Shown here: in pieces, positions 1 through 64,000 of the stretch | How the letters are laid out: the number at the start of each line of letters is the position of its first letter | How positions within the stretch are numbered: the stretch's first letter is position 1 | Assembly (NCBI GenBank): GCA_041649575.1 | Contig: JBAZMW010000005.1 | Location: 38,734 to 102,733, forward strand | Direction: 5' to 3' | Source: Patescibacteria group bacterium | GTDB taxonomy: Bacteria > Patescibacteriota > Patescibacteriia > 2-01-FULL-39-33 | DNA length: 64,000 nucleotides | Position numbers and translations under genes: made by a program | Notes under the pieces: generated by a model | Told to the model about the DNA's origin: nothing | Seen by the model: the letters and a program-made list of their open reading frames with translations, nothing else | Database searches by the model: none

Positions 1-7
1 GCTAAAA

Positions 8-1753
8 TTGATTAATCAGGCCAAGGCTTTTGATAGGCCGCTTTCCTATAAATCCGATGACACTTTGGTGACGGCTGACGGCAAGATCAAGGTTTGGTAT
101 CTGGAAAAAAAGGAAATGGTTAACGGCGAAGAAAAAATCACCAAACTTTATTATAATGTGGCTCAAAAAATTGTCTCAAACTTGAACACTGACGGCGCCT
201 ACGCTCAGTTCGTCGGACTACTGGGCAAGACTCCGCCATCAGACGGCACTTTGGGCGGCGACAATAAAACCGATATTTTTATCGCCACCGGCGCTCATGT
301 TCATCTGGCTGATTCTAAAGGCGGCTCGCCTTCCCAGGGCGTGAATGTGCCGGATAATGGCACAGGCAAAAGCAGCTATATCATCCTGCGAGAAAATTTA
401 AATGACAAATACTTGAGGACCACAACCGTTCATGAATTATTTCATGCTTTCCAGCGGGCGTTTGATTGCGTACTAACAGTTAAAAATTGGTGGTGGATTG
501 AAGGCACGGCCACTTGGTCAGAAGATATGATTTATCCAAACGACAATACTGAACAAGGTTATCTTGAAAGTTATATTAAAAACCCGGAGTTAAGCTTATT
601 TAGCAATGGTAAAAATTTTGAATATGGCGCTTATGTTTTCCCTTTTTTCTTGTCAAACACTTATGACCGGATGATCGTCACCAAAATCTTTGAAGGCTGC
701 ACTGGCGGCAAAAATCCGCTGGCTTCGGTGGATAAAACCATTGATGGCGGCTTCAAAAAAAATTGGAAAGAATTTACCCTTTTAAATTTCAATAAAAAAC
801 CAGTGGAAAAATACAAGGATTTTGACAAAAGCAAAAAATTCCCCAAAGACTCTACTCAAAGCGGTGCTAATGCCGACATGGCATTTTTATCTCCGGGAGA
901 AACTTCAGTCCCCAGTAAAGAGTTGCCGGCCTTGACTTCGCAAGTAATGGAAACTTATTTTGCGGAAAGAGCCGGAGTACGAAAAGCGGTCTTTAAAGAT
1001 CTTAAAAATTTCACCGGCAAAAACCCAAACGCCGCGATTAAAGCCATAATTTATCCAAGAAACAACGGCCAACCCTACACTGAGGATTGGACCGAAAAAG
1101 AAAGCCGCAGCTTTTGTTTTGACAAAGCCGATGAGGATTTTGATAGAATTATTCTGATATTCAGTAATGCCGACATGAAAAATAAAATAACCGAAAGCCA
1201 GATTAAGGTCAAAACCCAAGAATCGTGCTTTGAAATCAACCAAAGTGAAACCATGACTTCCAAACCGATATTTAGTGTTAATCCCGAATATAGAGGCACG
1301 GTAAAATACCAGGCCGAGGGCGAATTGGTCAAAGATTCGGTGCCGGCTAATGCCAAATATGCCTATTTAGGCAAATGGAAAGTCAAAGTGATTTATCGCG
1401 AAGATTGGCCGGGCCAAACTGCAATGTTCATCACCTCAAGTGCAATGTATTTTTCTTATGATCATTACCTGGAATTTGATTTAAGCGGGCAATCGGTCAT
1501 GAAAGACGGCACGTTTGAAGCCGTGACCAAGGAAGGCAAATTTGAATCTCCGGGCTGGACGATTCATAATGAAATTTCCGGTGACAGCGTCACTGTCCCG
1601 AAAAATGACACTTCTTGGGACGTGCCCAAAAAAGGCGTGATTTCGGAAATGACGGAAAACGGCGCAAAAATCAGTCTGCCCGATTTTGTCTTATACAACT
1701 CCGGCGGCTACCGCGAGTTGCCGCACCCGATTATTTTTGAGATCAAGAAATAA
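8..1753 (+). CDS. Putative zinc metallopeptidase (HEXXH motif), possibly 5-prime partial
   Basis: 581-aa ORF starting with TTG at the window edge. Contains VHELFHAFQ (a HExxH zinc-binding signature). No signal peptide is seen, consistent with N-terminal truncation at the window start. Confidence 0.45.
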   Translation: MINQAKAFDRPLSYKSDDTLVTADGKIKVWYLEKKEMVNGEEKITKLYYNVAQKIVSNLNTDGAYAQFVGLLGKTPPSDGTLGGDNKTDIFIATGAHVHLADSKGGSPSQGVNVPDNGTGKSSYIILRENLNDKYLRTTTVHELFHAFQRAFDCVLTVKNWWWIEGTATWSEDMIYPNDNTEQGYLESYIKNPELSLFSNGKNFEYGAYVFPFFLSNTYDRMIVTKIFEGCTGGKNPLASVDKTIDGGFKKNWKEFTLLNFNKKPVEKYKDFDKSKKFPKDSTQSGANADMAFLSPGETSVPSKELPALTSQVMETYFAERAGVRKAVFKDLKNFTGKNPNAAIKAIIYPRNNGQPYTEDWTEKESRSFCFDKADEDFDRIILIFSNADMKNKITESQIKVKTQESCFEINQSETMTSKPIFSVNPEYRGTVKYQAEGELVKDSVPANAKYAYLGKWKVKVIYREDWPGQTAMFITSSAMYFSYDHYLEFDLSGQSVMKDGTFEAVTKEGKFESPGWTIHNEISGDSVTVPKNDTSWDVPKKGVISEMTENGAKISLPDFVLYNSGGYRELPHPIIFEIKK

Positions 1754-1767
1754 ATAAACCATTTTTT

Positions 1768-1974
1768 ATGCCGATTAAAATCGATTATCAAAAGTGTTGT
1801 TTTAAAGACGGCAAGTGTGTTTCTTGCTGTGGCAGCAGTTGCAGCGGCTGCGTGGAGGCTTGTCCTGGTGGCGCCTTGTCCAGGGGTAAGCTGGTGGAAT
1901 ATGCGGAAGATAAGTGCAATAATTGCGGCAGCTGTATCAGCGCCTGTAAATATCAAGCCATCACCTTTTGTTAA
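1768..1974 (+). CDS. Small 4Fe-4S dicluster ferredoxin-like protein
   Basis: 68 aa with two cysteine clusters (CCGSSCSGCVEACP and CNNCGSCISAC), typical of Cx2Cx2Cx3C(P) ferredoxin motifs. Its stop sits immediately before the tsaD start. Confidence 0.5.
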   Translation: MPIKIDYQKCCFKDGKCVSCCGSSCSGCVEACPGGALSRGKLVEYAEDKCNNCGSCISACKYQAITFC

Positions 1975-1976
1975 TT

Positions 1977-3008
1977 ATGAAAATTTTAGCCATTGAGACC
2001 TCATGCGATGAGACATCAGCCAGTGTTTTGTCTGGCCAGAAAAACAAGCTGGAAATTTTATCTAATGTCGTTTCCTCGCAAATTGATATTCACAAAAAAT
2101 ATGGCGGCGTGGTACCGGAGGTGGCCGCGCGCCATCATGTGCAAAATATTTTGCCGGTGGTGGACGAGAGTTTGGCGTTAGCCAAAGCGGGGCCAAAAGA
2201 GATTGATCTACTGGTGACGACGGCCGGGCCGGGGCTGGTCACTTCTCTGATCATCGGTGTGGAAGCGGCCAAGACACTAAGCTTCGCTTGGCAGAAGCCG
2301 CTACTGGCTATTAATCATATGTACGGCCACATCGCCGGCAATTTTTTGAACGACAAAATAACTTTTCCGGCTGTTTGTCTGGTGGTTTCTGGCGGCCACA
2401 CGGAGATCGTTTATTTAAAAAATTATTGGCAATTCAAAAAAATTGGTCAGACAGTCGACGACGCGGCCGGCGAGGCCTTTGACAAAGTGGCCAAGCTTTT
2501 GGGCCTGGGTTATCCCGGGGGGCCGATTGTTTCATCCAAGGCCGAGGAATTTAAAAACATTAACTTGCAGAGCAAACTAAAACTGCCGCGGCCGATGCTT
2601 AAAAGCGCGGATTTTAATTTTTCCTTTTCCGGGCTCAAGACGGCGGTTTTGTATTTGGTTCAGAAGATGTCTGAAGCTGAAAAAAGGGAAAGAATTCCCG
2701 AGATTTGTTTTGAGTTTCAGCAGGCGGTGATTGATGTTTTGGTGACTAAGACCGTCAGAGCCGCCAGGGAATATAGGGTAAAAACGGTGATGCTGGCCGG
2801 CGGCGTGGCGGCTAATAAAAAATTAAGAGAAAGTTTGCGGCTGGCAGCCGAAAGAGGTGGCTATAAGTTTCTGGTGCCGGAATTTAAGTTGTGCACCGAT
2901 AACGCGGCGATGGTCGCTTTGGCTGGTTATTATCTGGCGCGAAAGAAAAAGATTAAGCTGGATAATTGGAAAAGAGTTAAAGTCGATCCGAATTGGGAGT
3001 TGAAGTGA
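1977..3008 (+). CDS. tsaD: tRNA N6-adenosine threonylcarbamoyltransferase TsaD (Kae1/Gcp family)
   Basis: MKILAIETSCDETS N-terminus, HHMYGHIAGN and VVSGGHTEIV motifs of the Kae1/TsaD family. The likely true start is the ATG at 1977, just after the upstream stop. Confidence 0.9.
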   Translation: MKILAIETSCDETSASVLSGQKNKLEILSNVVSSQIDIHKKYGGVVPEVAARHHVQNILPVVDESLALAKAGPKEIDLLVTTAGPGLVTSLIIGVEAAKTLSFAWQKPLLAINHMYGHIAGNFLNDKITFPAVCLVVSGGHTEIVYLKNYWQFKKIGQTVDDAAGEAFDKVAKLLGLGYPGGPIVSSKAEEFKNINLQSKLKLPRPMLKSADFNFSFSGLKTAVLYLVQKMSEAEKRERIPEICFEFQQAVIDVLVTKTVRAAREYRVKTVMLAGGVAANKKLRESLRLAAERGGYKFLVPEFKLCTDNAAMVALAGYYLARKKKIKLDNWKRVKVDPNWELK

Positions 3009-3012
3009 TTTG

Positions 3013-3070
3013 TCACTTTTCTTTTTTTAGAAAAAAGAAAAGCTGACGCAAAAGAAAAAAGCGCGAGCTA
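3013..3070. repeat. Conserved ~58-nt intergenic element, copy A (palindrome TTTTCTTTTTTTAGAAAAAAGAAAAG plus AAAAGAAAAAAGCGCGAGC)
   Basis: About 85% identical to a second copy at 14473-14530. Contains a TCTAGA-centred inverted repeat. Confidence 0.45.
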
Positions 3071-3225
3071 GATGAAAATTTGGCGCTTTAAGGCAAAATT
3101 CTAACAAAATTTTTAAACTCCCCCGCCAAAGGCGGGGTCAAACAATAAAAATTTAGTAACGAATTTTACCTTACGCTTATTCCAAATTTTCATAGGCTCG
3201 CAGTGAAGAATCTTTAAAAAATGTT

Positions 3226-3696
3226 ATGAGGTTTATTTCCAAGTCCGAAAAAGAAACCTATAATCTTGCCAAAAAATTTGCCGCCAAGTTGAAAGGCGGA
3301 GAGGTCTTGTGTTTGATTGGCGATTTGGGTGCCGGCAAGACGGCTTTTACCAAAGGTCTGGCTAAGGGCTTGGGCGTAAAAGATATTATTACCAGCCCGA
3401 CTTTTGTGTTGATGAAAAATTATCCAATAATCAATAACCGGAAACAGTCAGCCGCAAAAACGGTTGGCGGTAAAGGGTCAGCGGTAGACATGTTAGCGCA
3501 TATTGACGCCTATCGTTTGGATAGCGGCGCGCAGTTGCAGTATATTGGCGTGGAGGAATATTTCAAGGATAAAAATTGCGTGACAGTGATAGAGTGGGCG
3601 GACCGGGTTCGTGACATTTGGCCCAAGAAGGTGATTAAAATTAAATTTAAGATTCTTAGCGAAAATAAAAGGGAAATAAAAATCACCACGGATTAA
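3226..3696 (+). CDS. tsaE: tRNA threonylcarbamoyladenosine biosynthesis ATPase TsaE (YjeE)
   Basis: 156 aa with P-loop GDLGAGKT followed by ITSPTFVL, characteristic of TsaE. Adjacent to tsaD. Confidence 0.8.
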   Translation: MRFISKSEKETYNLAKKFAAKLKGGEVLCLIGDLGAGKTAFTKGLAKGLGVKDIITSPTFVLMKNYPIINNRKQSAAKTVGGKGSAVDMLAHIDAYRLDSGAQLQYIGVEEYFKDKNCVTVIEWADRVRDIWPKKVIKIKFKILSENKREIKITTD

Positions 3697-3724
3697 TGTG
3701 GTGATTTTAAAAATTTTTATATTT

Positions 3725-6700
3725 TTATTTAGCTACCCGAAAGACTTCTTCCACGGTCGTCTCGCCGTCGACGGCTTTGAGAATGCCATCTTGGAGGACC
3801 AGGATAGCGCCATTTTTGACCGCCGCTTTTTCGATGTCGGTATTGGTGACGTCTTCCAGCTGAATTAATTTTTGCAACTCCGGCGTCATTTCCAAAACCT
3901 CATAAAGCCCGAGTCGGCCCTTGTAGCCGATATTGCCGCACTTAGAGCAACCCTTGGCCTGATAGAATTCCAGCGGCTGGGGAATTTTTATGTTGGCTTT
4001 GGGGCTGATTTGGGAGAGGATTTCTTCTACCTCTTTGAGTACTGCCGGCTCCAGTTTGGTCTTGACTTTGCAATAGGGGCAGATTTTTCTAACCAATCTT
4101 TGGCCAATAGAGCATTCGATGGAATTGGCCAGCATCTGGCGGTCGATGCCCAGGCCGACAAAACGGGGAATGGCGCCGGCGGCGCTATTGGTATGAATGG
4201 TAGAGAGAACCAGGTGGCCGGTCATGGCCGCCTCAATAGCGACTTTGGCAGTCTCCGGATCGCGGATTTCACCAATCATCATGATGTTGGGATTTTGCCG
4301 CAGGAGCGAACGCATGGCGCTGGCAAAAGTATAGCCCTGCTCGGTGTTTATCTGGGTCTGCATGATGCCCTCCAGGTGGTATTCGATCGGGTCTTCCACG
4401 GTAATAATTTTGATATCCGGACGGTTGAGTTTGTTTAAAATACTGTAGAGCGTGGTGGTTTTGCCGCTGCCAGTGGGGCCGGTGGTAATGATAATGCCCT
4501 TGGTTTTGGCCATGGATTTTTCCAATGAGGACAGGGAGTACGGCCGCATGCCCAAATCTTTAATATCCAAGGCGCTGGCCTGGCTGGAAAGCAGGCGGAT
4601 AACCACGGTCTCGCCATAGCCGCCGGAAATAATGGAAACGCGAGAATCCATTTTGGCGTCTTTTAGAAAAATAGCAAAGCGCCCGTCCCAGGCGGCTTTT
4701 TTGACGTTGGTGGGGAAGCCGGCCAGGATTTTAATATTGGAGAGCAGCGGCAAATACTGTTCTTTGGGCAAGTCGACAATATCGTGCAAGATGCCATCGA
4801 TGCGAAAACGAATTTTGACGTCGGTGTCGGTGGGCTCAATATGGATGTCGCCCGCCTCGCTCTTTAGAGCGGCGGCAATTACCAAATTGATCATCTCTTT
4901 GGTGGGGGTGTCGGCGATGGCTCTGGTGACACTGGTCAGATCTTTGGATAGTTCGGCGCCGCGGGCCAGTTCTGCCTCGCTGATTTTGATGCCACGGCCG
5001 ATGGTTTGCGAGATAACAATATCGTACAAAGCGTCGACGTAATCTAGTTTGCCGATAACACGATAAACTTCCTCTAGAGAAGTGATGCCGGACAGACATT
5101 TCAAGACGCCATCTTGCAGCATGGTGATCATGCCGCTCTCAATGGCCTGTTCCAGGATTTTGAAAGTGGGAGCGCCTTCGGAAGTCAGCTGCTTGATCTC
5201 TTCGTTCATGACAAAAATCTCATAAATGCCGACGCGGCCTTGGTAGCCGATACCGTTACAATAATCACAGCCGTCAGGTTTGGCCTGGTAGACCCTGGAC
5301 AAAACGGTGGGAATATCAACTCCTGATTTAGGGGAGATGACCGCCAAAATTTTTTCTACGGTTTCTTTTTCTGCTTCGCCAAGCTGATGCTCGATTTTGC
5401 ACCGGGGGCAGAGTTTGCGCACCAGACGCTGGCCGATAATCGCATTAATAGAGGGAACAATAAAAAAAGGTTTGACGCCCATATCTACCAACCTGGGAAT
5501 AACGCCGGCGGCATCATTGGTGTGGACGGTAGAGAGAACCAAGTGCCCGGTCAGACTGGATTGAATGGAGATTTCGGCGGTTTCCAAATCGCGGATTTCG
5601 CCAACCATAATAATATCGGGGTCTTGCCTTAGAACTGAACGCAAACCATTGGCAAAAGTATAACCTTTTTTAACATCGACTTGGCTCTGATTGATGCCTT
5701 TGAGCTGGTATTCGATGGGATCTTCCAGGGTAATTATTTTGACATCGGGCTGGTTGAGTTTGTTTAAGATGGCATAAAGCGTGGTGGTTTTGCCGCTGCC
5801 CGTGGGGCCGGCAGTCAGGAGCAGGCCGTTGGGCTTTTTAATTTCCTGTTCCAGGATTTTGTAGGCCTGGGGCATCAGCCCTAGATCCTCAAAGGACAGG
5901 ACGACCGAAGCAGACTTTAAGAGGCGCATGACCACGCTCTCGCCGTAAGCGGTGGGCAGAAAAGAACAGCGGACTTCGATTTTTTCTTTGGTCAGGAAGA
6001 TGGAAAAACGGCCGTCCTGAGGCCTGCCCTCGATGTTGATTTTTACTTTGGCCATTATTTTCAGGCGGGAGATGATTTTTTTCCAATTCTCTTTGTTGAC
6101 TGTCGCCGCTTCTTGCAAAACGCCATCGACTCGGAAGCGAACGGTCACGCCAAACTCCTCGGCTTCGATGTGGATGTCGGAAGCGTCGATTTTGATGGCG
6201 GTGGCGACAATCAGAGTGACGGTATCGCTGATATTGACTTGATTGATTTTTTCGTTGAGTTCGCGGAAATCTTTCAGCTCATTCTCAAAACGCTCCAAGT
6301 CCGCTTGTTTTATTTCGATGCCGGGGACAAATTTTCTGATTTTTGGCAGAGAGTCGTAGAGCCTGACGGCAGTTTCAAGGCTGTGTTGGGAAACCAGATA
6401 GGTAGAAACGTTGGTGTGGAATTTATCTCTCAACTCGTTTTCCAATTGTTTTATCTCGTCGTTGTAGCCGACGGCAGCCAGGCGAATATCCGAGCCATTG
6501 TTTAGAAAACAAACGACCTGCAGCTTGAGGCTGGTTTCTTTGGGCAGAGTGGTCAGGGTATCGGGAGAAATACCAAAGCCTATCAAATTAATGTAAGGCA
6601 GGCCGATGATGGCGGCTTTGTTTTCGACTTCCCGCTCTTTTTCTTTGAGAGTGATTTCCTGAATCTTTTTTTGCAACTGTCCTTGGGTGGAATCGTCGTC

Positions 6701-6757
6701 GCTAGCCGATGGTTGCTTACTGGGAAGCAGGTCTTCCAGTGAAGGGCCGATAGTCAT
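3725..6757 (-). CDS. pilB: Tandem-duplicated (fused) type IV pilus / type II secretion assembly ATPase PilB/GspE
   Basis: 1010 aa containing two complete GspE/PilB modules. Each has Walker A GPTGSGKTTTLY, an Asp box, Walker B with the His box (GEIRD..LVLST(V/I)HTN) and a tetracysteine zinc motif (CPRCK..CDYCNGIGYQGR; CPYCK..CSKCGNIGYKGR). A GspE_N-like domain is present at the N-terminus. Confidence 0.85.
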   Translation of the reverse strand: MTIGPSLEDLLPSKQPSASDDDSTQGQLQKKIQEITLKEKEREVENKAAIIGLPYINLIGFGISPDTLTTLPKETSLKLQVVCFLNNGSDIRLAAVGYNDEIKQLENELRDKFHTNVSTYLVSQHSLETAVRLYDSLPKIRKFVPGIEIKQADLERFENELKDFRELNEKINQVNISDTVTLIVATAIKIDASDIHIEAEEFGVTVRFRVDGVLQEAATVNKENWKKIISRLKIMAKVKINIEGRPQDGRFSIFLTKEKIEVRCSFLPTAYGESVVMRLLKSASVVLSFEDLGLMPQAYKILEQEIKKPNGLLLTAGPTGSGKTTTLYAILNKLNQPDVKIITLEDPIEYQLKGINQSQVDVKKGYTFANGLRSVLRQDPDIIMVGEIRDLETAEISIQSSLTGHLVLSTVHTNDAAGVIPRLVDMGVKPFFIVPSINAIIGQRLVRKLCPRCKIEHQLGEAEKETVEKILAVISPKSGVDIPTVLSRVYQAKPDGCDYCNGIGYQGRVGIYEIFVMNEEIKQLTSEGAPTFKILEQAIESGMITMLQDGVLKCLSGITSLEEVYRVIGKLDYVDALYDIVISQTIGRGIKISEAELARGAELSKDLTSVTRAIADTPTKEMINLVIAAALKSEAGDIHIEPTDTDVKIRFRIDGILHDIVDLPKEQYLPLLSNIKILAGFPTNVKKAAWDGRFAIFLKDAKMDSRVSIISGGYGETVVIRLLSSQASALDIKDLGMRPYSLSSLEKSMAKTKGIIITTGPTGSGKTTTLYSILNKLNRPDIKIITVEDPIEYHLEGIMQTQINTEQGYTFASAMRSLLRQNPNIMMIGEIRDPETAKVAIEAAMTGHLVLSTIHTNSAAGAIPRFVGLGIDRQMLANSIECSIGQRLVRKICPYCKVKTKLEPAVLKEVEEILSQISPKANIKIPQPLEFYQAKGCSKCGNIGYKGRLGLYEVLEMTPELQKLIQLEDVTNTDIEKAAVKNGAILVLQDGILKAVDGETTVEEVFRVAK

Positions 6758-6821
6758 GGGAAAAAGTTAAAGTTTATTGAAGCTACTATAATTATAGTTT
6801 TTATGGAGGTTTATTTCAAGC

Positions 6822-6866
6822 AACAAAAACTCGCCGAACTGACAGGCGGGCCAAGTTCAGCGAGTT
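6822..6866. terminator. Bidirectional hairpin terminator downstream of the 6877-7902 gene
   Basis: 13-bp imperfect stem AACTCGCCGAACT/AGTTCAGCGAGTT flanked by A-run and T-run. Confidence 0.4.
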
Positions 6867-6876
6867 CTGTGATTGT

Positions 6877-7902
6877 TTATTTTTTCGAAAAGAGACTAGG
6901 CAGCTTGAGATTCTGCGAGCTGCGGATAATTCTGCTAAGGCCTTCGCCGGAGCTGAGGCGGTTGAAGAGCAGTGTCCAACTAGACCACTGAAAAGCGGAG
7001 AGGAAAGCAGTGATAAAAAAGGTAATGGCCAGCAGTAGCAGAAACAGGATCAGGCCGAAAATACCGGCCAGCCACAGGGGCGCCGCGTAGCCGTAGAAAA
7101 CCAGGAACAAGAGGGCCAAAAACAGTTCGCCGATCAGCCCGGTAATGATAGCGGCCACCAGGTAAATGATAAAGATTATCAGAGCCATTTCCAGCGATAC
7201 CAGCCAGTTGGCCAAAAATAATTTTTTGGCGGAAAAAAAGGATTCGCCCAGGCGCTGTTTTTTAAGAATTAAATAAAAAATTTGATAGCGTAACAGGAAA
7301 GAGACAGAAAAAATAATGATTATGAAAACAATAAACGACAGGTAATAGATTGTTCTGCCAAAAATTCCCTGGTCGGTCAGGGCCAGCAGCTCGGCGCCAA
7401 GAATCATAAAGAGCAGAAAGAGGACAACCTTAAGGATGAAATTAATCAAAAGTACCGGCCAGAATTTGCCCAGGGCAAAATCGATGCCTTCGTTGATGGT
7501 GGCAACTTTGTTCTTATTGGCCAGGTCGATGTTTCTGATCAGGCCGACTTGGGAGACAATGGCCAGCCAGATGATGAAGATAATAATAGCGACGGCGATG
7601 ATGACAACCACAATGGCAAACAACAGTCCTTGCGGATAATGGATAATGGCCGACCAAATATTAAGCCAGAGATTGCCGCCGGCCTTAAGGCCATCGGCCA
7701 GGCCGTTTTGAAAACTGTTTAGCGTGTCAGCCAGGATACCGCGGCTGTTGAAAGGATTGATAAGGGCGCGGCCTAGAATTTCGTATTCGCCGCCAGTGCC
7801 CAACAGCGCGGCGAAGAGACCAAAAAACCACAGGCCTTTCTTTTTTCTGACTAATTGCCAAGATTTTTTCAGAATTGGCCGATAAAGAGCGGAGTCCTCC
7901 AT
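6877..7902 (-). CDS. Integral membrane protein, function unknown
   Basis: 341 aa, highly hydrophobic with multiple predicted TM helices and no recognisable catalytic motif. Confidence 0.5.
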   Translation of the reverse strand: MEDSALYRPILKKSWQLVRKKKGLWFFGLFAALLGTGGEYEILGRALINPFNSRGILADTLNSFQNGLADGLKAGGNLWLNIWSAIIHYPQGLLFAIVVVIIAVAIIIFIIWLAIVSQVGLIRNIDLANKNKVATINEGIDFALGKFWPVLLINFILKVVLFLLFMILGAELLALTDQGIFGRTIYYLSFIVFIIIIFSVSFLLRYQIFYLILKKQRLGESFFSAKKLFLANWLVSLEMALIIFIIYLVAAIITGLIGELFLALLFLVFYGYAAPLWLAGIFGLILFLLLLAITFFITAFLSAFQWSSWTLLFNRLSSGEGLSRIIRSSQNLKLPSLFSKK

Positions 7903-8035
7903 ATATTTTGATTTATTTTATAATTGTCGGTTATGATTATTATAACATAATTATAACACAAGATAAAAATAACTGAAACTCGTCGGCGAGAGTTGCCGGG
8001 TTTTGAAATTAATAAAATTTTCTGCTGATATCAAA

Positions 8036-8066
8036 AAGTCAGCCCAAGCGGGCTGACTTTTTGGCT
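8036..8066. terminator. Bidirectional intrinsic terminator downstream of ftsH
   Basis: AAAAAGTCAGCCC-AAGC-GGGCTGACTTTTT: an 8-bp GC stem flanked by A and T runs. Confidence 0.55.
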
Positions 8067-8092
8067 ATTGATTTGGCAGGCGCTGGAAATTT

Positions 8093-9901
8093 TTAAGCTT
8101 TAAAGATGGCGGCAAATTCCTCGCTTTCAAGAGTTTCTTTTTCCAAAAGCTGGGTGACTATCTTTTCTAAATAATCTCTTTTTGCAATAATTATGCTTTC
8201 GGCCAGTTTGGCCGCTTCCTCGGTGAGGCGATGAATTTCTTTGTCGATTTCTTCGGCGCTTTTTTCCGAATAGTCGCGTTGCTCATGGAGCTCGCGTCCC
8301 AAAAAGATCAGCTCTTCTTTTTCGCCAAAAGTCCTTAGTCCTAATTTGTCGCTCATGCCATATTCGGCGATAAGTTTCTTGGCCAGCCGAGTGGCTTCAT
8401 GCAAATCGCTTTGGGCGCCGGTAGTGACTTCGCTGAAAACAATTTTTTCGGCAATCCGGCCGGCCAAAAGTACGGCCAGCTCTTCCAAAAATTCGGATTT
8501 GGAATGGAGTTTTCGGTCTTCGGAAGGCAGCTTCAGAGTGAAACCGGCGGCCAGGCCGCGGGCAATGATAGAAACTTTTCGAACCGGATCGGTGTGCGGC
8601 AATTCGTGAGCCACCAAAGCGTGGCCAGCTTCGTGGTAGGCGGTGATTTTTTTCTCGTTTTCGTTGAGGATGTGGCTTCTTCTTTCCGGGCCCAAGATAA
8701 TTTTGTCGATACTTTTTAAAATATTGTCAGAATTGATTTCTTTTTTGTTTTGCAGCGCAGTGAGAATGGCCGCTTCATTGAGCAGGTTGGACAAATCGGC
8801 GCCGGAAAAACCGGGAGTGCGTTCGGCCATCTTTCTTAGTTCTACTTCTTTGGCCAGCGGTTTTTCTCTGGCGTGGACTTTCAGAATCGCCTCGCGGTCG
8901 TTGATGTCGGGCATATCCAGAGTGACGCGGCGGTCAAAGCGGCCGGGGCGCAACAGGGCGGCGTCCAAGACATCGGGACGGTTGGTGGCGGCCATAATGA
9001 TAACGTTGGTGGCCGGGTCAAAGCCGTCCATTTCCACCAGTATTTGATTGAGGGTTTGCTCGCGTTCATCATGAGACCCGCCCAGCCCCGCTCCGCGCTG
9101 GCGGCCGACGGCGTCTATTTCATCGATAAAGATAATGCAAGGGGCGCTCTTTTTGGCGCGGCGGAACAAATCGCGGACACGAGAAGCGCCTACGCCGACA
9201 AACATCTCCACAAATTCGGAGCCGGAAATGCTGAAAAAAGGCACATTGGCTTCGCCGGCGACGGCGCGTGCTAGTAGGGTTTTACCGGTGCCGGGAGCGC
9301 CCAAAAGCAAAACTCCTTTGGGAATGCGCGCGCCTAGCGCTAGAAACTTTTTGGGATTTTTCAGAAAATCGACTACTTCCAGCAGTTCTTGCTTGGCCTC
9401 TTTGACTCCGGCCACGTCGACAAAAGTGATTTTATTCTTGTCGGGATTGAACTCCCGAGCGCCGCTTTGGCCGAAGCTCATGGCTTTGTTGTTGGCGCCC
9501 TGGGCCTGACGCATCATAAACCAGATAAAACCGACAAAGAAAATCAGAGGAATAATAAAAGGCAAAGTGGCCGACAACCAAAATTTCAGGCTGGTATCGC
9601 TTTTTATTTCAACAGAAACTTTTTCTAATTTTTTGGTGTCAATGTTGTAGTTTTTCAGCAGGGTGCTCAAACTGTCCAGGCTTTCTTTCTGCAGCGTTTC
9701 TTTTTGTTCGTCGGTGGTGACTATTTCCAGCTGGTTTTCTTTGACCACCACGGACTTGATTTGTTCCTGGTTGATTTGGTTGATAAATTCGCTGATATTG
9801 ATTTTTTTGGTTTTTTCGGTCGGCAGGCTGTACAAACTAAGCAGAGCCAACAGCGCCAGAAAGATCAGGGCGGCGATCAGTATTTGTTTGGTTATTTTCA
9901 T
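8093..9901 (-). CDS. ftsH: ATP-dependent zinc metalloprotease FtsH
   Basis: N-terminal TM, AAA module [31 protein letters not shown] zinc motif, 602 aa. Confidence 0.93.
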
Positions 9902-10001
9902 TTGTTTAATTTAAGTTTTTAGTTAAGGCCAAGGATCGGGCCTTTCCGATCAATTGGGCAAACTGTTATAATTTATATTATAAATAGGATAATGATTTTT
10001 T

Positions 10002-10598
10002 TTGAAAATGTCAAACCGACAGATAAAAATAGTCGATGTCATTTGGCAAAAAACTTTATTTAGAATTTTGCCAGAAAAAATTACGCCTAATTTTTTCACA
10101 GTGGTTCGTTTACTGTTGATACCGACGATACTGGTGTTTCTGGCTTTGGAAAATTTCATTTTAGCTTTGGTTTTTTTTGTTTTGGCCGCCGTCGTTGACA
10201 CGATCGACGGCGCTCTGGCCAGATACCGAAAACAGACTTCTTTTTGGGGAACCTGGCTCGATCCTTTGGCCGACAAACTGCTGGTCGTTTTGGTGGTTTT
10301 GTTTTTGTTTTATTATTACCCTTATCCCGCTCTGCTAGTGGGAGCGATATTTTTTGATTTGCTTTTGGGCTTGGGCGCCCTGGCTTTTCTGGTAGTGTTT
10401 AGAAACAAAGAAGCGATACCGGCCAATTGGCTGGGCAAAAGCAAAATGGTTTTGGCGGTGGCCGGCGTTTTACTGGTTTTTGTTTATTTGATTTCTGGCC
10501 AATTAATTTTTTTATGGTTGTCGGTTGTTATTTTATTCTTGGCCATTATTTTTGGCGCTTTAAGCTTCATAGTCTACGGCTTGAAGGCCATGGTTTAA
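10002..10598 (+). CDS. pgsA: CDP-alcohol phosphatidyltransferase (PgsA-like)
   Basis: DTIDGALARYRKQTSFWGTWLDPLADK matches D-G-x2-A-R-x8-G-x3-D-x3-D. Multi-TM, 198 aa. Confidence 0.7.
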   Translation: MKMSNRQIKIVDVIWQKTLFRILPEKITPNFFTVVRLLLIPTILVFLALENFILALVFFVLAAVVDTIDGALARYRKQTSFWGTWLDPLADKLLVVLVVLFLFYYYPYPALLVGAIFFDLLLGLGALAFLVVFRNKEAIPANWLGKSKMVLAVAGVLLVFVYLISGQLIFLWLSVVILFLAIIFGALSFIVYGLKAMV

Positions 10599-10669
10599 TT
10601 TTTGATTTTTAATAGTCCCGACCAAGCGCGTTAACGCTCGGTCGGGACTAGTTGTAACTGGTTGGCGGA

Positions 10670-11551
10670 TCAGAATTCGAACCGGAGTCCGAGTCCTGCC
10701 ACCAACTTATTGCCGTCGACATAGTCCTTGTCGCCGTCGGTTTGACCCGGTCCGGCGATTTGGTACATCAGAGACGGCACGAGGAACAGCCCTTCGTGCA
10801 GACGGAAGTCGGTGCTGACCACTATCCTGGTGTAGACATAGCCGCCGTCCTTGCCAAGGAACCCGGTGGTTAGGGCGCTTCTGACGCCCAAATCCAGCTT
10901 TTGTTCCTTGCCCAGCGGCAGGTGGAAATTGACACCGGGAAACAGATACCAACCTCCTTGGGGACTGTGGTGGCCAACCTCGCCGTAGTAGGTCAGCTTC
11001 AGGTAAGGTTCGACCCACTTGGCCTTGGTGACCGTGGCTTGGACTTGAGCTCCCCACTGGTCGTCGTCGAGCTTTTCCAGCTCGTTGAAGCCGTAGTAGG
11101 ACAGGTTCAGGTCGAGCTTGAGCCAATCTCTTAGCTGGCATTCACGACCAAGGTAGAGGTCGATCTCGCCCTCAAACGGCGGAGCTGGTTCGGGCGGGGG
11201 GTTGAGCAGCAACTGCAGCTTGCCGACAGCGTCAGCCAGTTTGTCCAGATCGGGATTTTCCGGCACTTGACTGGTCGTCGCCGCTGTTTCGGCGTCGGGT
11301 TCGGCCGCTTCCTGCCGTTCGAACGGGAAGGAAGACCAGATGCCAGCATACCAACCAGACTCACCAAACCTCAAGGTCAGTTCGTTCTCCCAGACCGGCT
11401 GGTCGTGAACTAAGATGCCGGCCTCGGCGATGTAGGCGCCCTTTATTTCGCTGCGCCAGCTACCTTTCAGTTGAAGCTTGCCCGCTTCGTCCGCGCTGGC
11501 GGCGAAGACGATCGAGGTGATGACCAATATTGTACCCATGATTTTCTTCAT
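10670..11551 (-). CDS. Secreted beta-barrel-like outer-membrane protein (C-terminal Phe)
   Basis: Signal peptide MKKIMGTILVITSIVFAASA. Alternating amphipathic strands. Ends ..LGLRFEF with a terminal aromatic as in OMP beta-barrels. Strong SD (AAGGAG). GC-rich segment. Confidence 0.5.
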   Translation of the reverse strand: MKKIMGTILVITSIVFAASADEAGKLQLKGSWRSEIKGAYIAEAGILVHDQPVWENELTLRFGESGWYAGIWSSFPFERQEAAEPDAETAATTSQVPENPDLDKLADAVGKLQLLLNPPPEPAPPFEGEIDLYLGRECQLRDWLKLDLNLSYYGFNELEKLDDDQWGAQVQATVTKAKWVEPYLKLTYYGEVGHHSPQGGWYLFPGVNFHLPLGKEQKLDLGVRSALTTGFLGKDGGYVYTRIVVSTDFRLHEGLFLVPSLMYQIAGPGQTDGDKDYVDGNKLVAGLGLRFEF

Positions 11552-11620
11552 GCTAGTGCTCCTTAGTTGCGGGAACGATTTGCGTGTTCCCTGACAGTCA
11601 ATTGATCCAGTTCATCCGGT

Positions 11621-12952
11621 TCAGGCCATCAGGGATTTGGGCACATGATCTATCCTCTCGAACGCCCCCAGGCTTAGATGTGAAACCGTCACGACCATTA
11701 ATTGCTCGACTACTTCTATTACCGCCAGCAGAACTCTCTCTGGCAGAAGCGTCGGATTGCTGGTCGGCCCGTCTCTAGCGCAGTGCACCAGCGTTTCAGT
11801 ACTGGAGACGGAACAAACCATGGTCGGCTGTCGTTCTTCCAGCGCTTGCGCTCGGGCCAGGGCAGAACAAATCAGCCCGAAGAGCATCAGCAGGCCCACC
11901 GTCGCCAACGCTTTGCGCCTGGCCAAGTCTTGCTCGGCTTGGATTAGCGCCAGGAGTTGGTGGAGCTGGAAGCGTGGCTGACTGGCCAATTCGGCGAGGT
12001 AGGCTTTCTCGGCCGCGGACAACTGATAGCCGCTCGGTTTGTCGCGCAGGTATTCCGCCTTGAGACGCAGGCGTCTCAGCTCGGTGGCCGCCGTGGTTTC
12101 GTGCGGGTAGAGCCAGACATACACCGGCCAACCAACCAGCATTTTGGCGAAACGTAACGGCGCCAAACCTATTTCGCTACGCAACCCTAGGGTGTCGTCA
12201 GCCCAAAGGCGAACGAGGTAGAGGATAAAACAGACCACTATTCCCTTAAGGTAGGTAGTGAGAAGCCACCGGGCGATGGCCAGCCAGTCGATCTTGGGGT
12301 CGGCAATTGCTGTCGCCCTCGAATACCAGTTGCTGTATTGCTCCTCTCTCTTCATCTGTGCCAGACTGTCGAAGTCCTCTTCATTCTTCTTGTCTCGCCA
12401 GCCGTTTTTCATGGCTAGCTGCTGGGCGTCGTCCATACCACTTCCCCAGGCATCAACGTCGAAAGAGTAGCGCAGGGGCATGAGGTTGGCCTTACAAAGA
12501 TCCAGTTGCTTCTGGAGATCTGCAAAGTAGTCTTCGAGGAAGTACTGTTCTTCTTTGGCCAACCCTTGTTGCCAGAGGTTCTTGACTGTGGTCGAGTAGA
12601 ACTTAGCCGTCTCTTCTGGAGACGGCCTGGTCGGCCTGATCTCCGGCAGGATGACACAGTTGTTCATCCGACCGATGATTTGCCACTGTTTTTCGATTTC
12701 TTCGGCCGTCGGGTGATGCACGAAGCAGGCGCCCTTGAAGACAAAGAAGCGGTCTCCTTGCGGATTCCAGGGGATGACTATTCCCTGAATAGCCCAGACT
12801 ACCCCGAGCAGACACAGGATGGCCGTGATTCGGTTCAGCCAGCTGGCTGGTCTCCAAGGCCACCTTGTTTCTGATGGTGGATGGTCGATGTTGCAGTCGT
12901 CGACCAACACTCGCACCGAACCAGCTGGTCCGTCGTGATATCGCCAAGCCAT
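11621..12952 (-). CDS. Hypothetical membrane protein (GC-rich island)
   Basis: 443 aa with a few TM segments and a strong SD (AAGGAGGTG). No recognisable motifs. Confidence 0.5.
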   Translation of the reverse strand: MAWRYHDGPAGSVRVLVDDCNIDHPPSETRWPWRPASWLNRITAILCLLGVVWAIQGIVIPWNPQGDRFFVFKGACFVHHPTAEEIEKQWQIIGRMNNCVILPEIRPTRPSPEETAKFYSTTVKNLWQQGLAKEEQYFLEDYFADLQKQLDLCKANLMPLRYSFDVDAWGSGMDDAQQLAMKNGWRDKKNEEDFDSLAQMKREEQYSNWYSRATAIADPKIDWLAIARWLLTTYLKGIVVCFILYLVRLWADDTLGLRSEIGLAPLRFAKMLVGWPVYVWLYPHETTAATELRRLRLKAEYLRDKPSGYQLSAAEKAYLAELASQPRFQLHQLLALIQAEQDLARRKALATVGLLMLFGLICSALARAQALEERQPTMVCSVSSTETLVHCARDGPTSNPTLLPERVLLAVIEVVEQLMVVTVSHLSLGAFERIDHVPKSLMA

Positions 12953-13049
12953 GGCTTTTGTTCACCTCCTTCCGTATAGATTGTAGAGTGCATTGTTCAG
13001 CGGAATGCTAAACATTATATTTTATACTAATTTCTAGTTTTTGTCAAGT

Positions 13050-13093
13050 TTGAATTTGAAAAAACAAAATCCCCGACTTTAGTCGGGGATTGG
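13050..13093 (-). terminator. Intrinsic terminator of rpsA
   Basis: Hairpin ATCCCCGAC-TTTA-GTCGGGGAT followed on the minus strand by TTTTGTTTTTT. Confidence 0.5.
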
Positions 13094-13104
13094 GTAGTTA
13101 ATTT

Positions 13105-14322
13105 TTATTCTTCTTCTTTTTCTTCTTCCGTCTTTGGTGCTGGCGCTGCTTTTGGCTCTTCGGTTTTTTCCGGTTCAATTTTTTCTTTGGGTTCCGCTGT
13201 TTTTTTGGCTTCTTCGGCCGGCTTTTCTTTTGGCTTGGTCAAACTAAGTCCCAGCCGATGATTTTTGGAATCCATGGAAACAATATAAAAATCCATTTGG
13301 TCGCCGGCCTTGGCGATTTCTTCGATATTATTTATCGGCTTGTCGCTTAATTGGGAAATATGGGCCAAGCCCTGGATGTCTTTGTCTATTTCCACAAACA
13401 AGCCAAAAGGGTTGGCTTTGATTACGGTGCCAGAGATTTTTTGGCCGATCTGAAAGCGATTTTCCAAGCCTTCCCAAGGATCTTTCTGCAGCTTTTTGGT
13501 TGATAAAAATATTTTGGAATTTTCAATGGAGATAATTTCCGCTTTGATTCGCTGGCCCACTTTGACAAAATCATTGGGATCGTCGATTCTTTGCCAGGCG
13601 ATTTCCGAAATGTGAATCAGCCCTTCCAGCTTGTCGAATTCCACAAAAATGCCGAAGTCGGTGACGGCGGTGACCAAGCCATCAACCACCTCGCCCACTT
13701 TATATTTATTGATAATGTCTTGCTGGGTTTCTTCCCAAGCGGCTTTTTCGGAAACTATTAATTTGTCTTCGCCCTCATTGGCGTCAATCACTTTGACTTC
13801 GAATTTTTTGCCGATATAGGATTTGAGAATTTCCAGAATTCGATTTTTGTCGCCGCCAGGCACGCGCGGGTAATGCTCGGGAGACAACTGGGAAACCGGC
13901 AGAAAGCCCACCGTGCTTTCCAGCTTGACCATTAGGCCGCCTTTGTTGGCGTCGGTGACCGTCACCTCGATAATGGAGGCCCCTTTCTCGTATTGTTTGA
14001 TGCTTTGCCAGGCCCTTTGGCGGCCGGCATAGCGGAAAGACAATTCTACTTCGCCGTTTTCGTTTTCCAATTCCAAAACAGTGGCTTCGACTTCGTCGCC
14101 AGGTTTGAGGTTGCGGTATTCATCGGCTTCGCTGTAGCGTTCTTTGCCGCGCACCAAACCGGTGGCGATGCCGTTTAAATCCAGATGCGCTTCGTTTTTG
14201 TTGGCGCTAATAACCGTGCCTCTGACCAAATCGCCGATTTTTGGCAAATTAAAATACTGCTTATCTTCAAGCAGTTTGGCCATAGGTGAATCTTTCTTTT
14301 CTTTCTTTTCCTTAGTTTTCAT
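13105..14322 (-). CDS. rpsA: 30S ribosomal protein S1 (multiple S1 RNA-binding domains)
   Basis: 405 aa with repeated S1-domain signatures (GDLVRGTV.., GEVVDGLVTAVTDFGIFVE, GQKISGTVIKANPFGLFVE) and a Lys/Glu-rich tail. Confidence 0.8.
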   Translation of the reverse strand: MKTKEKKEKKDSPMAKLLEDKQYFNLPKIGDLVRGTVISANKNEAHLDLNGIATGLVRGKERYSEADEYRNLKPGDEVEATVLELENENGEVELSFRYAGRQRAWQSIKQYEKGASIIEVTVTDANKGGLMVKLESTVGFLPVSQLSPEHYPRVPGGDKNRILEILKSYIGKKFEVKVIDANEGEDKLIVSEKAAWEETQQDIINKYKVGEVVDGLVTAVTDFGIFVEFDKLEGLIHISEIAWQRIDDPNDFVKVGQRIKAEIISIENSKIFLSTKKLQKDPWEGLENRFQIGQKISGTVIKANPFGLFVEIDKDIQGLAHISQLSDKPINNIEEIAKAGDQMDFYIVSMDSKNHRLGLSLTKPKEKPAEEAKKTAEPKEKIEPEKTEEPKAAPAPKTEEEKEEE

Positions 14323-14472
14323 AAAAATTTATTTAGCCCTCGTCTTGAATAGCGACAGAGCCCCGCTTTTTAATAATTAAATTAGTGGTTGCGGGTATTA
14401 ATTAGCTAAGCATTAGCATAGCAGATTGACGAGAGAATGTCAATGGAGTATATTTAGAATAATTTATTTTAT

Positions 14473-14530
14473 GTAAATATGTTTTACTTTTTCTTTTCTA
14501 GAAAAGAAAAAGCTAACAAAAAGAAAAAAG
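14473..14530. repeat. Conserved ~58-nt intergenic element, copy B
   Basis: TTTTTCTTTTCTAGAAAAGAAAAAGCTAACAAAAAGAAAAAAGCGCTCGC, about 85% identical to 3013-3070. Confidence 0.45.
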
Positions 14531-14556
14531 CGCTCGCAGAATAATGTTTATAAATC

Positions 14557-14871
14557 ATGTCATTTACTAGAAAAAAAGAGGATTTTGTCTGCGGTAACTG
14601 CGGACACGAAGTTGAGGGCGACGGTTATACCAATCACTGTCCGAAGTGTTTATGGTCTAAGCATGTGGACAAGAATCCCGGCGATCGGCAAGAGGAATGC
14701 GGCGGGCTGATGAAGCCAGTTGATATATATCTGGAGCATCAAAATTGGATTATTGTGCATCAGTGTCAGACTTGCAGCGCCCAGAAGCGCAATCGAGTGA
14801 ATGACGGCGATGATTTTGAAGAGGTGATCAGATTGGAAAAAGAAATAAATGACAAAAAAATAAAGGGCTAA
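14557..14871 (+). CDS. RNHCP-domain zinc-ribbon protein
   Basis: FVCGNCGHEV..YTNHCPKCLWSKHVD..CQTCSAQKRNR: paired CxxC motifs with the NHCP signature of RNHCP domain proteins. Confidence 0.65.
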   Translation: MSFTRKKEDFVCGNCGHEVEGDGYTNHCPKCLWSKHVDKNPGDRQEECGGLMKPVDIYLEHQNWIIVHQCQTCSAQKRNRVNDGDDFEEVIRLEKEINDKKIKG

Positions 14872-14928
14872 AAATAATTGGATTGCTATTAAAAGTAGCG
14901 TTTTAGGCGCTATTTTTTATTTTTTTAA

Positions 14929-14979
14929 GTTATCCACAGAAAAGCTATTGACCATAAATATTAAAAGAGTTAGTATAAT
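14929..14979 (+). promoter_or_regulatory. DnaA-box 11-mer GTTATCCACAG followed by a sigma70-like promoter (TTGACC-17-TAGTATAAT)
   Basis: TTATCCACA at 14930-14938. -35 TTGACC at 14948-14953, a 17-nt spacer, -10 TAGTAT(AAT) at 14971-14979. Identical architecture at 20088-20148. Confidence 0.45.
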
Positions 14980-14984
14980 TATAC

Positions 14985-15239
14985 GAACATTGGAAGGCCT
15001 AGTGAGAGAATCTAGGGAGTAGAAACTCTCACAGAAAAGGCGAGTGCCCTCTATGTACTCAACACCGCGGAACTTTCCAGGGTTCCAACCATCACGCATT
15101 GTACTGGACGAGAGGAGTACACAGGGTAACTCAACGTTGCAAACCGCTAGCTCACGACCCGAGCGCGCATCCGAAGCGTTTAGCAACGCACATCACTCCC
15201 ATCGCCGAGACCATCGCAAGACGGTCTCTTCCTTTTTTT
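14985..15239 (+). ncRNA. Candidate structured small RNA (about 250 nt), class unknown
   Basis: GC-rich segment with no credible ORF. It starts just after the promoter above and ends in a rho-independent terminator (GAGACCATCGCAAGACGGTCTC plus TTCCTTTTTTT at 15207-15239). Not matched by me to tmRNA, RNase P or SRP consensus. Confidence 0.3.
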
Positions 15240-15394
15240 ATGAAAAATTTTTGATTTTAATTTTTTAAAGGTAGTAAGGGATTATATTAGAGACATGAAT
15301 TTATTAAGTCATTTTTTAGATACAAAAAAAGACGGGCATGGAGAGTGAGATTCAACTCTCCGCCCGTCTTCGTGAGGTGCAAAGGCCACTATCG

Positions 15395-16603
15395 TCAGAA
15401 TTTCCACGCCGTTTCGGCGAAACAGCGTGGATTTTCTCGATATTGACCCATGAAGGTGTCCTTTTCTCCCAAAGGCACACCCAGGCCAGCCTTAACCTCG
15501 AAGTCGTCCTTCCTCCAAGTCAGGGACGGTTCAAAGTAGGCGTCGCCGTGTTCAAGGTTCAGAGAGCCGCTGAGCTCCACCGACCAACGACCCGTGTCAT
15601 TGGGAGTATACTTTATCCGGTAGAGCAGGGCTCCGTCGAGGCCTCGACGAAAGTCTTTCGCCCGGAACAAATCCGGGGTTTCTTTCCGAGTCTCGACTTC
15701 GAAAGCGTACTGCAGCAGGACAGACAAGCTGTCTGTTTTCCTGAATGGCTTGTTCCATTCGTGATCCACTCCCACGACACACTGGAGGAAATCGTCGGCG
15801 TTCTTCTGTCTGAAGTAGCCGGCTTCGGCGCGCAGGTTGTAGCCGCTAGAGATTTCCGTCGCCAGGGAGATGGCGATGACTTGTTCTTCGCGGTAGGTGG
15901 GAATAATCTGTTTCGGTAGCTTCAGCTCAAACGACGGAGTGTAGCTCAAGCCGTCGTAGAAGCTTGCGCCCAGGTCCCAGCCCTTTATTGTACAACCAGC
16001 ACGAAGCGCGAGTTGGCCGTGGCCGTTTTCTGGTTCGCCTAGCTCCAGATTGTTTGGGAGCGCTTGTCCCCAACGTTCACTGGCAGGGAGTCTTGACGGG
16101 GTGAACCACGGAACGTAGACCAGTTCCAGGTACTTGTCATAGCCTAGGCGGATATCAACGGCTGGCACTCCCATTCTCTCCCAGTCAATAACATCTGTCA
16201 GGTCGCGGGGACAGATATTGTCGTTTGGCGAGACGGTGTCGGTCACCGACCAGTCGAATACCTGTTTGCCAAGACGTAGCCGAAGCCACTTCCAAGAGGT
16301 TTCTGCGTACAGTTCCCTCGCGCCGACTATCGGTCGGTGTCCAGTCGAGTCGTCGAACACGCCTTGGGCAAATCCGGCGCTGTCCAAGCGAAGGTCGCCT
16401 TCGGCATGAATTAGGAAATGCTTTGAGAATACGGCCGTCACCTTTGGCTTAAGCCGCATTTCTGCAAAAGCATCTTCCGCTTCACTGGACTTGTGGCTGA
16501 AATAGCCATCTCCCCGCAACTCGAGCTGCCCGCCGGTTTTCCATTCCAACCCTTGGGCGACTAGCGACAGGGAGATCAGGAGCAGGATAGTAGTACCTTT
16601 CAT
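15395..16603 (-). CDS. Outer-membrane beta-barrel-like protein (partner of the MMPL/LolA-like cassette)
   Basis: 402 aa. Signal peptide MKGTTILLLISLSLVAQG. Beta-strand-rich. Ends ..ETAWKF (C-terminal Phe). GC-rich. Confidence 0.5.
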   Translation of the reverse strand: MKGTTILLLISLSLVAQGLEWKTGGQLELRGDGYFSHKSSEAEDAFAEMRLKPKVTAVFSKHFLIHAEGDLRLDSAGFAQGVFDDSTGHRPIVGARELYAETSWKWLRLRLGKQVFDWSVTDTVSPNDNICPRDLTDVIDWERMGVPAVDIRLGYDKYLELVYVPWFTPSRLPASERWGQALPNNLELGEPENGHGQLALRAGCTIKGWDLGASFYDGLSYTPSFELKLPKQIIPTYREEQVIAISLATEISSGYNLRAEAGYFRQKNADDFLQCVVGVDHEWNKPFRKTDSLSVLLQYAFEVETRKETPDLFRAKDFRRGLDGALLYRIKYTPNDTGRWSVELSGSLNLEHGDAYFEPSLTWRKDDFEVKAGLGVPLGEKDTFMGQYRENPRCFAETAWKF

Positions 16604-16607
16604 CGCG

Positions 16608-17384
16608 TTACTCCTTTGTCAGGTGAGCGGTTGTGAAGATGGAAGGCTCAATAGAGTCAGGAAACTCTCTCTTCACGACTCGCAACACAGTCGTCCTTCC
16701 TAGCGCGACATTCTCAATCGCGGTAGCGCCAGCTCGCCATAGCCCGCCTTCTTTTGCTTCGACGTCTTTGTTGACAAGCGTTTTGACTAGCCTGTCGGCT
16801 TGGTCGTAGAAGCGAATCTCCCTGGTGATGAAGCTTCTATCTATCAGAAAGACCCTCTTTCCGTAGCCGGATTTGATTCCAGGCTTGGATCGCGCTTCAA
16901 CCGCCCAGACGCCCTCCTTGCACTCCAGTGTCTGGTAATCGAAGTCATCGAGGCGTTCGCCGGTGAGTTGCCTGGCGTCCTCGTAGCTGAAATCAGTCCC
17001 GGCGAAATACTTACTCTCGTCACCGACAGAGATTCGTCGAACCTTGTCGAACGATGGCAGCTTGAGCCATAGGTCGTCAGCATTTCCCGGATGACGGTTG
17101 ACCAGCAGGCCTAACCCGCGATCCATGGCTGGTTCGCCAAAGATCATGCACGTCTTGTCCTCGCCATTTGGCTCGAACAAGATCCAGCGAGTATAGGCCT
17201 TTTCCGTCTTCCGGCCGCTGTATCCCGTCACGACGACTTGCACGTTCTCGATTTCGTAGACTGACTGGCGATACAGCTGCCAGCTTTTGCCTACGATTTC
17301 TCGGCCGTTGTCGGTGGTGGTTTGCGCCGAAGCGACAACTGTCGACAACATGGCCGCTATTACTATTAGCATGGTTTTCTTCAT
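16608..17384 (-). CDS. LolA-like outer-membrane lipoprotein-sorting-like protein
   Basis: Start placed at MKKTMLIVIAAM (ATG 17384, RBS GGGAGA) with a signal peptide. Only the genomic position next to the MMPL gene supports the LolA-like/DUF1329-type call; no LolA motif was identified. The longer track ORF overlaps the MMPL gene and is rejected. Confidence 0.5.
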   Translation of the reverse strand: MKKTMLIVIAAMLSTVVASAQTTTDNGREIVGKSWQLYRQSVYEIENVQVVVTGYSGRKTEKAYTRWILFEPNGEDKTCMIFGEPAMDRGLGLLVNRHPGNADDLWLKLPSFDKVRRISVGDESKYFAGTDFSYEDARQLTGERLDDFDYQTLECKEGVWAVEARSKPGIKSGYGKRVFLIDRSFITREIRFYDQADRLVKTLVNKDVEAKEGGLWRAGATAIENVALGRTTVLRVVKREFPDSIEPSIFTTAHLTKE

Positions 17385-17446
17385 GTTGTGTCTCCCGATG
17401 TGGTTGAGCCGGGCAAGCAACCAAAGGTTGCCGCCCGGCTTGTTTC

Positions 17447-19894
17447 TCATTTCTTTTCTCGCCCTACCACGCAGAGTGGCAGAGCGGCCAGCATGGCCAC
17501 CATGGCGCCGAAGCCGCAAGCGATTAGCATGGCAATCATCACCCATCCCAGCCGTGCGACCGGAATGAAATTTGATGCCGTAAGAGGCAAGAAACAAAAG
17601 CAGTTCAGCGTAATGTCAACCAAAACCGCTCGTCCCTTGTCTCTCATACTGCCTCGCAGCGCTTCAAGTCGGCCTGTGGTCTGGATGATCGGTTGATACG
17701 CAGCTACCAAGTACAAGCCGAAGTCCATGGCCGCGTTTATCGCCATGGCGGTAACGCAGGCAGTGGCTTGGTCTAGCGGTATTCTTAGTACCATCATTAA
17801 TACAGCGATGACCGCAGTAGCGAAGATAAACGGCACGTTCATGACCAGTCCGGTGCGCCAGCTGCTAAGGCACGTCGTACCTCCTCTTATTCCGCGGTTG
17901 CGCCAGAAGATCCAGAGCCCGCAGATAATAGCGACAATCCATTGCGAAGTCAGCAGGTTTAGCGGCTTGCCTTCACGGATGTATTTGTCGTTACGAGGAT
18001 AGATCGGTACTTTGCCAAACGGCAAGATTTGCAGTCCGGGAAATTGCTCTCCCAGTTCTCTTATCTCGTCGCAGAGCTGGCCCAGGACATTGGAGTCTTC
18101 CATGGCTGTAGAGGCAAAGATCACGACCCCTTGGTCGAACCACAGTTGTTGCTGCACTGGTGGTCCTACGTCCCAGGAGATGATCTCCCAGATGTCGTGA
18201 GCTTGCTGAGTGGTTGTTGGCCACTTTACGCCATATGACTCTCGCGATACCACGCCGACCGTGTCTAGAGCGGATTTGACTTCTCGGACATTGGCCAGCC
18301 TGGCGATCGCGTTTTGGAACTCGACCGCTTTTTGGATGAAGGCGGGGTCGTCCACCGTTGTCGCTCTTGAGGGCATAACCAGGACTGACACGCGGTCGAA
18401 ACCGTACCTGTCGTTCTCGTTGAGGAATTTGCTGGCGCGATATACTATCGTGCCAGGGATATATTCCAAGGGTCTGGTCCGGACTTCTATGAAGTCAAAG
18501 TCCTTGCTAACCCCAGGGATATAATCCAAACTGATCATGCCGATCGTGGCAACAACCAGCGCCCCAACCAGAGACAGTGACAGCCAGCCAATCTTTCGGT
18601 AGGCAAAGCGCCCTTTCTTGTTTCGGCCGATGACAGCGGTGATCAGACGGACGATGCCACAGAGGAATCTGTCCCAGATCGCCGCCGCCCAGGCTATACG
18701 ACTCAGACTGTTTTTCACAGATACCGCTTCGCCACCCACCAACGAGTGGAGGGCTGGCAAAAACAGTAGTGATAACAGGATGAGATACGCGATGCCGAGA
18801 CTGGCGAAAATCCCTACCTCCATAATTCCTCTGACGCCGATCTGGTAGAGGGTCAGGAAGTTGAGGATGGCAATCAGCGCTGTCACGCCTATCACGCCAT
18901 TGATGGATCGGGATCGGCGCCAGACAGCAGCCATCGTGGCCTGGTTGTCGGCTAGTCGGTTTTCGTTGTAGGCACAGAACTTGTGCACTGCGAACGAAAT
19001 GCCGGCTACGATGATGGCGGTGTCAACCAGCAGGAAATACACCCGTTCGTAAACAGGCAGTCCTGCTATTTGTGCCAGCCCGATTGATCCCCGCGCCCAG
19101 ATAAAGCAGATCAAAACCACGAGAGTGGCAATCACTGCCTGTCTTAGCGATCTTAGAGACACCCAGGCGATGAGGCAGACAAGACCCAGTCCGATCGTAG
19201 ACAGCCTCATGACGTCGGCTGTAAGCGAAGAGAAGATCAGGCCTCGGCCAATCACCCAGCCAGCCGGCATGACTCTTTCGAATCTGCCTGTCGGCTTAAT
19301 GTCTGACTTGAAAAACCACTCCCATTCGGGGATCTCCCTCTGCTCCAGCATATTCGCCACGTTTCGAAACGTCTTCATCTCCTCGTAGCCGACCGGTAGC
19401 AGCAGGATTATTTGGGAGTAATCAAATTCTTTCCCAATCAGCAGGCCGTATACCCCGGAATCCCGGCGAACATCAGCTTTCCATCTTTCGATGTCAAACC
19501 GAGGATCGTCCAGGAGTTTCTGGGATATGTAGGGGTCACTGGAGAGAGCGTCACCAGTGTCTTGGTAGTGGGCCGCTTTGGACAAACTCAGAATTCCAAA
19601 ACCCGGAAAGCTTTTTTCCAGCGTTTCCGTGAACCAAGAGACGTACTCCATGTCTTCTTTGGTGATGGCTTTTGGAAACTGAACTACGAAAGAAATGGCA
19701 TCTCCGGTTTTCAGGCCTTGAGAAGCCAGTCCTTTCACTCGTTCATCTAGGAGGCGGTAGGGGTCTTGCTTGTTAAGCAGGGCGTCGTCGAGATCTCCCG
19801 CTTTTTTGACGTAGAGATTGCCATACAACATCGGTACGGTCAATACCAATACGGCGATCACTACAACCAGAGCAAAACGCTTGTCGTGCTTCAT
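17447..19894 (-). CDS. MMPL/RND-superfamily exporter
   Basis: 815 aa. Two blocks of about 6 TM helices each follow large extracytoplasmic loops, typical of MMPL/RND (HpnN-like) architecture. RBS GGGAGGA. Confidence 0.75.
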   Translation of the reverse strand: MKHDKRFALVVVIAVLVLTVPMLYGNLYVKKAGDLDDALLNKQDPYRLLDERVKGLASQGLKTGDAISFVVQFPKAITKEDMEYVSWFTETLEKSFPGFGILSLSKAAHYQDTGDALSSDPYISQKLLDDPRFDIERWKADVRRDSGVYGLLIGKEFDYSQIILLLPVGYEEMKTFRNVANMLEQREIPEWEWFFKSDIKPTGRFERVMPAGWVIGRGLIFSSLTADVMRLSTIGLGLVCLIAWVSLRSLRQAVIATLVVLICFIWARGSIGLAQIAGLPVYERVYFLLVDTAIIVAGISFAVHKFCAYNENRLADNQATMAAVWRRSRSINGVIGVTALIAILNFLTLYQIGVRGIMEVGIFASLGIAYLILLSLLFLPALHSLVGGEAVSVKNSLSRIAWAAAIWDRFLCGIVRLITAVIGRNKKGRFAYRKIGWLSLSLVGALVVATIGMISLDYIPGVSKDFDFIEVRTRPLEYIPGTIVYRASKFLNENDRYGFDRVSVLVMPSRATTVDDPAFIQKAVEFQNAIARLANVREVKSALDTVGVVSRESYGVKWPTTTQQAHDIWEIISWDVGPPVQQQLWFDQGVVIFASTAMEDSNVLGQLCDEIRELGEQFPGLQILPFGKVPIYPRNDKYIREGKPLNLLTSQWIVAIICGLWIFWRNRGIRGGTTCLSSWRTGLVMNVPFIFATAVIAVLMMVLRIPLDQATACVTAMAINAAMDFGLYLVAAYQPIIQTTGRLEALRGSMRDKGRAVLVDITLNCFCFLPLTASNFIPVARLGWVMIAMLIACGFGAMVAMLAALPLCVVGREKK

Positions 19895-20087
19895 GTTCTA
19901 TATCCTCCCGAAGCCATTTCAGGCCCCGTAGTTTAGGTCTTAATTGTCAACGTTCTTGGCTTTAAGTTGCTTTTTAAGCAACTATTAATATTAACATATT
20001 TATTTTTTTATGTCAAGTATTATTAAAGTAATATTATCTTTAAAATGCTGTTATAAATATTTTATTTTGTTAATATTTTATTTTTGA

Positions 20088-20148
20088 GTTATCCACAGCT
20101 ATTGATTTTATTGCTATTGACAAACTTATATTTTTTTGCTAGTATAAT
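20088..20148 (+). promoter_or_regulatory. DnaA-box 11-mer GTTATCCACAG followed by a sigma70-like promoter (TTGACA-17-TAGTATAAT)
   Basis: TTATCCACA at 20089-20097. TTGACA at 20117-20122, a 17-nt spacer, TAGTAT(AAT) at 20140-20148. Confidence 0.45.
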
Positions 20149-20154
20149 CATACT

Positions 20155-20330
20155 AAGTAGTGTACCTTGGCTTCATCTTTGGGCAGCTCTCTATAGTAGG
20201 GGTAGAGGGCAAGTAGTTGTGAGGCCGATTGCTGCGGCGATCGCGACCAAAATCGACAGGGCGGACCTAGTTCGCCCATCCCCTCATTCTGAAGTGGCTG
20301 GCACAGGTATGTGTTCAGCCCCTTTTTTGT
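20155..20330 (+). ncRNA. Candidate small RNA (about 175 nt) ending in a terminator, class unknown
   Basis: Begins after the promoter above. GC-rich with internal hairpins (for example GGGCG..CGCCC). Ends with GGCTGGCACAGGTATGTGTTCAGCC plus CCTTTTTT (20296-20328). The overlapping 94-aa ORF starts upstream of the promoter and is judged spurious. Confidence 0.25.
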
Positions 20331-20345
20331 TTAAGTGGTTAGATG

Positions 20346-20374
20346 TTGACAAAATTTTATACTTGTGATACAAT
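20346..20374 (+). promoter_or_regulatory. Sigma70-like promoter of the methyltransferase gene
   Basis: TTGACA (20346-20351), 17 nt, TACAAT (20369-20374). The RBS AAGGAGACGGG precedes the ATG at 20444. Confidence 0.45.
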
Positions 20375-20443
20375 AATATGAAACCCTCTTGGTTTCGTTT
20401 GGCACATTGAAAGCCGAATTATTCGGCAACAAGGAGACGGGAC

Positions 20444-21412
20444 ATGTCGCACAGAGGAAGTCTAGGAAGACTTTTGCGACGCCATCCCGCGTCGCCAAAA
20501 GTAGCAGCCGAGATGATTCGTCGTCGCACCAGGATTCACTTCGCGCAAGTCACTGACGATTTGATTCCGGATGCCTTCGAGATATACGAAGGGGATTGTT
20601 TCAAGACCGCGATCAAGAAGCATCCCAGGGTGAAAGGGTTCATAAAGGATTTCTGGCGGTGGAATGAATACGCCTTGTCGCTTATGAACCAGAACTCATT
20701 CCCCTACATCAGCATGCAGCAGCTTCTGGCCAAGATGATCGCTCCCTTTACCGGGGAAGTTCTGGCCGACATCGGCTGTGGCGCTGGTGATTTCTGTGCT
20801 CGTTTGCTTCAGCAAGACGGACACTGGATCCGGAAGATCTTCGCTGTCGATATTGATGCTTGGGGCTCACTCGCCAGGGTGCCGCAGACTCTCAAGGATG
20901 CTGGGTACAGGGGGAAAGTGGCCTTGGCTCAAGACTCGACGATGTCCAGACTGCCAATCTGGGACGAAACCGTGGACTGTGTTGTTTCCAGTCTGGGCGG
21001 TGTCACCTATGCGGGTTGGTGGTTCGAAGACGGCGAGCTGGTTTGTGAAGGAAGGGAGGCACTGCGGAGAAGCCTGAAAGACATCCGTCGCATTCTGAAG
21101 CCGGGTGGGTATCTAGGATTTTCAGGTTTGATGCCGAATCCCGACTTCATGATGATCTTCAAGTATTCGCTGTGGGAGCCGCTACGTCACTGTCGCCTCA
21201 AGCCGTTGTGGATGACTCTTAAGCACGGCTTGCGGATCAAGAAGATCTCCGCTTTCATGCACGAGTGTGAGTGCAAGCAGACCGCGCACTACCTCACCCT
21301 GGAGGAGTGGGCTGCTTATCTAAAGGAAGCGGGATTCGAAGTTGTCGACGCTAGCGTCGGCGAGTCGTACGCTAAGCAGGGCATCGTAGTAGTCGCACGT
21401 AAGGTCAGTTGA
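20444..21412 (+). CDS. Class I SAM-dependent methyltransferase
   Basis: Motif I VLADIGCGAGDF. 322 aa. GC-rich. Confidence 0.7.
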   Translation: MSHRGSLGRLLRRHPASPKVAAEMIRRRTRIHFAQVTDDLIPDAFEIYEGDCFKTAIKKHPRVKGFIKDFWRWNEYALSLMNQNSFPYISMQQLLAKMIAPFTGEVLADIGCGAGDFCARLLQQDGHWIRKIFAVDIDAWGSLARVPQTLKDAGYRGKVALAQDSTMSRLPIWDETVDCVVSSLGGVTYAGWWFEDGELVCEGREALRRSLKDIRRILKPGGYLGFSGLMPNPDFMMIFKYSLWEPLRHCRLKPLWMTLKHGLRIKKISAFMHECECKQTAHYLTLEEWAAYLKEAGFEVVDASVGESYAKQGIVVVARKVS

Positions 21413-21424
21413 CTTCGATCCTCT

Positions 21425-21470
21425 CAAGATCGCGAGATTGAGAGGGGGTCGGAGTTTTATTTTTCCATAA
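21425..21470 (+). terminator. Intrinsic terminator after the methyltransferase gene
   Basis: CCTCTCAA-GATCGCGAGAT-TGAGAGG hairpin followed by GGGGTCGGAGTTTTATTTTT. Confidence 0.4.
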
Positions 21471-21507
21471 ATAATGATAAAATATTTATATAAAGACGGG
21501 AAGAATT

Positions 21508-23151
21508 ATGGATATAAGAAACATAATTTTATTTATTGTATCGGTTTTGGATATAATCGTAGCGCTGGTTATATTTATTCATAACCCCAAAAAGGTTATG
21601 AATATAGCTTATTCTCTGACTGCTGTCTGGGCTGGCTTGTGGGGTTTTGGCATTGCAATGTTTAGGATGTCCACTATTCACTTAGAACAATTGGTTTGGA
21701 ACCAGTTTTTTATTTTTGTAGCGGCGTTGGTCGGCAGCGGTTTTTTACACTTCTCTTTGGTTTTCGGCGACAAGGCCGCAAAGTTGGATTTGAGAAGGTT
21801 TATATTGGTATACGCCCCTAATCTGATAGTTTTATGGGCAGTTTTGACTCCGGGAGTCATGATTAAGGATATCGTTGTCAGGAGCTGGGGCAACGAGAGT
21901 ATTTTGGGTTGGGGCTATATTTATTACGGCTTGTATTTTGCCTTGTTGTGGCTGTGGGCGACTTTCAACTTGTTTAAAAAATATGCTAAAGGCGAACCAT
22001 CCCTAAGACAACAAATACTTTTTATCTATATTGGCATTGGCGTATCAATAGTTTTTGGCGCCACCTTTAACCTGATTTTTATTTTACTGGGCAATTATCA
22101 ATACATTTGGCTGGGGCCATATGCCATGTTTTGCTTTGTTATCGCCACTTCTTATGCGGTGGCCAAACATCAGCTATTGGATATAAAGGTGGTGACAACA
22201 GAAATTTTTGCTATCTTTTTGAGTCTGTTGACCTTTTCCGATCTGTTCAGGACTAGTGGTGGTTGGGAGTTTTCCGGAAAATTAGCTTTATTTTTATTAA
22301 CTTTATTTTTTTCCATCCTTCTCATCCGCTCTGTCCTAAATGAAGTTCGCCGCCGCGAAGAAATGGAAAAACTCACCGAAGAATTAAAAAAGACCACCAA
22401 GAAGTTGGCTTCTGCCAACAAGGAACTGGAAAGGCTGGACGAAGCCAAGTCGGAATTTTTGTCCATCGCCAGCCACCAGCTGCGCACTCCCTCCACCATT
22501 ATCAAAGGCTATATTTCCATGATGCTCGAGGGCAGTTTTGGCAAGGTGCCAAAAATAATCAAAGAGAATTTAGATAAGGTCTATATTTCCAACGAGCGCT
22601 TGTTAAATTTGATAGAAACATTATTAAATATTTCCCGCATTGAATCTGGCCGACTAGAATTCAACACCCAGCCGGTGGATTTGGTGAAGACCATCGAGCC
22701 GATTGTGGCCGACTTTCAGAAGAAGGCCAAGGAGAAGGGCTTGAAACTGGAATTTAGAGCCGAAAAAGATATCCCACAGGCCAAGGCCGACCCGCAGAAA
22801 GTCAAGGAAGTGATTTCCAACCTGATAGACAACTCTGTCAAATATACCAAGGAGGGTGAGGTGATTATCGGTTTGCATCAGGAGGGCCAGTCGGTGGTTT
22901 TTACCTGCCAGGACACGGGTATTGGCATTGATCCAGAAGATGTGCCGCGGCTGTTTAATAAGTTTGTGCGCGGCAAGGGCATGATGCAGGTGTATACCGA
23001 AGGCACGGGCTTGGGACTATACTTCGCGCGGATGGTGATAGAAAATATGGGCGGCCGTATTTGGGCGGAATCGCCAGGCAAAGGCAAGGGCAGCAAATTT
23101 TCTTTTTCTCTGACGATGGCCGATAAAAATAAGGCTAAGAAAGTGAGCTAG
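21508..23151 (+). CDS. Sensor histidine kinase with N-terminal 7TM sensor domain
   Basis: About 7 TM helices, then a coiled coil. HisKA H-box SIASHQLRTP. HATPase_c G-boxes DTGIGI and GTGLGLYFARMV. 547 aa. Confidence 0.85.
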   Translation: MDIRNIILFIVSVLDIIVALVIFIHNPKKVMNIAYSLTAVWAGLWGFGIAMFRMSTIHLEQLVWNQFFIFVAALVGSGFLHFSLVFGDKAAKLDLRRFILVYAPNLIVLWAVLTPGVMIKDIVVRSWGNESILGWGYIYYGLYFALLWLWATFNLFKKYAKGEPSLRQQILFIYIGIGVSIVFGATFNLIFILLGNYQYIWLGPYAMFCFVIATSYAVAKHQLLDIKVVTTEIFAIFLSLLTFSDLFRTSGGWEFSGKLALFLLTLFFSILLIRSVLNEVRRREEMEKLTEELKKTTKKLASANKELERLDEAKSEFLSIASHQLRTPSTIIKGYISMMLEGSFGKVPKIIKENLDKVYISNERLLNLIETLLNISRIESGRLEFNTQPVDLVKTIEPIVADFQKKAKEKGLKLEFRAEKDIPQAKADPQKVKEVISNLIDNSVKYTKEGEVIIGLHQEGQSVVFTCQDTGIGIDPEDVPRLFNKFVRGKGMMQVYTEGTGLGLYFARMVIENMGGRIWAESPGKGKGSKFSFSLTMADKNKAKKVS

Positions 23152-23191
23152 CTTATGCCAGCAAAACAATTTTTGCTAAAAGGTTGTCTTT

Positions 23192-23220
23192 TACCATAAC
23201 TATGGTATAATTATACCATA
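23192..23220. promoter_or_regulatory. Operator-like nested palindrome overlapping the -10 region upstream of the MNT/HEPN pair
   Basis: TACCATA-AC-TATGGTA-TAATTA-TACCATA. TATGGTATAATTATACCATA is a perfect 20-bp palindrome containing TATAAT. Confidence 0.45.
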
Positions 23221-23239
23221 ATCAAGGTGATAATAACTT

Positions 23240-23779
23240 ATGGTTTTCAAGGGTAAAGCAGAGAATAAAATTCTAGACTACTTTTTTGTAAACGTGTCAG
23301 CCAGGCATTATATTAATGAATTGGCGAGAATTTTGGATCTTGACCCCAAAAATACCTACCGCAAGCTTCTAGAGCTGGAAGAAAGAGGGGTGTTGGGAAG
23401 TGAATTTTCAGGCAAACAGAGGTATTTTTTTCTGGCTGCCAAAAATCGGTCGTTAAAAAATTTGCGATCACTTTTTTTGAGCACAGCGGGGCTGGAAAGA
23501 CGGCTAAGAGAGATAATGAAAGTAGATAAAAAAATAAAGCAAGCCTATCTTTTTGGCTCTTATGCCCAAGACAAAATGAGTCTTTCCAGTGATATTGATC
23601 TTTTGGTTGTCGGCCATCACTCGCCTTTGAAATTACAAAAAGAGATAGGCAGGATTCAAAAGGAAGTCGGGCGAGAGATCAACGTGATCAATTTAAGCGA
23701 AACCGAGTTTAAGGAAAAAAGGGAAAAGGATGCTTTTTTAAAGAATATTTTTTCAAAAAAAATAATCAGATTGAAGTGA
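23240..23779 (+). CDS. Minimal nucleotidyltransferase (MNT) with N-terminal wHTH; antitoxin-like partner of HEPN
   Basis: GSYAQDKMSLSSDIDLLVVG nucleotidyltransferase signature (GS..D.D). Its stop overlaps the start of the downstream HEPN gene (ATGA). Confidence 0.7.
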   Translation: MVFKGKAENKILDYFFVNVSARHYINELARILDLDPKNTYRKLLELEERGVLGSEFSGKQRYFFLAAKNRSLKNLRSLFLSTAGLERRLREIMKVDKKIKQAYLFGSYAQDKMSLSSDIDLLVVGHHSPLKLQKEIGRIQKEVGREINVINLSETEFKEKREKDAFLKNIFSKKIIRLK

Positions 23780-24180
23780 CGATTTTTGAAAATGACTATT
23801 TCCAGCCGCTGAAGTTTGAACCGGAGCAAATCAGTCAATATGTGGCCTCGGCCAAAAGAGATTTTTCCATAGCTAAAAACTCATCTGAGCCCGAGGTGGT
23901 CTTTAGGTTTGCTTATGACGCGATGATAAAATTAGGCCTGGCTTTAATTGCCAAACACGGGTATCGGGTCAGAAGCGCGCCCGGACACCATATCAAAATT
24001 ATAGAAAAGATAGGATCGGTTTTGCATGACGGAGACATTGAAATGATGGGCAACCAGATGAGACAAAAACGCAACCTTGACTTATACAGCGGCGGATTTT
24101 TGATTTCAGAAAAAGATAGCAAAGAATATCTAGTTTTTGTGGAGAAGCTTTTTAAAAAGGCGGATAATCTTTTGTTATGA
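23776..24180 (+). CDS. HEPN-domain protein (toxin-like partner of MNT)
   Basis: 134 aa. Rx4-6H motif RVRSAPGHH. Translationally coupled to the upstream nucleotidyltransferase. Confidence 0.6.
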   Translation: MTIFENDYFQPLKFEPEQISQYVASAKRDFSIAKNSSEPEVVFRFAYDAMIKLGLALIAKHGYRVRSAPGHHIKIIEKIGSVLHDGDIEMMGNQMRQKRNLDLYSGGFLISEKDSKEYLVFVEKLFKKADNLLL

Positions 24181-24220
24181 TTCCTAAAGTAATCTTTTGT
24201 TACGTCTGTATTTAAATTAT

Positions 24221-24964
24221 ATGTGCAGACTCTTAGCCATTAAAGGAAAGATAAGCCAGGCCGACTTGGCTTTTGTTTTAGGTGAATTCAAAAAACAGGC
24301 GGTAATCGGCCGAGTGCCTCATGGCGTTAAGCCCGGTCATCGCGATGGCTGGGGTTTTTCGGTTTATCAAAAAGGCAAGGTAAAAATATATGAGCGCAGC
24401 AACCAAGATGCCAGCCAGGACAAAAAATATGATCAAACTGTAAATAAGATTTTAAAAATTGATAGCCAGATAATTATCGGGCATCTAAGAAAGGCGTCGG
24501 TCGGAGAAAATAATGCCAAAAACAACCATCCGTTTGTGTATAAGAATTTTTCTTTCTGCCATAACGGCAAAATACTTGAAAGTGACAAGATAAAAATCAA
24601 AGCCAAATTTAAAAAATCAATCAAGGGCAGTACCGATTCGGAGCGGCTGTTTTATTTTATCCTTGGCAATCTGACCACCAGCATTAAGTTAAAAGTTGAT
24701 TTTATAAAAGCGATTAAGAAGATAAAAAAAGATTTTGATTATACCGGTTTGAACTTACTGTTTTCTAACGGCCGGAAACTGATCGCCATAAGGGAAGTGA
24801 ATTTAAAGAATAAGGTAGTAAAAGAAAAGAAGATGCTGGGCTATTATGGTTTGTTTGTTGGCATTAATAAAAAATATAGCTATCAGATAGTCGCCTCTGA
24901 AAAAATAAAACTACCAGGAACAAGCTGGCGGTTGATGAAGAATGCAGAAATAATAGAATTATAA
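24221..24964 (+). CDS. Class II (Ntn-type) glutamine amidotransferase, YafJ-like
   Basis: Start placed at MCRLLAIKG so that Cys2 is the Ntn nucleophile. Downstream GHLRKAS..NNHPF and TDSERLFY motifs are typical of class II GATases. Confidence 0.65.
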   Translation: MCRLLAIKGKISQADLAFVLGEFKKQAVIGRVPHGVKPGHRDGWGFSVYQKGKVKIYERSNQDASQDKKYDQTVNKILKIDSQIIIGHLRKASVGENNAKNNHPFVYKNFSFCHNGKILESDKIKIKAKFKKSIKGSTDSERLFYFILGNLTTSIKLKVDFIKAIKKIKKDFDYTGLNLLFSNGRKLIAIREVNLKNKVVKEKKMLGYYGLFVGINKKYSYQIVASEKIKLPGTSWRLMKNAEIIEL

Positions 24965-25087
24965 AATTCAGCTCAGCCTTCAAAGGTTGGGCTGAATTGT
25001 TTTTGTTTGACACTGATATGGCCGGGTGATAAGATAATCTCGGTTCCTTCAACAGCCGTAATGATACGGCAGAAAGAGAGGTGCATC

Positions 25088-26188
25088 ATGGGAACTGCAG
25101 TGTCTACGTCGCCAACGCCGACTTCCACCGAGACGGCGGAAGAAAGCGTCCCCGACCACCATTCGGAAAGTGAGGTGGCAGGAGAATTGACGAGGCTGTA
25201 CGCTTTCACCTGGGATTTGGGAGAGAAAATGCAGTGTTTCTCCGCGCTCGGGCTGAACGTACCTCCCGCCAACGCCAAGATCTACACCGAGACGGTAAAC
25301 GACGTGATCAACGAGCTCAACCGCGTTCTCAAACCGACGCAAGCCAGAGTGGAGGCCAGGTCGACGCAGGATTTGGCCAGGGCAATCGTGTCCAGGGCCT
25401 TGCGTCATCAATCGGATCTCAGGTCGCGTGCTATGCGAGAATCGTTTGTCGTCAGCACCTGTCCGGAGATCGCCAATATCCGCCAGGGCGTTTCCTTGCA
25501 GATCAATCGTCTCATCGATGAGAACGGTCGGGTGATTGGCCTGGGTCCGCGTCCGGGTACTGAGCCAATCGAGGACCAAATGGAGGCCATCGCACACGCT
25601 TCGGGTGGGCATCCGGTGATACTCATGGAGGATGGAGCGTTCACCGGCGGCACGATGCGTTTTGTGATCGAGAAGATGCGCGAGTATCGTCTCCAGGTGA
25701 TCGCTGTGGTCATCGGCATGGCCTTTCCTACGGCCAAAGAGAAGATCGCCGAGGTCTTCGACGGTGAGATTATCTGCGAGGAGGAGAAAGACTGGCTGGA
25801 CTGGATGCCCGACCACGACTTCTTCCCCTTCGTGCCCAACAGCGGCCGAGTATTCGGCGTTTCTTGGCGAGGCAATCTGGGCCCGCTCTACACTCGCGAG
25901 GGTATCAGTCTGAGCGCGCCATACATCCAACCCTTCGCTCCGTCGAGCAAGTGGGCGAGTATCCCGGAGGCGAGCTTCCTGGAATTCTCGCGTTTCTGTC
26001 TGGACAAGACGTTGCGGATTTTCCAGGATCTCTGCCACCGCAACGGCGATCGCCAGCTCACTATCGGTGACATCATCGACACAAAACCGCGCGTCAGCGT
26101 TCCGATGGGCATGGGCCAGAAGCGCTTTCCGTCTCCGAGTACGCGGATTCTCGATTACCTCAAAGACTGCATCGAGGAGATCGACTGA
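25088..26188 (+). CDS. Phosphoribosyltransferase (type I PRT fold)-domain protein, function unknown
   Basis: PRPP-binding-like motif VILMEDGAFTGGTMR. GC-rich. Start chosen at MGTAVS (RBS AGAGAGG); the track ORF begins at 25007. The fully overlapping minus-strand ORF is rejected. Confidence 0.45.
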   Translation: MGTAVSTSPTPTSTETAEESVPDHHSESEVAGELTRLYAFTWDLGEKMQCFSALGLNVPPANAKIYTETVNDVINELNRVLKPTQARVEARSTQDLARAIVSRALRHQSDLRSRAMRESFVVSTCPEIANIRQGVSLQINRLIDENGRVIGLGPRPGTEPIEDQMEAIAHASGGHPVILMEDGAFTGGTMRFVIEKMREYRLQVIAVVIGMAFPTAKEKIAEVFDGEIICEEEKDWLDWMPDHDFFPFVPNSGRVFGVSWRGNLGPLYTREGISLSAPYIQPFAPSSKWASIPEASFLEFSRFCLDKTLRIFQDLCHRNGDRQLTIGDIIDTKPRVSVPMGMGQKRFPSPSTRILDYLKDCIEEID

Positions 26189-26247
26189 TCCATGATGCAC
26201 TACAACACTAACAACCAGCCTGTTTCCCGCGAGGGAGATGGGCTGTA

Positions 26248-26787
26248 TTATTTTTTATTTTTTGCTAGTTTGATGGCCAGTTTTACGGCCACCGCCGGAT
26301 TTTTTGCGGTCTGAATCTTTAATCTTTTTCTGCGGTCAAAATATTTACCGGCCATTTCATCGGCCCAACCGCCAGTTCCTTTGATGGCGACAATGGGAAT
26401 ATTGAGCTGATAGGCAATGGCCATTTCGGTCAGCGTGCCGGAACCGCCGGAGATGGCAACGATAGCATCACAGCTGTTAACTAAGACAAATTCACGTCCA
26501 CCGCCACGCTCCATCCCGCTGACAATTAATACATCGGTGTTGATGCCCTTGTCCCAGATTTCTTTGCCTTGTCCGTAAGTCACTCCGACGGTTAGGCCCT
26601 TGCCGGCTTTAGCGCCTCGAGCAGCGGCGGTGGAAAGTGAATCATAATCTTTTTCGGCGCCGTAAACGGTGATATTACCAGACTCGGCTATCAGTTTGCC
26701 AGCCTGGTAGGCCAATTTTTCAAGCTCTGAGGAGTATTTGAGATCAGCTGCGGAACCCATGACTCCGATTTGTAATTTTTTGCCCAT
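26248..26787 (-). CDS. LOG-family / TIGR00725-like Rossmann-fold protein
   Basis: GGSGTLTE matches the LOG PGGxGTxxE motif. 179 aa. Confidence 0.65.
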   Translation of the reverse strand: MGKKLQIGVMGSAADLKYSSELEKLAYQAGKLIAESGNITVYGAEKDYDSLSTAAARGAKAGKGLTVGVTYGQGKEIWDKGINTDVLIVSGMERGGGREFVLVNSCDAIVAISGGSGTLTEMAIAYQLNIPIVAIKGTGGWADEMAGKYFDRRKRLKIQTAKNPAVAVKLAIKLAKNKK

Positions 26788-26788
26788 A

Positions 26789-27496
26789 TTATTTATTTAT
26801 TTTTTTCATTTTATAGCAAAGAATTCCCAAGCGGGCGTACTGATTTACCAATAAGGGATAGAACTCTTCTCCCTGGAAAGTGTTGGCTTGGAAATTTTCC
26901 GGCAACGGGCGGTCTTTTTCCCAATCAGTTAGACTAATAGTGCCATCAACGCGATAAACCGTTTTTTCTTTTGGAGAATGATTTTGATTTTTTTCCATGG
27001 CCAAAATAAAATTTTCTACTACCTCTGTCGCTTCTGTGACCACTTGTTGGTAGTCGCGTCCCATTATTCCAAACTCCAACTCAACGCAATTATCCAAGAT
27101 ACCGCCCAATGGTCCTTGCGGGTCGGGCCAGAGCAACACGGTATCCAAGCTCAACCAATCGAGCGGAAATTTAGTCGGCAAGTCTGGTCTAGGCGCAATA
27201 ATGAAATTATTATTGCCTTTGCCGGCTTTATGAATATCAATGATGTATTGGTATTTTTTGGCCACTTCCAAATTTTCGGCCGCTCGGCGCAGTTCGTATT
27301 TGTCGCTTTTAGGATCTCCCGGGTAAGCACGATTTAAATCATAGTCGATGAAGCGTTCGTTTTTTTCCAAAGCCAAAGGGTTGCCGATAAGCACATCAAA
27401 ATAGTCGGATAATTTTTTATCATTCAGATTCTTTATCACTTCAAGTCCGATTGGTTCATCACCATGAGTGGCGGCGATTAGTAGTAGTTTTTTCAT
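26789..27496 (-). CDS. Succinylglutamate desuccinylase/aspartoacylase (AstE/AspA) family zinc hydrolase
   Basis: N-terminal LLLIAATHGDEPIG (HxxE zinc ligands of the AstE_AspA/M14-like family). 235 aa. Confidence 0.65.
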   Translation of the reverse strand: MKKLLLIAATHGDEPIGLEVIKNLNDKKLSDYFDVLIGNPLALEKNERFIDYDLNRAYPGDPKSDKYELRRAAENLEVAKKYQYIIDIHKAGKGNNNFIIAPRPDLPTKFPLDWLSLDTVLLWPDPQGPLGGILDNCVELEFGIMGRDYQQVVTEATEVVENFILAMEKNQNHSPKEKTVYRVDGTISLTDWEKDRPLPENFQANTFQGEEFYPLLVNQYARLGILCYKMKKINK

Positions 27497-27565
27497 ATTT
27501 AAAGTTGGTTAAAAATGGTGTTGAGGAACAGCCGGAGCTGTTCCTCGGTAAGGTGCGGTTACGGT

Positions 27566-28120
27566 TTAGAGCGCCAATAACCAGTAGCTGCGATCGGTTT
27601 CCGCGCCGTCGCGAACGTCAAGCTCGCGAAAGCCCAAATTGGCGTAGAGTGAACGCGCCGGTACGGCGCGCATGTCGGTGCGCAGGATAGCCTGCTGGTG
27701 GCCCAAGGTCTTGGCGCGCGCAATCAGTATGCGGCTTAGCAACTTACCCAGGTTTTTGCCGCGAAAACGCGAGTCGACGCCCAGCTCATCAACGTAGAAT
27801 ACGCGTCGGTCATCAGTGAAGATGAAGTCGAGCTGTCGGGAGCTGGCGATCAGTCTCATATCCTCTTGACTGACGGTATAGCCAAGCGTGAAGCCAGCGA
27901 GTTCTGGTTGCGGCTTACCGTTTTGTGCAAAAACCAGTAAGGCGGCAACCCCGGGTAGCCGGAGATGATTAGCAATATCGCCTTTGACTCCCCGCGGTGT
28001 CCAAAAGTCCTCTAGCCACGGCGGCTCTTTCCAGATTTGACAATACAGGGCAGCGTAAGCATCGTGTATCCAACTGTCGAGATGGGATATGTTGAATTCC
28101 GAGATTTCGAAGTTCGCCAT
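27566..28120 (-). CDS. GNAT family N-acetyltransferase
   Basis: Motif A FRGKNLGKLLL. 184 aa. GC-rich. Confidence 0.6.
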   Translation of the reverse strand: MANFEISEFNISHLDSWIHDAYAALYCQIWKEPPWLEDFWTPRGVKGDIANHLRLPGVAALLVFAQNGKPQPELAGFTLGYTVSQEDMRLIASSRQLDFIFTDDRRVFYVDELGVDSRFRGKNLGKLLSRILIARAKTLGHQQAILRTDMRAVPARSLYANLGFRELDVRDGAETDRSYWLLAL

Positions 28121-28460
28121 GGTGTCTCTCCTTGGTTGTCACGAGCCGGGCTCGATGATCGCTTCTAAAAAGATGGGGTACAAAAAACCCCTTTCTCTAT
28201 CCGAGAAAGGGATTATCTCAAAGCCAATTCTAACTTATGGAATTAGCTTCGCAATAATCCCTTTTTTGTGATGATGTCTTAAAATTGTTTTAGGACTCCC
28301 GATCATATTAATCAAATTATAGATGGAATTTATTAAAAAGTCAAATAAAAATTACAGTTGACAGAAAAAATTTTTAATGGTAGTTTATAAATACCTTTTT
28401 AATTAAGGCAGGAAAACAGGCTTGCCGACGGCAAGAACTATAAGGAAAGGATCCGATACC

Positions 28461-29849
28461 ATGTCAAACAAAACCGTAAAGCCAGAAATTCTGGGTGGCT
28501 TCCGCGATATGCTACCCAGGGACGCATTGATGTTGCAGGAGATAGTCGACATTGTCAGAAGGGTGTATGAATCCTTTGGCTTCTTGCCGCTGGAGACGCC
28601 CTGTATGGAACGGCAAGAGGTGCTGACGGGCGGCGATCCGCATTTCAACAAAACCATCTTCATTGCCCGCACTTTGCGCGGCACGGAAGACAGGGGCGTT
28701 GAGGAGAGCTGGGACAACGACTTCGCGCTGAGGTTTGATCTGACTGTGTCTCTGGCTCGGGTGGTGGCTGCCTATCCCGACTTGCTCAAGCCGTTCAAGC
28801 GCTACCAGTTGGGCAAGGTGTGGCGCGGCGAGAGCCAGCAGTCGGGGCGTTTTCGTGAGTTCTTTCAGTTGGACTTTGACACCATCGGTTCGCGTTCGCT
28901 CAACGCCGACATCGAGACCATCCAGGTGATTTACGAGTGCCTCAAGGAGCTCGGCATCGCCAACTTCACTATTCGGTTCAACACCCGTAAGGTTCTCAAC
29001 GGGTTGGCCCAGGTGGTGCAAGTGGGTGATCGGGCCAGGAATTTCTTCCGCATTCTCGACAAGCTGGACAGGATCGGCGCCGACGGAGTGAAGGCCGATT
29101 TGATGCGTCAGCCGGACAACGAGTTCGACGAATCGGCCGTGGCCTTGAGTGAGTCGGAAGCGGACAAGGTTCTGGGTTTTTTGTCCATCAAGGATGAACG
29201 ACCCGAGGACACCTTGGCACGGCTGGAGGAGTTTTTTGCCGGTGCTCAAGGCGATGGTCAGGAAGGTCTGGCCGAACTGCGGGGCATTGTCGAGGCGCTT
29301 GATCTCTTGGGCATTCCTCGCGCCAACTGGAAGCTGGATTTGTCGGTAGCCCGTGGCCTGGACTACTACACCGGGCCGGTGTTTGAGACGATACTCAATG
29401 ACTATCCGGAGCTCGGTTCGGTGGTCGGCGGCGGGCGTTTCGATGGCCTGACCAACCGTTTCATCCCGGACAGCAATATTGCGGGCGTGGGTGCCTCGGT
29501 CGGCGTGGACCGGCTGATCGTGGGTATGCAGAAACTCGGTCTGCTCAAGGCCAAGGACTCTCTGACTCAGGTGCTGGTCACCATCTTCGATCCCAAGTAC
29601 GAGCGCGAGTCAAGGGCGATGGCGGCCTACTTGAGACGTTTCGGAGTACGAACCGAGCTCTACCTGGGCGAGGATCGCACACTGCGGGCGCAGTTCGCTT
29701 ACGCCACCAAGAAGGGCATCCCGTTCGTCGTGGTTCTGGGCGAAGAGGAAATCGAGGCCGATAAGGTAGCCTTGAAGGATATGGCCAGTCGCAGCCAGGA
29801 GCTCTTGACAAGAGAGGAGGTTCTTGCTAAGCTGGCAAGAGCAGAATAA
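28461..29849 (+). CDS. hisS: Histidine--tRNA ligase (class II aaRS)
   Basis: Start at MSNKTVKPE (RBS AAGGAAAGG). ILGGFRDMLP N-terminal motif, GGGRFDGL (HisRS GGGRYDGL motif), C-terminal anticodon-binding domain. The tRNA-His gene follows. Confidence 0.85.
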   Translation: MSNKTVKPEILGGFRDMLPRDALMLQEIVDIVRRVYESFGFLPLETPCMERQEVLTGGDPHFNKTIFIARTLRGTEDRGVEESWDNDFALRFDLTVSLARVVAAYPDLLKPFKRYQLGKVWRGESQQSGRFREFFQLDFDTIGSRSLNADIETIQVIYECLKELGIANFTIRFNTRKVLNGLAQVVQVGDRARNFFRILDKLDRIGADGVKADLMRQPDNEFDESAVALSESEADKVLGFLSIKDERPEDTLARLEEFFAGAQGDGQEGLAELRGIVEALDLLGIPRANWKLDLSVARGLDYYTGPVFETILNDYPELGSVVGGGRFDGLTNRFIPDSNIAGVGASVGVDRLIVGMQKLGLLKAKDSLTQVLVTIFDPKYERESRAMAAYLRRFGVRTELYLGEDRTLRAQFAYATKKGIPFVVVLGEEEIEADKVALKDMASRSQELLTREEVLAKLARAE

Positions 29850-29870
29850 GACGCATGTTCGTTCTTAGGT

Positions 29871-29947
29871 GGGCATGTAGCTCAGTTGGCCAGAGCGCAG
29901 GGTTGTGGCCCCTGAGGTCGTGGGTTCGAGCCCCATCGTGCCCCCCA
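29871..29947 (+). tRNA. tRNA-His (anticodon GTG) with encoded CCA
   Basis: Acceptor GGGCATG/CGTGCCC, D-arm GCTC AGTTGGCCAGA GAGC, anticodon arm CAGGG-TTGTGGC-CCCTG (GTG at positions 34-36), T-arm GTGGG TTCGAGC CCCAT, discriminator C plus CCA. Position -1 is T rather than the usual encoded G. Confidence 0.85.
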
Positions 29948-29960
29948 GGCAATCCTAGGT

Positions 29961-29997
29961 CGTTTCCGAAGTTTCAGGAAACGGCCTTTCTTTTTTT
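29961..29997. terminator. Intrinsic terminator between tRNA-His and the thrS 3-prime end
   Basis: CGTTTCC-GAAGTTTCAG-GAAACG hairpin followed by GCCTTTCTTTTTTTTT. A second perfect 12-bp palindrome CACCGCTCCTAG/CTAGGAGCGGTG lies at 30012-30035. Confidence 0.55.
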
Positions 29998-30046
29998 TTG
30001 TTTTTAAATCACCGCTCCTAGCTAGGAGCGGTGGTTGGCTTTTATT

Positions 30047-31801
30047 TTATTTTTTTTCTTTGATTTCCATTTCTATCTCTTCGATAAACTGGGCCACTTT
30101 TTTGCTACCTAGGTCGCCCTCACCACGTTTTCTAATAGCCACGGCGGCGGCGGATTCTTCTTTCTCTCCAACCACTAAAATGTAAGGCACCTTTTCTTTC
30201 TCCGCGTTTCTGATTCTTTTGCCCAGACTCTCGTCGCTGTTGTCCAATTCGACGCGGACATTTTTTTTGAATAATTGGTCTCTAACTTTTTGGCCATAAT
30301 TGTTGAATTTTTCGGAGACGGGGATAATAACTGCTTGCACCGGAGCCAGCCAGGTCGGGAAAGCTCCTGCATAGCGTTCGATCAAAAAGGCCATGGTGCG
30401 CTCCAGGCAGCCGATAGAAGAACGGTGGATGACGATGGGCCGCTCATTTTTCCCTTCTTTGTTGGTGAAAGTTAGGTCGAAGCGTTCCGGCATAACAAAG
30501 TCATATTGGACAGTAAAGGCAGTTTCTTCTTTGCCGCCGGTTCTTTTCATTTGGATATCGATTTTCGGGCCATAGAAAGCGGCTTCGTTGGCGGCCTCAT
30601 AGAACGGAGCCTTAACTTCTATCAGAACCTCGCGCAAAACATTTTCGGCAAAATCCCAGGCATCGTCGTCTTTATAATATTTTTTGGTGTCCGAACGGTC
30701 GCCCAGAGACAGACGATAGCGATAGTCCACGCCCTTTTCCAGGCCCAGCGTCCCATTGATAAAATCAATAAGGTCGAGAACTTCCTTGATGACTTGTTTG
30801 GCCTGGTCTTTGGCAGCGATGATGTGGGCGTCGGCCAAGCAAAACATGCGGACACGGGTCAGACCGGACAATTCGCCGCTTTTCTCGTAGCGATATTGAT
30901 GAGCGATTTCGCCGATGCGGTAAGGCAGCTCGCGGTAGCTGTGCTTTTCGGATTTATAAAACATGAAATGATGCGGGCAGGTCATGGGCTTGAGGATCAA
31001 TTCTTCCTCATCGATTTTCATCACCGGATACATGGTGTCTTTGTAGTAAGGATAGTGGCCGGATTTTTTGTAGAGATCGACTTTGGCCAAATCGGGAGTG
31101 ACCACATGGTGATAACCGCGTTTTAATTCTTCGTCTATAGTAAAGCGCTCAAGCTCTCTTTTGATGGTGGCGCCTTTGGGGCCGAAAGTCGGCAGGCCTT
31201 TGCCAACAAGCTCGGAAAAGACGAAGAGCTTTAAATCTTGGCCGATAACTCGGTGGTCTCTTTTTTTGGCTTCTTCTTGCAGTTTTAAATATTCGTCCAA
31301 TTCTTTTTGGGTGGCAAAAGCAGCGCCATAAATCCGCTGGAGCATTTTATTTTTCTCATTGCCTCGCCAATAAGCGCCAGCGACAGATAATAGCTTGAAA
31401 ATCTTAACTTCGCCGGTGGACTTCAAATGGGGACCACGGCACATATTGGAGAAGTCGCCTTGCTCATAGAAACCAACTTCTTTCTCATCCGCTTGTTTCA
31501 GTTCTTTAGCCAACTCCGCAGTGTAGGTGTATTTTTTGCTTTTTAGAAGTTTGATCGCCTCATCAATCGGCAACAGCTTTTTTTCAATTTTTAAATCTTC
31601 TTTGACAATTTTTTTCATTTCAGCCTCGATGTCGGCCAGGTCGTCTTCGGTCACTTGATTTTGGGCTTCAAAATCATGATAAAAGCCGTTTTCAATGGCC
31701 GGGCCGACACCGGGAACGGCGCCATAAAGTCGTTCAAGCGCCTGCATCATGATGTGTGCCGCGCTGTGATTGAGGATTTCTTGCTGGTCTTGGTTATTCA
31801 T
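30047..31801 (-). CDS. thrS: Threonine--tRNA ligase
   Basis: HSAAHIM editing-domain motif, class II catalytic core, C-terminal anticodon-binding domain. 584 aa with no TGS domain. Confidence 0.9.
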   Translation of the reverse strand: MNNQDQQEILNHSAAHIMMQALERLYGAVPGVGPAIENGFYHDFEAQNQVTEDDLADIEAEMKKIVKEDLKIEKKLLPIDEAIKLLKSKKYTYTAELAKELKQADEKEVGFYEQGDFSNMCRGPHLKSTGEVKIFKLLSVAGAYWRGNEKNKMLQRIYGAAFATQKELDEYLKLQEEAKKRDHRVIGQDLKLFVFSELVGKGLPTFGPKGATIKRELERFTIDEELKRGYHHVVTPDLAKVDLYKKSGHYPYYKDTMYPVMKIDEEELILKPMTCPHHFMFYKSEKHSYRELPYRIGEIAHQYRYEKSGELSGLTRVRMFCLADAHIIAAKDQAKQVIKEVLDLIDFINGTLGLEKGVDYRYRLSLGDRSDTKKYYKDDDAWDFAENVLREVLIEVKAPFYEAANEAAFYGPKIDIQMKRTGGKEETAFTVQYDFVMPERFDLTFTNKEGKNERPIVIHRSSIGCLERTMAFLIERYAGAFPTWLAPVQAVIIPVSEKFNNYGQKVRDQLFKKNVRVELDNSDESLGKRIRNAEKEKVPYILVVGEKEESAAAVAIRKRGEGDLGSKKVAQFIEEIEMEIKEKK

Positions 31802-31944
31802 ATATTTTGTATTAATTTTAGAGTTTTTTTATGAATTGGTCAAATATTATAATTGTCAGAAAAGAAAAGCCTTGTTAAGATAATTATTGCTCGTTACGGA
31901 GCGCACTCTGCACGCTTGAGTCGAGTATGGCAGCGTCTACTCTG

Positions 31945-31990
31945 GCAGCGCGCACCAAGGGATGGGGTTTTCGATGAGAGAATCCCATCA
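31945..31990 (+). repeat. Boundary copy of the GC-hairpin repeat family, followed by a T-run
   Basis: CCAAGGGATGGGG..TCCCATC plus ATTATTTTTG. Preceded by a GGAGCGCACTCTGCACGC-type motif like the array units. Confidence 0.5.
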
Positions 31991-32037
31991 TTATTTTTGT
32001 TTAAATTTAGATATTTAAAAATTTTTAATTTTTAGTA

Positions 32038-32066
32038 TTGACAAAAATATTAATATATGTTAGGAT
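32038..32066 (+). promoter_or_regulatory. Putative promoter of the 226-aa orphan gene, with a ~130-nt leader
   Basis: TTGACA, 17 nt, TAGGAT. The leader contains the palindrome ATGACGCGTCGTCAT. The RBS GGTAGGAG precedes the ATG at 32196. Confidence 0.3.
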
Positions 32067-32195
32067 ATGGGGTCAATGACGCGTCGTCATCTGACGGGAC
32101 AGGCAACTGTGTTGTCCTGGCCAAAGCGAGGGCGGTTTGAGTCATTGAGGCTTAAATCGCAAGTGAGTATTTCAACAAGGTAGGAGTAACTAGTC

Positions 32196-32876
32196 ATGGC
32201 GAAAGTCAAGCCGGAAGTCGAGCCGGAAGTCAAGTCGGGAGAATCGAAATCGAAGGTAGTGAGAGTGAAAGTGGAGGGGGTTTACCCAATCCTCATGAAT
32301 CCCATGACCGAGGCCACGCTCGACAGCTTGATCACGGGCAATCGCCTGCCGCCGACCAAGGATTTGGCGTTCGAGGAGGTCGCGAGCAGGAAGATTTACC
32401 GTGAAGGCGGCGAGCCCGATGGCGCTATCGGTATTCCCGTGGAGAATCTGTGCTCCTGTCTGGTGCGGGCGGGACGCGAAGTCAAGAATGGCAAGAAGCA
32501 GATCAGCACGGCGGAAAGCACCACGCTGTTCTCATTTCTCTCCATTCGCGGCGAGTTCCTGCCGTTCACCAACGATCTGACCCGGCACGGCGACGGCAAG
32601 GGTTGGGTTGTCGACAAACGTCGCGGTTGCCTGCACGACAAGGGCAAATCCACGGCGGTCGGCATCCTGCGGCCGAAATTCCCCGTCTGGGCATTCGAGT
32701 TCGTCATGGACCTCGACTTGACCGAGATCGACGAGGGCGTCGTGCGGAAGCTTGTCGAGGTCGCGGGCAAGAAAGTCGGCCTGGGCGATTTCCGGCCCAC
32801 CTGCAAGGGGCCGTTCGGTCGGTTCCAGGTCGTGAGCTGGGAAGAGGCCAAGAAAGAAGTTCCGGCCGCGGCCTAG
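32196..32876 (+). CDS. Hypothetical protein (226 aa), first gene of the hairpin-array island
   Basis: GC-rich ORF with a good RBS and no motif recognised by me. Immediately followed by the hairpin repeat array. Confidence 0.55.
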   Translation: MAKVKPEVEPEVKSGESKSKVVRVKVEGVYPILMNPMTEATLDSLITGNRLPPTKDLAFEEVASRKIYREGGEPDGAIGIPVENLCSCLVRAGREVKNGKKQISTAESTTLFSFLSIRGEFLPFTNDLTRHGDGKGWVVDKRRGCLHDKGKSTAVGILRPKFPVWAFEFVMDLDLTEIDEGVVRKLVEVAGKKVGLGDFRPTCKGPFGRFQVVSWEEAKKEVPAAA

Positions 32877-32949
32877 CTCCGGTGTACATCATGTAACACG
32901 GCTACCCTGTCACGTGGGGTTTTCCAACCTCGTGCCAGGCACGCCGCAC

Positions 32950-34990
32950 CATGGGGCGGGAGAGCAGCAATGTTCTCCCGCCAGCACTTATACATTATTA
33001 TCAATGCGTGCCGATGCCACCAAAGGCACGGCTTGGTCCGGTGGCGTCCGCTGCTGCAATGAGCTGCATGGGGTGGGAGTTCGCAAGAATTCCCGCCAAC
33101 TAATCAATGCGTGTTATAATGAAAATAATAAATATTGATTAGTACATTCTTCTGCGTGTGGTGTTGTTTCGCTCGGTTGCGTAGAGCGTCGCATCGCATG
33201 GTCGACCTCACCACGGGGCGAGGGTTCATCGCAATCCTCGCCGACTAATCAGTGATTATTACGGTTTAATAATTAGTGATCAGTTCTTTTTCACAGTCCT
33301 TGGTGCGGCTAAGCTCCGCTCCGCGCAGTCCGCTCTGCTGTTGTTTGCCAGGGGGCGGGAGAGCAGAGATGTTCTCCCGCCAGAGTGTATCACCCATTTT
33401 CCCAACTGGCCAAGGCGTGGCCCGGCGGTGTGGGCAATGGTTCGGCTCGGGGCGGGAGTCCATCGCGACTCCCGCCAGCTAATCAATGGTTGTTAAAAAA
33501 TTTAGTAATTATTGATTAGTTCGTTTATAAATCATGATGTGGCTGGCCGTCGCATGTCTTAGTTGCGTATCGTGTAGCCGCGCTTTCCCTGGGGCGAGGA
33601 TTGAAATACATCCTCGCCAGCTAATCAATGTCCATTAATTAATTAGTGGTTATTGATTAGTACCTTTTCACTTTGACTCAGCTAGCCGCCGTAGCGCGGA
33701 GTAAGCTGCAGTGGGGCTCACCCCAGCTATGTTGAGCTCGCCATGGGGCGGGGATGGGAAACTGTCTCCGCCAAAACTACTATCACCGTGTCGTTGGGTC
33801 GGCTTCGGCTACCTTTGATCCGGCGAACCGGCGCAGAGCGTGGGGCGGGGATTGTAACAAATCCCCGCCAACTAATCAGTGTGTATTATGCAAATAGTAA
33901 ATATCGATTAGCTCTTTCTGGTCCTAGCATTCTTGGCCGCCGTGGTGTGAGGCACTGCAAGACGGAGCGGAGCTGCGCACGGGGCGGGAGGTAGCAATAC
34001 TCTCCCGCCAATATCTACCAAACACTTCTCAATGGCAGGGCTTTCCGGCGCGTAGTTCAGCCCCGCCAGGCGAAGCGTTCTGTTGCAAGGGGCGGGGGTT
34101 CAGTGATGTTCTCCCGCCGTACCTTTTGCTTTTTAGGCCGCCCAGAGCAGTCAGCGGTAGAGCCTGGTCCTCTGTGGCAGTCCATGGGCGGGAGTCCTCA
34201 CCCGGCTCCCGCAACTATTTATTGGCGTTTGTTCCTCGGCGGAGCTACGCAGCCTGCCGCATAGTTCGGCCAGGTGTAGCGACGCACTCCCTGGGGCGGA
34301 GGTCGGTAGTCATGATCTCCGCCGACTAATCAGTGTTCATAATAATTTGTGATTAATGATTAGTTCATTTGTTAGACGGTTATGCTCAGGCGCAGTTCCG
34401 CGGAGCAGAGTATAGCTCGGCAGACACCGGCGTACTTGTCCATGGGGCGGAGACGGGAAACTGTTTCCGCCGAGCGATCAACCAGCTTCGGCTGTCAGAA
34501 AAGGATAATCGGTATGACTGGTGGTATGGGCATGCACAAACATGGCACGAGCGGTCATGTGCATAATGACCAGCATTTCACTGGCAAGAAGGGCGGCAAG
34601 CGTGCTGAGCGGAAAGGAAAGACGCACAAACAGCGTCGCCTGAACCGCGGGACGCACAAGAACAGGTTCAAGGAAGACTAGCTGACATTAGGCCATGGTG
34701 CCGCGGAGCAAACATCTCTCCGGCATTGCGGGCTGTGGCGCGGGGCGGAAATCGGCAACGGTTTCCGCCATTAATCAATGTTTATTAAGAATTTAGTAAT
34801 TATTGATTAGTTTTAGTTCTTTCGGCAAAGCTGAGTAAAGCTGCCTGTTGTCCGCCGACGCACGGGGCGGGAGTTCGCAAGAATTCCCGCCAAGCACATC
34901 TCATCTTTGGCGGCATCGTTGGGCGCAGTATGGCTCGGCATGCTTTGCCAGAGTGCGGCGCGGAACGGAGATCGGTAACGGTCTCCGTTA
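32950..34990 (+). repeat. Array of 16 compound hairpin repeat units (GC stem-loop GGCGGGAG-N9-14-CTCCCGCC, 7 of them followed by an AT-rich hairpin with CTAATCAATG/CATTGATTAG arms)
   Basis: GC hairpins start near 32953, 33070, 33215, 33352, 33449, 33591, 33745, 33842, 33981, 34089, 34186, 34294, 34444, 34742, 34864 and 34964. All are in the same orientation, preceded by CCAWGG/CACGG. Loops vary. Stems show compensatory changes. No ORF over 2.2 kb except a 55-aa candidate. Confidence 0.8.
34514..34681 (+). CDS. Candidate small basic His-rich protein (55 aa) inside the repeat array
   Basis: MTGGMGMHKHGTSGHVHNDQHFTGKKGGKRAERKGKTHKQRRLNRGTHKNRFKED. SD-like AAGGA upstream. Occupies the one long (about 300 nt) gap between hairpins. 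Confidence 0.3.
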   Translation: MTGGMGMHKHGTSGHVHNDQHFTGKKGGKRAERKGKTHKQRRLNRGTHKNRFKED

Positions 34991-35013
34991 TTATATTTTT
35001 AATAAATTTATTG

Positions 35014-35042
35014 TTGACAATTTTAATATTTTTTGTTAATAT
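35014..35042 (+). promoter_or_regulatory. Near-consensus sigma70 promoter upstream of the helicase gene
   Basis: TTGACA (35014-35019), a 17-nt AT-rich spacer, TAATAT (35037-35042). The leader carries a 9-bp hairpin CAGGCCAAA/TTTGGCCTG. Confidence 0.5.
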
Positions 35043-35150
35043 ATGGTGTCAGGCCAAAATCAATAACAAGCAGTTCTTTGACACTTTGGCCTGTGAGAAT
35101 ATAGGAAATTGAAGAAGCGAAGTAAAACCAGGCGAGAAGGAAGACAAATC

Positions 35151-36938
35151 ATGAAACATCCGAAACATCTGGACCTTTGGAGTTGTTTCCCGCATGACTG
35201 TTATCCAAATATCTTGGATAATCAGAGGGACGCTCTCCGGGTCATCGAGCAGGAAGGCGGTTGCGCTCTATTGCAACTGCCGACCGGCTCAGGCAAGACA
35301 GCAGTGGGGTACGCTTTTCTCAAGGCCGTCTTGAAGAGGGCTGAGGGGCCGGTGTACTATGTCGTTCCCACCAAGACGCTGGTGGAGCAGGTCAGAAGGC
35401 TCCACCCCGACGTCAAGATCATATTTGGTCGAAACGAATACTCATGTCTGTTCTACCCCGATCAGGAGCTGAAGGCCGACGAAGTGCCTTGCTCGATGCT
35501 GCACGATTGCCCGCATCGCGTGGACCAGGAAACTGGCCAGACCGCTGTGCCCGGCGTCAAGCCCTGTCCTTATTTGCAGAAGAAGTGGGAGGCGAGCCAA
35601 GGCGGTATCGTGGTTTGCACTACGGCGTTCTTTCTCTTCACCCACTTGTTCGCCAGCGAAGACGCCAAGCCGGCAGCGCTGGTGATCGACGAAGCCCATG
35701 GCATTGCTCATACGGTTCGCGGTTGTCTCTCCTACGAGATTACCGACTACCATCTTGGGCGGGCGGTGGAGCTACTACGGCCAGTGGACAACGAACAGGC
35801 CGAGCGACTTGACGCTTTCTTGCGGACGATGGTTCGTATCATCAAGAAGAAGGCGTCTGGCGAGCGGCAGATCATCGAGGATGAGGAGGTCGCCAAGCTG
35901 CTGGATAAGCTCAAGCAGATCAACATCACGCGACTGGGAGAAAAGGTGCGCCAGGCGATTAGGCAGGGAGTAATCGACGCCAAAGCGGAACGCGAAACCC
36001 TGCGTCGGCTGGAGATTGTCTTACGCGACTTGTCGCATTATGCCCGATCGCTCGAATACTCCCGGCCTAACGAGAAGCGTAACGCCCTCAACTACACCTA
36101 TGCGTTTTGGAGCCAGGAGCGCGCCGAAGGCGAGCGGGTGAAGTACCGTCTGTTCATCAAGTGCTACTATGTGGCGCCGCTCATACGGCGGATGTTGCCG
36201 GAGATGACTGTGGCTTACTCGGCGACCATCGGCGATCCCGAAGTGTTCGGTTTCGAGACTGGCATTGAGGCGCCGTTTCACAGCTTCGGTTCGGACTTCC
36301 CGGTTGGCAAAACGCAGATTTTTGTGCCGACCGATACGCCGAATTTGGCCGTCAACGTTCGTGGTCGTCAGGATCGCACCAGGGCGCTAAGGAGGATCGC
36401 CAAGGCCTGCCGCCGTTTTGCCGATCAAGGCAGGCGGTCGCTGGTGGTGGTGATCTCCAACGAGGAACGCGCTAAGTTCCTGACGCTCGCCGGCGAGGAA
36501 GGCGTCGCAGCCGTCAGCTACGGTAATGGCGTCAAGCCAAAAGACGCGGCCCTGAAGTTCAAGGAGGGTGAGGGTGATGTCTTGGTTGGCACAGCGGCCA
36601 ATTACGGAGAGGGCTTTGACTTACCCAAGGGCATCGCTCCGGTCATCTTCTTTCTCCGGCCAGGATTTCCGCATCCGCACGATCCGGCGACAGTGTTTGA
36701 GGAGAGGCGATTCGGCGGCATGCGTTGGCGGATCTGGAATTGGCGTGTGATGATGGAGGCCTTGCAGGTGCGGGGTCGCAACATCAGAAGCGCCGAGGAT
36801 GTGGGCGTCTGCTTCTTCATTTCCCAGCAGTTCCGGCGGTTCGTTTTCGCCGCCCTGCCCGACTGGTTGCAGCCGGCGTATTGTGGCGATAAGGACTGGG
36901 AGGAGTGCCTTGAAGAGGCGGAGCGATTGCTTTCCTAG
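35151..36938 (+). CDS. XPD/Rad3/DinG-family Fe-S DNA helicase (superfamily 2, DEAH)
   Basis: Walker A LQLPTGSGKT, motif Ia YYVVPTKTL, four Cys between Ia and II (C-SCLF..PCSM..DCPH..KPCPY) as in the XPD/DinG Fe-S domain, motif II LVIDEAHG, motif VI QVRGRNIRSAEDVGV. Start at ATG 35151 (RBS GAAGGAAG); the track start at 35109 is TTG. Confidence 0.8.
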   Translation: MKHPKHLDLWSCFPHDCYPNILDNQRDALRVIEQEGGCALLQLPTGSGKTAVGYAFLKAVLKRAEGPVYYVVPTKTLVEQVRRLHPDVKIIFGRNEYSCLFYPDQELKADEVPCSMLHDCPHRVDQETGQTAVPGVKPCPYLQKKWEASQGGIVVCTTAFFLFTHLFASEDAKPAALVIDEAHGIAHTVRGCLSYEITDYHLGRAVELLRPVDNEQAERLDAFLRTMVRIIKKKASGERQIIEDEEVAKLLDKLKQINITRLGEKVRQAIRQGVIDAKAERETLRRLEIVLRDLSHYARSLEYSRPNEKRNALNYTYAFWSQERAEGERVKYRLFIKCYYVAPLIRRMLPEMTVAYSATIGDPEVFGFETGIEAPFHSFGSDFPVGKTQIFVPTDTPNLAVNVRGRQDRTRALRRIAKACRRFADQGRRSLVVVISNEERAKFLTLAGEEGVAAVSYGNGVKPKDAALKFKEGEGDVLVGTAANYGEGFDLPKGIAPVIFFLRPGFPHPHDPATVFEERRFGGMRWRIWNWRVMMEALQVRGRNIRSAEDVGVCFFISQQFRRFVFAALPDWLQPAYCGDKDWEECLEEAERLLS

Positions 36939-36989
36939 TATCACGGACTGGCTCGCCATGGCTGCGCCTTGCTTGCCACTGCCTGCCGT

Positions 36990-37486
36990 CGTCCGCCAAG
37001 GGGCGGAGATCTGGTCCATCCGGGTCTCCGCCACATTCTTTGTTTTCAAACGTCGCTCGGCAACGTTGGGTCTTCAATGGCTTACCGCTGTTGCGCGTCG
37101 CAAGGGGCGAGGATGGTCTTTGACTAATTCTCGCCATTCTACACTTGTCAAAGAGATTCTTTGGCAGATGTGGTCTTTATGAGGTAGCGTATTCTTCAGT
37201 TGAGCTCAGTCTAGCTCGGTACAGCTGAGCGCCGCAGCCATTTCCAAGGGGCGGGGGTTGGGCTTGCCCAAATCTCCGCCAACGCTTATCTTCTCGGCAA
37301 TGCTTGGCACAGTATCCCAGTGTTGTGCGTCGCTGAGTTAGCCAAGGGATGGGACTGGTCAAACGGTCTCATCAAGATTATTTTTCTGGGCACGTCTCAG
37401 TATTCAATGGCCCGCTGCTGTTGAGTAGTGCAGAGCCCCCAGTCCAAGGGGCGGGAATCCATCGTGGTTCCCGTCGATTTTTTTTA
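36990..37486 (+). repeat. Second block of the GC-hairpin repeat family (5 copies) downstream of the helicase, ending in a T-run
   Basis: Copies near 37000, 37105, 37248, 37342 (variant GATGGGAC/GTCTCATC) and 37448. All are preceded by CCAAGGGG. The last is followed by TTTTTTTT. Confidence 0.7.
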
Positions 37487-37540
37487 TTTAAAATTAATTG
37501 CTAAATTCTAGGTTTTAAGCTAAAATATTCGTAAATCCCC

Positions 37541-39247
37541 ATGTCTTACACCATAGAAAAAATCAAAAAGCAAATTATCGAACAGGTCTCTGGCGCCGTA
37601 GGCCAGAAAATCGATAAAAGCCAGCTGGAAGTGACGGTGCCGCCGGACGCCTCTTTAGGCGATTTGGCCGTGCCCTGTTTTTATCTGACCAAACTGCTGC
37701 GGCGTTCGCCCAACCAGATTGCCGACGAGCTGCAGGCCAGAATCCGTCCGACAGGACTGATCAAGTCGGTGCAAAATGTCGGGCCTTATTTGAATTTTTT
37801 TGTCAGTAGCGGAGTTTTTGGCAAGGAGGTTTTAAAAGAAATAGCCAGATTAAAAGATAAATACGGCCGCGGCAAATTAGGCGAAGAAAAAGTAATGATT
37901 GAGTTTTCCCAGCCCAATACCCACAAAGAATTTCATATCGGCCACGTGCGTAATGCGGTTTTGGGTGATAGTTTGGTGAAGCTTAATAAGTTCGCCGGAC
38001 GCAAAGTGGTGGCGGTCAATTATATTGGCGATATCGGCGCTCATGTGGCCAAGTGTTTGTGGGCGCTTAAAAAATTTCACCAGCAGGAAGAACCGCCAAA
38101 GAATAAAGGCAAATTTTTAGGTCAGATTTATACCGAAGCGGTGAGAAAAATAGAAAGCAATCCCCAGTTCAAGCGAGAGGCCGATGAGGTTTTGCAAAAA
38201 TTGGAGCGAGGCGACAAAAAGATGCTGGCTTTGTGGCAGAAAACCAGGAAGTGGAGTTTGGTGGAGTTTGAGGCGATTTACAAAACGCTGGGCATCAAGT
38301 TTGATCAAATTTTTTATGAGAGCGAGGTGGAGCAGCCGGGCAAAAAGATCGTTGAGAAGCTGCTAAAAGACGGCTTGGCCGAAAAATCGGAAGGTGCCGT
38401 AATTATCAATTTGGAAAAATACAATTTAAAAAATTTTTTACTGCTCAAATCCGACGGCTCATCGCTTTATTCCACCAAAGACCTGGCCTTGGCCGAGCTC
38501 AAATTCAAAAAATTCAAAATTGACAAAAGCGTGGTGGTAGTCGACAGCCGACAAACTTTTTATTTGCAGCAACTATTCAAAACCCTGGAAGTCATCGGCT
38601 TCAAAAAAAAGATGGAACATATCGCTTACGAGTTCGTCACCTTAAAGGATGGCGCCATGTCTTCGAGAGCGGGCAACGTGGTGTTGTTTGAAGATTTTTT
38701 TGAAGAAATGAAAGCTCTGGCCAAAAACGAAACCAAGAAAAGGCACGAGAATTGGCCGGCCAAAAAAATCAGCCAAGTGGCCCGACAGCTGACTTTATCG
38801 GCTGTTAAATTCAATATGCTGAAAATCAGCAACAGCAGCATCATTGTTTTTGACAAAAATGAAGCTTTGAGTTTTGAGGGCTTTACCGGCCCTTACCTGC
38901 AATACACTTTAAGCCGCATTGCCAGTTTGCTAAAAAAGAGCCAGACCGTTGTCGCCGCCAACATTGATTACAGTAAATTAAACAGTGACTTGGAAAAAGA
39001 AATTATTTTGAAGCTGGCGGAGCTGCCGGAGGTTATTAAGCGGGCGACAGCAACCAGCGAACCCAGCGAACTGGCCAAGTATTTATTTGATTTGTCCAGG
39101 CTGTTTTCTAATTTTTATCAGAGTTTGTCGATTTTGACCGCCGAAGAAAAAACCAAAAAAGCGCGATTGACGCTAGTGGTGGCGGTCAGGCAGGTTTTGG
39201 TTAACGGTTTGAATCTGTTGGGCCTGGAAGCACTGGAGCAAATGTAG
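37541..39247 (+). CDS. argS: Arginine--tRNA ligase
   Basis: HIGH motif HIGHVRNAVLGD, class I core, DALR anticodon-binding C-terminus ending in ..EQM. 568 aa. Confidence 0.9.
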   Translation: MSYTIEKIKKQIIEQVSGAVGQKIDKSQLEVTVPPDASLGDLAVPCFYLTKLLRRSPNQIADELQARIRPTGLIKSVQNVGPYLNFFVSSGVFGKEVLKEIARLKDKYGRGKLGEEKVMIEFSQPNTHKEFHIGHVRNAVLGDSLVKLNKFAGRKVVAVNYIGDIGAHVAKCLWALKKFHQQEEPPKNKGKFLGQIYTEAVRKIESNPQFKREADEVLQKLERGDKKMLALWQKTRKWSLVEFEAIYKTLGIKFDQIFYESEVEQPGKKIVEKLLKDGLAEKSEGAVIINLEKYNLKNFLLLKSDGSSLYSTKDLALAELKFKKFKIDKSVVVVDSRQTFYLQQLFKTLEVIGFKKKMEHIAYEFVTLKDGAMSSRAGNVVLFEDFFEEMKALAKNETKKRHENWPAKKISQVARQLTLSAVKFNMLKISNSSIIVFDKNEALSFEGFTGPYLQYTLSRIASLLKKSQTVVAANIDYSKLNSDLEKEIILKLAELPEVIKRATATSEPSELAKYLFDLSRLFSNFYQSLSILTAEEKTKKARLTLVVAVRQVLVNGLNLLGLEALEQM

Positions 39248-39345
39248 GAAAAATTTAAAACTAAAAGTTTAAAGCTCAAAAGGTAAAGTAGGTTAGAGGG
39301 AATGTTTTAAGTTTTTAGTTGTTTGTGCTATAATATAACTGCAAT

Positions 39346-39729
39346 ATGAATAGTAGCGACTATAAAATCTTATTAGTCGAAGACGAGCCGGAACTGGTCC
39401 AGTTGTTCAGTAACGCTCTGAAAAACGAGGGTTTTAAGATGGAGTTGGCCACTGACGGCCATATTGCTTTGAAAAAAATCGCCGAATTCAAGCCAGATTT
39501 AATGCTTTTGGATTTGGTAATTCCCCAGCTGGATGGTTTTCAGGTTTTGGAAAAAATTAAAAAAGAAAAACAGGACAAGAAGATGCTGGTCTATGTTTGG
39601 AGCAATCTGACCCAGGAGAGCGAAATCGGCCGTGCCAAGAAATTAGGCGCTAGCGGCTATCTAATCAAGTCGGATTATACGCCCACCAAACTAGTTGCCA
39701 AAATAAAAGAAATTTTACGGATTCAATAA
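39346..39729 (+). CDS. Single-domain response regulator (CheY-like receiver)
   Basis: KILLVEDEPEL.. and DLMLLDLVIPQLDGF (phospho-acceptor Asp). 127 aa. Extended -10 TGCTATAAT upstream. Confidence 0.8.
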   Translation: MNSSDYKILLVEDEPELVQLFSNALKNEGFKMELATDGHIALKKIAEFKPDLMLLDLVIPQLDGFQVLEKIKKEKQDKKMLVYVWSNLTQESEIGRAKKLGASGYLIKSDYTPTKLVAKIKEILRIQ

Positions 39730-39769
39730 AATATTAAATTGAAAATAGATAATTAATAAAGAAATTGTT

Positions 39770-39964
39770 ATGAAACCAGCAGTTAACGACAGTTGCATCG
39801 GTTGCGGCACTTGCGAAAGTATTTGCCCGGCAGTCTTTAAGGTGACCGAAAAGGATGGCCGAATGGTCGCCATAGTTTTGGAAGCCGACTTGGCGGCGGA
39901 AAAAGCCAAGATCGAGGAATCTATCAGTTCTTGTCCGGTGCAAGCCATTACTTTGGGAGAGTAA
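39770..39964 (+). CDS. Ferredoxin (single 4Fe-4S/3Fe-4S cluster)
   Basis: CIGCGTCESICP plus a distal CP motif. 64 aa. Confidence 0.7.
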   Translation: MKPAVNDSCIGCGTCESICPAVFKVTEKDGRMVAIVLEADLAAEKAKIEESISSCPVQAITLGE

Positions 39965-40073
39965 GGGAATTGTAAAAAAGGTGTCCGCGAGTCGGGCGTC
40001 TTTTTTGTTTAATTAAAAATTGACTAAAACAGCAGAAATTGTTAAGATAAGAGCAATTTTTAAATTAAAAATT

Positions 40074-43000
40074 ATGAACAATATAATTGCTGACAAAGAA
40101 AAAGAAATTCAAAAATTTTGGCAAGATAATCAAATTTTTGAAAAGTCATTGGCGCAAACCAAAAACGGCCAGCGTTACAGTTTTTATGATGGCCCGCCGT
40201 TTGCCACCGGCACCCCGCATTACGGGCACCTAGTGGCCAGTCTTATGAAAGACGTGGTGCCGCGGTTTTGGACGATGCGCGGGCATTATGTGGAGCGGCG
40301 TTGGGGCTGGGATTGCCACGGACTGCCGATAGAAAACATGGTGGAGAAAGAGCTGGGTTTTAAGAATAAAAAAGACATTGTCGAATATGGCATTGCCAAC
40401 TTCAACGAGTACTGCCGCAGCAAAGTTTTGACGTATGTGGCGGAATGGAAAAAAACCATCAAACGATTCGGCCGCTGGGCAGACATGGAAAACCCCTACA
40501 AGACCATGGACGTGGATTATATGGAAAGTATTTGGTGGGTTTTCAGACAGTTGTGGGACAAAGGCTTAATTTATGAGGGCTACCGCTCAATGCATATTTG
40601 TCCCAGGTGCGAAACGACTCTAAGTCAGTCGGAAGTGAGTGAGGGCTATCGCGACGTTGAAGATCTTTCCGTCACTTGGAAATTCAAAGTGCTCCCACCC
40701 CCCCATTCCCCCCCTCGGGCAGAGGGGGAAGATATTCCCACCTATTTATTGGCCTGGACAACAGTGCCTTGGAGCACCCTGAGCACCATGGGCCTGGCCA
40801 TTGGCGCTGATTTTGATTATGTCAAAGCTAAAGTAAAAAACGAACACCTTATTTTTATCAAAGATAAACTGGAAGAAGTAATGGCCGGTGTTAGCAATTA
40901 TGAAATTATTGAAGAGTTTAAGGGCAGCAAGATGATTGGCTGGGAATATGAGCCGGTCAGCGATATTTTCAAAAATTTGCCGGAAGTGAAAAATAAAAAA
41001 AATGCCTATCATGTTTTTGCCGCCGATTATGTGGAAGCGACCGAGGGCACGGGCATCGTGACGATTAACGGCTCATATGGCGAGGTGGATTTGCTCTCCG
41101 CCCAGCAAAATGATTTGCCGGTACTGATGGATGTGAAGCTGGATGGCAGGTTTGCCGATTTTGCCGGTGCTTATGCCGGCCTGGATGTCAAAGACGCCCA
41201 GGTCAAGTTTGTGGCTGATATGGAAAAGAAGGGTTTGGTTTGGAGCAGTGAGAAATACACCCATTCCTATCCCCATTGCTGGCGCTGTGATACCCCGCTT
41301 TTAAATTATTCGACTTCCTCCTGGTTTGTCAAAGTGACAAAAATCAAAAACCAGGCGCTGGCTTTGGCCAAACAGATCAATTGGTCGCCAGCGCATATCA
41401 AGGAAGGCCGTTTTGGCAAGTGGCTCGAAGGCGCACGCGACTGGTCGATTAGTCGTCAGCGGTTTTGGGCGAGCGTGATTCCGATTTGGAAATGCGTTTG
41501 TGGCGAGATGAAGGTCTTGGGTTCGGTCGACGAGTTATATAAAAGCTCTAGCGATAACCCCCCGCAGATTACTAAGGTTATTTTTGTCAGGCACGGTGAA
41601 GCCGAAAACAATATTAGCCATATTAATTCCAACTCCTTGGATAAATATCCATTAACCAAAAAGGGCGCTGGACAAGTAAGTGAATCGGCGGCAAAAATAA
41701 AAGAAATTTTGGCAGAATCTTCGACAAAAGCCGTAATTTTCAGTTCTCCTGTCTTAAGAACTAAAGAAAGCGCGGAAATAATTTCTCATTATTTGGGATT
41801 GAAATATGAATTATCCGACGAAATTAAAGAGGTTGATTTTGGTATCGTGGAAGGAAAACAACTGGATGAATTAATGGATGAATATAATCCTTTGCCGGCG
41901 GATAAAAAGTGGAATTTTAAAAATGGTCAAACCGGAGAATCTCAAAAAGATATACAAGAACGGATGTATAAATGGTTCAAAAAAGTTTTAGAGGAAAATA
42001 AAAACAAAATAATAATCATAATTTCTCATGGCGACCCCCTTATGGCGTTGATAAATAAGATTAAAGGCAAGACAATAGAGGAACATGTTTTATCTTTAGA
42101 GAGCGATTCATATATTCAAAAAGGAGAAGTCAGAGTTGCTTATGTTATGAATGAAACTAAATTGGAAATAGATTTACATAAGCACAGCATCGATAGGGTG
42201 GTTTTAAAATGCGAGAAGTGCGGAAACGAGATGAGTCGTATTCCCGATGTTTTGGACACCTGGTTTGATAGCGGCTCTATGCCTTATGCGCAGCAGCACT
42301 ATCCGTTTGCCAATAAGGAAAAATTTGAAGCCGGCTTTCCGGCGCAGTTCATTGCCGAAGGCGTGGATCAGTGTCGCGCTTGGTTTTACTATCTGCACGT
42401 CAACGCCGCCGCCATTACAAACAAAATCGCCTACGAAAACGTCATTGCCAACGGTATTGTACTCGCCCAGGACGGTCGCAAAATGAGTAAAAAATTACAA
42501 AACTATCCGGAGCCAGAAGCGTTGATGGAAAAGTATGGCGCCGATGCCCTGCGTTTTTATTTATTATCCGCGCCGGTGATGGCGGCCGAGAATTTGAATT
42601 TCTCCGAAGCCGGAGTAAAAGAAGCGATGCAGAAAGTGGTGATGCTTTTAAATAACATTTTGAATTTTTATAAGTTGTATGCTGATGTCATCCCGACTGA
42701 AGCTGTGGGTCGAGTGGAAGGATCCCTTAGAAAAGAAAGGGATTCCTCCGTTACTTCGCCAGCTGGCGACTCCGGTCGGAATGACAATGTGCTGGATCAG
42801 TGGCTCTTGGCCAAATTAAATTTATTAATTAAAGAGGTGGCTGGAGCGATGGAGGCGTATGACCTGCCGCGGGCGGTGCGTCCGATCGCCGGATTTATAG
42901 ATGAATTTTCCACTTGGTGGCTAAGGCGTTCGCGTGACAGATTTAAGGGGGCAGACGAAAAAGATAAACAGCAAGCCCTGGCTGTTTTTGGGCATACGCT

Positions 43001-43670
43001 TTTAGAATTATCAAAAGTGATGGCGCCGTTTACTCCGTTTATCGCCGAGCAGGTTTATAAGGAAGTGGGCCCGTCCAGCCAGGGTGGCCGGGCAAGCGGT
43101 GAGCAGGAATCAGTGCATTTAGAAAAATGGCCTGAAGAATCAGAAATATTAATTAAGGAAGAGGTTATTAAACAAATGGAACAGGTGAGAAAAATCGTAG
43201 AATTAGGCTTGGCCAAACGGGCCGAAGCGGGAATTAAGATTCGGCAGCCGCTCGGAAACTTTCAATTTTCAATTTTCAATTTTCAAAATAACGCCGACCA
43301 GTATTTAAAAATTATCGCCGACGAACTTAATGTAAAAAAAGTTGTTTATAACAAAAATCTCGGCCAAGAAATAGAGTTAGACACGGAGATTACCAAGGAG
43401 CTGAAGCTGGAGGGCGTGGCGCGAGAATTGGTTCGCACTATTAATAATTTGCGCAGAGAGGCCGGGCTGACAATTCAAGATCAGATTAAAATTGACTGGC
43501 AATCGGAGGGCGAAACAATCAGGCAGGTTTTTGCGGTTGAAAGTTTAGTCGAGGAGTTGAAAAGGGCAACGATTACCAAGGAATTTTTAGACAAGGACAA
43601 CCAGGGCCAAGTGGCGGAAATCAATGGTGAAAAAATTAAGCTGGAAATAAACAGGACCATACCTTCTTAA
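40074..43670 (+). CDS. ileS: Isoleucine--tRNA ligase with an inserted histidine-phosphatase (PGAM-like) domain
   Basis: HIGH (PHYGHL) and KMSKKLQNYP motifs. About 230 extra residues between the two halves of the zinc knuckle (WKCVCGE ... KCEKCGNEM) carry RHGEAENN, SSPVLRTKESAE, EVDFGIVEG and ISHGDPL. Start placed at MNNIIADKEKE. Confidence 0.9.
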   Translation: MNNIIADKEKEIQKFWQDNQIFEKSLAQTKNGQRYSFYDGPPFATGTPHYGHLVASLMKDVVPRFWTMRGHYVERRWGWDCHGLPIENMVEKELGFKNKKDIVEYGIANFNEYCRSKVLTYVAEWKKTIKRFGRWADMENPYKTMDVDYMESIWWVFRQLWDKGLIYEGYRSMHICPRCETTLSQSEVSEGYRDVEDLSVTWKFKVLPPPHSPPRAEGEDIPTYLLAWTTVPWSTLSTMGLAIGADFDYVKAKVKNEHLIFIKDKLEEVMAGVSNYEIIEEFKGSKMIGWEYEPVSDIFKNLPEVKNKKNAYHVFAADYVEATEGTGIVTINGSYGEVDLLSAQQNDLPVLMDVKLDGRFADFAGAYAGLDVKDAQVKFVADMEKKGLVWSSEKYTHSYPHCWRCDTPLLNYSTSSWFVKVTKIKNQALALAKQINWSPAHIKEGRFGKWLEGARDWSISRQRFWASVIPIWKCVCGEMKVLGSVDELYKSSSDNPPQITKVIFVRHGEAENNISHINSNSLDKYPLTKKGAGQVSESAAKIKEILAESSTKAVIFSSPVLRTKESAEIISHYLGLKYELSDEIKEVDFGIVEGKQLDELMDEYNPLPADKKWNFKNGQTGESQKDIQERMYKWFKKVLEENKNKIIIIISHGDPLMALINKIKGKTIEEHVLSLESDSYIQKGEVRVAYVMNETKLEIDLHKHSIDRVVLKCEKCGNEMSRIPDVLDTWFDSGSMPYAQQHYPFANKEKFEAGFPAQFIAEGVDQCRAWFYYLHVNAAAITNKIAYENVIANGIVLAQDGRKMSKKLQNYPEPEALMEKYGADALRFYLLSAPVMAAENLNFSEAGVKEAMQKVVMLLNNILNFYKLYADVIPTEAVGRVEGSLRKERDSSVTSPAGDSGRNDNVLDQWLLAKLNLLIKEVAGAMEAYDLPRAVRPIAGFIDEFSTWWLRRSRDRFKGADEKDKQQALAVFGHTLLELSKVMAPFTPFIAEQVYKEVGPSSQGGRASGEQESVHLEKWPEESEILIKEEVIKQMEQVRKIVELGLAKRAEAGIKIRQPLGNFQFSIFNFQNNADQYLKIIADELNVKKVVYNKNLGQEIELDTEITKELKLEGVARELVRTINNLRREAGLTIQDQIKIDWQSEGETIRQVFAVESLVEELKRATITKEFLDKDNQGQVAEINGEKIKLEINRTIPS

Positions 43671-43733
43671 GCTTAAATAAAAAAGACGAGCCCGATCCTT
43701 GCGTCTCGGGCTCTAACCTGCCGGTAGCAGTCC

Positions 43734-43862
43734 CTTATTCTTCGGGGCTGCTCCCATCGTCTTCTTCATCGCCAGTCCGCTCGCCTCTGGCGCCCACTAG
43801 ATGGGCTACCATTGGTGCTTGCAGGACTGCCTGAAGGTGTTCTGGCAGAATTTCTGTCGGCA
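43734..43862 (-). CDS. Candidate small acidic protein (42 aa), GC-rich
   Basis: MPTEILPEHLQAVLQAPMVAHLVGARGERTGDEEDDGSSPEE. A strong SD AAGGAG lies 7 nt upstream of the ATG. Below the ORF-track size cutoff. Confidence 0.25.
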
Positions 43863-43971
43863 TGCTTTTCTCCTTGTATCAGCCAATGTGCGTAGGGTTT
43901 ATTATATGTTATAAAGCTTCTTTCGTCAAGCTTTCTAGAATTTTTACTATTTTTATGTATAATAAAGGTAT

Positions 43972-44550
43972 ATGATCGCTTATCTCAAGGGCCAAATTTA
44001 TCATAAGTCCAGTTTTTTAAAAAAGGACAATTTTGTTGTTGTCAGTGTCGGCGGGGTGGGCTATAAAGTTTTTATTTTAAACAGGGAGGCGGAACATTTC
44101 AGTGTTAATGAGGAAGTGGAATTTCATGTTTACACTCAAGTGGCCGAGGGAGTGTTGGATTTGTATGGCTTTGTTTCCCGCGAAGAACTGGAGTTTTTTG
44201 AAGTGTTGATTTCTATTTCCGGCATCGGGCCGCGAAGCGCCCTGGGAATTTTACAAAAAGCCAAACTTGATGATTTGAAAAAAGCGGCGCAATCGGGCAA
44301 TGCCGAAGTGCTCAATAAAATTTCCGGCATCGGGCCCAAAACTGCGCAAAAAATAGTTATTGGACTGAAAGACAAGCTGGCCGACAGCGATGGTGGCGGC
44401 GAGTGGGACGCACGGTTCGGCGACGCTTTGGAAGCGCTCATAGGGCTGGGTTACTCTGCCAGTCAGGCACGAGAAGCGCTGAATTTGTGTCAGTCGCAAG
44501 AGATGACGGAAAAAGTCAAAGAGGCTTTAAAAATTCTAAGTCAAAAATAG
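43972..44550 (+). CDS. ruvA: Holliday junction DNA helicase subunit RuvA
   Basis: MIAYLKGQI N-terminus, OB domain, two HhH motifs (ISGIGPRSALGIL, ISGIGPKTAQKIV), C-terminal domain III. Confidence 0.85.
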   Translation: MIAYLKGQIYHKSSFLKKDNFVVVSVGGVGYKVFILNREAEHFSVNEEVEFHVYTQVAEGVLDLYGFVSREELEFFEVLISISGIGPRSALGILQKAKLDDLKKAAQSGNAEVLNKISGIGPKTAQKIVIGLKDKLADSDGGGEWDARFGDALEALIGLGYSASQAREALNLCQSQEMTEKVKEALKILSQK

Positions 44551-44566
44551 ATCAAAAAATAAAAAC

Positions 44567-44594
44567 AGACCGCCAGTTGGCGGCCTGTTTTTAG
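44567..44594. terminator. Bidirectional terminator between ruvA and typA
   Basis: AAAAACAGACCGCCA-GT-TGGCGGCCTGTTTTT. Confidence 0.5.
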
Positions 44595-44602
44595 CTAAAA
44601 AG

Positions 44603-46390
44603 TTAAGAAGCTTTTCGGGCCTGTCTTAGTCTGTCTATTTCGGTCAGCAGTTGTTTGCGCAGGCGGATGCTCTGGGGAGTGATTTCTAAATATTCATCCT
44701 CGGCCATGGTTTCCAGCCCTCTTTCCAGGGTCAGCTGCCAAGGCGGAGTCAGCTTGATAGTTTCATCCGAGCCGGAGGCACGCATATTGGTTAGGTTTTT
44801 ACCCTTAATGGGATTGACGGTTAAATCGTTGCCTTTGGCCACGTTGCCAATAACTTGTCCCTCATAGAGATTCTCTCCCGGACCGATATAAAGCCAGCCG
44901 CGATTTTGCAGATTTTCCAAAGCATAGGCGGCGGCTTTGCCGCTGGACAGGGAAACCATCGAACCAACATCACGCTTATCGATGTTGCCAGCATAGGGCT
45001 TAAAGCCGATGAAGCGCGAGCAAAGAATGCCCTCGCCCCTGGTGTCGATGGTAAATTCGCCACGATAACCCAAAAGTCCGCGAGTCGGGATGTTAAAAAT
45101 AATTTGATTCTGATTGTTGGTTTGTTTCATTTCCAAAATATTGGCGCGGCGTTTGGAGAGTTTTTCAATTACTACCCCGGCATAATCGCCAGGGACGCTA
45201 ATGGTCACTTCTTCGTAAGGCTCTAGTTTTTGCCCGTCGGTTTCTTTGATAATTACCTGTGGTTGGGAGATTTGCAGCTCAAAACCCTCGCGGCGCATGT
45301 TCTCTATCAGAATGGCGATATGCAATTCGCCGCGGCCGTAGACTTTGTAGAATTCCGAAGCGGAAAAATCAACCTTTAGACCGACGTTAACCTCCAGTTC
45401 TTTAAGCAGACGTTCTTTAATTTGTTTGCTGGTGACCAGCTTACCTTCGCGGCCGCCGAACGGCGAGTTATTGACCAAAAAATTCAGACAGATGGTCGGC
45501 TCGTCAATGGAAATCGCCGGCAACGGCTCCTGGTCGGCGAAAGAACAGACGGTTTCCCCGATATAAATATCGGGCAGCCCCGCAATAATTATAATATCGC
45601 CGGCAGTGGCGCTCTGCGCCTCTTCTCTTTTTAGGCCGTTGAAAGTAAAAAGTTTGGTGATTTTTCCGCTGCGGGTTTCGCCGTTGGCTTTTTTTATTAT
45701 CACATTGTCGCCGGTTCCAACCAGGCCTTCATAAATACGGCCAATAGCCAGACGCCCCAAAAAATCATCATAAGCCAGATTGAAAGGTTGGAGCCGCAGG
45801 GGCTTGGCGGTGTCGGAAAGGGCGGGAGCGACTTTGGCAATAATTGTCTCCAGTAGCGGCGTTAAATCATTTGAGCGGTCGTCTAGGTTTAATTTGGCGA
45901 CTCCTTCACGGGCCACCGTATAAACCACCGGAAAATCCAATTGTTCATCACTGGCTCCCAAATCCAAAAATAACTCATAGACTTCTTCTTGCACTATTTC
46001 CGGCCGGGCGGCGGTTTTGTCGATTTTATTGATCACCACTATCGGTTCGAGTCCCAATTCCAGTGATTTTTTTAGAACAAAACGGGTTTGAGGCATGGGG
46101 CCTTCCTGGGCGTCAACCACCAAAATGACCGAGTCGATTGAGCGCAATACCCGCTCCACTTCCGAACCAAAATCAGCGTGTCCGGGAGTATCGACGATGT
46201 TGATTTTGGTGTTTTTATAGAATAAAGAAGCGTTTTTTGAATAAATAGTTATGCCACGTTCTTTTTCCAAGGCATTGGTGTCCATGCTAAAATCAGCCGT
46301 CACCATGCCGGTTTGTTTAAGCAACTGATCGGTTAAAGCGGTTTTGCCATGATCGACGTGAGCGATGATGGCGATATTTCTGATTTCCAT
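44603..46390 (-). CDS. typA: Translational GTPase TypA/BipA
   Basis: [20 protein letters not shown]1 motif. EF-G-like domain layout without domain IV. 595 aa. Confidence 0.9.
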
Positions 46391-46506
46391 GAATTTTTAA
46401 AAATAAATCGTCTGAGTAGAAACTCTAACACATTTTTTGTTTTTAGTCAAAATAAAAAAGCCAACATAGCTTTAAAAGATGGTTGATTATTAATTTTTTA
46501 CGGAGA

Positions 46507-47145
46507 TTATTTTTTACTAGGCAGTTTGCGTCTTAGTAATTCGACCAATATAGGGACTAAGGAAATGACTATAATTGCCATGATAGCCAGACTGAAGTTT
46601 TCTTTCACCCAACTAATATTGCCGAAGAAATAGCCGGTTAAAAAGAAGAGGAGTACCCAAATAATCCCCCCAAAAATATTATAAGCTAAAAATTTGGGAT
46701 ACTTCATCTTGCCCATGCCGGCGACAAAAGGAGCAAAAGTCCTGATAATAGGAATGAACCGGGCAAGGATAATTGTTTTGGCACCGTGCTTTTCATAAAA
46801 ATTTTCAGCCCTTTTCAGATTACCCTGGTTAAAGAACCAGCTGTTTTCTCGGGTAAAAAGCTTCCTGCCGAATTTTTTCCCCAGCCAGTAATTGACGGAA
46901 TCGCCCAAAACTGCCGCCAAGCAGAAAATAAGAAGAGTCAGATAAAAGTGAAGCAAACCGATAGCGGCAAAAGTTCCAGCCGCGAACAATAAAGAATCGC
47001 CGGGCAGAAAGGGCATAACAACCAATCCGGTCTCCACAAAAATAATCAGAAATAACAAAGAATAAATCAAAGAGCCATAGGTGTTAATTATTAATCCCAG
47101 GTACTCGTCGATGTGTAAAATGATTTCTAGCAGTTGAATAAACAT
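46507..47145 (-). CDS. DedA/SNARE-associated family membrane protein
   Basis: VMPFLPGDSLLFAAG signature. 212 aa with multiple TM helices. Confidence 0.7.
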   Translation of the reverse strand: MFIQLLEIILHIDEYLGLIINTYGSLIYSLLFLIIFVETGLVVMPFLPGDSLLFAAGTFAAIGLLHFYLTLLIFCLAAVLGDSVNYWLGKKFGRKLFTRENSWFFNQGNLKRAENFYEKHGAKTIILARFIPIIRTFAPFVAGMGKMKYPKFLAYNIFGGIIWVLLFFLTGYFFGNISWVKENFSLAIMAIIVISLVPILVELLRRKLPSKK

Positions 47146-47207
47146 AAAAATATTATAACCTCTGGCTGTTTTTCTGGCAATTGTCAGAAAAATAAGGAAG
47201 TGATAAG

Positions 47208-48593
47208 ATGTTGGTAATAAAGAAAATTATAAGGATGAAAACACTGTTAAAAAAAATAATTCCCAAAAATTTACTAAACCAATATTATAGAATGTTGGCG
47301 CTTTTTGCTAATTATTTTTACTTAAAACCAGCGGAGAAGATGGTGGTTATTGGTGTCACTGGCACCAATGGCAAATCCACCACCTGCCTGCTAATAGCCA
47401 AAATCTTAGAAGAGGCTGGCTATAAGGCAGGAATCACCTCCACCGCGATTTTTAAAGTGGCCGACCAGGAATGGCTCAATGATATTAAAATGACTATGCC
47501 GGGCCGTTTGGCTTTGCAAAAAATGTTAAAGAGAATGCTAAAAGCCGGCTGCAGGTATGCGGTGGTCGAGACCTCGTCAGAAGGGATCAAACAGTTCAGG
47601 CATTTGGGAATCCATTATGATCTCGGCGTTTTTACCAACCTAACCCCAGAGCACATAGAGTCGCACGGCGGTTTTGCCAACTATAAAAAAGCCAAATTAA
47701 AATTATTTGAGCATTTAGAGAAGCAGCCGAACAAAATCATAGCAAACAAAAAAATTAAAGAGGTAATCGTGGCCAATGGCGATGATGAGCACGTCAAGGA
47801 CTTTCTAAATTTTAAAGTTGATGAAAAATATGTTTATCAAGTTCAAGGTTCAGAAGCGGAAATCTCGGACAAATTTAGGACTGAAAATTTAGAACTGAAA
47901 ATTCTCAAAGCCGAAGAAGTTAGGTTTTTGAATCAAGGAATTTATTTTAGGCTGGAAAACATAGAATTTAATTTGAAATTGTTTGGGCGGTTTAATGTTT
48001 ATAATGCCTTGGCGGCGATAGCGGTGGCGTTGTCGCAAGGCGTGCCGCTAACAATTTGTAAGGCGGCTCTGGAAAAGGTGGAGGTGATGCCCGGCCGGAT
48101 GGAATTCATAAACGAAGGTCAGGATTTTAAATTTTTGGTTGATTACGCGCCCGAACCGGAGAGTATGAAGCAACTTTATCAGGCTATAGACGATTATAAC
48201 ATCAGGGCCGGAGGTAGAATTATACATATTTTTGGTTCTTGTGGCGGCGGGCGGGATAAGGCGCGTCGGCCGATTTTGGGACAGATGGTGGCGCAGAGGG
48301 CGGATTTTTTGATTATAACCAACGAAGATCCTTATGACGACAGTCCCCAACTGATCATTGATCAGGTGGCTCAAGGGGCGCAAAGCGAAGGAAAAGTAGT
48401 AGGAGAAAATTTATTTAAAATTTTAGATCGGCGTGAAGCCATAAAATTTGCTTTAAATTTAGCCAAGAAAAATGATTTAATAATACTTACCGGAAAGGCC
48501 TGTGAGCAAGCAATCTGCGTGGCTAATGGTCAAAAAATTCCCTGGGACGATCGAAAAGTGGCCAGAGGAGAATTAAAAATGATTAAAAAATAA
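47208..48593 (+). CDS. murE: Mur ligase family protein, probably UDP-MurNAc-tripeptide synthetase MurE
   Basis: VIGVTGTNGKSTT P-loop, DYAPEPESM (the DYAHTP-like motif of MurE), C-terminal ligase domain. The true start may be downstream of 47208. Confidence 0.7.
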   Translation: MLVIKKIIRMKTLLKKIIPKNLLNQYYRMLALFANYFYLKPAEKMVVIGVTGTNGKSTTCLLIAKILEEAGYKAGITSTAIFKVADQEWLNDIKMTMPGRLALQKMLKRMLKAGCRYAVVETSSEGIKQFRHLGIHYDLGVFTNLTPEHIESHGGFANYKKAKLKLFEHLEKQPNKIIANKKIKEVIVANGDDEHVKDFLNFKVDEKYVYQVQGSEAEISDKFRTENLELKILKAEEVRFLNQGIYFRLENIEFNLKLFGRFNVYNALAAIAVALSQGVPLTICKAALEKVEVMPGRMEFINEGQDFKFLVDYAPEPESMKQLYQAIDDYNIRAGGRIIHIFGSCGGGRDKARRPILGQMVAQRADFLIITNEDPYDDSPQLIIDQVAQGAQSEGKVVGENLFKILDRREAIKFALNLAKKNDLIILTGKACEQAICVANGQKIPWDDRKVARGELKMIKK

Positions 48594-48607
48594 GGAATTT
48601 TTTAATA

Positions 48608-48700
48608 ACTGTGGATAACTTGGGTAAATTATTTTTTAATATAAAGGCATTTTTTGATTTTAATTGTTAATTTTTATCAATTTTTATCTAAATTTAGATA
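48608..48700. promoter_or_regulatory. rpoB upstream region with a DnaA-box 11-mer (minus strand) and a TATCTAAATTTAGATA palindrome
   Basis: TGTGGATAA at 48610-48618 (CTGTGGATAAC is the reverse complement of GTTATCCACAG). Perfect 16-bp palindrome at 48685-48700 followed by AAAAATAAATTAATT, also found at 56211-56245. Confidence 0.35.
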
Positions 48701-48972
48701 AAAAATAAATTAATTTGACTTTTTTATTTTTTTTACTTAAAACCGTTGACTTTTTAAGGTCGTTTCTGTTAATATAAAGTTAATGGTTTTTTAGTTCGAT
48801 TTTTTCTAAAAATCACTCTAACAAACCCTACTATTAGAAGTCATTGGGTTAATAACCTTCAGAAATAGTGGGTAAAAGCAAAAAACAAACCTAAATTCAC
48901 ATCTGACTCATTTCTAGTTTAATCAAAATCCGGCCGGGAACCGGAAAAAAACGAAAGAAATGAGGATTTTTT

Positions 48973-51900
48973 ATGTCTCAACAAAACCAGGACAATAAAA
49001 AAGTCATTAATGGCCGGGTTAGTTTTTCTGGCCAAGATTCTTGGCAGCAACCGCCAGATCTTATAGAATTGCAAAAAAAGTCTTACAAACTTTTTTGGCA
49101 GGAAGGATTGAACGAGTTGTTTGAGGAAGTCTCTCCGATTACGGATTTTATTGGCCGTGACCTGGAACTCTATTTTGGTAATTACTTTTTGGACGAAGCC
49201 AAATTTGACGAAGCTACTTCCAAGGAAAAGAATATTTCTTTTGAAGCGCCGCTAAGAGTCAACGCCAAGCTGGTCAATAAAAAAACAGGCCAGACAATGG
49301 AGCAGGAAGTTTTCTTGGGCGATTTTCCGCTAATGACCGAAAGGGGAACTTTCATTATTAATGGTATTGAGAGAGTAGTGGTGTCGCAACTAATCCGCTC
49401 GGCCGGAGTTTTTTTTACGGCTCAAAAATGGGGTGACCGTAATTTTTATGGCGCTAAAATCATTCCCAACCGAGGCTCCTGGCTGGAGTTTGAAACAGAT
49501 TCCAATGGAGTGGTTTGGGTAAAAATCGATCGCAAAAGAAAAGTAGCCGCCACCGCCCTGTTAAGAGCCTTTGGTTTTTCTAGCGATGAAGAGATAACGA
49601 ATTTATTTAAAGAGACGACGGATAAGTTTGAAATTAACAATATCGAAGCCACCTTAAGAAAAGATTCTTCCAAAAACGAGGTTGACGGTCTGATAGAGGT
49701 TTATAAACGCATTCGGCCTGGTGATTTGGCGACTGCCGATAACGCCAAGCAGCTGATTGACAATATGTTTTTTAATTTTGCTCGCTATGATTTTGGCAGC
49801 ATTGGCCGTTACAAAATGAACCAACGTTTTGTTCAGAAGTTGGCAATCAATAAAGAAAACAGAGTTTTATTGAAGGACGACATTATTAATATTTTGAAAG
49901 AAATCGTCCGTCTGAACAACACCCAAGAGGGGCCGGACGACATCGATCATTTGGGTAATCGCCGGGTGCGCGCCGTGGGCGAATTGATTCAAAATAAATT
50001 TCGAATCGGTTTGATCAGGATGGAACGCATCGTCAAAGATCGGATGAGCACCCTAGACATTAATACCTTGACGCCCAACAAGCTGATTAACGCTCGGCCG
50101 GTTATCAGCGCGGTAAAAGAATTTTTTATGTCCAGCCAATTGTCGCAATTTATGGATCAGGTCAATCCTTTGGCTGAACTGGAGCACAAAAGAAGGTTGT
50201 CAGCCATGGGTCCGGGTGGCTTGTCCAGAGAACGGGCCAGTTTTGAAGTTCGTGACGTGCACCAAACTCATTATGGTCGCATTTGTCCGATTGCCACTCC
50301 GGAAGGCCCGAATATCGGTTTGGTGGGGCATTTATCAACTTTTGCTCGGGTCAACAATTACGGTTTTATTGAGACGCCCTATTATAAAACGGAAAAGGAT
50401 CAAGCTGGCCGGCCGCGAGTCACCAAAGAGCTGGTTTATATCGACGCTATCGAAGAAAGCCGTTCTACTACCACTCCTTCAACCACCAAAATTGATAAAG
50501 ACGGGTATTTTTTGGAAGAAAAAACGGAGGCCAGAGTTAGGCTTAACCCGACTATCACCAATGTTAAAAACATTGATTATATGGACGTGGCCTCCAATCA
50601 GATTGTCTCGGTGGCGACATCCTTGATTCCTTTTTTGGAGCATGACGACGCGGTGAGAGCGCTGATGGGAACGAACATGCAACGCCAGGCGGTTTCTTGC
50701 ATCAGGCCACAGGCGCCGCTAGTGGGCACGGGCATCGAGGCCAAGGCCGCTTATGATTCTGGTCATTTGATTATTGCCGAAGAGGCGGGCGAAGTGATAG
50801 ATATTAGCGGCGATAAAATCGAGGTTCTGAACAAAAATAATCACATTAATTCTTATCGTTTGAATAAGTTTGTCCGTTCCAACGCCACCACCTGCATCAA
50901 TCAAAAGCCGCTAGTGGAAAAGGGACAGAAGGTTAAAAAGGGCGAGATTCTGGCTGACGGACCGTCTATTGATCATGGCGAACTGGCTTTGGGCCAAAAT
51001 ATTCTGGTGGCCTTCATGCCTTGGCAAGGCTATAACTACGAAGACGCGATTATTATCTCTGAACGTTTAATCCAGCAAGATCGTTACTCTTCGATTCATA
51101 TAGAAAATTATGTTTGCGAAGTGCGGGAAACCAAACTGGGTCCGGAAGTGGTCACTTCCGACATACCAAACGTTTCGGAAGAAAAATTAAAAGATTTGGA
51201 TGAAGAGGGAATTGTGCGAATCGGCGCCAATGTGAGAAGCGGCGATATTTTGGTCGGCAAAATCACACCCAAAGGCGAAACGGAATTATCGGCGGAAGAA
51301 AAGCTACTGCGGGCAATTTTCGGAGAAAAAGCCAGAGACGTCCGTGATTCTTCTCTGTATCTCGAGCACGGGTCTTCGGGCAAGGTGATTGATATCAAGA
51401 TTTTTTCCAGAGAGAATGGCGATAAATTGTCGGCTGGCATGATTAAGATGGTCCAGGTGACGGTGGCTTCTTTACGCAAGGTTCAGGTGGGCGACAAAAT
51501 GGCCGGCCGTCATGGCAATAAGGGAGTTATTTCCAAAGTGGTGCCGGTGGAAGACCTGCCTTATTTGGAAGATGGCCGGCCGGTGGATATCATTCTTTCT
51601 CCTTTAGGCGTTGTTTCGCGTATGAATCTGGGACAAATTTTGGAAACCCACATGGGTCTGGCCGCCAAAGCCCTGGGTTACAAAGTGATGACGCCGGTTT
51701 TCAACGGAATTAGCGAAGAGACGATAAGAGACGAACTAGAACTGGCCGGCTTTAGTCGCGATGGCCGGATTCAGCTCTATGACGGCCGAACCGGAGAGCC
51801 TTTCGATAAAAAAACCACGGTGGGTTATATTTATATGATGAAATTAAATCATCTGGTGGAAGATAAAATCCACCAGCGATCTATTGGCCCTTATTCTTTG

Positions 51901-52245
51901 ATTACTCAGCAGCCTTTGGGCGGCAAGGCGCAGTTTGGCGGCCAGAGATTTGGCGAGATGGAAGTCTGGGCCCTGGAAGGTTATGGCGCGGCTCATACTT
52001 TGCAAGAAATTTTAACCATCAAATCCGACGACGTGGTCGGCCGCTCCAAAACCTATGAAGCCATCATCAAAGGCGAGCCGATAGATAATTTGAATATCCC
52101 AGAGAGTTTCAACGTTTTGGTCAGGGAGTTGAAAGGATTGTGCCTGAACGTGGATTTGCTCGGTGGCGGCAAAGTACAGCCCGAACCATCGGTGGAAGAA
52201 GAAATTGAGGCGGAAGAGATGCCCAAAAAAAGAAAAAATAAATAA
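48973..52245 (+). CDS. rpoB: DNA-directed RNA polymerase subunit beta
   Basis: 1090 aa. Conserved beta-subunit blocks (for example [20 protein letters not shown]). Confidence 0.95.
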
Positions 52246-52271
52246 TCGTTTTAATTTTTTCAGCAAAGCCT

Positions 52272-55200
52272 ATGATTACCAGTCAGGATCCCAATTTAGA
52301 CTTTGAGGCCATCAAGCTTAGGCTGGCTTCTTCAAATGATATAAAAGCCTGGTCTCATGGCGAAGTGACTCGGCCGGAAACCATTAATTACCGCACCCAA
52401 AAACCGGAGCGGGATGGTTTGTTTTGTGAGAGAATTTTTGGTCCGGTCAAGGATTGGGAATGTTATTGCGGTAAATACAAAAAAATTCGCTATAAGGGGA
52501 TTGTTTGCGATAAGTGCGGCGTGGAAGTGACAAAAGCCATTGTTCGCCGGGAGCGCATGGGTCATATTGAACTGGCGTCGCCGGTTTCTCATATTTGGTT
52601 TTTGCGGGGCGTGCCTTCTCGCATCGGCTTAGCTTTGGATTTATCGGTTCAGTCTCTGGAAAAGGTTGTTTATTTCGCCAGCTTTATTATTACTTCCGTC
52701 AACGAGGAGTTAAAGGCGGAGACGCTGGGTCAAATCAAGGCTGAGTATAAACAATATCGTAAACAAATTGAAAATGAATCGGAAAGAAAGGTGGAACAAC
52801 TGAAAAAAATTGGCGAAACCAAGGCGGGTGTTCTAGAAAAAGAAACGGAGAAAATATTTGTCCAAAAAGAGGACAAATTAAAAGAGCTGGAAAATACCAT
52901 GATAGTGGCGGAAAACGAATTGAAAGACTTGAAACCCTTGAAAATTATTTCGGAACACGCTTTTCACGATTTGTCTTTGAAATATGGTCATATTTTTGAG
53001 GCCGATACCGGCGGCGAAGCGGTGCGCCGGCTGCTGTCGAAAATCAATCTGGAAGAAACTGTAAAAAAACTGGAAATAGAAACCGTTAAGGCGACGGGAG
53101 TCAAAAGAGGCAAGTTGATTAGGCGGGCTAAATTTTTTAACCAGCTTATCAAAAATGGAATTCGTCCCGAATGGATGATTTTAACTACCATCCCCGTTAT
53201 TCCTCCGGATTTACGGCCGATGGTGCCTTTGGACGGCGGTCGTTTTGCCACCTCTGATTTGAATGATCTTTATCGTCGGGTGATTAACCGCAATAATCGT
53301 TTAAAACAACTCTTGGAGTTAAACGCCCCGGAGGTCATTACCAGAAACGAGAAAAGAATGCTTCAGGAAGCGGTTGATGCCTTAATTGATAATAACGCCC
53401 GCCATGGTAAAACCGTGGTGGCTTCAACCGGCCAAAAAAGAATGTTAAAAAGTATCGCCGATATGCTCAAAGGCAAGCAGGGCCGTTTCCGACAAAATTT
53501 ATTAGGCAAAAGAATTGACTACAGCGGCCGCAGCGTGATCGTTGTCGGTCCGGAGCTCAAGATGGATCAGTGCGGTCTGCCCAAAATTATGGCCCTGGAA
53601 TTGTTTAAGCCGTTTATTATTTCCAAATTAATCCAGCGCGGGTTGGTTCATAATGTTAGAAGCGCTAATCGCTATATCGAAAGTGGACACGAAGAAATTT
53701 GGGATTTACTAGAAGAAGTAGTGGAGGGTTCATATGTTTTATTGAATCGCGCTCCCACTTTGCATCGCCTGGGCATCCAGGCCTTCCGCCCGATTTTAAT
53801 CGATGGTCGGGCAATCCAGGTTCATCCCTTGGTTTGTCCGGCGTTTAATGCCGACTTTGATGGCGACCAAATGGCGGTTCATGTGCCATTGACCGAAGGG
53901 GCCCGCAAAGAAGCCAAGGAAATCATGCTCTCCACCAATAATATTTTGAAGCCGGCCGACGGCCGGCCAGTGGTGACGCCGCAGCAAGATATTATTTGGG
54001 GCTGCTATTACTTGACCACCATTAAAGAGACCGCAGAGCCAAAAGTTTTTTCGTCCCAAAATGAAGCGTTGTTGGCTTTTGAAAAGAAGCAAATAACCTT
54101 TCAGGATAAAATCAGGATTCGTTTTAAAAAGGGAGTCAAAAAAAGCAAAAAACAAGCCGCGGAAAAAATAGAGCTATTGGAAACCACTTTGGGCAGGATT
54201 CTTTTTAATTCGGTTTTGCCGGTCAGTTTGGATTTTATCAATGAAAGAGTGGGCAAAAAAGAATTGAGCAAAATTTTAAGCAATATTTTACGTCGGTTTG
54301 GTTCGGAGGAAACCGTTCGGACTCTTGATGATCTAAAAGAGCTTGGTTTTCGCCATTTGACCCGATCGGGACAGTCGCTGGGTATGGATGACTTGTCAGA
54401 AATTAAGGAACGAGAGGAGTTAATTAAGCAAGGTAATAAGAATTTGGATGAGATTGAGCAACAGTATCAGATGGGGCTTTTAACCGATGACGAAAGGCAT
54501 GAAAAAATCGTGGAAATGTGGCTAAACATCAATAACAGCATTTTAAGCAAAGTAAAGGACTCTCTTTCCCAGGATAATTCTATTTTTAGCATGATTGATT
54601 CCGGCGCTCGTGGTTCTTGGGGGCAGCTGAGCCAGCTTATCGGCATGAAAGGCCCCGTGGTCAACCCAGCCTATGAAGTCATTGAATTGCCGGTTAAAGG
54701 TAATTTCAAAAAAGGTTTTGATGTTTTGGAATTTTTTATCTCCACTCACGGCGCTCGCAAAGGATTAACCGATACCGCTCTGCGCACTTCTTCCGCCGGC
54801 TATCTGACCAGAAGGCTGGTTGACGTCTCTCAAGACGTGGTGGTGGCCGAAGAGGATTGCGGCGACAAAGACGGATTGGTTCTGACCAGGACGGAAAGCG
54901 AAGCCATGAATAAAAATTTAGTCGACAGAATAGTTGGCCGTTATTTGGCTGAAGATATCAGCGATCCCAAAACCGGTAAGACCGTAGTGGCCAAGGGAGA
55001 ATTAGTCAAAGAAGAATTAGTTGATAAACTGAAGGAATTAAAGCTAAATCAGGTTCGTATTCGTTCGGTTTTGACTTGTAAGAGCCTGGAAGGCGCTTGT
55101 CAGAAATGTTATGGCTATGATCTGGCTCATAATCAATTGGTGGAAAAGGGCACGGCGGTGGGAATTATCGCGGCGCAAAGCGTGGGCGAACCGGGCACCC

Positions 55201-56168
55201 AGCTGACCATGAGAACCTTTCATACCGGCGGCGTGGCTTCGGAAGGCGATATCACTCAAGGCTTGCCCAGAGTAGAAGAATTGTTTGAGGCTCGAATGCC
55301 AAAAGCAAAAGCGGTAATTGCCGAGGTGGCCGGAAAATTAAGTATCAAAGAAGGACAAAGAGAGGTCAAAAACACCGAAGGTAAAACCGTCATGGCCACT
55401 TCAAGTCGGGAAAGAATCTTGCAGATTAGCTATAAAGATCAGGTTGAAGATAAAATCAATTTCACCAGCAAGAGCGCCAAGTTAAAAGTCAAGGATAGTG
55501 AGAAGGTAAAATTGGGACAAGTATTATTTGTTGAAGACGAGAAAGAGACTACCAGTCCTTTTGAGGCCAAGGTGCGATTAGAAAAAGACGGCGTGGTTTT
55601 GATCAGTGACGGTTTGGGAGTGAAGGAATATATTATTCCGATTTCTCGTGCCATATTGGTCAAAGATGGCGACGAGGTGGAGGCCGGCGATCAATTAACC
55701 GAAGGCAGTCTGGATTTACATCAGACTTACAGTCTGAAAGGACAGGAGTTCACCCAGAAATACATCATGAAAGAGATTCATCTGGTTTATTCTTCCCAGG
55801 GACAAAATTTGAACGACAAACACGTGGAAATTATTGTCAGGCAAATGTTTTCCAAGGTTTACATTAAAGACGCTGGCGACAGCGATCTGATGCCGGGAGA
55901 GGTGATCGGCTACATGGAAATCGCCAATATCAACAAAGAACTGAAAAAACAGGGTAAAAAAGAAGTTGCATTCGACAGATTACTCTTGGGCATTACCAAG
56001 GTTTCTTTGTCCACCAGCAGCTGGTTGGCGGCCGCCTCTTTCCAGGAGACAGCCAAGGTATTAATTGATGCTTCCATTTCCGGTCGAACAGACGACCTTT
56101 CCGGATTAAAAGAAAATATAATTATCGGCCGCCTGATTCCGGCCGGTACCGGTTTCAAAAAAACCTAG
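52272..56168 (+). CDS. rpoC: DNA-directed RNA polymerase subunit beta-prime
   Basis: 1298 aa. Zn-finger [18 protein letters not shown] and catalytic NADFDGDQM. Confidence 0.95.
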
Positions 56169-56187
56169 CGAATCTTAATAAAATTAA

Positions 56188-56213
56188 GCCCCGTTAAAAG
56201 CGGGGTTTTTTTT
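56188..56213 (+). terminator. Intrinsic terminator after rpoC
   Basis: GCCCCG-TTAAAA-GCGGGG followed by TTTTTTTT. Confidence 0.7.
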
Positions 56214-56320
56214 ATTTAAATTTAGATAAAAATAATTTAATTAATAAGACTTTAAGAGACATTAGAGATATTCAGTGATATGTATTACTTATAATTTGAC
56301 ATTAATATACAATTTTTGTT

Positions 56321-56569
56321 ATGCTGAAAGTAGTTGGGGAAAAGTTAAATTTTTATTATCTAATGTTTAACTCGGAATATAATTTGTTGACAATGGAACA
56401 GGTGGCCCAGCGTCTGGGAGTTTCGTTAAAGACGATTTATCGCTGGATAGAATCCGGCCAATTACCGGTATCTTTGGTTGGCCGGAGAACTTATCGTATT
56501 TTTGAACGTGATTTTGTCAGATTTGTTTATTCCAGACAAATCAACAGACACGTAAATAAAAAAAGATAA
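56321..56569 (+). CDS. Excisionase-family (Xis/MerR-like) helix-turn-helix DNA-binding protein
   Basis: MEQVAQRLGVSLKTIYRWIESGQLP HTH. Paralog of the 61731 ORF. The true start may be the internal Met at about 56366. Confidence 0.6.
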   Translation: MLKVVGEKLNFYYLMFNSEYNLLTMEQVAQRLGVSLKTIYRWIESGQLPVSLVGRRTYRIFERDFVRFVYSRQINRHVNKKR

Positions 56570-56580
56570 TTTTTAAAGAA

Positions 56581-57297
56581 ATGTTAAAACGAAGTAAAAA
56601 ATTTATTTTACTGATGGCAGCGGTCGGCGTGTTGTTTTTTGGCGTTAATTTCTCCGGTGCCGCCATGAGTTCTGATAATTATCAGATTTGGGCGGACGTT
56701 ATTTCCGTCGGCGGGATTGAGAAGGCTAGCTCCACTAATTATCGGATGCACACCACCTTGGGCGAAGGAGCCAGTGGTCGCTTCTCCTCCAGCGGTGATT
56801 CGGGCCGAGCCGGCTTCAGAGAAATGCAAAAGTTTCATTTAACCTTGAGTCTCGGCGCCAGCGCTTTGGCCCTGGGCGAATTAAAAACAACAGAAACCAA
56901 GTCCGCCAGCCATACCTTAACCGTCGAATCAAATTCTGACACGGGCATCAGCGTCACTTTTTCTGGCAGCACTCTGGCTTGCGCCAGTTGCTCCGGCACC
57001 AATAGTGTCAGCGGCATCGGAGGCACCGCTGCCAGCTCGGCGATTGGCACCAGCCAGTTCGGCTTTAACTCGATTATTGATTTGAGCCAGAGCGCCTCGA
57101 CTCCGCTGGCGGGCGCGGTGTCTCCTTATAACACTTCCGGCCAATACGCTTTTAGTAGCGGCTCACAGGTTATTAGCGCCACCACGGCAGTCAATCGAAG
57201 CGTTTTTAATATTAATTATATCGCCAACATCAATGGCAATGAAACGGGCGGCAGCTACAACACAACCATTACCTACACGGCGACTGCCAACTTTTAA
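56581..57297 (+). CDS. Secreted Ser/Thr/Gly-rich protein
   Basis: Signal peptide MLKRSKKFILLMAAVGVLFFG. Low complexity. 238 aa. Confidence 0.5.
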   Translation: MLKRSKKFILLMAAVGVLFFGVNFSGAAMSSDNYQIWADVISVGGIEKASSTNYRMHTTLGEGASGRFSSSGDSGRAGFREMQKFHLTLSLGASALALGELKTTETKSASHTLTVESNSDTGISVTFSGSTLACASCSGTNSVSGIGGTAASSAIGTSQFGFNSIIDLSQSASTPLAGAVSPYNTSGQYAFSSGSQVISATTAVNRSVFNINYIANINGNETGGSYNTTITYTATANF

Positions 57298-57317
57298 TTA
57301 ACAAATACTTAATCAAA

Positions 57318-58277
57318 ATGAGGATAAAAAAAATTTATATTTTACCGGCAATTTTGTTTCTGGCCATTATTTTGCCCAATTTGGCCAAGGCGTTCTCGGT
57401 TTCGCCGCCGATAATAGAGACAGATTTGAATCCCGGCCAATCTGGTCTAGAAAATCTGGTTTTGTTTAACGAAACCGAACAGGAAGTTTTTTTAAACGGC
57501 TACGTAGAGACATTTAGGCCCAGAGGCGAGGCGGGCGAGGTGGAAGTGGTGCCACCGGCTGTTTCCCAGCAGGCGGTTGCCTGGCTTAAATTGCCTGAAA
57601 ATTCTCTAAGCTTGAAGCCGGGAGAAGAAAAAACAGTGCCTCTGATAATTAACGTGTCCAAAACCGCCCAGGTTGGCGGCTATTATTTGGCGGTTATGTG
57701 GGAAACGTCGCTAGGGCCCAAAAAACAAACCAACCAGGTTCAGGTTTCCGGGCGGCTGGGCGTTTTGATTTTTTTGCGGGTTGAAGGCGCAGCCAAGGAA
57801 GAAATTTCTTTGAAGGATTTTCGGCTGGCAGAAAAAAAACAGGTGTTCGATCGTTTGCCGGTCGGTTTTGTGAGTCGCCTAGAAAACACCGGCAACGTTC
57901 ATCTAAAACCAAAAGGATTAATTATCATCAAAAGTATTTTTGGCGTTGACGAGGTTTTGCCTTTTAACGAGGAGGAAAAAAATATCATGCCCCAGAGCAT
58001 CAGAAGTTTTAACAATGACTGGGTTAAGGCCGGAGACAGGGCAAAGGCTGGTGGTTTTTGGTCGGAACTGAAGGCGGAACTAGGGCAATTTGCCTGCGGC
58101 CGGTTTTCGGCCCAGTTACAAGCGGAATACGGTCCAGATCATCAAAAAATAAATTCGGAAAAAATTTATTTTTGGGTGTTGCCCTGGCGCCTCTTACTTT
58201 TAGCCGCAATCGGATTAATAATTTTTTTAGTTGCAACATTAACCTTAAGAAAAATTAGCAAAAATAAGAGCGCTTAA
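57318..58277 (+). CDS. Cell-surface protein with N-terminal signal peptide and C-terminal TM anchor
   Basis: Signal peptide MRIKKIYILPAILFLAIILPNLAKA. C-terminal LLLLAAIGLIIFLVATLTL plus a basic tail. The 1-nt stop/start overlap (TAATG) with the next gene indicates an operon. Confidence 0.5.
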   Translation: MRIKKIYILPAILFLAIILPNLAKAFSVSPPIIETDLNPGQSGLENLVLFNETEQEVFLNGYVETFRPRGEAGEVEVVPPAVSQQAVAWLKLPENSLSLKPGEEKTVPLIINVSKTAQVGGYYLAVMWETSLGPKKQTNQVQVSGRLGVLIFLRVEGAAKEEISLKDFRLAEKKQVFDRLPVGFVSRLENTGNVHLKPKGLIIIKSIFGVDEVLPFNEEEKNIMPQSIRSFNNDWVKAGDRAKAGGFWSELKAELGQFACGRFSAQLQAEYGPDHQKINSEKIYFWVLPWRLLLLAAIGLIIFLVATLTLRKISKNKSA

Positions 58278-61200
58278 TGAAAAAAATATTTTTTTTAATA
58301 ATCATTTTTATCGTTTTAACCAGCTTGATCTGGGCGGGTGTGGTTTTGGCTGTTAGCGAGAGTCGCGGCAGTAGTGTCAATATTAATGCCACCATTCCTA
58401 CTTCCGGCGGCCCGCCGGGCTGTCCGCCGAATTGTCCGCCCAAGCCGGATTCTTTGGTAATCGACCAGATTTCGGCTGTCGGCTTCTGCACCTCGGCCAC
58501 GGTTAACTGGCATACCTACCTTAGTCCCAGCGGCAAAGTAGCCAAAAGTACCGGCGTAGTCAGCTACTGGCCCAGTGGCCATCCAGAAGAAAAAGCTACA
58601 GTCAGCTCAACAGTGCCTTCGGAGTTTCACTCAGTGAATTTAAACGATTTAGAGCCACTGACTGCTTATGATTATGACATCACCGCTACCGCTGCAATCG
58701 GAGGAGCGTCTAGTGGCACCCTTAACTTCACTACCACTTGCGGCATCATTAATGCTTCGATTGTCGCCGAGCCGGAAGAGCGGGGAGTGAAAATTATCGT
58801 CAGCTATCCCGACGACCCGGATATTAGCAAAGTGATTATCAGAAAAAAAATCAACAGCGTTCCCCTTGATCAAAGCGATGGCGTTGAATTCTACTACGAC
58901 GCGCAGCCGCATCCGCCTTTAAGCAGTGAGTTATTTTTTGACCCGCATTTAGCCGGTGATCCGGGGCAACGCGATTATGACAATTTTTCTAATTTGAATG
59001 ATAATTACTGTTACGCGGTTTTTATTTGCAACAGCCACAATAACTGCTCCTCCGGTTCTTACGATTGCGCTCGCAGAGCCATACCAGAAGCCGATGGACT
59101 AATGGCTGTGCCCGGAAATGGGCGAATCGAGCTGCTCTGGTCCAATCCCGGCGATAATAGCGCCAGCGATTTTATTTTTAGCAAGACGCGACTGATAAAA
59201 ACCGGAGAGAATTGCTTGGCAGCTGACCCTACAGGAGGCGTGCTTCTAAGAGAAGGCGAGGCTACCGGCTATTTGGACGGCGCTTTGGAAAACAATCAGA
59301 CTTATTATTACAAACTATTTGTCAAAAATAGCTATGGCGAATATTCCGACGGCTTATGCTTAAGAGCCGTGCCTTCGGCTCAGGCTCAAGCCAGGTGTAT
59401 TAGCGGCGTTCGTTTGCAAAATGGCGACAAAAAAATAGAGGCTACTTGGATAAATCCGGAAAATGAAGCCGGGGTTTTTGAGCTGGACAGTGTCCAGTGG
59501 CAGAGAGATTCTTCTTGTGTTGTCTCTGCCGGTAGCGGCCAGACCATTTACAGCGGCCTGGGAAATAGTTTTTCTGATACCAACGTTAATAACGGTTCTC
59601 TCTATGCTTATAGCAGTTTTGTAAATTATAATAATGATAGTACCGCCAGCTGCGGTTGTTTTTACGGCTTACCTGCGACAGAAACCGAGTTGCCAGAAGA
59701 AGTTTGTCCGGAGTGTTCGCTTAGTTTACAGCGGCCCAGCTTTAAATTTTATGTCAACTCCGGAGCCTTAGAACTTTTGGCCAACCAAAACAAACTAGAC
59801 CTCCTGGCCGGCTACGATTTTTCAATCATCGCCGACCAAAGGGCTTTGCCTAAGCCGGTATCGCTTATGGTGGCCCAGCTTCAAGGCAAGAATTATTTTT
59901 TTTCGCTAAATAATTTACAGCAATCATATCAGGCTTCGCTAGCAACGCCTTTTAAGGAAGGAAGTTATAGTTTACAAATTACCACGGTTTACCAAGACAA
60001 AACCAAATCGGTGGAAACTTGGTATTTGATGATTTGGCCGCGCGGCGTGATCTTAGACGAAATCGGTCGTCCCATTAAAGGAGCCACTGTCTCGCTTTGG
60101 GCCGATAATGGCTCTTTGTCGGCCGGCCTGGGTTTTGCCAACCCCCAATCAACCGATACTTTTGGATCATACGGTTTAATGGTGGCCAGTGGCAAGTATT
60201 ATCTGGAAGTCGAATATAGGGGCTACCAAAAAGAGCGCTTGGCTGTCGAGATTAAAAACAACATTGTCAATGCCAACTTCAGGCTGATAAAAATAAAAAG
60301 TTTTTTGGAACAAGTTGTCGGGTCTTTGTCTAACTTGCTGCCGCCAGCCCGCCAAGCCAACAATTACATTGCTCCGGGCATAATGCTAATGGCTTTAATT
60401 AATACGGCGGCGGCTGTGCCTTTTTGGAATTTTGTTTATTATTTACAATATCTTTTCACCGAGCCGTTGGCTTGGCTGTTTAGGCGGCGGCGACAGGGCT
60501 GGGGAGTGGTCTTTAACTCTATCACTAAAAAACCGGTTGACCTGGCAGTAGTGCGGCTCTATGACCGTCAAGCGGGGCGGTTGTTGCGTTCACGGGTGAC
60601 GGATAAGGAGGGAAGATACAGTTTTTTGGTGGGTCAGGGAGTTTATTACTTGGAGGTGATCAAGGCGGGATTTGTCTTTCCCTCGAACATTTTAAAAGGC
60701 GTTAATGAGGACAGGAGTTACACCGATATTTATCATGGTCAAAACATTGAAATTAGAGACGACCAAAAAGGAATTATTATCGCCAACATACCTCTGGATC
60801 AAGAGGAACTAAAGATTACCGACAAACAGGTAATCAGTCGTGACTTTTGGAGAAAGGTTAAAGAGAATATTAGCGTTGTCAGCCCGATTTTAGCCATCAT
60901 TTCTTTCGCAGTGTCGCCCACGATTTTGATTGGTTCTTTTACCATCTTGCATCTGATTTTGTATCTTTTCTTTAGAAGGCTGGCCAAAACCAGACAGGCC
61001 AAGCCCTGGGGCGTCATTTACAATAAAGACAATAAAAAGTCATTGGCTAAGTCGGTAGTTCGAATTATCGCGCCGGAATACAACCGGATGCTCGAAGCCC
61101 AGGTGACCGACAATTATGGGCGTTATGGTTTTTTGGTGGACAATAATATTTATTATGTTACGGCCAACAAAGATGGTTACCGGGAGAAAAAGAGCGACGA

Positions 61201-61480
61201 GATTAATCTGGTTGGCAAAAAATCGAGCGAGGTGGTGGGGCAGGATTTGTCGCTGGAGCCGGTGAGCGGCAAGGGCGCAGTTGATTTTGGCGTCGGCTCG
61301 GAAACGGAAAAAACCACTGCAACGGAGGTTTTGGCTTCGCCCCAAGCGGCAGGTGGCCAGGATAATACCGCGCCAGAATCCAAGGAAGAAGCTAAGCAGC
61401 CGGACGAAATCGTCGCTGCCGCCGTTTCTGAAGTCAAAAGCGAAAACAAAGAAGTTATAAAAGAGGATTATCGTGGTTAA
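58277..61480 (+). CDS. Large envelope protein with three carboxypeptidase-regulatory-like (prealbumin-fold) repeats and internal TM helices
   Basis: 1067 aa. N-terminal signal/anchor. Repeats GATVSLWADNG..SGKYYLEV, GVVFNSITKKP..GVYYLEV, GVIYNKDNKKS..NIYYVTA. Two hydrophobic clusters. Acidic/Lys-rich tail. Confidence 0.55.
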   Translation: MKKIFFLIIIFIVLTSLIWAGVVLAVSESRGSSVNINATIPTSGGPPGCPPNCPPKPDSLVIDQISAVGFCTSATVNWHTYLSPSGKVAKSTGVVSYWPSGHPEEKATVSSTVPSEFHSVNLNDLEPLTAYDYDITATAAIGGASSGTLNFTTTCGIINASIVAEPEERGVKIIVSYPDDPDISKVIIRKKINSVPLDQSDGVEFYYDAQPHPPLSSELFFDPHLAGDPGQRDYDNFSNLNDNYCYAVFICNSHNNCSSGSYDCARRAIPEADGLMAVPGNGRIELLWSNPGDNSASDFIFSKTRLIKTGENCLAADPTGGVLLREGEATGYLDGALENNQTYYYKLFVKNSYGEYSDGLCLRAVPSAQAQARCISGVRLQNGDKKIEATWINPENEAGVFELDSVQWQRDSSCVVSAGSGQTIYSGLGNSFSDTNVNNGSLYAYSSFVNYNNDSTASCGCFYGLPATETELPEEVCPECSLSLQRPSFKFYVNSGALELLANQNKLDLLAGYDFSIIADQRALPKPVSLMVAQLQGKNYFFSLNNLQQSYQASLATPFKEGSYSLQITTVYQDKTKSVETWYLMIWPRGVILDEIGRPIKGATVSLWADNGSLSAGLGFANPQSTDTFGSYGLMVASGKYYLEVEYRGYQKERLAVEIKNNIVNANFRLIKIKSFLEQVVGSLSNLLPPARQANNYIAPGIMLMALINTAAAVPFWNFVYYLQYLFTEPLAWLFRRRRQGWGVVFNSITKKPVDLAVVRLYDRQAGRLLRSRVTDKEGRYSFLVGQGVYYLEVIKAGFVFPSNILKGVNEDRSYTDIYHGQNIEIRDDQKGIIIANIPLDQEELKITDKQVISRDFWRKVKENISVVSPILAIISFAVSPTILIGSFTILHLILYLFFRRLAKTRQAKPWGVIYNKDNKKSLAKSVVRIIAPEYNRMLEAQVTDNYGRYGFLVDNNIYYVTANKDGYREKKSDEINLVGKKSSEVVGQDLSLEPVSGKGAVDFGVGSETEKTTATEVLASPQAAGGQDNTAPESKEEAKQPDEIVAAAVSEVKSENKEVIKEDYRG

Positions 61481-61730
61481 ATTTTGTCAATTGAGAACAA
61501 TTAAGTATATAAATACTACAAATAGTAATTATTCTTTATTTAATTATCTAAATTAGGTATTTATATATAAATTTAATACCTGTTGATAACTTTTTATTGA
61601 CAATTGAGAACATAATCTTTTATAATTAACTTAAATACCAACAGCTAAAAATTAGCATAAAATGAGTAAAAACAGATTGTTTTATAAGCCATAATATTTT
61701 TTTATTCTGGCTTTTTATTTTTAAATAATA

Positions 61731-61925
61731 ATGAGCAATCGGATTCTGACAATTGAAGAAGTGGCCAAAACCATGAAGGTCAGTCTAAAAACTGTTTACC
61801 GCTGGATTAGTGCCGGCCAGTTGCCGGCTGCCAAAATTGGCTATAAAACCTACCGAGTTTTTGAAGGCGATTTAATTAAATTTTTAAGGCGCCATATGTT
61901 TTCTTCGGCGCGCCGTCTAAGATAG
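61731..61925 (+). CDS. Excisionase-family HTH DNA-binding protein (paralog of 56321)
   Basis: IEEVAKTMKVSLKTVYRWISAGQLP. Heads a second surface-protein gene. Confidence 0.6.
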   Translation: MSNRILTIEEVAKTMKVSLKTVYRWISAGQLPAAKIGYKTYRVFEGDLIKFLRRHMFSSARRLR

Positions 61926-61939
61926 AACAAACAACCGCC

Positions 61940-64000
61940 ATGTCTTTTTTAACGATAGAAAAATTTACTCCTAACTACAAAACCAGAATTATTAAAAAGC
62001 TAGTTTTAGCTATAGTTTTGCTTGTCGTGCCCCTAGTGGTTTTGGCGGCTTGGGCTTTTTTGGGAATGATGACCAATTCGGAATTCTTTTTGGCCCAAGC
62101 CGCCGTCGGGATTAACAAACAAATAAATTATCAGGGCAAGATTGCCAACTCCAGCGGCAATAATTTAACCGACGGTAATTACAGTTTTAAATTTGAATTA
62201 TACGATGCGCCGGATGCCGGCACCTTGCTTTGGAGCGAGGAATGGAAGACCGGCAGCGGGGCTGGTCCGGTGCAGTTAGTCGATAGTGTTTTTTCGGTGG
62301 CTCTGGGCACTTCGACGGCTTTGACCTCCAGTTTGTTTGCCAATGATAATTTATATTTACAGGTCTATTTGGATGCTGACAGTAACGGCGTTTATGAAGA
62401 AACTTTTTCTCCAAGAAAAAGAATTACCGCCAGTCCCTATGCTTTTAATTCCGATACGCTCGATGGTTATGACGCTACTACCACAGCCACAGCCAATAAG
62501 TTGTTGGTTTTAGACGGTAGCGCCGGTCTGACTTTAAATAGCGTGACCACCACTGGTTCTTTTTATGCCGGCAGTTATGCTTCTTCCACCGGCGGGCTCT
62601 ATAGCCAAGGCAACGGGCATTTTGGCGGGACTTTGACGGTTGATGGCAATGCCACCACCAGCGGCCATTATTATGTTGGAGGCGATCTGACTGTCGACGA
62701 CAATTTTTATGTCTTGGACAGCTCCAACGCCGCTGCATTATACAGCCTGAATCCAAGCTTGAATTTTTCTTTTCTGGCTTCCACCACCTTTACCAGTCTA
62801 AGCAATCATACTTACAGTTATACTTTCAATTCTTACCTTGATCCCAGCGCTGATTCGAGCTATTACCACTATAATTTTTTAAACGCCATAAATATTAACT
62901 CCAATAACACCAAAAACATACAAGCATTAGTAGCCGACAGCAACGTGGTTGTTCATTATGGCACCGGCAATTTGACTTACGGTTATGGCCAATTGAGCAC
63001 CGTGGAGTTAGCTGGCCTGGGCAACATAACCACGGCTAGCGGCGGCTGGTTTGAAGTCGCCAGTGGCGTGGATGTTGCGGCCGGTAATATTACCAACGCC
63101 TTGGGTGTTATGGGTAAGGTAAATAATGACGTTTATGGTGGCGCTATCACCAGCGCTCAAGCTATTTCGGGCATTATAAATAATGATGGCGGGACAATAA
63201 CCGATGCTTATGGCCTAAGAATATACGTGCCCAGCGGTAGTGGGGTCATTAATAATGACTATGGCGTTTATATCGAAAATCAAAATCGTGGCGGTAGCTT
63301 AAATTATAATATTTATTCCGCTGGTACCACGGGCCTTAATTATTTTGGCGGGCAGGTGGGCATTGCCACCACTACCCCCTGGTCTGGCTATGAACTAGCC
63401 GTTACTGGTGACGAAGTCTTGACGGGTAATCTCAAAGTCCTTGGCTACGGCCAATTTAACAATGTCTCCACCACCGATACTCTCTATGTTGGCGGTTATG
63501 CCTCTACCACCGGGGGCCTCTATACCCAAAGCAATGGCTGGTTTGGCAGTGCCGTGACAGTTGGTTCTAAACTGGGCATTGCCACCACCACTCCCTGGGA
63601 TAGCTACGAGTTAGCCATTACCGGTGACGCTATTTTGACGGGTAATCTCAAAGTGCTCGGCTACGGCCAATTCAACAATGTCTCCACCACCGATACCCTT
63701 TATGTGGGCGGCTATGCTTCCACCACCGGAGGATTATATACCCAGGGCAATGGGCATTTTGGTGGCAATCTCACAGTTGATAATAACGCCACCACCACCG
63801 GCTATCTCACGGTTGGCACTGCTCCCACGGGCGCCACTTTCTCCAGTGGCAACCTAAACATCCAGAATAGCTTGGTAGTGGGAGGCGGCATCACTCTGGG
63901 CGGAGTCTACCGCGACACTTGGCCCGCCGGCAGCGTTGGCAGCGCCGGTAGTTTCTGGGCCACCACCTCTAACAGTCTGATAGGTTATCCCGACCTAAGC
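61940..64000 (+). CDS. Large secreted repeat protein (3-prime partial, runs off the window), tail-fibre/adhesin-like
   Basis: The open frame from ATG 61940 shows no stop before the window end. N-terminal anchor LVLAIVLLVVPLVVLAAWAFLG. Repeated YVGGYASTTGGLYTQ(G/S)NG(H/W)FGG..T(V)DGNATTTG motifs. Two ~180-nt direct repeats (about 63349-63530 and 63560-63740). Absent from the ORF track because it has no in-window stop. Confidence 0.55.
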   Translation, partial: MSFLTIEKFTPNYKTRIIKKLVLAIVLLVVPLVVLAAWAFLGMMTNSEFFLAQAAVGINKQINYQGKIANSSGNNLTDGNYSFKFELYDAPDAGTLLWSEEWKTGSGAGPVQLVDSVFSVALGTSTALTSSLFANDNLYLQVYLDADSNGVYEETFSPRKRITASPYAFNSDTLDGYDATTTATANKLLVLDGSAGLTLNSVTTTGSFYAGSYASSTGGLYSQGNGHFGGTLTVDGNATTSGHYYVGGDLTVDDNFYVLDSSNAAALYSLNPSLNFSFLASTTFTSLSNHTYSYTFNSYLDPSADSSYYHYNFLNAININSNNTKNIQALVADSNVVVHYGTGNLTYGYGQLSTVELAGLGNITTASGGWFEVASGVDVAAGNITNALGVMGKVNNDVYGGAITSAQAISGIINNDGGTITDAYGLRIYVPSGSGVINNDYGVYIENQNRGGSLNYNIYSAGTTGLNYFGGQVGIATTTPWSGYELAVTGDEVLTGNLKVLGYGQFNNVSTTDTLYVGGYASTTGGLYTQSNGWFGSAVTVGSKLGIATTTPWDSYELAITGDAILTGNLKVLGYGQFNNVSTTDTLYVGGYASTTGGLYTQGNGHFGGNLTVDNNATTTGYLTVGTAPTGATFSSGNLNIQNSLVVGGGITLGGVYRDTWPAGSVGSAGSFWATTSNSLIGYPDLS

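What the first reader, a model, noticed from the sequence alone, without database searches (positions are those of the whole stretch)
32950..34990. Compensatory base changes in the hairpin stems imply selection on secondary structure
The core stem GGCGGGAG/CTCCCGCC recurs with paired substitutions. Examples: GGCGGGGAT/ATCCCCGCC (33842), GGCGAGG/CCTCGCC (33215, 33591, 37105), GGCGGAAATC/GGTTTCCGCC (34742), GGCGGAGATC/GGTCTCCGCC (37000), AACGGAGATC/GGTCTCCGTT (34964), GATGGGAC/GTCTCATC (37348). Several mismatches are G-T wobbles. Loops of 9-14 nt are unrelated between copies. Structure is conserved while sequence drifts, which is the signature of a functional RNA or ssDNA hairpin rather than of a protein-binding dsDNA site.
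Basis: seen in the sequence. Interest (0 to 1): 0.7.

Follow-up and report, generated by a model that had tools for sequence, protein, structure and literature searches.

The report
VIPR guide-RNA array hairpin tails

Summary
There are 21 G+C-rich hairpins on the + strand (32955-34989 and 37002-37475), plus a 22nd at 31961-31989. They keep 97.6% of stem cells paired. Nine of the 10 stem pairs show changes on both sides (0 of 500 shuffles reach this). G.U cells outnumber A.C cells 37 to 2, and 10 of 21 loops are GNRA tetraloops. This points to an RNA structure read from the + strand.

Every hairpin is preceded, exactly in phase, by about 12 pentamers of the form YNNNG. The adjacent 226-aa gene is a homologue of the SUSP1 Vipr protein (profile E 2.9e-10) with a Cas7-like fold. 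An XPD/DinG-family helicase gene separates the two arrays. This matches VIPR systems as described in bioRxiv 10.64898/2026.04.26.720920: a Vipr RAMP protein plus vrRNAs made of pentamer repeats and a structured 3' tail.

The same layout (vipr, array, helicase, array) recurs in 23 other Patescibacteria loci, whose tail stems have quite different sequences. No targets were found and no expression data exist.

Verdict: a new member of a known kind. It has variant details: YNNNG/S repeats, a plain hairpin tail instead of a pseudoknot, and extra AU-rich hairpins between some units.

The parts
31853..31881 (+). promoter-like site (TTGTCA-17-TAAGAT) for the solo upstream vrRNA u00
31901..31989 (+). 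vrRNA u00: pentamer tract 31901-31960 plus tail hairpin 31961-31989 (GATGGGG.../...CCCATC), followed by a T-run
32038..32066 (+). promoter-like site (TTGACA-17-TAGGAT) upstream of vipr
32067..32195 (+). vipr 5' leader, 78% identical to that of locus L154
32196..32876 (+). vipr gene (226 aa), a Cas7-like RAMP and homologue of SUSP1 Vipr
32895..32982 (+). vrRNA u01 (tail 32955-32982, GCAA loop)
33012..33097 (+). vrRNA u02 (tail 33072-33097, GCAA loop)
33100..33142 (+). AU-rich long hairpin after u02
33157..33242 (+). vrRNA u03 (tail 33217-33242)
33245..33283 (+). AU-rich long hairpin after u03 (diverged copy)
33294..33381 (+). vrRNA u04 (tail 33354-33381, GAGA loop)
33391..33476 (+). vrRNA u05 (tail 33451-33476), follows u04 with no AU-rich hairpin between
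33479..33519 (+). AU-rich long hairpin after u05
33533..33618 (+). vrRNA u06 (tail 33593-33618)
33621..33660 (+). AU-rich long hairpin after u06
33687..33772 (+). vrRNA u07 (tail 33747-33772, GAAA loop)
33784..33869 (+). vrRNA u08 (tail 33844-33869)
33872..33911 (+). AU-rich long hairpin after u08
33923..34009 (+). vrRNA u09 (tail 33983-34009, GCAA loop)
34031..34118 (+). vrRNA u10 (tail 34091-34118, GUGA loop)
34128..34212 (+). vrRNA u11 (tail 34188-34212); the outermost G-C pair is deleted on both arms
34235..34323 (+). vrRNA u12 (tail 34295-34323)
34326..34363 (+). AU-rich long hairpin after u12
34386..34471 (+). vrRNA u13 (tail 34446-34471, GAAA loop)
34514..34681 (+). small basic ORF (55 aa) inside the array, partly conserved in L154
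   Evidence: no other homologue
34684..34769 (+). vrRNA u14 (tail 34744-34769, GCAA loop)
34771..34810 (+). AU-rich long hairpin after u14
34806..34891 (+). vrRNA u15 (tail 34866-34891, GCAA loop); only about 9 well-formed pentamers, so the nominal 12-pentamer start overlaps the end of the AU-rich hairpin
34904..34989 (+). vrRNA u16 (tail 34964-34989, AACGG.../...CCGTT, GUAA loop), followed by a T-rich run; likely terminator of the first operon
35014..35042 (+). promoter-like site (TTGACA-17-TAATAT) upstream of the helicase gene
35151..36938 (+). accessory gene: XPD/DinG-family SF2 helicase (595 aa from the ATG at 35151; the longest ORF starts at TTG 35109)
36942..37032 (+). vrRNA u17 (tail 37002-37032)
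37046..37135 (+). vrRNA u18 (tail 37106-37135)
37190..37280 (+). vrRNA u19 (tail 37250-37280)
37288..37373 (+). vrRNA u20 (tail 37348-37373, GATGGGAC/GTCTCATC)
37390..37475 (+). unit u21: degenerate pentamer tract, tail 37450-37475 followed by T8; likely terminator of the second operon

Best explanation
The locus 31850-37480 is a VIPR (Viral Interference Programmable Repeat) system carried on a G+C-rich island of a Patescibacteria chromosome. It encodes a Vipr RAMP protein (32196-32876), an XPD/DinG-family helicase as accessory protein (35151-36938) and 22 guide RNAs (vrRNAs). Each vrRNA is about 86-91 nt: about 12 pentamers YNNNG/S followed directly, in phase, by a 9-13 bp hairpin.

The hairpins in the finding are the vrRNA 3' tails.

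Inferred from the SUSP1 and P. fulva systems (homology only, nothing here is measured):
- One Vipr protomer binds each pentamer. It sequesters the conserved Y and G and presents the variable bases.
- The filament reads double-stranded DNA through a gapped code in which two guide bases pair and one target base is skipped.
- The 3' tail caps the filament and fixes its register.

My own inferences:
- The tail protects the 3' end.
- The tail doubles as an intrinsic terminator where a U-run follows (u00, u16, u21).
- Only the bottom 4 bp (GGCG/CGCC), the preceding GG and a 3' purine are held in sequence. The upper stem only has to pair.
- VIPR arrays have no Cas1/Cas2-type machinery that recopies a repeat, so units diverge independently and compensatory substitutions accumulate. 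That is why the stems covary.
- The helicase probably acts on the bound target after recognition, as Cas3 or type IV DinG do.
For: Shown here:
1. Hairpins are real, + strand only and confined to the locus.
2. Covariation is strong. G.U 37 against A.C 2. 10 of 21 loops are GNRA.
3. The 12 pentamers before every hairpin are in phase with it: 162 of 252 are Y...G in register 0, against 10-43 in the other registers and 39 +/- 5 in the island's coding DNA. Position 1 is Y in 90% and position 5 is G/C in 92%, while positions 2-4 have about 1.9-2.0 bits of entropy.
4. The arrays show no 3-nt coding periodicity.
5. A profile of the 226-aa protein family hits PDB 36pp 'SUSP1 Vipr protein' at E 2.9e-10 over 152 residues. 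The AF2 model has pLDDT 88, and its best folds are Cas7/Csm3 RAMPs, E about 5e-6. The residues aligned with SUSP1 R138 and R179, which contact G2 and Y3, are invariant in 39 homologues.
6. 23 related loci, nearly all labelled as Patescibacteria-group MAGs, carry vipr plus the same helicase, and most of them show pentamer+hairpin arrays.
7. Pentamer tracts found without reference to any hairpin are followed by much more stable 40-mers than random positions: -14.1 against -6.2 kcal/mol, p 1e-31.
8. The closest relative, L154, has the same tail family.

From the literature: VIPR is a Vipr RAMP plus vrRNAs of 9-16 YNNGG repeats (variants include YNNNG) capped by a structured 3' tail. Helicase or nuclease accessory genes occur in types III-V, and 25.5% of systems are chromosomal. 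In the cryo-EM structures 12 protomers sit on 12 repeats with the 3' structure as a cap.
Against: - There are no expression or binding data for this locus.
- No convincing DNA target was found under the published rule or four alternatives.
- Single-sequence similarity to SUSP1 Vipr is weak (E 0.0085).
- The fold library predates the Vipr structures, so the fold match is to Cas7/Csm3 only, at TM 0.4-0.5.
- The repeats depart from YNNGG: position 4 is G in only 41%, and position 5 is C in 23%.
- The tail is a plain hairpin, not the pseudoknot of the SUSP1 clade.
- Only three consensus promoters lie on the + strand within the locus (a fourth, at 37498, sits just downstream of u21, before argS). 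Most vrRNAs would therefore need processing by an enzyme I could not identify.
- Unit u21 has a poor pentamer tract.
Confidence: 0.88

Rival explanations
1. The hairpins are simply Rho-independent terminators of many small independent transcription units. Their stems covary because any stable G+C-rich hairpin terminates transcription, with no role as a handle for a protein.
For: In related loci most tails are followed by A + T-runs and a TTGAC box. In the window u00, u16 and u21 have T-runs, and the scan lists 6 tails as terminator-like.
Against: - Most of the 22 tails in the window lack a U-tract; they are followed by AACTAATCA..., AGCAC... and similar.
- Terminators would not need to sit exactly in phase with the pentamers, nor keep GG + GGCG at the base.
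- The number of terminator-like sites is not above the shuffle expectation: 10 against 7.4 +/- 2.9.
- This reading is compatible with a second, added role at the operon ends.
Confidence: 0.05
2. A degenerate or atypical CRISPR array of a type IV-like system (Cas7-like protein plus DinG helicase). The hairpins would be diverged repeats and the 65-110 nt intervals would be spacers.
For: - Cas7-like fold.
- The helicase's best PADLOC model is typeIV_DinG, E 1.8e-38, full length.
- Hairpin repeats at the 3' end of each unit resemble Cas6-type crRNA handles.
Against: - The repeats are not identical; the mean column identity of the hairpin alignment is 59%.
- The 'spacers' are built of in-phase pentamers, which CRISPR spacers are not.
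- There is no cas1, cas2, cas6, csf1 or csf3 between thrS and argS.
- The NCBIfam Csf4 model scores 19.5 bits against a cut-off of 400.
- The protein family matches Vipr, not Csf2.
Confidence: 0.03
3. Selfish or DNA-level palindromic repeats: REP/BIME-like elements, MITEs, or attC-like single-stranded DNA recombination sites that fold during replication or conjugation.
For: Clustered imperfect palindromes whose structure is conserved more than their sequence are also typical of REP and attC sites.
Against: - There are no copies elsewhere in 64 kb.
- There is no RAYT transposase or integron integrase nearby.
- Orientation is strictly on one strand, with G.U 37 against A.C 2 and GNRA loops.
- The hairpins are tightly coupled to pentamer tracts and to a RAMP gene across 23 genomes.
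Confidence: 0.02

Closest known systems
VIPR systems (Vipr + vrRNA), bioRxiv 10.64898/2026.04.26.720920 and 10.64898/2026.04.26.720927. The characterised examples are type II, from Escherichia phage SUSP1 and a Pseudomonas fulva prophage.
   Same: - A minimal locus with a small RAMP protein homologous to SUSP1 Vipr.
- An accessory (vap) gene.
- Arrays of about 90-100 nt RNAs flanking the genes, one upstream and the rest downstream.
- Each RNA is about 12 pentamer repeats with a conserved pyrimidine and G and variable bases between.
- A structured 3' tail with covariation.
   Different: - Repeats are YNNNG/S, not YNNGG.
- The tail is a simple, often GNRA-capped hairpin whose upper stem varies freely, not a pseudoknot.
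- The accessory gene is an XPD/DinG-type helicase. By elimination from the preprint's text this is probably its type IV, but I could not verify that.
- The locus is chromosomal in Patescibacteria, between aminoacyl-tRNA synthetase genes, not in a phage.
- There are 22 units.
- AU-rich 17-20 bp hairpins follow 7 of the units.
Class 1 CRISPR crRNAs with Cas6-type 3' hairpin handles, and type IV-A systems (Csf2/Cas7 + Csf4/DinG)
   Same: - A Cas7-like RAMP that presumably polymerises on a guide.
- The guide ends in a hairpin of which only the base is sequence-constrained.
- A DinG-family helicase partner.
   Different: - No adaptation module, Cas6, Cas5 or large subunit.
- The repeats are not identical.
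- The guide is periodic (5 nt) and, by homology, reads DNA discontinuously.
- The Csf4 equivalog threshold is not met.
Intrinsic (Rho-independent) terminators
   Same: A G+C-rich stem-loop. Three of the tails (u00, u16, u21) are followed by T-runs at operon ends.
   Different: Most tails have no U-tract. They are phase-locked to the pentamers and share a conserved stem base.
Integron attC sites and REP elements
   Same: Structure is conserved while sequence drifts.
   Different: - Those act as DNA, are linked to an integrase or RAYT gene, and flank cassettes or are dispersed.
- Here the signals are RNA-like (G.U pairs, GNRA loops) and are tied to a RAMP gene.

Membership tests
VIPR system | A Vipr protein: a small single-RRM RAMP homologous to the SUSP1 / P. 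fulva Vipr | tested here: met
   The family profile hits PDB 36pp SUSP1 Vipr at E 2.9e-10; the single sequence gives E 0.0085. The AF2 model (pLDDT 88) is closest to Cas7/Csm3. The G-loop motif GDFRP..GPFGRF aligns with GDWRP..FGRF.
VIPR system | vrRNA tract: at least 4 tandem pentamers YNNGG or an accepted variant (NNNGG, YNNNG, NNNNG) | tested here: met
   About 12 in-phase YNNNG/S pentamers lie before each of 21 hairpins: 162 of 252 are Y...G in register 0, against 10-43 in the other registers.
VIPR system | A structurally conserved 3' tail directly after the repeat tract | tested here: met
   There is a hairpin at offset 0 in all units. Covariation is shown. The shape differs from the SUSP1 pseudoknot.
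VIPR system | A minimal locus: vipr plus a vap gene, long non-coding flanks, no CRISPR array or adaptation genes | tested here: met
   Only vipr, a helicase and a 55-aa ORF lie between thrS and argS. The helicase is linked to vipr in 23 loci. No tandem identical repeats were found.
VIPR system | vrRNAs are expressed as roughly 100-nt RNAs and co-purify with Vipr | not testable with these tools
   This needs small-RNA sequencing and a pull-down.
VIPR system | The guides' variable dinucleotides match natural DNA targets under the 1-nt skip rule | tested here: inconclusive
   - No match above shuffled guides in the window plus 70 loci, under five rules.
- Seven exact scans of viral contigs gave one hit: the u20 guide in L155. 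It is consistent with chance and the skipped base falls on codon position 1.
- One metagenome scan gave 3 chance-level hits.
CRISPR array | Near-identical direct repeats separated by unique spacers of fixed length, with cas1/cas2 nearby | tested here: not met
   The hairpin alignment has a mean column identity of 59%. Spacing is 97-154 nt (298 across the small ORF) (coordinates). No cas genes were found.
Type IV CRISPR DinG (Csf4) | The protein reaches the curated Csf4 equivalog threshold | tested here: not met
   NCBIfam TIGR03117 scores 19.5 bits against a cut-off of 400. One PADLOC typeIV_DinG model does match at 1.8e-38. The closest solved structures are archaeal XPD, at 1.4e-10.
Rfam families (including hammerhead ribozymes reported in some VIPR arrays) | A match to any covariance model | tested here: not met
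   No match in 31800-37520 even at E <= 1. The only match in the whole window is tRNA-His.
Intrinsic terminator | A G+C-rich hairpin immediately followed by a U-tract | tested here: not met
   Clear T-runs follow only u00, u16 and u21. The total of terminator-like sites is not above shuffles.

The most novel reading that the evidence does not exclude
The helicase-linked Patescibacteria clade may be a mechanistically distinct VIPR subtype, with four differences:

1. Its guides use a relaxed YNNNS pentamer, in which position 4 is nearly free and so might add specificity or change the gapped code.
2. Its tail is recognised by shape plus a 4-bp base rather than as a pseudoknot.
3. Long arrays transcribed from few promoters are cut at interspersed 17-20 bp AU-rich hairpins by a host double-strand RNase such as RNase III, instead of by ribozymes.
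4. An XPD/DinG helicase turns binding into interference.

This would make it a chromosomal intermediate between phage VIPR and type IV-like CRISPR effectors.
Probability: 0.2. Interest if true: 0.65.

Novelty: new member of a known kind. Interest (0 to 1): 0.45.

Why it matters
VIPR was described only in 2026, and its characterised examples come from a coliphage and a Pseudomonas prophage.

This locus shows the same design in a Patescibacteria chromosome, with one of the largest arrays seen among the loci I examined and a helicase partner. Because 22 paralogous guides sit side by side, the array gives a natural mutational scan of the tail:
- The stem base and the phase with the pentamers are fixed.
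- The upper stem needs only pairing.
- The loops favour GNRA.

That is directly usable for designing minimal vrRNA scaffolds and for annotating such arrays, which Rfam does not yet cover. It also shows why covarying hairpin arrays differ from CRISPR arrays: there is no repeat-copying adaptation step.

It does not change the current picture of the field.

Tried and rejected
- **Rfam.** No family matched at the gathering threshold over the whole window, or at E <= 1 over the locus.
- **Pfam, NCBIfam and PADLOC for the 226-aa protein.** No hit. Only phrog_4652, of unknown function, matched.
- **Global period-5 Fourier signal over the arrays.** Not significant, because the register restarts at each unit. 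The phase-anchored count is the valid test.
- **My first tract-calling rule.** It stopped after two pentamers lacking a terminal G and under-called units whose 3'-proximal pentamers end in C.
- **MAFFT on the raw hairpins.** It put gaps into the 3' arm. I replaced it with ungapped arm alignments and a natural equal-length subset.
- **Target searches.**
  - Five pairing rules against the window and 70 loci gave nothing above shuffled guides.
  - Seven exact scans of viral contigs and one of metagenomes gave no credible target.
- **The AU-rich elements as sigma-70 promoters.** None passes the consensus scan, and by eye I found no consistent -35/-10 pair.
- **The small ORF as a known family.** No homologue in the large protein search.
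- **Assigning the preprint's type number or checking whether this locus is in its dataset.** The supplementary tables are not held.
Full report
**1. The observation**

The stretch 32950-34990 is non-coding and lies in a G+C-rich island (about 55% against about 43% in the flanks). The island sits between thrS (30047-31801, minus strand) and argS (37541-39247).

A motif search finds the 5' arm GGGGCGG, with at most one mismatch and followed by a complementary arm, only at 32953-34990 and 37000-37480, always on the + strand. Folding gives 21 hairpins with 9-13 bp stems, 4-8 nt loops and -14 to -25 kcal/mol.

On an ungapped alignment of the outer 10 bp of each arm (A2):
- 97.6% of 209 cells are standard pairs (shuffled 83.0 +/- 1.6).
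- 9 of 10 pairs carry changes on both sides (41 cells).
- 19 cells changed on one side only and still form a standard pair (mostly G.U wobble); 5 cells are unpaired.
- No shuffle out of 500 reaches any observed measure, and sliding the 3' partner by 1-3 columns drops pairing to 38-58%.

RNAalifold on the 12 natural copies of equal length finds the same helix, with 9 of 10 pairs compensated. Unit u11 has lost the outermost G and its partner C together.

In the stems of the window plus locus L154 there are 37 G.U cells against 2 A.C cells. Ten of 21 loops are GNRA tetraloops: GCAA, GAAA, GUAA, GAGA, GUGA. So the structure is selected on the + strand and looks like RNA.

**2. What precedes the hairpins**

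I wrote the 90 nt upstream of every hairpin in blocks of five, counted back from the first stem base. This shows a pentamer repeat in phase with the stem.

Over the 12 pentamers before each of 21 hairpins:
- Position 1 is C/T in 90%.
- Position 5 is G in 69% and C in 23%.
- Positions 2, 3 and 4 are close to random (1.97, 1.96 and 1.91 bits; position 4 is G in 41%).
- 162 of 252 pentamers are Y...G in this register, against 10-43 in the other four registers and 39 +/- 5 at random places in the island's coding DNA.
- The signal falls away beyond pentamer 12-13.
- The last pentamer is always C-N-N-G-G, so its GG together with the first two stem Gs produces the conserved GGGG.
- The arrays lack the 3-nt periodicity of the neighbouring genes.

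A detector that asks only for an 8-bp hairpin preceded by at least 6 of 10 Y...G pentamers recovers 19 of the 21 units. It also finds one more upstream of the first gene, at 31961-31989. That unit has its own TTGTCA-17-TAAGAT promoter and a T-run.

**3. The genes**

*The 226-aa protein (32196-32876).* It has no Pfam, NCBIfam or PADLOC hit. It does match the PDB chain 36pp_D, 'SUSP1 Vipr protein': E 0.0085 as a single sequence and E 2.9e-10 over residues 39-190 with a profile of 39 homologues. Its AlphaFold model (pLDDT 88.3) is most similar to Cas7-family RAMPs of type VII and type III CRISPR systems (E about 5e-6, TM 0.4-0.5). That fold library predates the Vipr structures. The residues aligned with SUSP1 R138 and R179, which contact the second G and the pyrimidine of each repeat, are invariant in the family. 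The D177 equivalent is D in 33 and S in 6 of 39.

*The 595-aa protein (35151-36938).* It is an SF2 helicase of the XPD/Rad3/DinG family, with DEAD_2 and Helicase_C_2 domains. Its closest solved structures are archaeal XPD. Four cysteines lie in the stretch SCLF...VPCS...HDCP...KPCP near the N-terminus (read). One PADLOC 'typeIV_DinG' model matches it end to end (1.8e-38), but the curated Csf4 model does not (19.5 bits against 400).

**4. Identification**

Two 2026 preprints describe VIPR systems:
- A minimal locus holds a Vipr RAMP gene and one accessory (vap) gene.
- It is flanked by roughly 100-nt vrRNAs made of 9-16 YNNGG repeats (variants NNNGG, YNNNG, NNNNG) and a structurally conserved 3' tail, which is a pseudoknot in the SUSP1 clade.
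- One Vipr protomer binds each repeat. The variable dinucleotides pair with double-stranded DNA while every third target base is skipped. The 3' structure caps a 12-protomer filament.
- Seven types exist. Types III-V carry nucleases or helicases, and a quarter of the systems are chromosomal.

The window's locus fits on every feature I could test (see the membership table). The hairpins of the finding are therefore vrRNA 3' tails.

The preprint says types III and V are the only ones with nucleases. The helicase type is thus probably its type IV. This is an inference; the type tables are not available, and the text names neither DinG nor Patescibacteria.

**5. Relatives**

The Vipr family has 189 homologues in the protein search. 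There are 70 loci in representative genomes and 174 in viral contigs, the latter at 37% identity or less.

In 23 loci, nearly all labelled as Patescibacteria-group MAGs, the same helicase lies 1-2.5 kb from vipr. Most of them show pentamer+hairpin units after vipr and again after the helicase, up to 19 per locus.

Tail stems differ between loci: AGCGGGAGTCA, GGTAAGTGG, GTCAG...GAAA, GACAGG, GGCAAGG. Within a locus they share a base.

Tracts detected by the pentamer criterion alone (104 tracts) are followed by 40-mers folding at -14.1 kcal/mol on average, against -6.2 for random positions (p 1e-31).

The closest relative (L154, Vipr 63% identical) has 15 tails of the same GGGGCGGGA family, including a C-G to A-U swap at pair 3. 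Window and L154 together give 97.9% pairing and 7 of 8 pairs compensated.

**6. How it probably works**

*Shown here:* the anatomy, the covariation, the homology and the synteny.

*Inferred from the SUSP1 work:* Vipr polymerises on the 12 pentamers, the tail caps the filament at its 3' end, and the complex reads DNA by the gapped code.

*My inferences:*
- The strict zero offset between the last pentamer and the stem suggests the tail sets the register.
- The invariant base (GG + GGCG/CGCC + a 3' purine) is the likely identity element for the cognate Vipr.
- The upper stem and loop are a generic stable cap that also protects the 3' end.
- At u00, u16 and u21 the tail plus T-run ends transcription.
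- Consensus promoters on the + strand stand only before u00, vipr and the helicase gene (plus one before argS, outside the locus). Units u01-u16 and u17-u21 are therefore probably made from two long transcripts and cut out afterwards.
- Stems covary here, unlike CRISPR repeats, because nothing recopies a master repeat.

**7. Targets**

None found.
- The guides' dinucleotides, tested under five spacing rules, match nothing in the window or in 70 loci better than order-shuffled guides do.
- Exact scans of viral contigs with 10 dinucleotides from seven guides gave a single hit, for u20 in L155.
- That contig is 30% G+C and its ORFs look to me like those of a eukaryotic giant virus. The skipped base falls on codon position 1 rather than the wobble position. 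I roughly estimate, assuming a collection of about 1e11 bases, that around one chance hit is expected over the seven scans.
- A metagenome scan with 9 dinucleotides of u12 gave three hits that do not extend.

**8. Verdict**

The object is a member of a class published a few months before the date of the databases used here, so it is not a new kind.

Its variant features are:
- YNNNG/S repeats.
- A hairpin tail rather than a pseudoknot.
- An XPD/DinG helicase partner.
- A Patescibacteria chromosomal setting.
- AU-rich hairpins between blocks of units.

These are of moderate interest to people working on VIPR and on CRISPR origins.

Noticed in passing
window 33100-33142, 33245-33283, 33479-33519, 33621-33660, 33872-33911, 34326-34363, 34771-34810; L154 1626-1667, 1858-1900, 2787-2831: A second, AU-rich hairpin of 17-20 bp (CUAAUCARUG...AUUGAUUAG) starts 2 nt after the tails of 7 of the 22 units and is followed by a U-rich run. 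It occurs only in the window and its closest relative. Evidence for structure: RNA fold z-scores of -5.4 to -7; 91.8% of cells paired; 4 pairs with double changes; G.U at two columns in 7-8 of 10 copies. The copies cut the first array into blocks of 1-4 vrRNAs. They could be double-strand RNase (RNase III-type) processing sites or weak terminators. No consensus promoter was found in them.
   Followed up: partly
window 34514-34681: A 55-aa lysine/arginine/histidine-rich ORF with a Shine-Dalgarno-like AAGGA lies inside the array, between u13 and u14. Its N-terminal 19 residues are 63% identical to an ORF at the same kind of position in L154, 3074 onward. It has no homologue in the 70 related loci or in the large protein search. 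It may be a small nucleic-acid-binding accessory protein.
   Followed up: partly
window 32067-32195 (L154 648-784): The 130-nt leader between the vipr promoter and the start codon is 78% identical to that of L154. It includes an invariant block GTTGTCCTGGCCAAAGCRAGGGCGGT that contains a GGGCGG resembling the tail's 5' arm. It might be a regulatory RNA or an autoregulatory site.
   Followed up: no
window pentamers 2 and 3 upstream of each tail, e.g. 34285-34294, 37338-37347: In the two or three pentamers nearest the tail, position 5 is C about as often as G, but always G or C (21 of 21). The same is visible in related loci. In SUSP1, changing the corresponding G abolishes function (legend of fig. 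S12), so this clade tolerates or uses something different there.
   Followed up: no
L155 7140-7171: All 11 well-formed pentamers of guide u20 match this IMG/VR contig under the published two-pair, one-skip rule. I judged it a chance match: the contig is 30% G+C, its ORFs look to me like those of a eukaryotic giant virus, the skipped base falls on codon position 1, and I roughly estimate about one chance hit over the seven scans, assuming a collection of about 1e11 bases.
   Followed up: yes
window 10670-12952, 15395-19894, 25007-26188, 28422-29849: Several other patches of 51-59% G+C lie in a genome of about 43%: two ORFs without any Pfam hit (10670-12952), a LolA-like plus MMPL-like pair (16608-19894), an ORF without a hit (25007-26188), and the hisS gene next to tRNA-His. 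This suggests repeated horizontal acquisition.
   Followed up: partly
window 63357-63753: A 216-nt tandem repeat, 1.8 copies, 83% matches, at the edge of the window.
   Followed up: no
L003, L020, L021, L024: In some related loci the vrRNA arrays and the helicase gene lie on the strand opposite to vipr. Nearly all tails in L003, L020 and L021 carry GAAA tetraloops on a GUCAG... base. This suggests sub-clades in which tail and Vipr co-vary.
   Followed up: no

What the first reader, a model, noticed from the sequence alone, without database searches (positions are those of the whole stretch)
33090..34815. Second conserved module in the units: AT-rich hairpin with CTAATCA(A/G)TG / CATTGATTAG arms and a GCGGAG..AGCTGCGCA motif before each GC hairpin
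At least 7 units continue directly after the GC hairpin with (A)CTAATCAATG, 20-30 nt of AT-rich loop, then ATTGATTAGT (near 33100, 33246, 33478, 33620, 33868, 34324, 34769). In addition a loose motif (GCGGAGCAGAGTATAGCTCGGCA, GCGGAGTAAGCTGCAG, GCGGAGCTGCGCA, GCTGAGTAAAGCTGCC, ACAGCTGAGCGCCGCAGCC) lies 10-30 nt upstream of most GC hairpins. The unit is therefore a about 110-150 nt compound element with fixed internal order and orientation, more like tandem gene-like modules (possibly each with its own AT-rich promoter-like segment) than a simple palindromic repeat.
Basis: seen in the sequence. Interest (0 to 1): 0.6.

Follow-up and report, generated by a model that had tools for sequence, protein, structure and literature searches.

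The report
Guide-RNA array of a VIPR system
The repeated units are tandem genes for the short guide RNAs of a recently described VIPR RNA-guided DNA-recognition system in a Patescibacteria genome, and the AT-rich palindrome is a second RNA hairpin that separates some of these guides rather than a recognisable promoter.

Summary
Seven AT-rich palindromes (CTAATCARTG…YATTGATTAG) directly follow GC hairpins at 33100-34810.

The units are VIPR guide RNAs (vrRNAs; bioRxiv 10.64898/2026.04.26.720920):
- The upstream ORF (32196-32876) is a Vipr RAMP protein. Its family profile hits the SUSP1 Vipr structure at E=2.6e-10, and the predicted fold is Cas7-like.
- Each of about 22 units has 9-16 in-phase pentamers Y-N-N-n-G, then a 9-bp GC "tail" hairpin that shows covariation.
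- A DinG/XPD-like helicase (35151-36938) is the accessory gene. It accompanies vipr in about 24 Patescibacteria loci.

The AT palindrome is an 18-21 bp A-U/G-U RNA hairpin on the guide strand:
- It shows covariation and conserved G·U pairs, and folds 2-8 kcal/mol better than the opposite strand.
- It abuts the tail and is followed by a U-rich run.
- It is conserved in one sister contig. Sequence-unrelated AT hairpins sit in the same place in two further loci.
- Other sister loci carry a terminator plus promoter, or a hammerhead, at this position.
- It does not match the sigma-70 consensus that the locus's own promoters match.

I read it as array punctuation, by termination or RNase III-type processing. 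This is unproven. Targets were not established. The locus is a new member of a known kind.

The parts
31853..31881 (+). sigma-70-like promoter (TTGTCA-17-TAAGAT) ahead of the solitary upstream vrRNA
31906..31989 (+). vrRNA 0: pentamer tract plus tail hairpin 31961-31989, followed by a T tract (terminator-like)
32038..32066 (+). sigma-70-like promoter of vipr (TTGACA-17-TAGGAT)
   Evidence: conserved in L064
32067..32195 (+). conserved vipr leader with two hairpins (32097-32122, 32132-32160)
   Evidence: 78% identical to the L064 leader
32196..32876 (+). vipr gene: 226-aa RAMP protein with G-loop GLGDFRPTCKGPFGRF
32905..32982 (+). vrRNA 1 (tail 32955-32982)
33002..33097 (+). vrRNA 2 (tail 33072-33097). 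Its NN code is shared over 7 pentamers with an L064 guide.
33100..33142 (+). AT hairpin 1 (CTAATCAATG…TATTGATTAG)
33147..33242 (+). vrRNA 3 (tail 33217-33242): 14 pentamers, all starting with a pyrimidine
33245..33283 (+). AT hairpin 2 (right arm diverged to GTGATCAG)
33289..33381 (+). vrRNA 4 (tail 33354-33381)
33401..33476 (+). vrRNA 5 (tail 33451-33476)
33479..33519 (+). AT hairpin 3 (19-21 bp, -13.2 kcal/mol)
33528..33618 (+). vrRNA 6 (tail 33593-33618)
33621..33660 (+). AT hairpin 4 (-15.5 kcal/mol)
   Evidence: (I8)
33667..33772 (+). vrRNA 7 (tail 33747-33772)
33784..33869 (+). vrRNA 8 (tail 33844-33869)
33872..33911 (+). AT hairpin 5
33913..34009 (+). vrRNA 9 (tail 33983-34009)
34026..34118 (+). 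vrRNA 10 (tail 34091-34118)
34133..34212 (+). vrRNA 11 (tail 34188-34212)
34230..34323 (+). vrRNA 12 (tail 34295-34323)
34326..34363 (+). AT hairpin 6
34381..34471 (+). vrRNA 13 (tail 34446-34471)
34514..34681 (+). small basic ORF (55 aa) with RBS, embedded in the array; conserved in L001 and L064
34696..34769 (+). degenerate hairpin 34696-34728, only 3 pentamers, then tail 34744-34769 (truncated vrRNA)
34771..34810 (+). AT hairpin 7 (TTAATCAATG…TATTGATTAG)
34821..34891 (+). vrRNA 16 (tail 34866-34891)
34899..34989 (+). vrRNA 17 (tail 34964-34989), followed by a T tract: terminator-like end of array 1
35014..35042 (+). sigma-70-like promoter of the helicase gene (TTGACA-17-TAATAT)
35151..36938 (+). 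accessory (vap-type) gene: 595-aa DinG/XPD-like SF2 helicase
36942..37475 (+). array 2: five vrRNAs with tails 37002-37032, 37106-37135, 37250-37280, 37348-37373 and 37450-37475. The last is followed by T8 (terminator). No AT hairpins.

Best explanation
Window 31850-37480 is a VIPR (Viral Interference Programmable Repeat) locus in the chromosome of a Patescibacteria bacterium. The flagged stretch (33090-34815) is the core of its main guide-RNA array.

Shown here: each unit is a vrRNA gene. It has 9-16 in-phase pentanucleotide repeats Y-N-N-n-G, a relaxed form of the published YNNGG, and ends in a 9-11 bp GC tail hairpin.

Inferred from the two preprints: Vipr (32196-32876) polymerises on the tract with one protomer per pentamer. 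It sequesters the G/Y scaffold and presents the NN dinucleotides (positions 2-3). These read double-stranded DNA with one base skipped per repeat. The DinG/XPD-like helicase encoded after the array is the accessory effector.

Shown here: the AT-rich palindrome is an RNA hairpin on the guide strand. It is 18-21 bp, made of A-U and G-U pairs, with one conserved internal mismatch. It abuts the tail hairpin at 7 of 16 junctions of array 1 and is followed by a U-rich run. It divides the array into blocks of 1-4 vrRNAs.

Inferred: it is array punctuation. It forms or releases vrRNA 3' ends from a long transcript that starts at the vipr promoter. The mechanism is either partial intrinsic termination or cleavage of the roughly two-turn duplex by an RNase III-type enzyme. 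It would then play the role that terminator-promoter modules, second terminator hairpins or hammerhead ribozymes play at the same position in sister loci.
For: Identity as VIPR
- The ORF226 family profile hits PDB 36pp 'SUSP1 Vipr protein' at E=2.6e-10 over nearly its full length. The single sequence gives E=0.0085 and aligns the G-loop GLGDFRP…FGRF.
- The G-loop residues that contact G1, G2 and Y in SUSP1 (D177/W178/R179) correspond to D198/F199/R200. R200 is invariant and D198/F199 are at least 90% conserved in 26 homologues.
- The AF2 model (pLDDT 83.6) matches Cas7-family RAMPs.
- Pentamer periodicity.
- The tail hairpin is paired in at least 21 of 22 copies at 9 positions, with several pair types at positions 5-9.
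- The published definition of VIPR, including the variant YNNNG repeats and the helicase accessory genes.
- The same layout (vipr, array, helicase) occurs in L001, L065 and about 24 Patescibacteria loci.
- Guide 33002-33097 and an L064 guide share 7 consecutive NN dinucleotides. There are 0 of 14 changes at positions 2-3 against 6 of 21 at scaffold positions.

AT hairpin as RNA
- In all 10 modules (7 in the window, 3 in L064) the + strand folds 2.3-8.2 kcal/mol better than the - strand. With the tail included the difference is 6.6-14.3 kcal/mol.
- 88.5% of cells are paired, 6 pairs show changes on both sides, and 0 of 500 shuffles reach the covariation score. Sliding the partner drops pairing to 21-55%. 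G·U at columns 20-46 and U·G at columns 25-41 are conserved.
- Sequence-unrelated AT hairpins with the same strand bias follow the tails in L006 and L011.

Punctuation role
- At the same position, L001 and L059 have a T tract plus a TTGACA-17-TATAAT promoter. L008 and L014 have a second GC terminator hairpin plus a promoter. L023 has a hammerhead.
- In the window, hairpin-plus-T-tract terminators are called mainly at the ends of the three transcription units (T0, T17, T22), with weaker calls at four internal tails. Consensus promoters occur only at 31853, 32038 and 35014.
Against: - No transcript data exist for this organism, so expression, vrRNA ends and processing are all inferred.
- Position 4 of the pentamer is G in only 41% of cases, so the published GGY recognition may be altered here.
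- Targets were not established. Six guides were scanned against IMG/VR under the 1-nt-skip rule. One gave an exact 10-pentamer match, and its flanking pentamers do not match.
- Only 7 of about 21 junctions carry the AT hairpin, so it cannot be the only way the guides are separated.
- The hairpin has only two G-C pairs and its U run starts 1-3 nt after the stem. That is atypical for an efficient intrinsic terminator.
- Blocks of 1-4 guides per AT module resemble the 1-2 guides per promoter seen in sister loci. This fits the promoter idea equally well.
- The VIPR papers are unreviewed preprints. Their figures and data tables could not be read, so the type assignment is an inference.
Confidence: 0.8

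Rival explanations
1. The AT module is a promoter, possibly combined with a terminator. Each block of 1-4 vrRNAs would then be its own transcription unit.
For: - In sister loci L001, L059, L008 and L014 the segment after the tail clearly contains TTGACA-17-TATAAT promoters, with 1-2 guides per promoter. The window's AT modules delimit blocks of similar size.
- Module 1 contains a perfect extended -10 (TGTTATAAT at 33112-33120). Several modules have TATTAT, CATAAT or TATTAA at the same place.
- The motif GTTCTTTT that follows the right arm also lies in the promoter-like junctions of L006 and L011.
Against: - No AT module passes the sigma-70 scan on the + strand. The locus's own two gene promoters score 10 of 12.
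- There is no -35 element. The -10-like hexamers are inconsistent, and the TG is 0-3 nt away instead of 1.
- Arm-to-arm spacing varies over 38-45 nt.
- Promoter function does not explain the palindromic symmetry, the compensatory changes or the strand-specific G·U pairs.
Confidence: 0.2
2. The AT palindrome is a DNA operator for a dimeric regulator, for example the small basic protein encoded inside the array. The regulator would control expression of the array.
For: - The outer arms are conserved in sequence (CTAATCA / TGATTAG; 18 invariant columns in 10 copies), as expected for a sequence-specific site.
- A conserved small basic ORF lies in the array in three loci.
Against: - Half-site spacing varies by up to 7 bp.
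- The inner stem varies yet stays complementary through G·U pairs, which are mismatches in duplex DNA and on the other strand.
- L006 and L011 have AT hairpins of unrelated sequence at the same place, so structure rather than sequence is conserved.
- No HTH-type regulator was found in the island.
Confidence: 0.08
3. The units are not guide RNAs. They would instead be another kind of repeat: a degenerate CRISPR array (type IV, given the DinG-like helicase), REP/BIME-type extragenic palindromes, or simply a stack of terminators.
For: - The helicase's best defence-model match is the type IV-A CRISPR-associated DinG (PADLOC, 1.8e-38).
- The GC hairpins are palindromic and extragenic.
- Rfam gives a chance-level CRISPR-DR9 hit (E=9.6).
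Against: - The 'repeats' differ in loop and inner stem. The 'spacers' are 45-80 nt and carry a 5-nt periodicity that CRISPR spacers lack.
- No Cas1/2, Csf1-3 or Cas6 was found. The adjacent RAMP groups by sequence with Vipr.
- The hairpins occur only in this island, not dispersed across the window, and no RAYT-type transposase was seen.
- Only 7 of 22 tail hairpins are called terminator-like, and only three of these (31961-31989, 34964-34989, 37450-37475) close a transcription unit.
Confidence: 0.03

Closest known systems
VIPR systems (Vipr RAMP + vrRNA + vap), bioRxiv 10.64898/2026.04.26.720920 and 10.64898/2026.04.26.720927; reference system from Escherichia phage SUSP1 (type II)
   Same: - A single small RAMP protein with a conserved G-loop.
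- Guide RNAs of about 100 nt or less, built from 9-16 pentanucleotide repeats with a pyrimidine/guanine scaffold and variable NN, capped by a conserved 3' structured tail.
- One guide upstream of vipr and arrays downstream of the genes.
- A single accessory gene.
- No CRISPR array and no adaptation genes.
   Different: - The context is cellular (Patescibacteria housekeeping genes), not a phage.
- The repeat is relaxed to YNNnG.
- The tail is a plain hairpin. No pseudoknot was looked for.
- The accessory gene is a DinG/XPD-like helicase, not a DNA-binding protein.
- There are about 22 guides instead of 4.
- Some junctions carry an AU-rich hairpin that the preprint text does not mention.
Helicase- or nuclease-associated VIPR types III-V of the same preprint
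   Same: The preprint states that types III-V encode predicted nucleases or helicases and that some types use YNNNG-like repeats. This locus fits that description.
   Different: The type could not be assigned, because the figures and data tables were not readable. Since types III and V are called the only nuclease-encoding types, a helicase-only type IV is inferred, not shown.
Hammerhead-interspersed and promoter-interspersed vrRNA arrays (preprint fig. S19; sister loci L023, L001, L008 here)
   Same: An element placed between the tail of one vrRNA and the start of the next, presumably defining vrRNA ends.
   Different: Here the element is a roughly 20-bp A-U/G-U hairpin. It has no catalytic core (no Rfam hit) and no consensus promoter.
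Type IV-A CRISPR-Cas (Csf complex + DinG/Csf4)
   Same: A RAMP-based RNA-guided complex paired with a DinG-family helicase. The helicase here matches the type IV-A DinG model over its full length.
   Different: No CRISPR repeats, Cas6 or Csf1-3. The guide has a noncontiguous pentamer code. The match to NCBIfam cas_csf4 is far below its cut-off (19.5 against 400 bits).
RNase III processing hairpins (phage T7 early mRNA, rRNA operons, tracrRNA:repeat duplexes)
   Same: About two turns of mostly A-U/G-U duplex with a conserved internal mismatch, lying between functional RNAs in a polycistronic transcript.
   Different: Cleavage was not tested, and the resemblance is structural only.

Membership tests
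VIPR system | Vipr protein: small RAMP (RRM core, G-loop, thumb) homologous to characterised Vipr | tested here: met
   Family profile against PDB 36pp SUSP1 Vipr: E=2.6e-10, profile positions 9-191 of 206. Single sequence: E=0.0085 with the G-loop aligned. AF2 pLDDT 83.6, with top Foldseek hits to Cas7-family RAMPs. The D-F-R G-loop triad is conserved (R200 invariant; D198 and F199 at 90% or more).
VIPR system | vrRNA: at least 4 (typically 9-16) tandem pentanucleotide repeats YNNGG or a related consensus (NNNGG, YNNNG, NNNNG) | tested here: met
   Most of the 22 units have 9-16 in-phase pentamers. One is truncated to 3 pentamers, and two show a frame slip next to the tail that limited the automatic count. 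Y1 is 90%, G5 69% and G4 41%, and positions 2-3 are unbiased. 15 of the 16 detector hits in the window lie in the island, against about 2 in shuffles.
VIPR system | Conserved structured 3' tail after the repeat tract | tested here: met
   A 9-bp hairpin with at least 21 of 22 standard pairs at positions 1-9. GC, AU and GU alternate at positions 5-9. A pseudoknot, as in the SUSP1 clade, was not examined.
VIPR system | vrRNAs lie in the intergenic regions flanking vipr, on the same strand, without a CRISPR array | tested here: met
   All units are on the + strand between 31906 and 37475, around vipr and the helicase gene. Neither TRF nor the repeat finder shows a CRISPR-like array in the window.
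VIPR system | One adjacent accessory gene (vap) with a predicted DNA-related function | tested here: met
   A DinG/XPD-like helicase. Homologues of 41-58% identity lie within about 1-2.5 kb of vipr in about 24 Patescibacteria-type loci. They are absent from 80 viral Vipr loci.
VIPR system | vrRNAs are expressed, bind Vipr, and direct dsDNA binding by the 1-nt-skip rule | not testable with these tools
   There is indirect support only. NN positions are conserved while scaffold positions drift between orthologous guides. The target scans were inconclusive.
VIPR system | Viral or proviral context (typical but not obligatory: 25.5% are cellular in the preprint) | tested here: not met
   The island lies between the ThrRS and ArgRS genes, and no phage genes were seen next to it. 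Its GC content is higher than the flanks: 0.58-0.60 against 0.45-0.47.
CRISPR-Cas type IV | Array of near-identical direct repeats separated by unique spacers of about 32 nt, with Csf1-3 and Cas6 | tested here: not met
   The hairpins are only 62-92% alike, the 'spacers' are 45-80 nt and 5-nt periodic, and only a DinG-like helicase is present.
Sigma-70 promoter (for the AT module) | TTGACA-like and TATAAT-like hexamers 16-18 bp apart | tested here: not met
   No + strand hit in any of the seven modules. The vipr and helicase promoters and the L001 inter-unit modules are hit.
Intrinsic terminator (for the AT module) | Stable hairpin directly followed by a U tract | tested here: inconclusive
   The hairpins fold at -10 to -15.5 kcal/mol. 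The 10 nt after the stem contain 5-8 T (my reading). However, the stems have only 2 G-C pairs and are not called by the scan.
Hammerhead ribozyme (for the AT module) | Conserved catalytic core CUGAUGA…GAAA with three helices | tested here: not met
   No Rfam hit in the island, even at E<=10. Sister locus L023 does have one.

The most novel reading that the evidence does not exclude
The roughly 20-bp A-U/G-U hairpin that abuts the vrRNA tail may be a previously undescribed way of punctuating VIPR guide arrays. It would be either a host RNase III-type processing site or a leaky terminator. It recurs with unrelated sequences in at least four Patescibacteria lineages, alongside the promoter-, ribozyme- and stagger-based architectures already reported. 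This clade also pairs Vipr with a helicase that most resembles the type IV-A CRISPR DinG. That hints at a mechanistic or evolutionary link between VIPR and type IV interference.
Probability: 0.35. Interest if true: 0.6.

Novelty: new member of a known kind. Interest (0 to 1): 0.5.

Why it matters
VIPR was first described in 2026 preprints as a minimal RNA-guided DNA-recognition system with a noncontiguous code, and as a proposed ancestor of the CRISPR RAMPs.

This locus is a large example, with about 22 guides. It is chromosomal, lies in an ultra-small Patescibacteria genome, and is linked to a helicase.

It gives a concrete test case for three open questions:
- How are vrRNA arrays transcribed and cut into single guides?
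- What does a DinG-like accessory helicase add to a binding-only effector?
- What do such systems target in episymbiotic bacteria, whose phages are poorly known?

The AU-hairpin junction, if it proves to be a processing signal, would be useful for building multiplexed vrRNA arrays.

Tried and rejected
- Rfam, at gathering and permissive thresholds: only tRNA-His and chance-level hits. There is no known RNA family for the units or the AT hairpin.
- tRNA-like or T-box idea, raised by the neighbouring aaRS genes: no ARAGORN or Rfam support.
- Phage collection, by DNA and protein: no match.
- Close relatives of Vipr in IMG/VR and JGI metagenomes: none.
- AT-module pattern (CGCCNNYTAATCARTN{18,32}TGATTAGTWC) in the metagenome collection: no match.
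- CTAATCARTG in 63 related loci: none. L064, which does carry the module, was fetched later.
- Self-targets of the guides elsewhere in the window, under nine pairing and skip rules: no better than shuffled guides.
- Phage targets under the published rule. Six guides were scanned as exact 10-pentamer patterns.
  - One guide hit a single phage, present as two contigs (L067 and L068). The site spans the endolysin start, and the skipped bases fall on wobble positions.
  - However, 7 of the 8 flanking NN bases mismatch.
  - From my own estimate of the collection size, which is not a measured figure, chance expectation is roughly 0.1-0.3 hits per scan.
  - A second guide reaches 21 of 28 on the same contig (0 of 200 shuffles, roughly p 0.03 after multiple testing).
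  - I treat this as inconclusive.
- Sigma-70 promoter reading of the AT modules: rejected as the main explanation.
- CRISPR, REP and plain-terminator readings: rejected (see rival explanations).
Full report
**What is in the sequence**

The stretch 32877-35010 is non-coding except for one 55-codon ORF. It is filled with GC hairpins of the form GGGGCGGGAG-loop-CTCCCGCC, all on the + strand. Four to five more follow the next gene (36940-37480), and one precedes the upstream gene (31961-31989).

Seven hairpins are followed within 0-2 nt by an AT-rich palindrome, CTAATCARTG … YATTGATTAG. These are at 33100-33142, 33245-33283, 33479-33519, 33621-33660, 33872-33911, 34326-34363 and 34771-34810. The arm motif is enriched: 15 hits against 6.4 +/- 2.6 in shuffles, and 11 of the 15 lie in the array.

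**The 'loose motif' is a pentanucleotide periodicity**

I cut the sequence upstream of every hairpin into pentamers anchored on the hairpin. Almost every pentamer starts with a pyrimidine and most end with G. Over 264 pentamers:

| Pentamer position | Composition |
|---|---|
| 1 | C/T in 90% (33-61% in the other four frames) |
| 2-3 | unbiased |
| 4 | G in 41% |
| 5 | G in 69% |

A simple detector (8 pentamers, at least 14 of 16 scaffold matches) puts 15 of its 16 + strand hits in the whole 64-kb window inside 31906-37347. Block shuffles give about 2 hits and the - strand gives 2.

**The neighbouring genes identify the system**

The window comes from a Patescibacteria MAG. ORF226 is 100% identical to the protein 'WC518_04360', and 189 homologues were found, mostly from Patescibacteria. 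ORF 32196-32876 has no Pfam or NCBIfam match but matches phrog_4652.

- A profile of 26 homologues hits one solved structure, 36pp 'SUSP1 Vipr protein', at E=2.6e-10 over almost the whole length.
- The single sequence aligns the G-loop GLGDFRP…FGRF.
- An AF2 model (pLDDT 83.6) resembles Cas7-family RAMPs such as Csm3, type VII Cas7 and Cmr.

Two 2026 preprints describe VIPR systems. A VIPR system has:
- a roughly 20-kDa RAMP protein (Vipr);
- one accessory gene (vap);
- roughly 100-nt vrRNAs made of 9-16 YNNGG repeats followed by a conserved structured tail.

In those systems Vipr forms a filament with one protomer per repeat. It hides the GGY bases and presents the NN bases, which read dsDNA while skipping every third base.

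The preprints also report variant repeats (NNNGG, YNNNG, NNNNG), helicase or nuclease accessory genes in types III-V, and several array architectures: plain, staggered, hammerhead-interspersed and single.

The units here fit this definition point by point (see the membership table). The G-loop residues that hold G1, G2 and Y in SUSP1 (D177, W178, R179) correspond to D198, F199 and R200. R200 is invariant and D198/F199 are at least 90% conserved in this family.

The tail hairpin is paired in at least 21 of 22 copies at nine positions, and GC, AU and GU alternate at positions 5-9.

**The accessory gene**

ORF 35151-36938 is a DinG/XPD-like SF2 helicase.
- Pfam gives DEAD, ResIII, DEAD_2 and Helicase_C_2.
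- The closest solved structures are XPD/Rad3.
- Its best defence-model match is the type IV-A CRISPR-associated DinG (1.8e-38, full length).

Homologues of 41-58% identity lie within about 1-2.5 kb of vipr in about 24 of the Patescibacteria-type loci that I fetched, usually with the array between the two genes. None of the 80 viral Vipr loci (at most 39% identity to this Vipr) has such a helicase. Nor do the non-Patescibacteria genome loci, apart from L059, which is labelled Gammaproteobacteria. This is therefore a cellular, helicase-linked VIPR clade.

The preprint's type IV is the likely label. That is an inference from its text only. Types III-V have enzymes, and III and V are called the only nuclease-encoding types.

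**The AT-rich module**

It is an RNA-level hairpin on the guide strand.
- In all ten copies (seven here, three in sister contig L064, whose Vipr is 63% identical), the + strand RNA folds 2.3-8.2 kcal/mol better than the - strand, because of G·U pairs.
- With the tail included, the difference is 6.6-14.3 kcal/mol, and z = -6.0 to -6.8.
- On the alignment of the ten modules, a 21-bp helix is 88.5% paired.
- Six pairs change on both sides, and no shuffle of 500 reaches the covariation score.
- Sliding the partner drops pairing to 21-55%.
- G·U (columns 20-46) and U·G (columns 25-41) are conserved, and one position (columns 21-45) is mostly mismatched.
- Arm-to-arm length varies from 38 to 45 nt.
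- The stem begins 0-1 nt after the tail hairpin and is followed by a T-rich run, such as GTTCTTTTT or GTACCTTTT.

AT-rich hairpins of unrelated sequence, with the same strand bias, follow the tails in L006 and L011. In L006 they do so at strictly every second junction, and in L011 at many junctions.

**What occupies that position elsewhere**

| Locus | Element after the tail |
|---|---|
| L001, L059 | T tract, then a TTGACA-17-TATAAT promoter; in L001 the -35 sits inside the hairpin arm |
| L008, L014 | second GC-rich hairpin with a T tract, then a promoter |
| L023 | hammerhead (Rfam Hammerhead_3, 34 bits, E=4e-5; CUGAUGAG…CGAAA visible) |

In the window, consensus promoters occur only at 31853, 32038 and 35014. 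Hairpin-plus-T-tract terminators are called at the tails at 31961, 34964 and 37450, which end the three transcription units. Weaker calls fall on the internal tails at 34188, 37002 and 37348. None of the AT modules is called as a promoter. The junctions without AT modules are only 15-25 nt long, which is too short for a promoter.

The simplest reading has three transcription units:
1. vrRNA 0 alone.
2. vipr, 17 vrRNAs and the small ORF.
3. The helicase and 5 vrRNAs.

The AU hairpins would then act on the RNA to form or release vrRNA ends. I cannot decide between partial intrinsic termination and RNase III-type cleavage. Two helical turns, few G-C pairs and a conserved internal mismatch are compatible with cleavage. 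A weak embedded promoter remains possible. Module 1 has a perfect extended -10, and the block sizes resemble the promoter spacing in sister loci.

**Is the code used?**

One guide here (33002-33097) and one in L064 share seven consecutive NN dinucleotides. There are 0 of 14 changes at positions 2-3, against 6 of 21 changes at positions 1, 4 and 5. That is the pattern expected if positions 2-3 carry the information.

Targets remain unknown.
- There are no self-targets in the window.
- Of six guides scanned against IMG/VR under the published rule, one matched a phage contig exactly over 10 pentamers.
- That contig encodes terminase, endolysin and an SU10-like portal. The site spans the endolysin start codon, and the skipped bases fall on wobble positions.
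- The flanking pentamers do not match. A second guide reaches only 21 of 28 on the same contig.
- I consider this inconclusive.

**Verdict**

The finding is real and is now explained in kind. It is the guide-RNA array of a helicase-associated VIPR system, so it is a new member of a family described only months ago.

The part of the finding that is not covered by the text I could read is the AU-rich hairpin that punctuates some junctions. Its existence as an RNA structure is well supported. Its function is inferred.

Noticed in passing
window 34514-34681: A 55-aa, very basic ORF (MTGGMGMHKHGTSGH…KGKTHKQRRLNRGTHKNRFKED) with a good RBS sits inside the vrRNA array. Homologues sit inside the arrays of L001 (11829-11984; 61% identity, E=2e-8) and L064 (from 3075, cut by the contig end). 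It has no Pfam, PHROG, PADLOC or NCBIfam match. It may be an extra accessory protein.
   Followed up: partly
window 32067-32195; L064 640-785: The vipr leader is conserved (78% identity, including GTTGTCCTGGCCAAAGCRAGGGCGGT) and contains two hairpins. Its 3' part looks like a degenerate vrRNA end (…CAAAGCGAGG|GCGG hairpin). It may be a Vipr-binding or autoregulatory element.
   Followed up: partly
window 35151-36938: The accessory helicase matches the PADLOC model for the type IV-A CRISPR-associated DinG over its full length (1.8e-38). It is far below the NCBIfam Csf4 cut-off. It has the Cys-rich segment typical of XPD/DinG Fe-S helicases (CSMLHDCPHR…CPY).
   Followed up: partly
L067 4126-4154 (IMGVR_UViG_3300035702_000060) and L068: An exact 1-nt-skip match of 10 pentamers of guide 33147-33216. 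It lies at the terminase-end/endolysin-start junction of a phage contig, and the skipped bases fall on wobble positions of the endolysin ORF. The flanking pentamers do not match. Guide 33289-33381 scores 21 of 28 at L067 5870. It could be a real target or chance.
   Followed up: partly
L006 6600-8500; L011 1340-3700: Sister arrays alternate two junction types. In L006 the alternation is strict. In type A the tail is followed by a U-rich run and an AT hairpin. In type B the tail is followed by an AT-rich segment containing GTTCTTTTTAATAT. The motif GTTCTTT recurs after the AT hairpins of the window and L064.
   Followed up: partly
L023 7180-7234 and about 7290-7390, 7880-7930: Hammerhead ribozyme cores (CUGAUGAG…CGAAA) lie between vrRNAs in a sister helicase-type locus (Rfam Hammerhead_3, 34 bits, below the gathering score). 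This agrees with the ribozyme-interspersed arrays reported in the preprint.
   Followed up: partly
window 34696-34769: After the small ORF there is a degenerate hairpin (TGGTGCCGCGGAG…CTCTCCGGCATTG), then only three pentamers before a normal tail. This is probably a truncated or decayed vrRNA.
   Followed up: no
window 28422-43670: Four aminoacyl-tRNA synthetase genes (HisRS, ThrRS, ArgRS, IleRS) and tRNA-His (29871-29947) cluster around the island. The IleRS carries an inserted histidine-phosphatase (His_Phos_1) domain at residues 520-688. In L003 and L004 a vipr gene also lies next to ThrRS.
   Followed up: no
window 31850-37480 versus flanks: The island is richer in GC than its neighbours. 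vipr is 0.605 (GC3 0.79) and the helicase is 0.582, against ThrRS 0.466 and ArgRS 0.448. This suggests horizontal origin or different constraints.
   Followed up: partly
window 63357-63753: A 216-nt tandem repeat (1.8 copies, 83% identity) at the end of the window. It is probably a repeated domain in a coding region.
   Followed up: no

What the first reader, a model, noticed from the sequence alone, without database searches (positions are those of the whole stretch)
35151..36938. Stand-alone XPD/DinG-type Fe-S helicase with its own strong promoter inside the repeat array
All SF2 motifs plus four cysteines in the Fe-S insertion position are present (CLF, PCSM, DCPH, KPCPY). DinG-family helicases are accessory genes of type IV CRISPR-Cas and of several phage-defence systems. 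Here one sits between hairpin-repeat blocks with no cas genes, suggesting an analogous but distinct nucleic-acid-structure-dependent function such as unwinding or processing the hairpins.
Basis: partly seen in the sequence, partly recalled or inferred. Interest (0 to 1): 0.65.

Follow-up and report, generated by a model that had tools for sequence, protein, structure and literature searches.

The report
XPD-like helicase of a VIPR locus
The gene encodes an iron-sulfur XPD/DinG-type helicase that always travels with a small Cas7-like protein (Vipr) and arrays of guide-RNA genes, so it is the accessory enzyme of a VIPR system, a CRISPR-like RNA-guided DNA-targeting system first described in 2026 preprints, sitting here in a Patescibacteria chromosome.

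Summary
Bases 35151-36938 (+) encode a 595-aa SF2 helicase with a Walker A motif, a DEAH box, motif VI, four conserved Fe-S cysteines, an arch domain and its own TTGACA-17-TAATAT promoter.

It is not stand-alone. A 226-aa gene 2.3 kb upstream (32196-32876) is a homologue of Vipr, the minimal RAMP of VIPR systems (profile E = 2.7e-10 to the solved SUSP1 Vipr; its model matches Cas7 folds).

The "hairpin repeats" are about 22 vrRNA-like genes. Each has 9-15 pentamer repeats (Y at phase 1 in 97%, G at phase 5 in 70%) followed by a covarying 3' hairpin.

In 67 species-representative genomes carrying this helicase family, a vipr gene lies within 10 kb in 63. The other four contigs are cut short upstream of the helicase. 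Pentamer tracts number 368 on the helicase strand and 7 on the other.

The PADLOC "type IV DinG" match is not specific, because archaeal XPD scores three times higher on that profile. The nearest solved folds are XPD and DinG.

Most likely role, by inference: an ATP-driven effector recruited to DNA-bound Vipr-vrRNA filaments, as CasDinG is in type IV-A CRISPR.

No targets were found.

The preprints mention helicase accessory genes only in passing, so this is a new member of a known kind. The helicase itself is uncharacterised.

The parts
31853..31998 (+). Solo vrRNA gene (vrRNA0). Promoter TTGTCA-17-TAAGAT at 31853-31881, 11 pentamers at 31906-31960, tail hairpin at 31961-31989, then a T-run.
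   Evidence: Promoter and terminator scan; pentamer tract at the 7-of-9 criterion; sequence.
32038..32066 (+). Sigma-70-type promoter of vipr (TTGACA-17-TAGGAT, TG before the -10).
32196..32876 (+). vipr: 226-aa minimal RAMP (Cas7-like) protein, predicted to polymerise on the vrRNA repeats.
   Evidence: Family profile hits PDB 36pp 'SUSP1 Vipr protein' at E = 2.6-2.7e-10, sharing the motif RPxFxxW...AG..G[LV]GD[FW]RP..FGRF. AF2 pLDDT 90; the top Foldseek PDB hits are all Csm3, Cmr4 or type VII Cas7. No Pfam or PADLOC hit.
32905..34989 (+). Upstream array of about 16 vrRNA-like genes. Each has 9-15 Y-N-N-n-G pentamers plus a GGGGCGG...CCGCC tail hairpin. Seven AT-rich palindromes split it into sub-arrays, and it ends in a terminator at 34964-34989.
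   Evidence: Repeat families. Register analysis: phase 1 Y = 86% over the 75 nt upstream of each hairpin and 97% in curated tracts; phase 5 G = 60% and 70%. Eight stringent tracts versus 0.005 expected in shuffles. Hairpin covariation in 5 of 10 pairs.
34514..34681 (+). Small basic His/Lys/Arg-rich protein gene (55 aa) embedded in the array. It is conserved in a subset of helicase-VIPR loci.
   Evidence: tblastn hits at 45-62% identity (E 2e-11 to 2e-5) in L037, L017, L064 and L046, each lying between vipr and the helicase.
35014..35042 (+). Promoter of the helicase (TTGACA-17-TAATAT).
35151..36938 (+). XPD/DinG-superfamily 4Fe-4S helicase (595 aa): the accessory (Vap-type) enzyme of the VIPR locus.
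   Evidence: Linkage to vipr in 63 of 67 loci. Discrete family: full-length members score 450-863 bits, next relatives 120 bits or less.
36952..37485 (+). Downstream array of about 5 vrRNA-like genes. It starts 14 nt after the helicase stop codon and ends in a terminator at 37450-37475 plus a T-run.

Best explanation
Bases 31,850-37,490 are a chromosomal VIPR (Viral Interference Programmable Repeat) locus of a Patescibacteria (CPR) bacterium. The ORF at 35151-36938 is its accessory helicase.

Components (shown here):
- vipr, a 226-aa Cas7-like RAMP.
- About 22 vrRNA-like genes, each with 9-15 pentamer repeats (Y-N-N-n-G) and a conserved 3' hairpin tail.
- A 55-aa basic protein.
- A 595-aa XPD/DinG-type Fe-S helicase with intact ATPase motifs.

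Transcription (by consensus only): a solo vrRNA with its own promoter and terminator; vipr plus the upstream array from the 32038 promoter, possibly with internal extended -10 promoters in the AT-rich palindromes, ending at the 34964 terminator; the helicase plus the downstream array from the 35014 promoter, ending at the 37450 terminator.

[quoted passage not shown] The two variable bases after the Y read double-stranded DNA with one base skipped per protomer, producing an 'R-loop triplex' that silences transcription.

Helicase role (inferred from family properties and from the type IV-A CasDinG and type I Cas3 precedents): it is recruited to the target-bound filament, loads on single-stranded DNA at or next to it, and translocates 5'->3' using ATP. 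This unwinds DNA and displaces proteins beyond the filament's footprint, turning local binding into longer-range silencing or a replication block of the invading element.
For: Identity of the system:
- The Vipr family profile hits the solved SUSP1 Vipr at E = 2.7e-10, and its model has a Cas7 fold.
- Pentamer periodicity is in register with every hairpin.
- 8 stringent tracts were found against 0.005 expected. All lie in the locus and on the + strand; there are none elsewhere in the 64 kb.
- The tail hairpin covaries.
- There is no CRISPR array and no Rfam family.
- The published VIPR description matches: about 100-nt vrRNAs, YNNGG with YNNNG/NNNNG variants, a structured 3' tail, and vap genes that include helicases.

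Linkage of the helicase:
- 63 of 67 GTDB species loci have vipr within 10 kb. The other 4 are contig-edge cases.
- vipr is upstream on the same strand in 50 loci, with a median gap of 1049 nt.
- Pentamer tracts number 368 on the helicase strand and 7 on the other, and 364 lie within the module +/- 3 kb.
- Flanking housekeeping genes differ between genomes.

Active enzyme: all ATPase motifs and the 4 Cys are invariant or nearly so, and the model is a full XPD/DinG fold.

Discrete family: a gap separates 450 bits and above from 120 bits and below.

Accessory nature: 2 of 4 sampled CPR vipr loci lack the helicase.
Against: - No expression, binding or interference data exist for this clade.
- No DNA target was found for any vrRNA. 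There is no self-target in the window. xNN seeds of five vrRNAs gave only chance-level hits in IMG/VR and in metagenomes. The 1-nt-skip code is therefore untested here, and the weak G at phase 4 (41%) could mean a different code.
- In the published R-loop triplex the non-target strand is clamped inside the filament rather than displaced, so a CasDinG-style loading site is not obvious.
- By structure the helicase is no closer to CasDinG (TM ~0.6, rank 26-40) than to XPD or DinG (TM 0.62-0.76).
- The strong PADLOC 'typeIV_DinG' hit is a generic XPD-like profile.
Confidence: 0.6

Rival explanations
1. The helicase acts before or during target search rather than after it. It would help the Vipr filament open GC-rich duplex DNA, proofread or strip filaments from partial matches, or recycle Vipr-vrRNA complexes.
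For: VIPR unwinding is protein-driven and a gapped guide pairs weakly. The non-target strand is buried in the triplex, which leaves little room for a CasDinG-like loading step. The preprint itself leaves open what the accessory enzymes sense.
Against: SUSP1 and P. fulva Vipr bind and silence without any helicase. Half of the sampled CPR vipr loci lack it. XPD-family enzymes need a single-stranded loading site.
Confidence: 0.2
2. One reading: the helicase services its own locus. It would remove R-loops, hairpins or G-rich structures formed in the densely transcribed, GC-rich repeat array, or unwind and process the vrRNA hairpins.
For: DinG- and FANCJ-type helicases are known to resolve R-loops and G4 DNA (established knowledge of those families). 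The array is GC-rich, structured and probably highly transcribed. The helicase is embedded in it.
Against: L158 has at least 22 pentamer tracts over 8 kb and no helicase. SUSP1 vrRNAs mature without one. The repeats here are mostly Y-N-N-n-G with a single G, which is poor G4 material. The hairpins covary as RNA tails. The family is never seen away from vipr.
Confidence: 0.1
3. It is a housekeeping XPD/DinG/YoaA DNA-repair helicase that merely lies next to the repeats.
For: The fold and motifs are those of repair helicases. NCBI and JGI label relatives 'Rad3-related DNA helicase'.
Against: It scores far below the curated cutoffs: rad3 31.9 vs 247, YoaA 32 vs 680, DinG 24-27 vs 598-789. It is strictly linked to vipr and vrRNA arrays in varied genomic neighbourhoods. 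Its GC content is 6 points above the flanks on average. A score gap separates it from all other helicases.
Confidence: 0.03
4. It is the CasDinG (Csf4) of a degenerate type IV CRISPR-Cas system.
For: PADLOC typeIV_DinG PDLC01439 gives E = 1.8e-38 over the full length, and all 55 family members hit it. A RAMP protein is encoded nearby.
Against: Archaeal XPD/Rad3 proteins score 365-392 bits on that same profile, so it is not CasDinG-specific. TIGR03117 Csf4 scores 19.5 bits against a cutoff of 400. Solved CasDinG structures rank only 26-40. There are no csf1, csf3 or cas6 genes and no CRISPR repeats. The RAMP is Vipr-type and the RNAs are pentamer-repeat guides.
Confidence: 0.02

Closest known systems
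VIPR systems (Vipr + vrRNA + vap accessory genes), bioRxiv 10.64898/2026.04.26.720920 and 10.64898/2026.04.26.720927; presumably the helicase-bearing type (type IV by elimination in the text)
   Same: A small single-RRM RAMP homologous to SUSP1 Vipr. About 100-nt RNAs made of tandem pentamer repeats plus a structured 3' tail, placed both upstream and downstream of the protein genes. No CRISPR array and no adaptation genes. One accessory gene with a DNA-related function. The YNNNG repeat variant is mentioned in the preprint's methods.
   Different: The context is chromosomal (between aminoacyl-tRNA synthetase genes) in Patescibacteria, not a phage or prophage. There are about 22 guides, against 4 in SUSP1. 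The tail is a simple covarying hairpin rather than a pseudoknot. The accessory gene is an Fe-S XPD-like helicase, which the preprints mention only as 'predicted helicases' without analysis. An extra conserved 55-aa basic protein is present. The type assignment could not be verified because the figures and supplement are not held.
CasDinG (Csf4) of type IV-A CRISPR-Cas
   Same: An XPD/DinG-superfamily helicase encoded next to a RAMP-based, nuclease-free, RNA-guided DNA-binding complex. It is the best functional analogy: a helicase recruited to a bound target to extend silencing.
   Different: It fails the Csf4 model (19.5 bits against a cutoff of 400). It is structurally no closer to CasDinG than to XPD. 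It keeps four conserved Fe-S cysteines and has only ~40 residues before the Walker A motif. From memory, not tested here: P. aeruginosa CasDinG has a vestigial Fe-S domain and an extra N-terminal domain. The partner is a single Vipr filament, not a Csf1/2/3 complex. In the published VIPR triplex the non-target strand is not displaced.
Archaeal/eukaryotic XPD (Rad3) and bacterial DinG/YoaA repair helicases
   Same: The four-domain architecture (HD1, 4Fe-4S, arch, HD2), SF2 motifs and cysteine positions. The top structural hits are T. acidophilum XPD (TM 0.70), TFIIH XPD (TM up to 0.76) and E. coli DinG (TM 0.62-0.65).
   Different: Sequence identity is 13-17%. It scores far below all curated family cutoffs. 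It shows obligate synteny with vipr and vrRNA arrays. It forms a separate cluster in a 1.8-billion-protein search.
Cas3 of type I CRISPR-Cas
   Same: An SF2 helicase recruited to an R-loop formed by a RAMP filament.
   Different: It belongs to a different SF2 subfamily, has no HD nuclease domain, and Cas3 translocates 3'->5'.

Membership tests
VIPR system | A Vipr protein: a minimal RAMP homologous to SUSP1 Vipr | tested here: met
   Profile of the 226-aa family against PDB 36pp_D 'SUSP1 Vipr protein': E = 2.6-2.7e-10 over residues 38-191. Single sequence: E = 0.0085. The AF2 model's top hits are all Cas7-type RAMPs.
VIPR system | vrRNAs made of tandem pentanucleotide repeats (YNNGG or the variants NNNGG, YNNNG, NNNNG), at least 4 units | tested here: met
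   19 curated tracts of 9-15 pentamers. Phase 1 is Y in 97%, phase 5 is G in 70%, phase 4 is G in 41%, and phases 2-3 have entropy ~1.95 bits. 8 stringent tracts against 0.005 in shuffles.
VIPR system | A conserved structured 3' tail after the repeat tract | tested here: met
   18 aligned tails give a 10-bp hairpin, with compensatory changes in 5 pairs. It is a hairpin, not the pseudoknot of the SUSP1 clade.
VIPR system | A minimal locus without a CRISPR array or cas adaptation/effector genes, with one accessory (vap) gene | tested here: met
   No tandem or CRISPR array in the locus. The neighbours are tRNA synthetases and other housekeeping genes. The helicase is the accessory gene.
VIPR system | vrRNAs are expressed at about 100 nt and co-purify with Vipr | not testable with these tools
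   Only consensus promoters and terminators are available.
VIPR system | The NN dinucleotides match natural DNA targets under the 1-nt-skip rule | tested here: inconclusive
   No self-target in the window beyond shuffled controls. Exact xNN seeds from vr7, vr9, vr3, vr20 and vr4 gave 0-22 hits each, all with chance-level extension. Exact-match scanning is much less sensitive than the preprint's nhmmer search at 80% NN match.
XPD/DinG superfamily (SF2 Fe-S helicases) | Pfam DEAD_2 and Helicase_C_2 domains; Walker A, DEAH and motif VI | tested here: met
   Helicase_C_2 39.2 bits (cutoff 25.3) and DEAD_2 21.2 bits (cutoff 21). The motifs are invariant in 55 sequences.
XPD/DinG superfamily (SF2 Fe-S helicases) | Four cysteines of the 4Fe-4S domain between motifs Ia and II, and an arch domain between motifs II and III | tested here: met
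   C99, C114, C120 and C139 are conserved. The first and fourth align with XPD ligands. Full-length Foldseek matches to XPD and DinG. Cluster binding itself is not testable.
XPD/DinG superfamily (SF2 Fe-S helicases) | 5'->3' ssDNA translocation and unwinding | not testable with these tools
   Inferred from the family only.
XPD/Rad3 proper (TIGR00604) | Score at or above the curated cutoff of 246.95 bits | tested here: not met
   31.9 bits. Archaeal controls L074, L075 and L078 score 257-290 bits.
Bacterial DinG / YoaA (NF008729, NF005981, NF053712) | Score at or above the curated cutoffs (598-789 bits) | tested here: not met
   24-32 bits.
CasDinG / Csf4 of type IV CRISPR-Cas | Match to the Csf4 model (TIGR03117, cutoff 400) and a neighbourhood with csf1-3/cas6 and a CRISPR array | tested here: not met
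   19.5 bits. No such genes or array. The PADLOC PDLC01439 hit is non-specific.

The most novel reading that the evidence does not exclude
The helicase-VIPR module may be the main RNA-guided defence of the CRISPR-poor Patescibacteria. It would be an independent, or ancestral, version of the 'RAMP filament recruits an SF2 helicase' logic of type IV-A and type I CRISPR. The XPD-like Fe-S helicase would recognise the unusual R-loop triplex. Arrays of 20 or more different guides, each kept in pentamer register, would imply an undiscovered way of making new guide genes. The weakly conserved fourth repeat position could also mean a reading code different from the published xNN rule.
Probability: 0.2. 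Interest if true: 0.75.

Novelty: new member of a known kind. Interest (0 to 1): 0.45.

Why it matters
VIPR is a months-old discovery: a second RNA-guided DNA-recognition logic, proposed to be older than CRISPR. [quoted passage not shown]

This locus and its 67+ relatives define one such accessory as a discrete, strictly Vipr-linked family of XPD-like Fe-S helicases. The family has intact catalytic motifs, is spread across Patescibacteria chromosomes, and sits next to unusually large guide arrays. That gives a concrete, clonable 5.7-kb system for testing how a helicase couples to a Vipr filament.

It also corrects a misleading automatic label ("type IV DinG"), and it bears on whether the RAMP-plus-helicase partnership seen in type I and type IV CRISPR arose before CRISPR or independently.

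For genome annotation, it explains GC-rich ORF-free "hairpin repeat" islands in CPR genomes.

Tried and rejected
1. Type IV CRISPR reading. The strong PADLOC typeIV_DinG hit first suggested a CasDinG relative. I rejected this after archaeal XPD/Rad3 proteins scored three times higher on the same profile and solved CasDinG structures ranked below XPD and DinG.

2. Prophage or integrated element at tRNA-His. The ORF next to the tRNA is ThrRS, not an integrase. No mobility genes were seen.

3. Self-targeting or regulatory role. Seven reading rules (NN with 0-3 skips, NNN with 0-2 skips) applied to 19 vrRNAs against the rest of the window did no better than shuffled guides.

4. Foreign targets. 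Exact xNN seeds of 16-18 specified bases were scanned:
- vr7: 0 hits.
- vr9: 22 hits.
- vr3: 20 hits.
- vr20: 8 hits.
- vr4: 7 hits (all the above in IMG/VR).
- vr3: 19 hits in metagenomes.
The remaining dinucleotides matched at 0-43%, which is chance level.

5. Rfam. No family, including hammerhead ribozymes, even at E <= 1.

6. Sigma-70 consensus promoters inside the array. None were found by the scan. The AT-rich palindromes with extended -10-like elements remain only candidates.

7. The VIPR type number, vap number and taxonomic table could not be checked, because figures and supplements are not held and the text names neither DinG nor Patescibacteria.
Full report
**Observation.** The ORF at 35109 (TTG) / 35151 (ATG) to 36938 (+) is real. 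From the ATG it gives 595 aa, identical to an NCBI-annotated 'helicase C-terminal domain-containing protein' of a Patescibacteria MAG on a 114-kb contig.

- Pfam Helicase_C_2 and DEAD_2 pass their gathering cutoffs.
- In an alignment of 55 relatives, Walker A (G46/G48/K49), DEAH (D180/E181/H183) and motif VI (R541-G542-R543, R546) are invariant.
- The fourth cysteine ('pCpY') aligns with the Fe-S ligand 'WCPYF' of human XPD. The first aligns with the first ligand region of T. acidophilum XPD.
- An AlphaFold2 model (pLDDT 88.7, pTM 0.87) matches XPD and DinG over its full length. The hits are T. acidophilum XPD (E = 1e-23, TM 0.70), E. coli DinG, and TFIIH XPD (TM up to 0.76).
- A TTGACA-17-TAATAT promoter with an upstream TG lies at 35014-35042.

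**What surrounds it.** The gene sits in a 5.7-kb island (31,850-37,490) between ThrRS and ArgRS. The island is compositionally distinct: vipr 60.5% GC, helicase 58.2%, arrays 54%, rest of the window 46.3%.

Besides the helicase, the island has one other long ORF (32196-32876, 226 aa; no Pfam or PADLOC hit). It also has about 22 GC hairpins of the form GGGGCGGnnn-loop-nnnCCGCC, with varying stems.

**The 226-aa protein is a Vipr.** A profile of its family hits a single PDB entry, 36pp 'SUSP1 Vipr protein', at E = 2.6-2.7e-10. The shared C-terminal signature is RPxFxxW...AG..G[LV]GD[FW]RP..FGRF. Its AF2 model (pLDDT 90) finds only Cas7-type RAMPs in the PDB: Csm3, Cmr4 and type VII Cas7.

Vipr is the protein of VIPR systems, described in two April 2026 bioRxiv preprints (10.64898/2026.04.26.720920 and .720927). 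Their account is as follows:
- A ~20-kDa minimal RAMP polymerises on ~100-nt vrRNAs made of 9-16 YNNGG pentamers plus a structured 3' tail.
- The NN bases read dsDNA with one base skipped per repeat.
- This forms an 'R-loop triplex' and silences transcription.
- Seven types are defined.
- Accessory 'vap' genes include 'predicted ... nucleases or helicases'. Repeat variants YNNNG, NNNGG and NNNNG are noted.

**The hairpin blocks are vrRNA genes.**
- I anchored on the 18 hairpins that carry GGGG[CT]G[GA] and read the 75 nt upstream in 5-nt register. Phase 1 is a pyrimidine in 86% of pentamers and phase 5 is G in 60%.
- In 19 curated tracts (232 pentamers) these figures rise to 97% Y and 70% G. 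Phase 4 is G in 41%, and phases 2-3 are near-random (entropy ~1.95 bits).
- A stringent detector (at least 8 of 10 consecutive Y...G pentamers) finds 8 tracts in the 64-kb window. All lie between 33142 and 37347, all are on the + strand, and none are elsewhere.
- 200 dinucleotide-preserving shuffles of the 2,679-nt noncoding part give a mean of 0.005 tracts.
- The tail hairpin has 10 pairs, 5 of them with compensatory changes.
- No Rfam family matches, even at E <= 1.

One vrRNA (31853-31998) has its own promoter and terminator. The other consensus promoters on the + strand precede vipr (32038) and the helicase (35014). Terminators follow the last unit of each array (34964-34989 and 37450-37475).

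**Is the helicase part of the system?** Yes. A pattern scan of 185,579 species-representative genomes returned 67 loci with close relatives (41-60% identity), nearly all labelled Patescibacteria lineages.
- A Vipr HMM finds a vipr gene within 10 kb in 63 of them. In the other four the contig ends at the helicase or within ~2 kb upstream of it.
- vipr is upstream on the same strand in 50 loci, downstream on the same strand in 9, and upstream on the opposite strand in 4. The median gap is 1049 nt.
- Pentamer tracts number 368 on the helicase strand and 7 on the other. 364 lie within the module +/- 3 kb.
- Flanking genes differ from genome to genome.
- The helicase is more GC-rich than its flanks in 48 of 53 loci.
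- Conversely, 2 of 4 sampled CPR vipr loci lack the helicase. One of them (L158) has at least 22 tracts. The helicase is therefore an accessory, not a core part.
- In a HMMER search of 1.84 billion cluster representatives, the family is discrete. About 49 full-length representatives score 450-863 bits, one scores 221 bits, and everything else scores 120 bits or less.

**What kind of helicase is it?** PADLOC gives a full-length 'typeIV_DinG' hit (PDLC01439, E = 1.8e-38; all 55 relatives hit it). This looked like a direct link to type IV CRISPR.

It is not specific. Seven archaeal helicases picked up as distant relatives are bona fide XPD/Rad3; the three that were scanned pass TIGR00604 at 257-290 bits against a cutoff of 247. 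The five that were scanned score 365-392 bits on that same PADLOC profile.

The window protein fails every curated model: rad3 31.9 vs 247, YoaA 32 vs 680, DinG 24-27 vs 598-789, and Csf4 19.5 vs 400. Solved CasDinG structures rank only 26-40 in the fold search, with TM ~0.6.

It is best described as a separate, Vipr-linked branch of the XPD/DinG superfamily that keeps the Fe-S cysteines and the arch domain.

**Mechanism.**
- Shown here: the parts list, their linkage, the conservation of catalytic residues and the RNA architecture.
- Taken from the preprints for other clades: filament formation, the xNN code, the R-loop triplex and silencing.
- Inferred: the helicase is recruited to target-bound filaments and translocates 5'->3' to spread the effect, as CasDinG does for type IV-A.

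Weak points of this inference:
- The non-target strand is clamped inside the published triplex, so the loading site is unclear.
- No targets were found. There are no self-targets in the window under seven reading rules.
- Exact xNN seeds from five vrRNAs gave only chance-level hits in IMG/VR and in JGI metagenomes.

**Verdict.** However, the gene is not stand-alone, and the 'hairpin unwinding or processing' idea is not supported.

The locus is a new member of a known, very recently described kind (VIPR with a helicase accessory). The helicase family itself has not been analysed in the available text. I rate interest as moderate.

Noticed in passing
window 34514-34681 (+): A 55-aa His/Lys/Arg-rich ORF with a ribosome-binding site sits inside the vrRNA array. 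It has homologues (45-62% identity) in four other helicase-VIPR loci (L037, L017, L064, L046), each lying between vipr and the helicase. It is probably a real third protein of a subset of these modules. No Pfam or PADLOC hit.
   Followed up: partly
window 33100, 33245, 33479, 33621, 33872, 34326, 34771 (+): Seven AT-rich palindromes ([CT]TAATCA[AG]TG ... ATTGATTAG) follow some tail hairpins and split the array into sub-arrays of 1-4 vrRNAs. Each contains an extended -10-like element (for example TGTTATAAT). The motif occurs nowhere else in the 64 kb and only once in 80 related loci. They may be internal promoters or operators, or dsRNA processing sites.
   Followed up: partly
window 35040-35058 / 35085-35103: A 19-nt inverted repeat lies in the helicase 5' UTR, directly after the -10 element. 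It could be a regulatory hairpin.
   Followed up: no
window 40020-43670 (+): The isoleucyl-tRNA synthetase (1216 aa) carries an inserted histidine-phosphatase domain (His_Phos_1, aa 520-688).
   Followed up: no
L003 / L019 (Kerfeldbacteria JACPSJ010000001.1), L003:4600-8000 and 9850-13480: About 40 units flank the helicase here. Each has its own TTGACA-17-TA promoter, a GGGTCCCGAT..ATCGGGAC hairpin and a T-run, spaced at about 140-150 nt. The pentamer tracts are shorter and closer to YNNGG, so my stringent detector misses them. Two vipr paralogues lie downstream.
   Followed up: partly
L158 (JGI Ga0613207_095735) 8800-16700; L159: These are CPR vipr loci without the helicase. L158 has at least 22 pentamer tracts over 8 kb and a 318-aa protein of unknown function. 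L159 has a single tract.
   Followed up: partly
PADLOC-DB profile PDLC01439 ('typeIV_DinG; CAS-IV-A; associated'): This profile scores archaeal housekeeping XPD/Rad3 at 365-392 bits. It will mislabel XPD-like helicases, including this Vipr-linked family, as type IV CRISPR DinG.
   Followed up: yes
window 63357-63753: A 216-nt tandem repeat (1.8 copies, 83% identity), probably inside a repetitive coding region.
   Followed up: no
window 32192-32238: A 12-nt tandem repeat (about 4 copies) encodes a Lys/Glu/Pro-rich N-terminal extension of this Vipr. It is absent from most homologues.
   Followed up: no
L017, L021, L023 (records labelled Woesearchaeota / Aenigmatarchaeota) and several labelled 'Gammaproteobacteria': Some helicase-VIPR loci sit in MAGs labelled DPANN archaea or Proteobacteria. 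This reflects either mislabelled or mis-binned CPR contigs or real spread beyond Patescibacteria.
   Followed up: no
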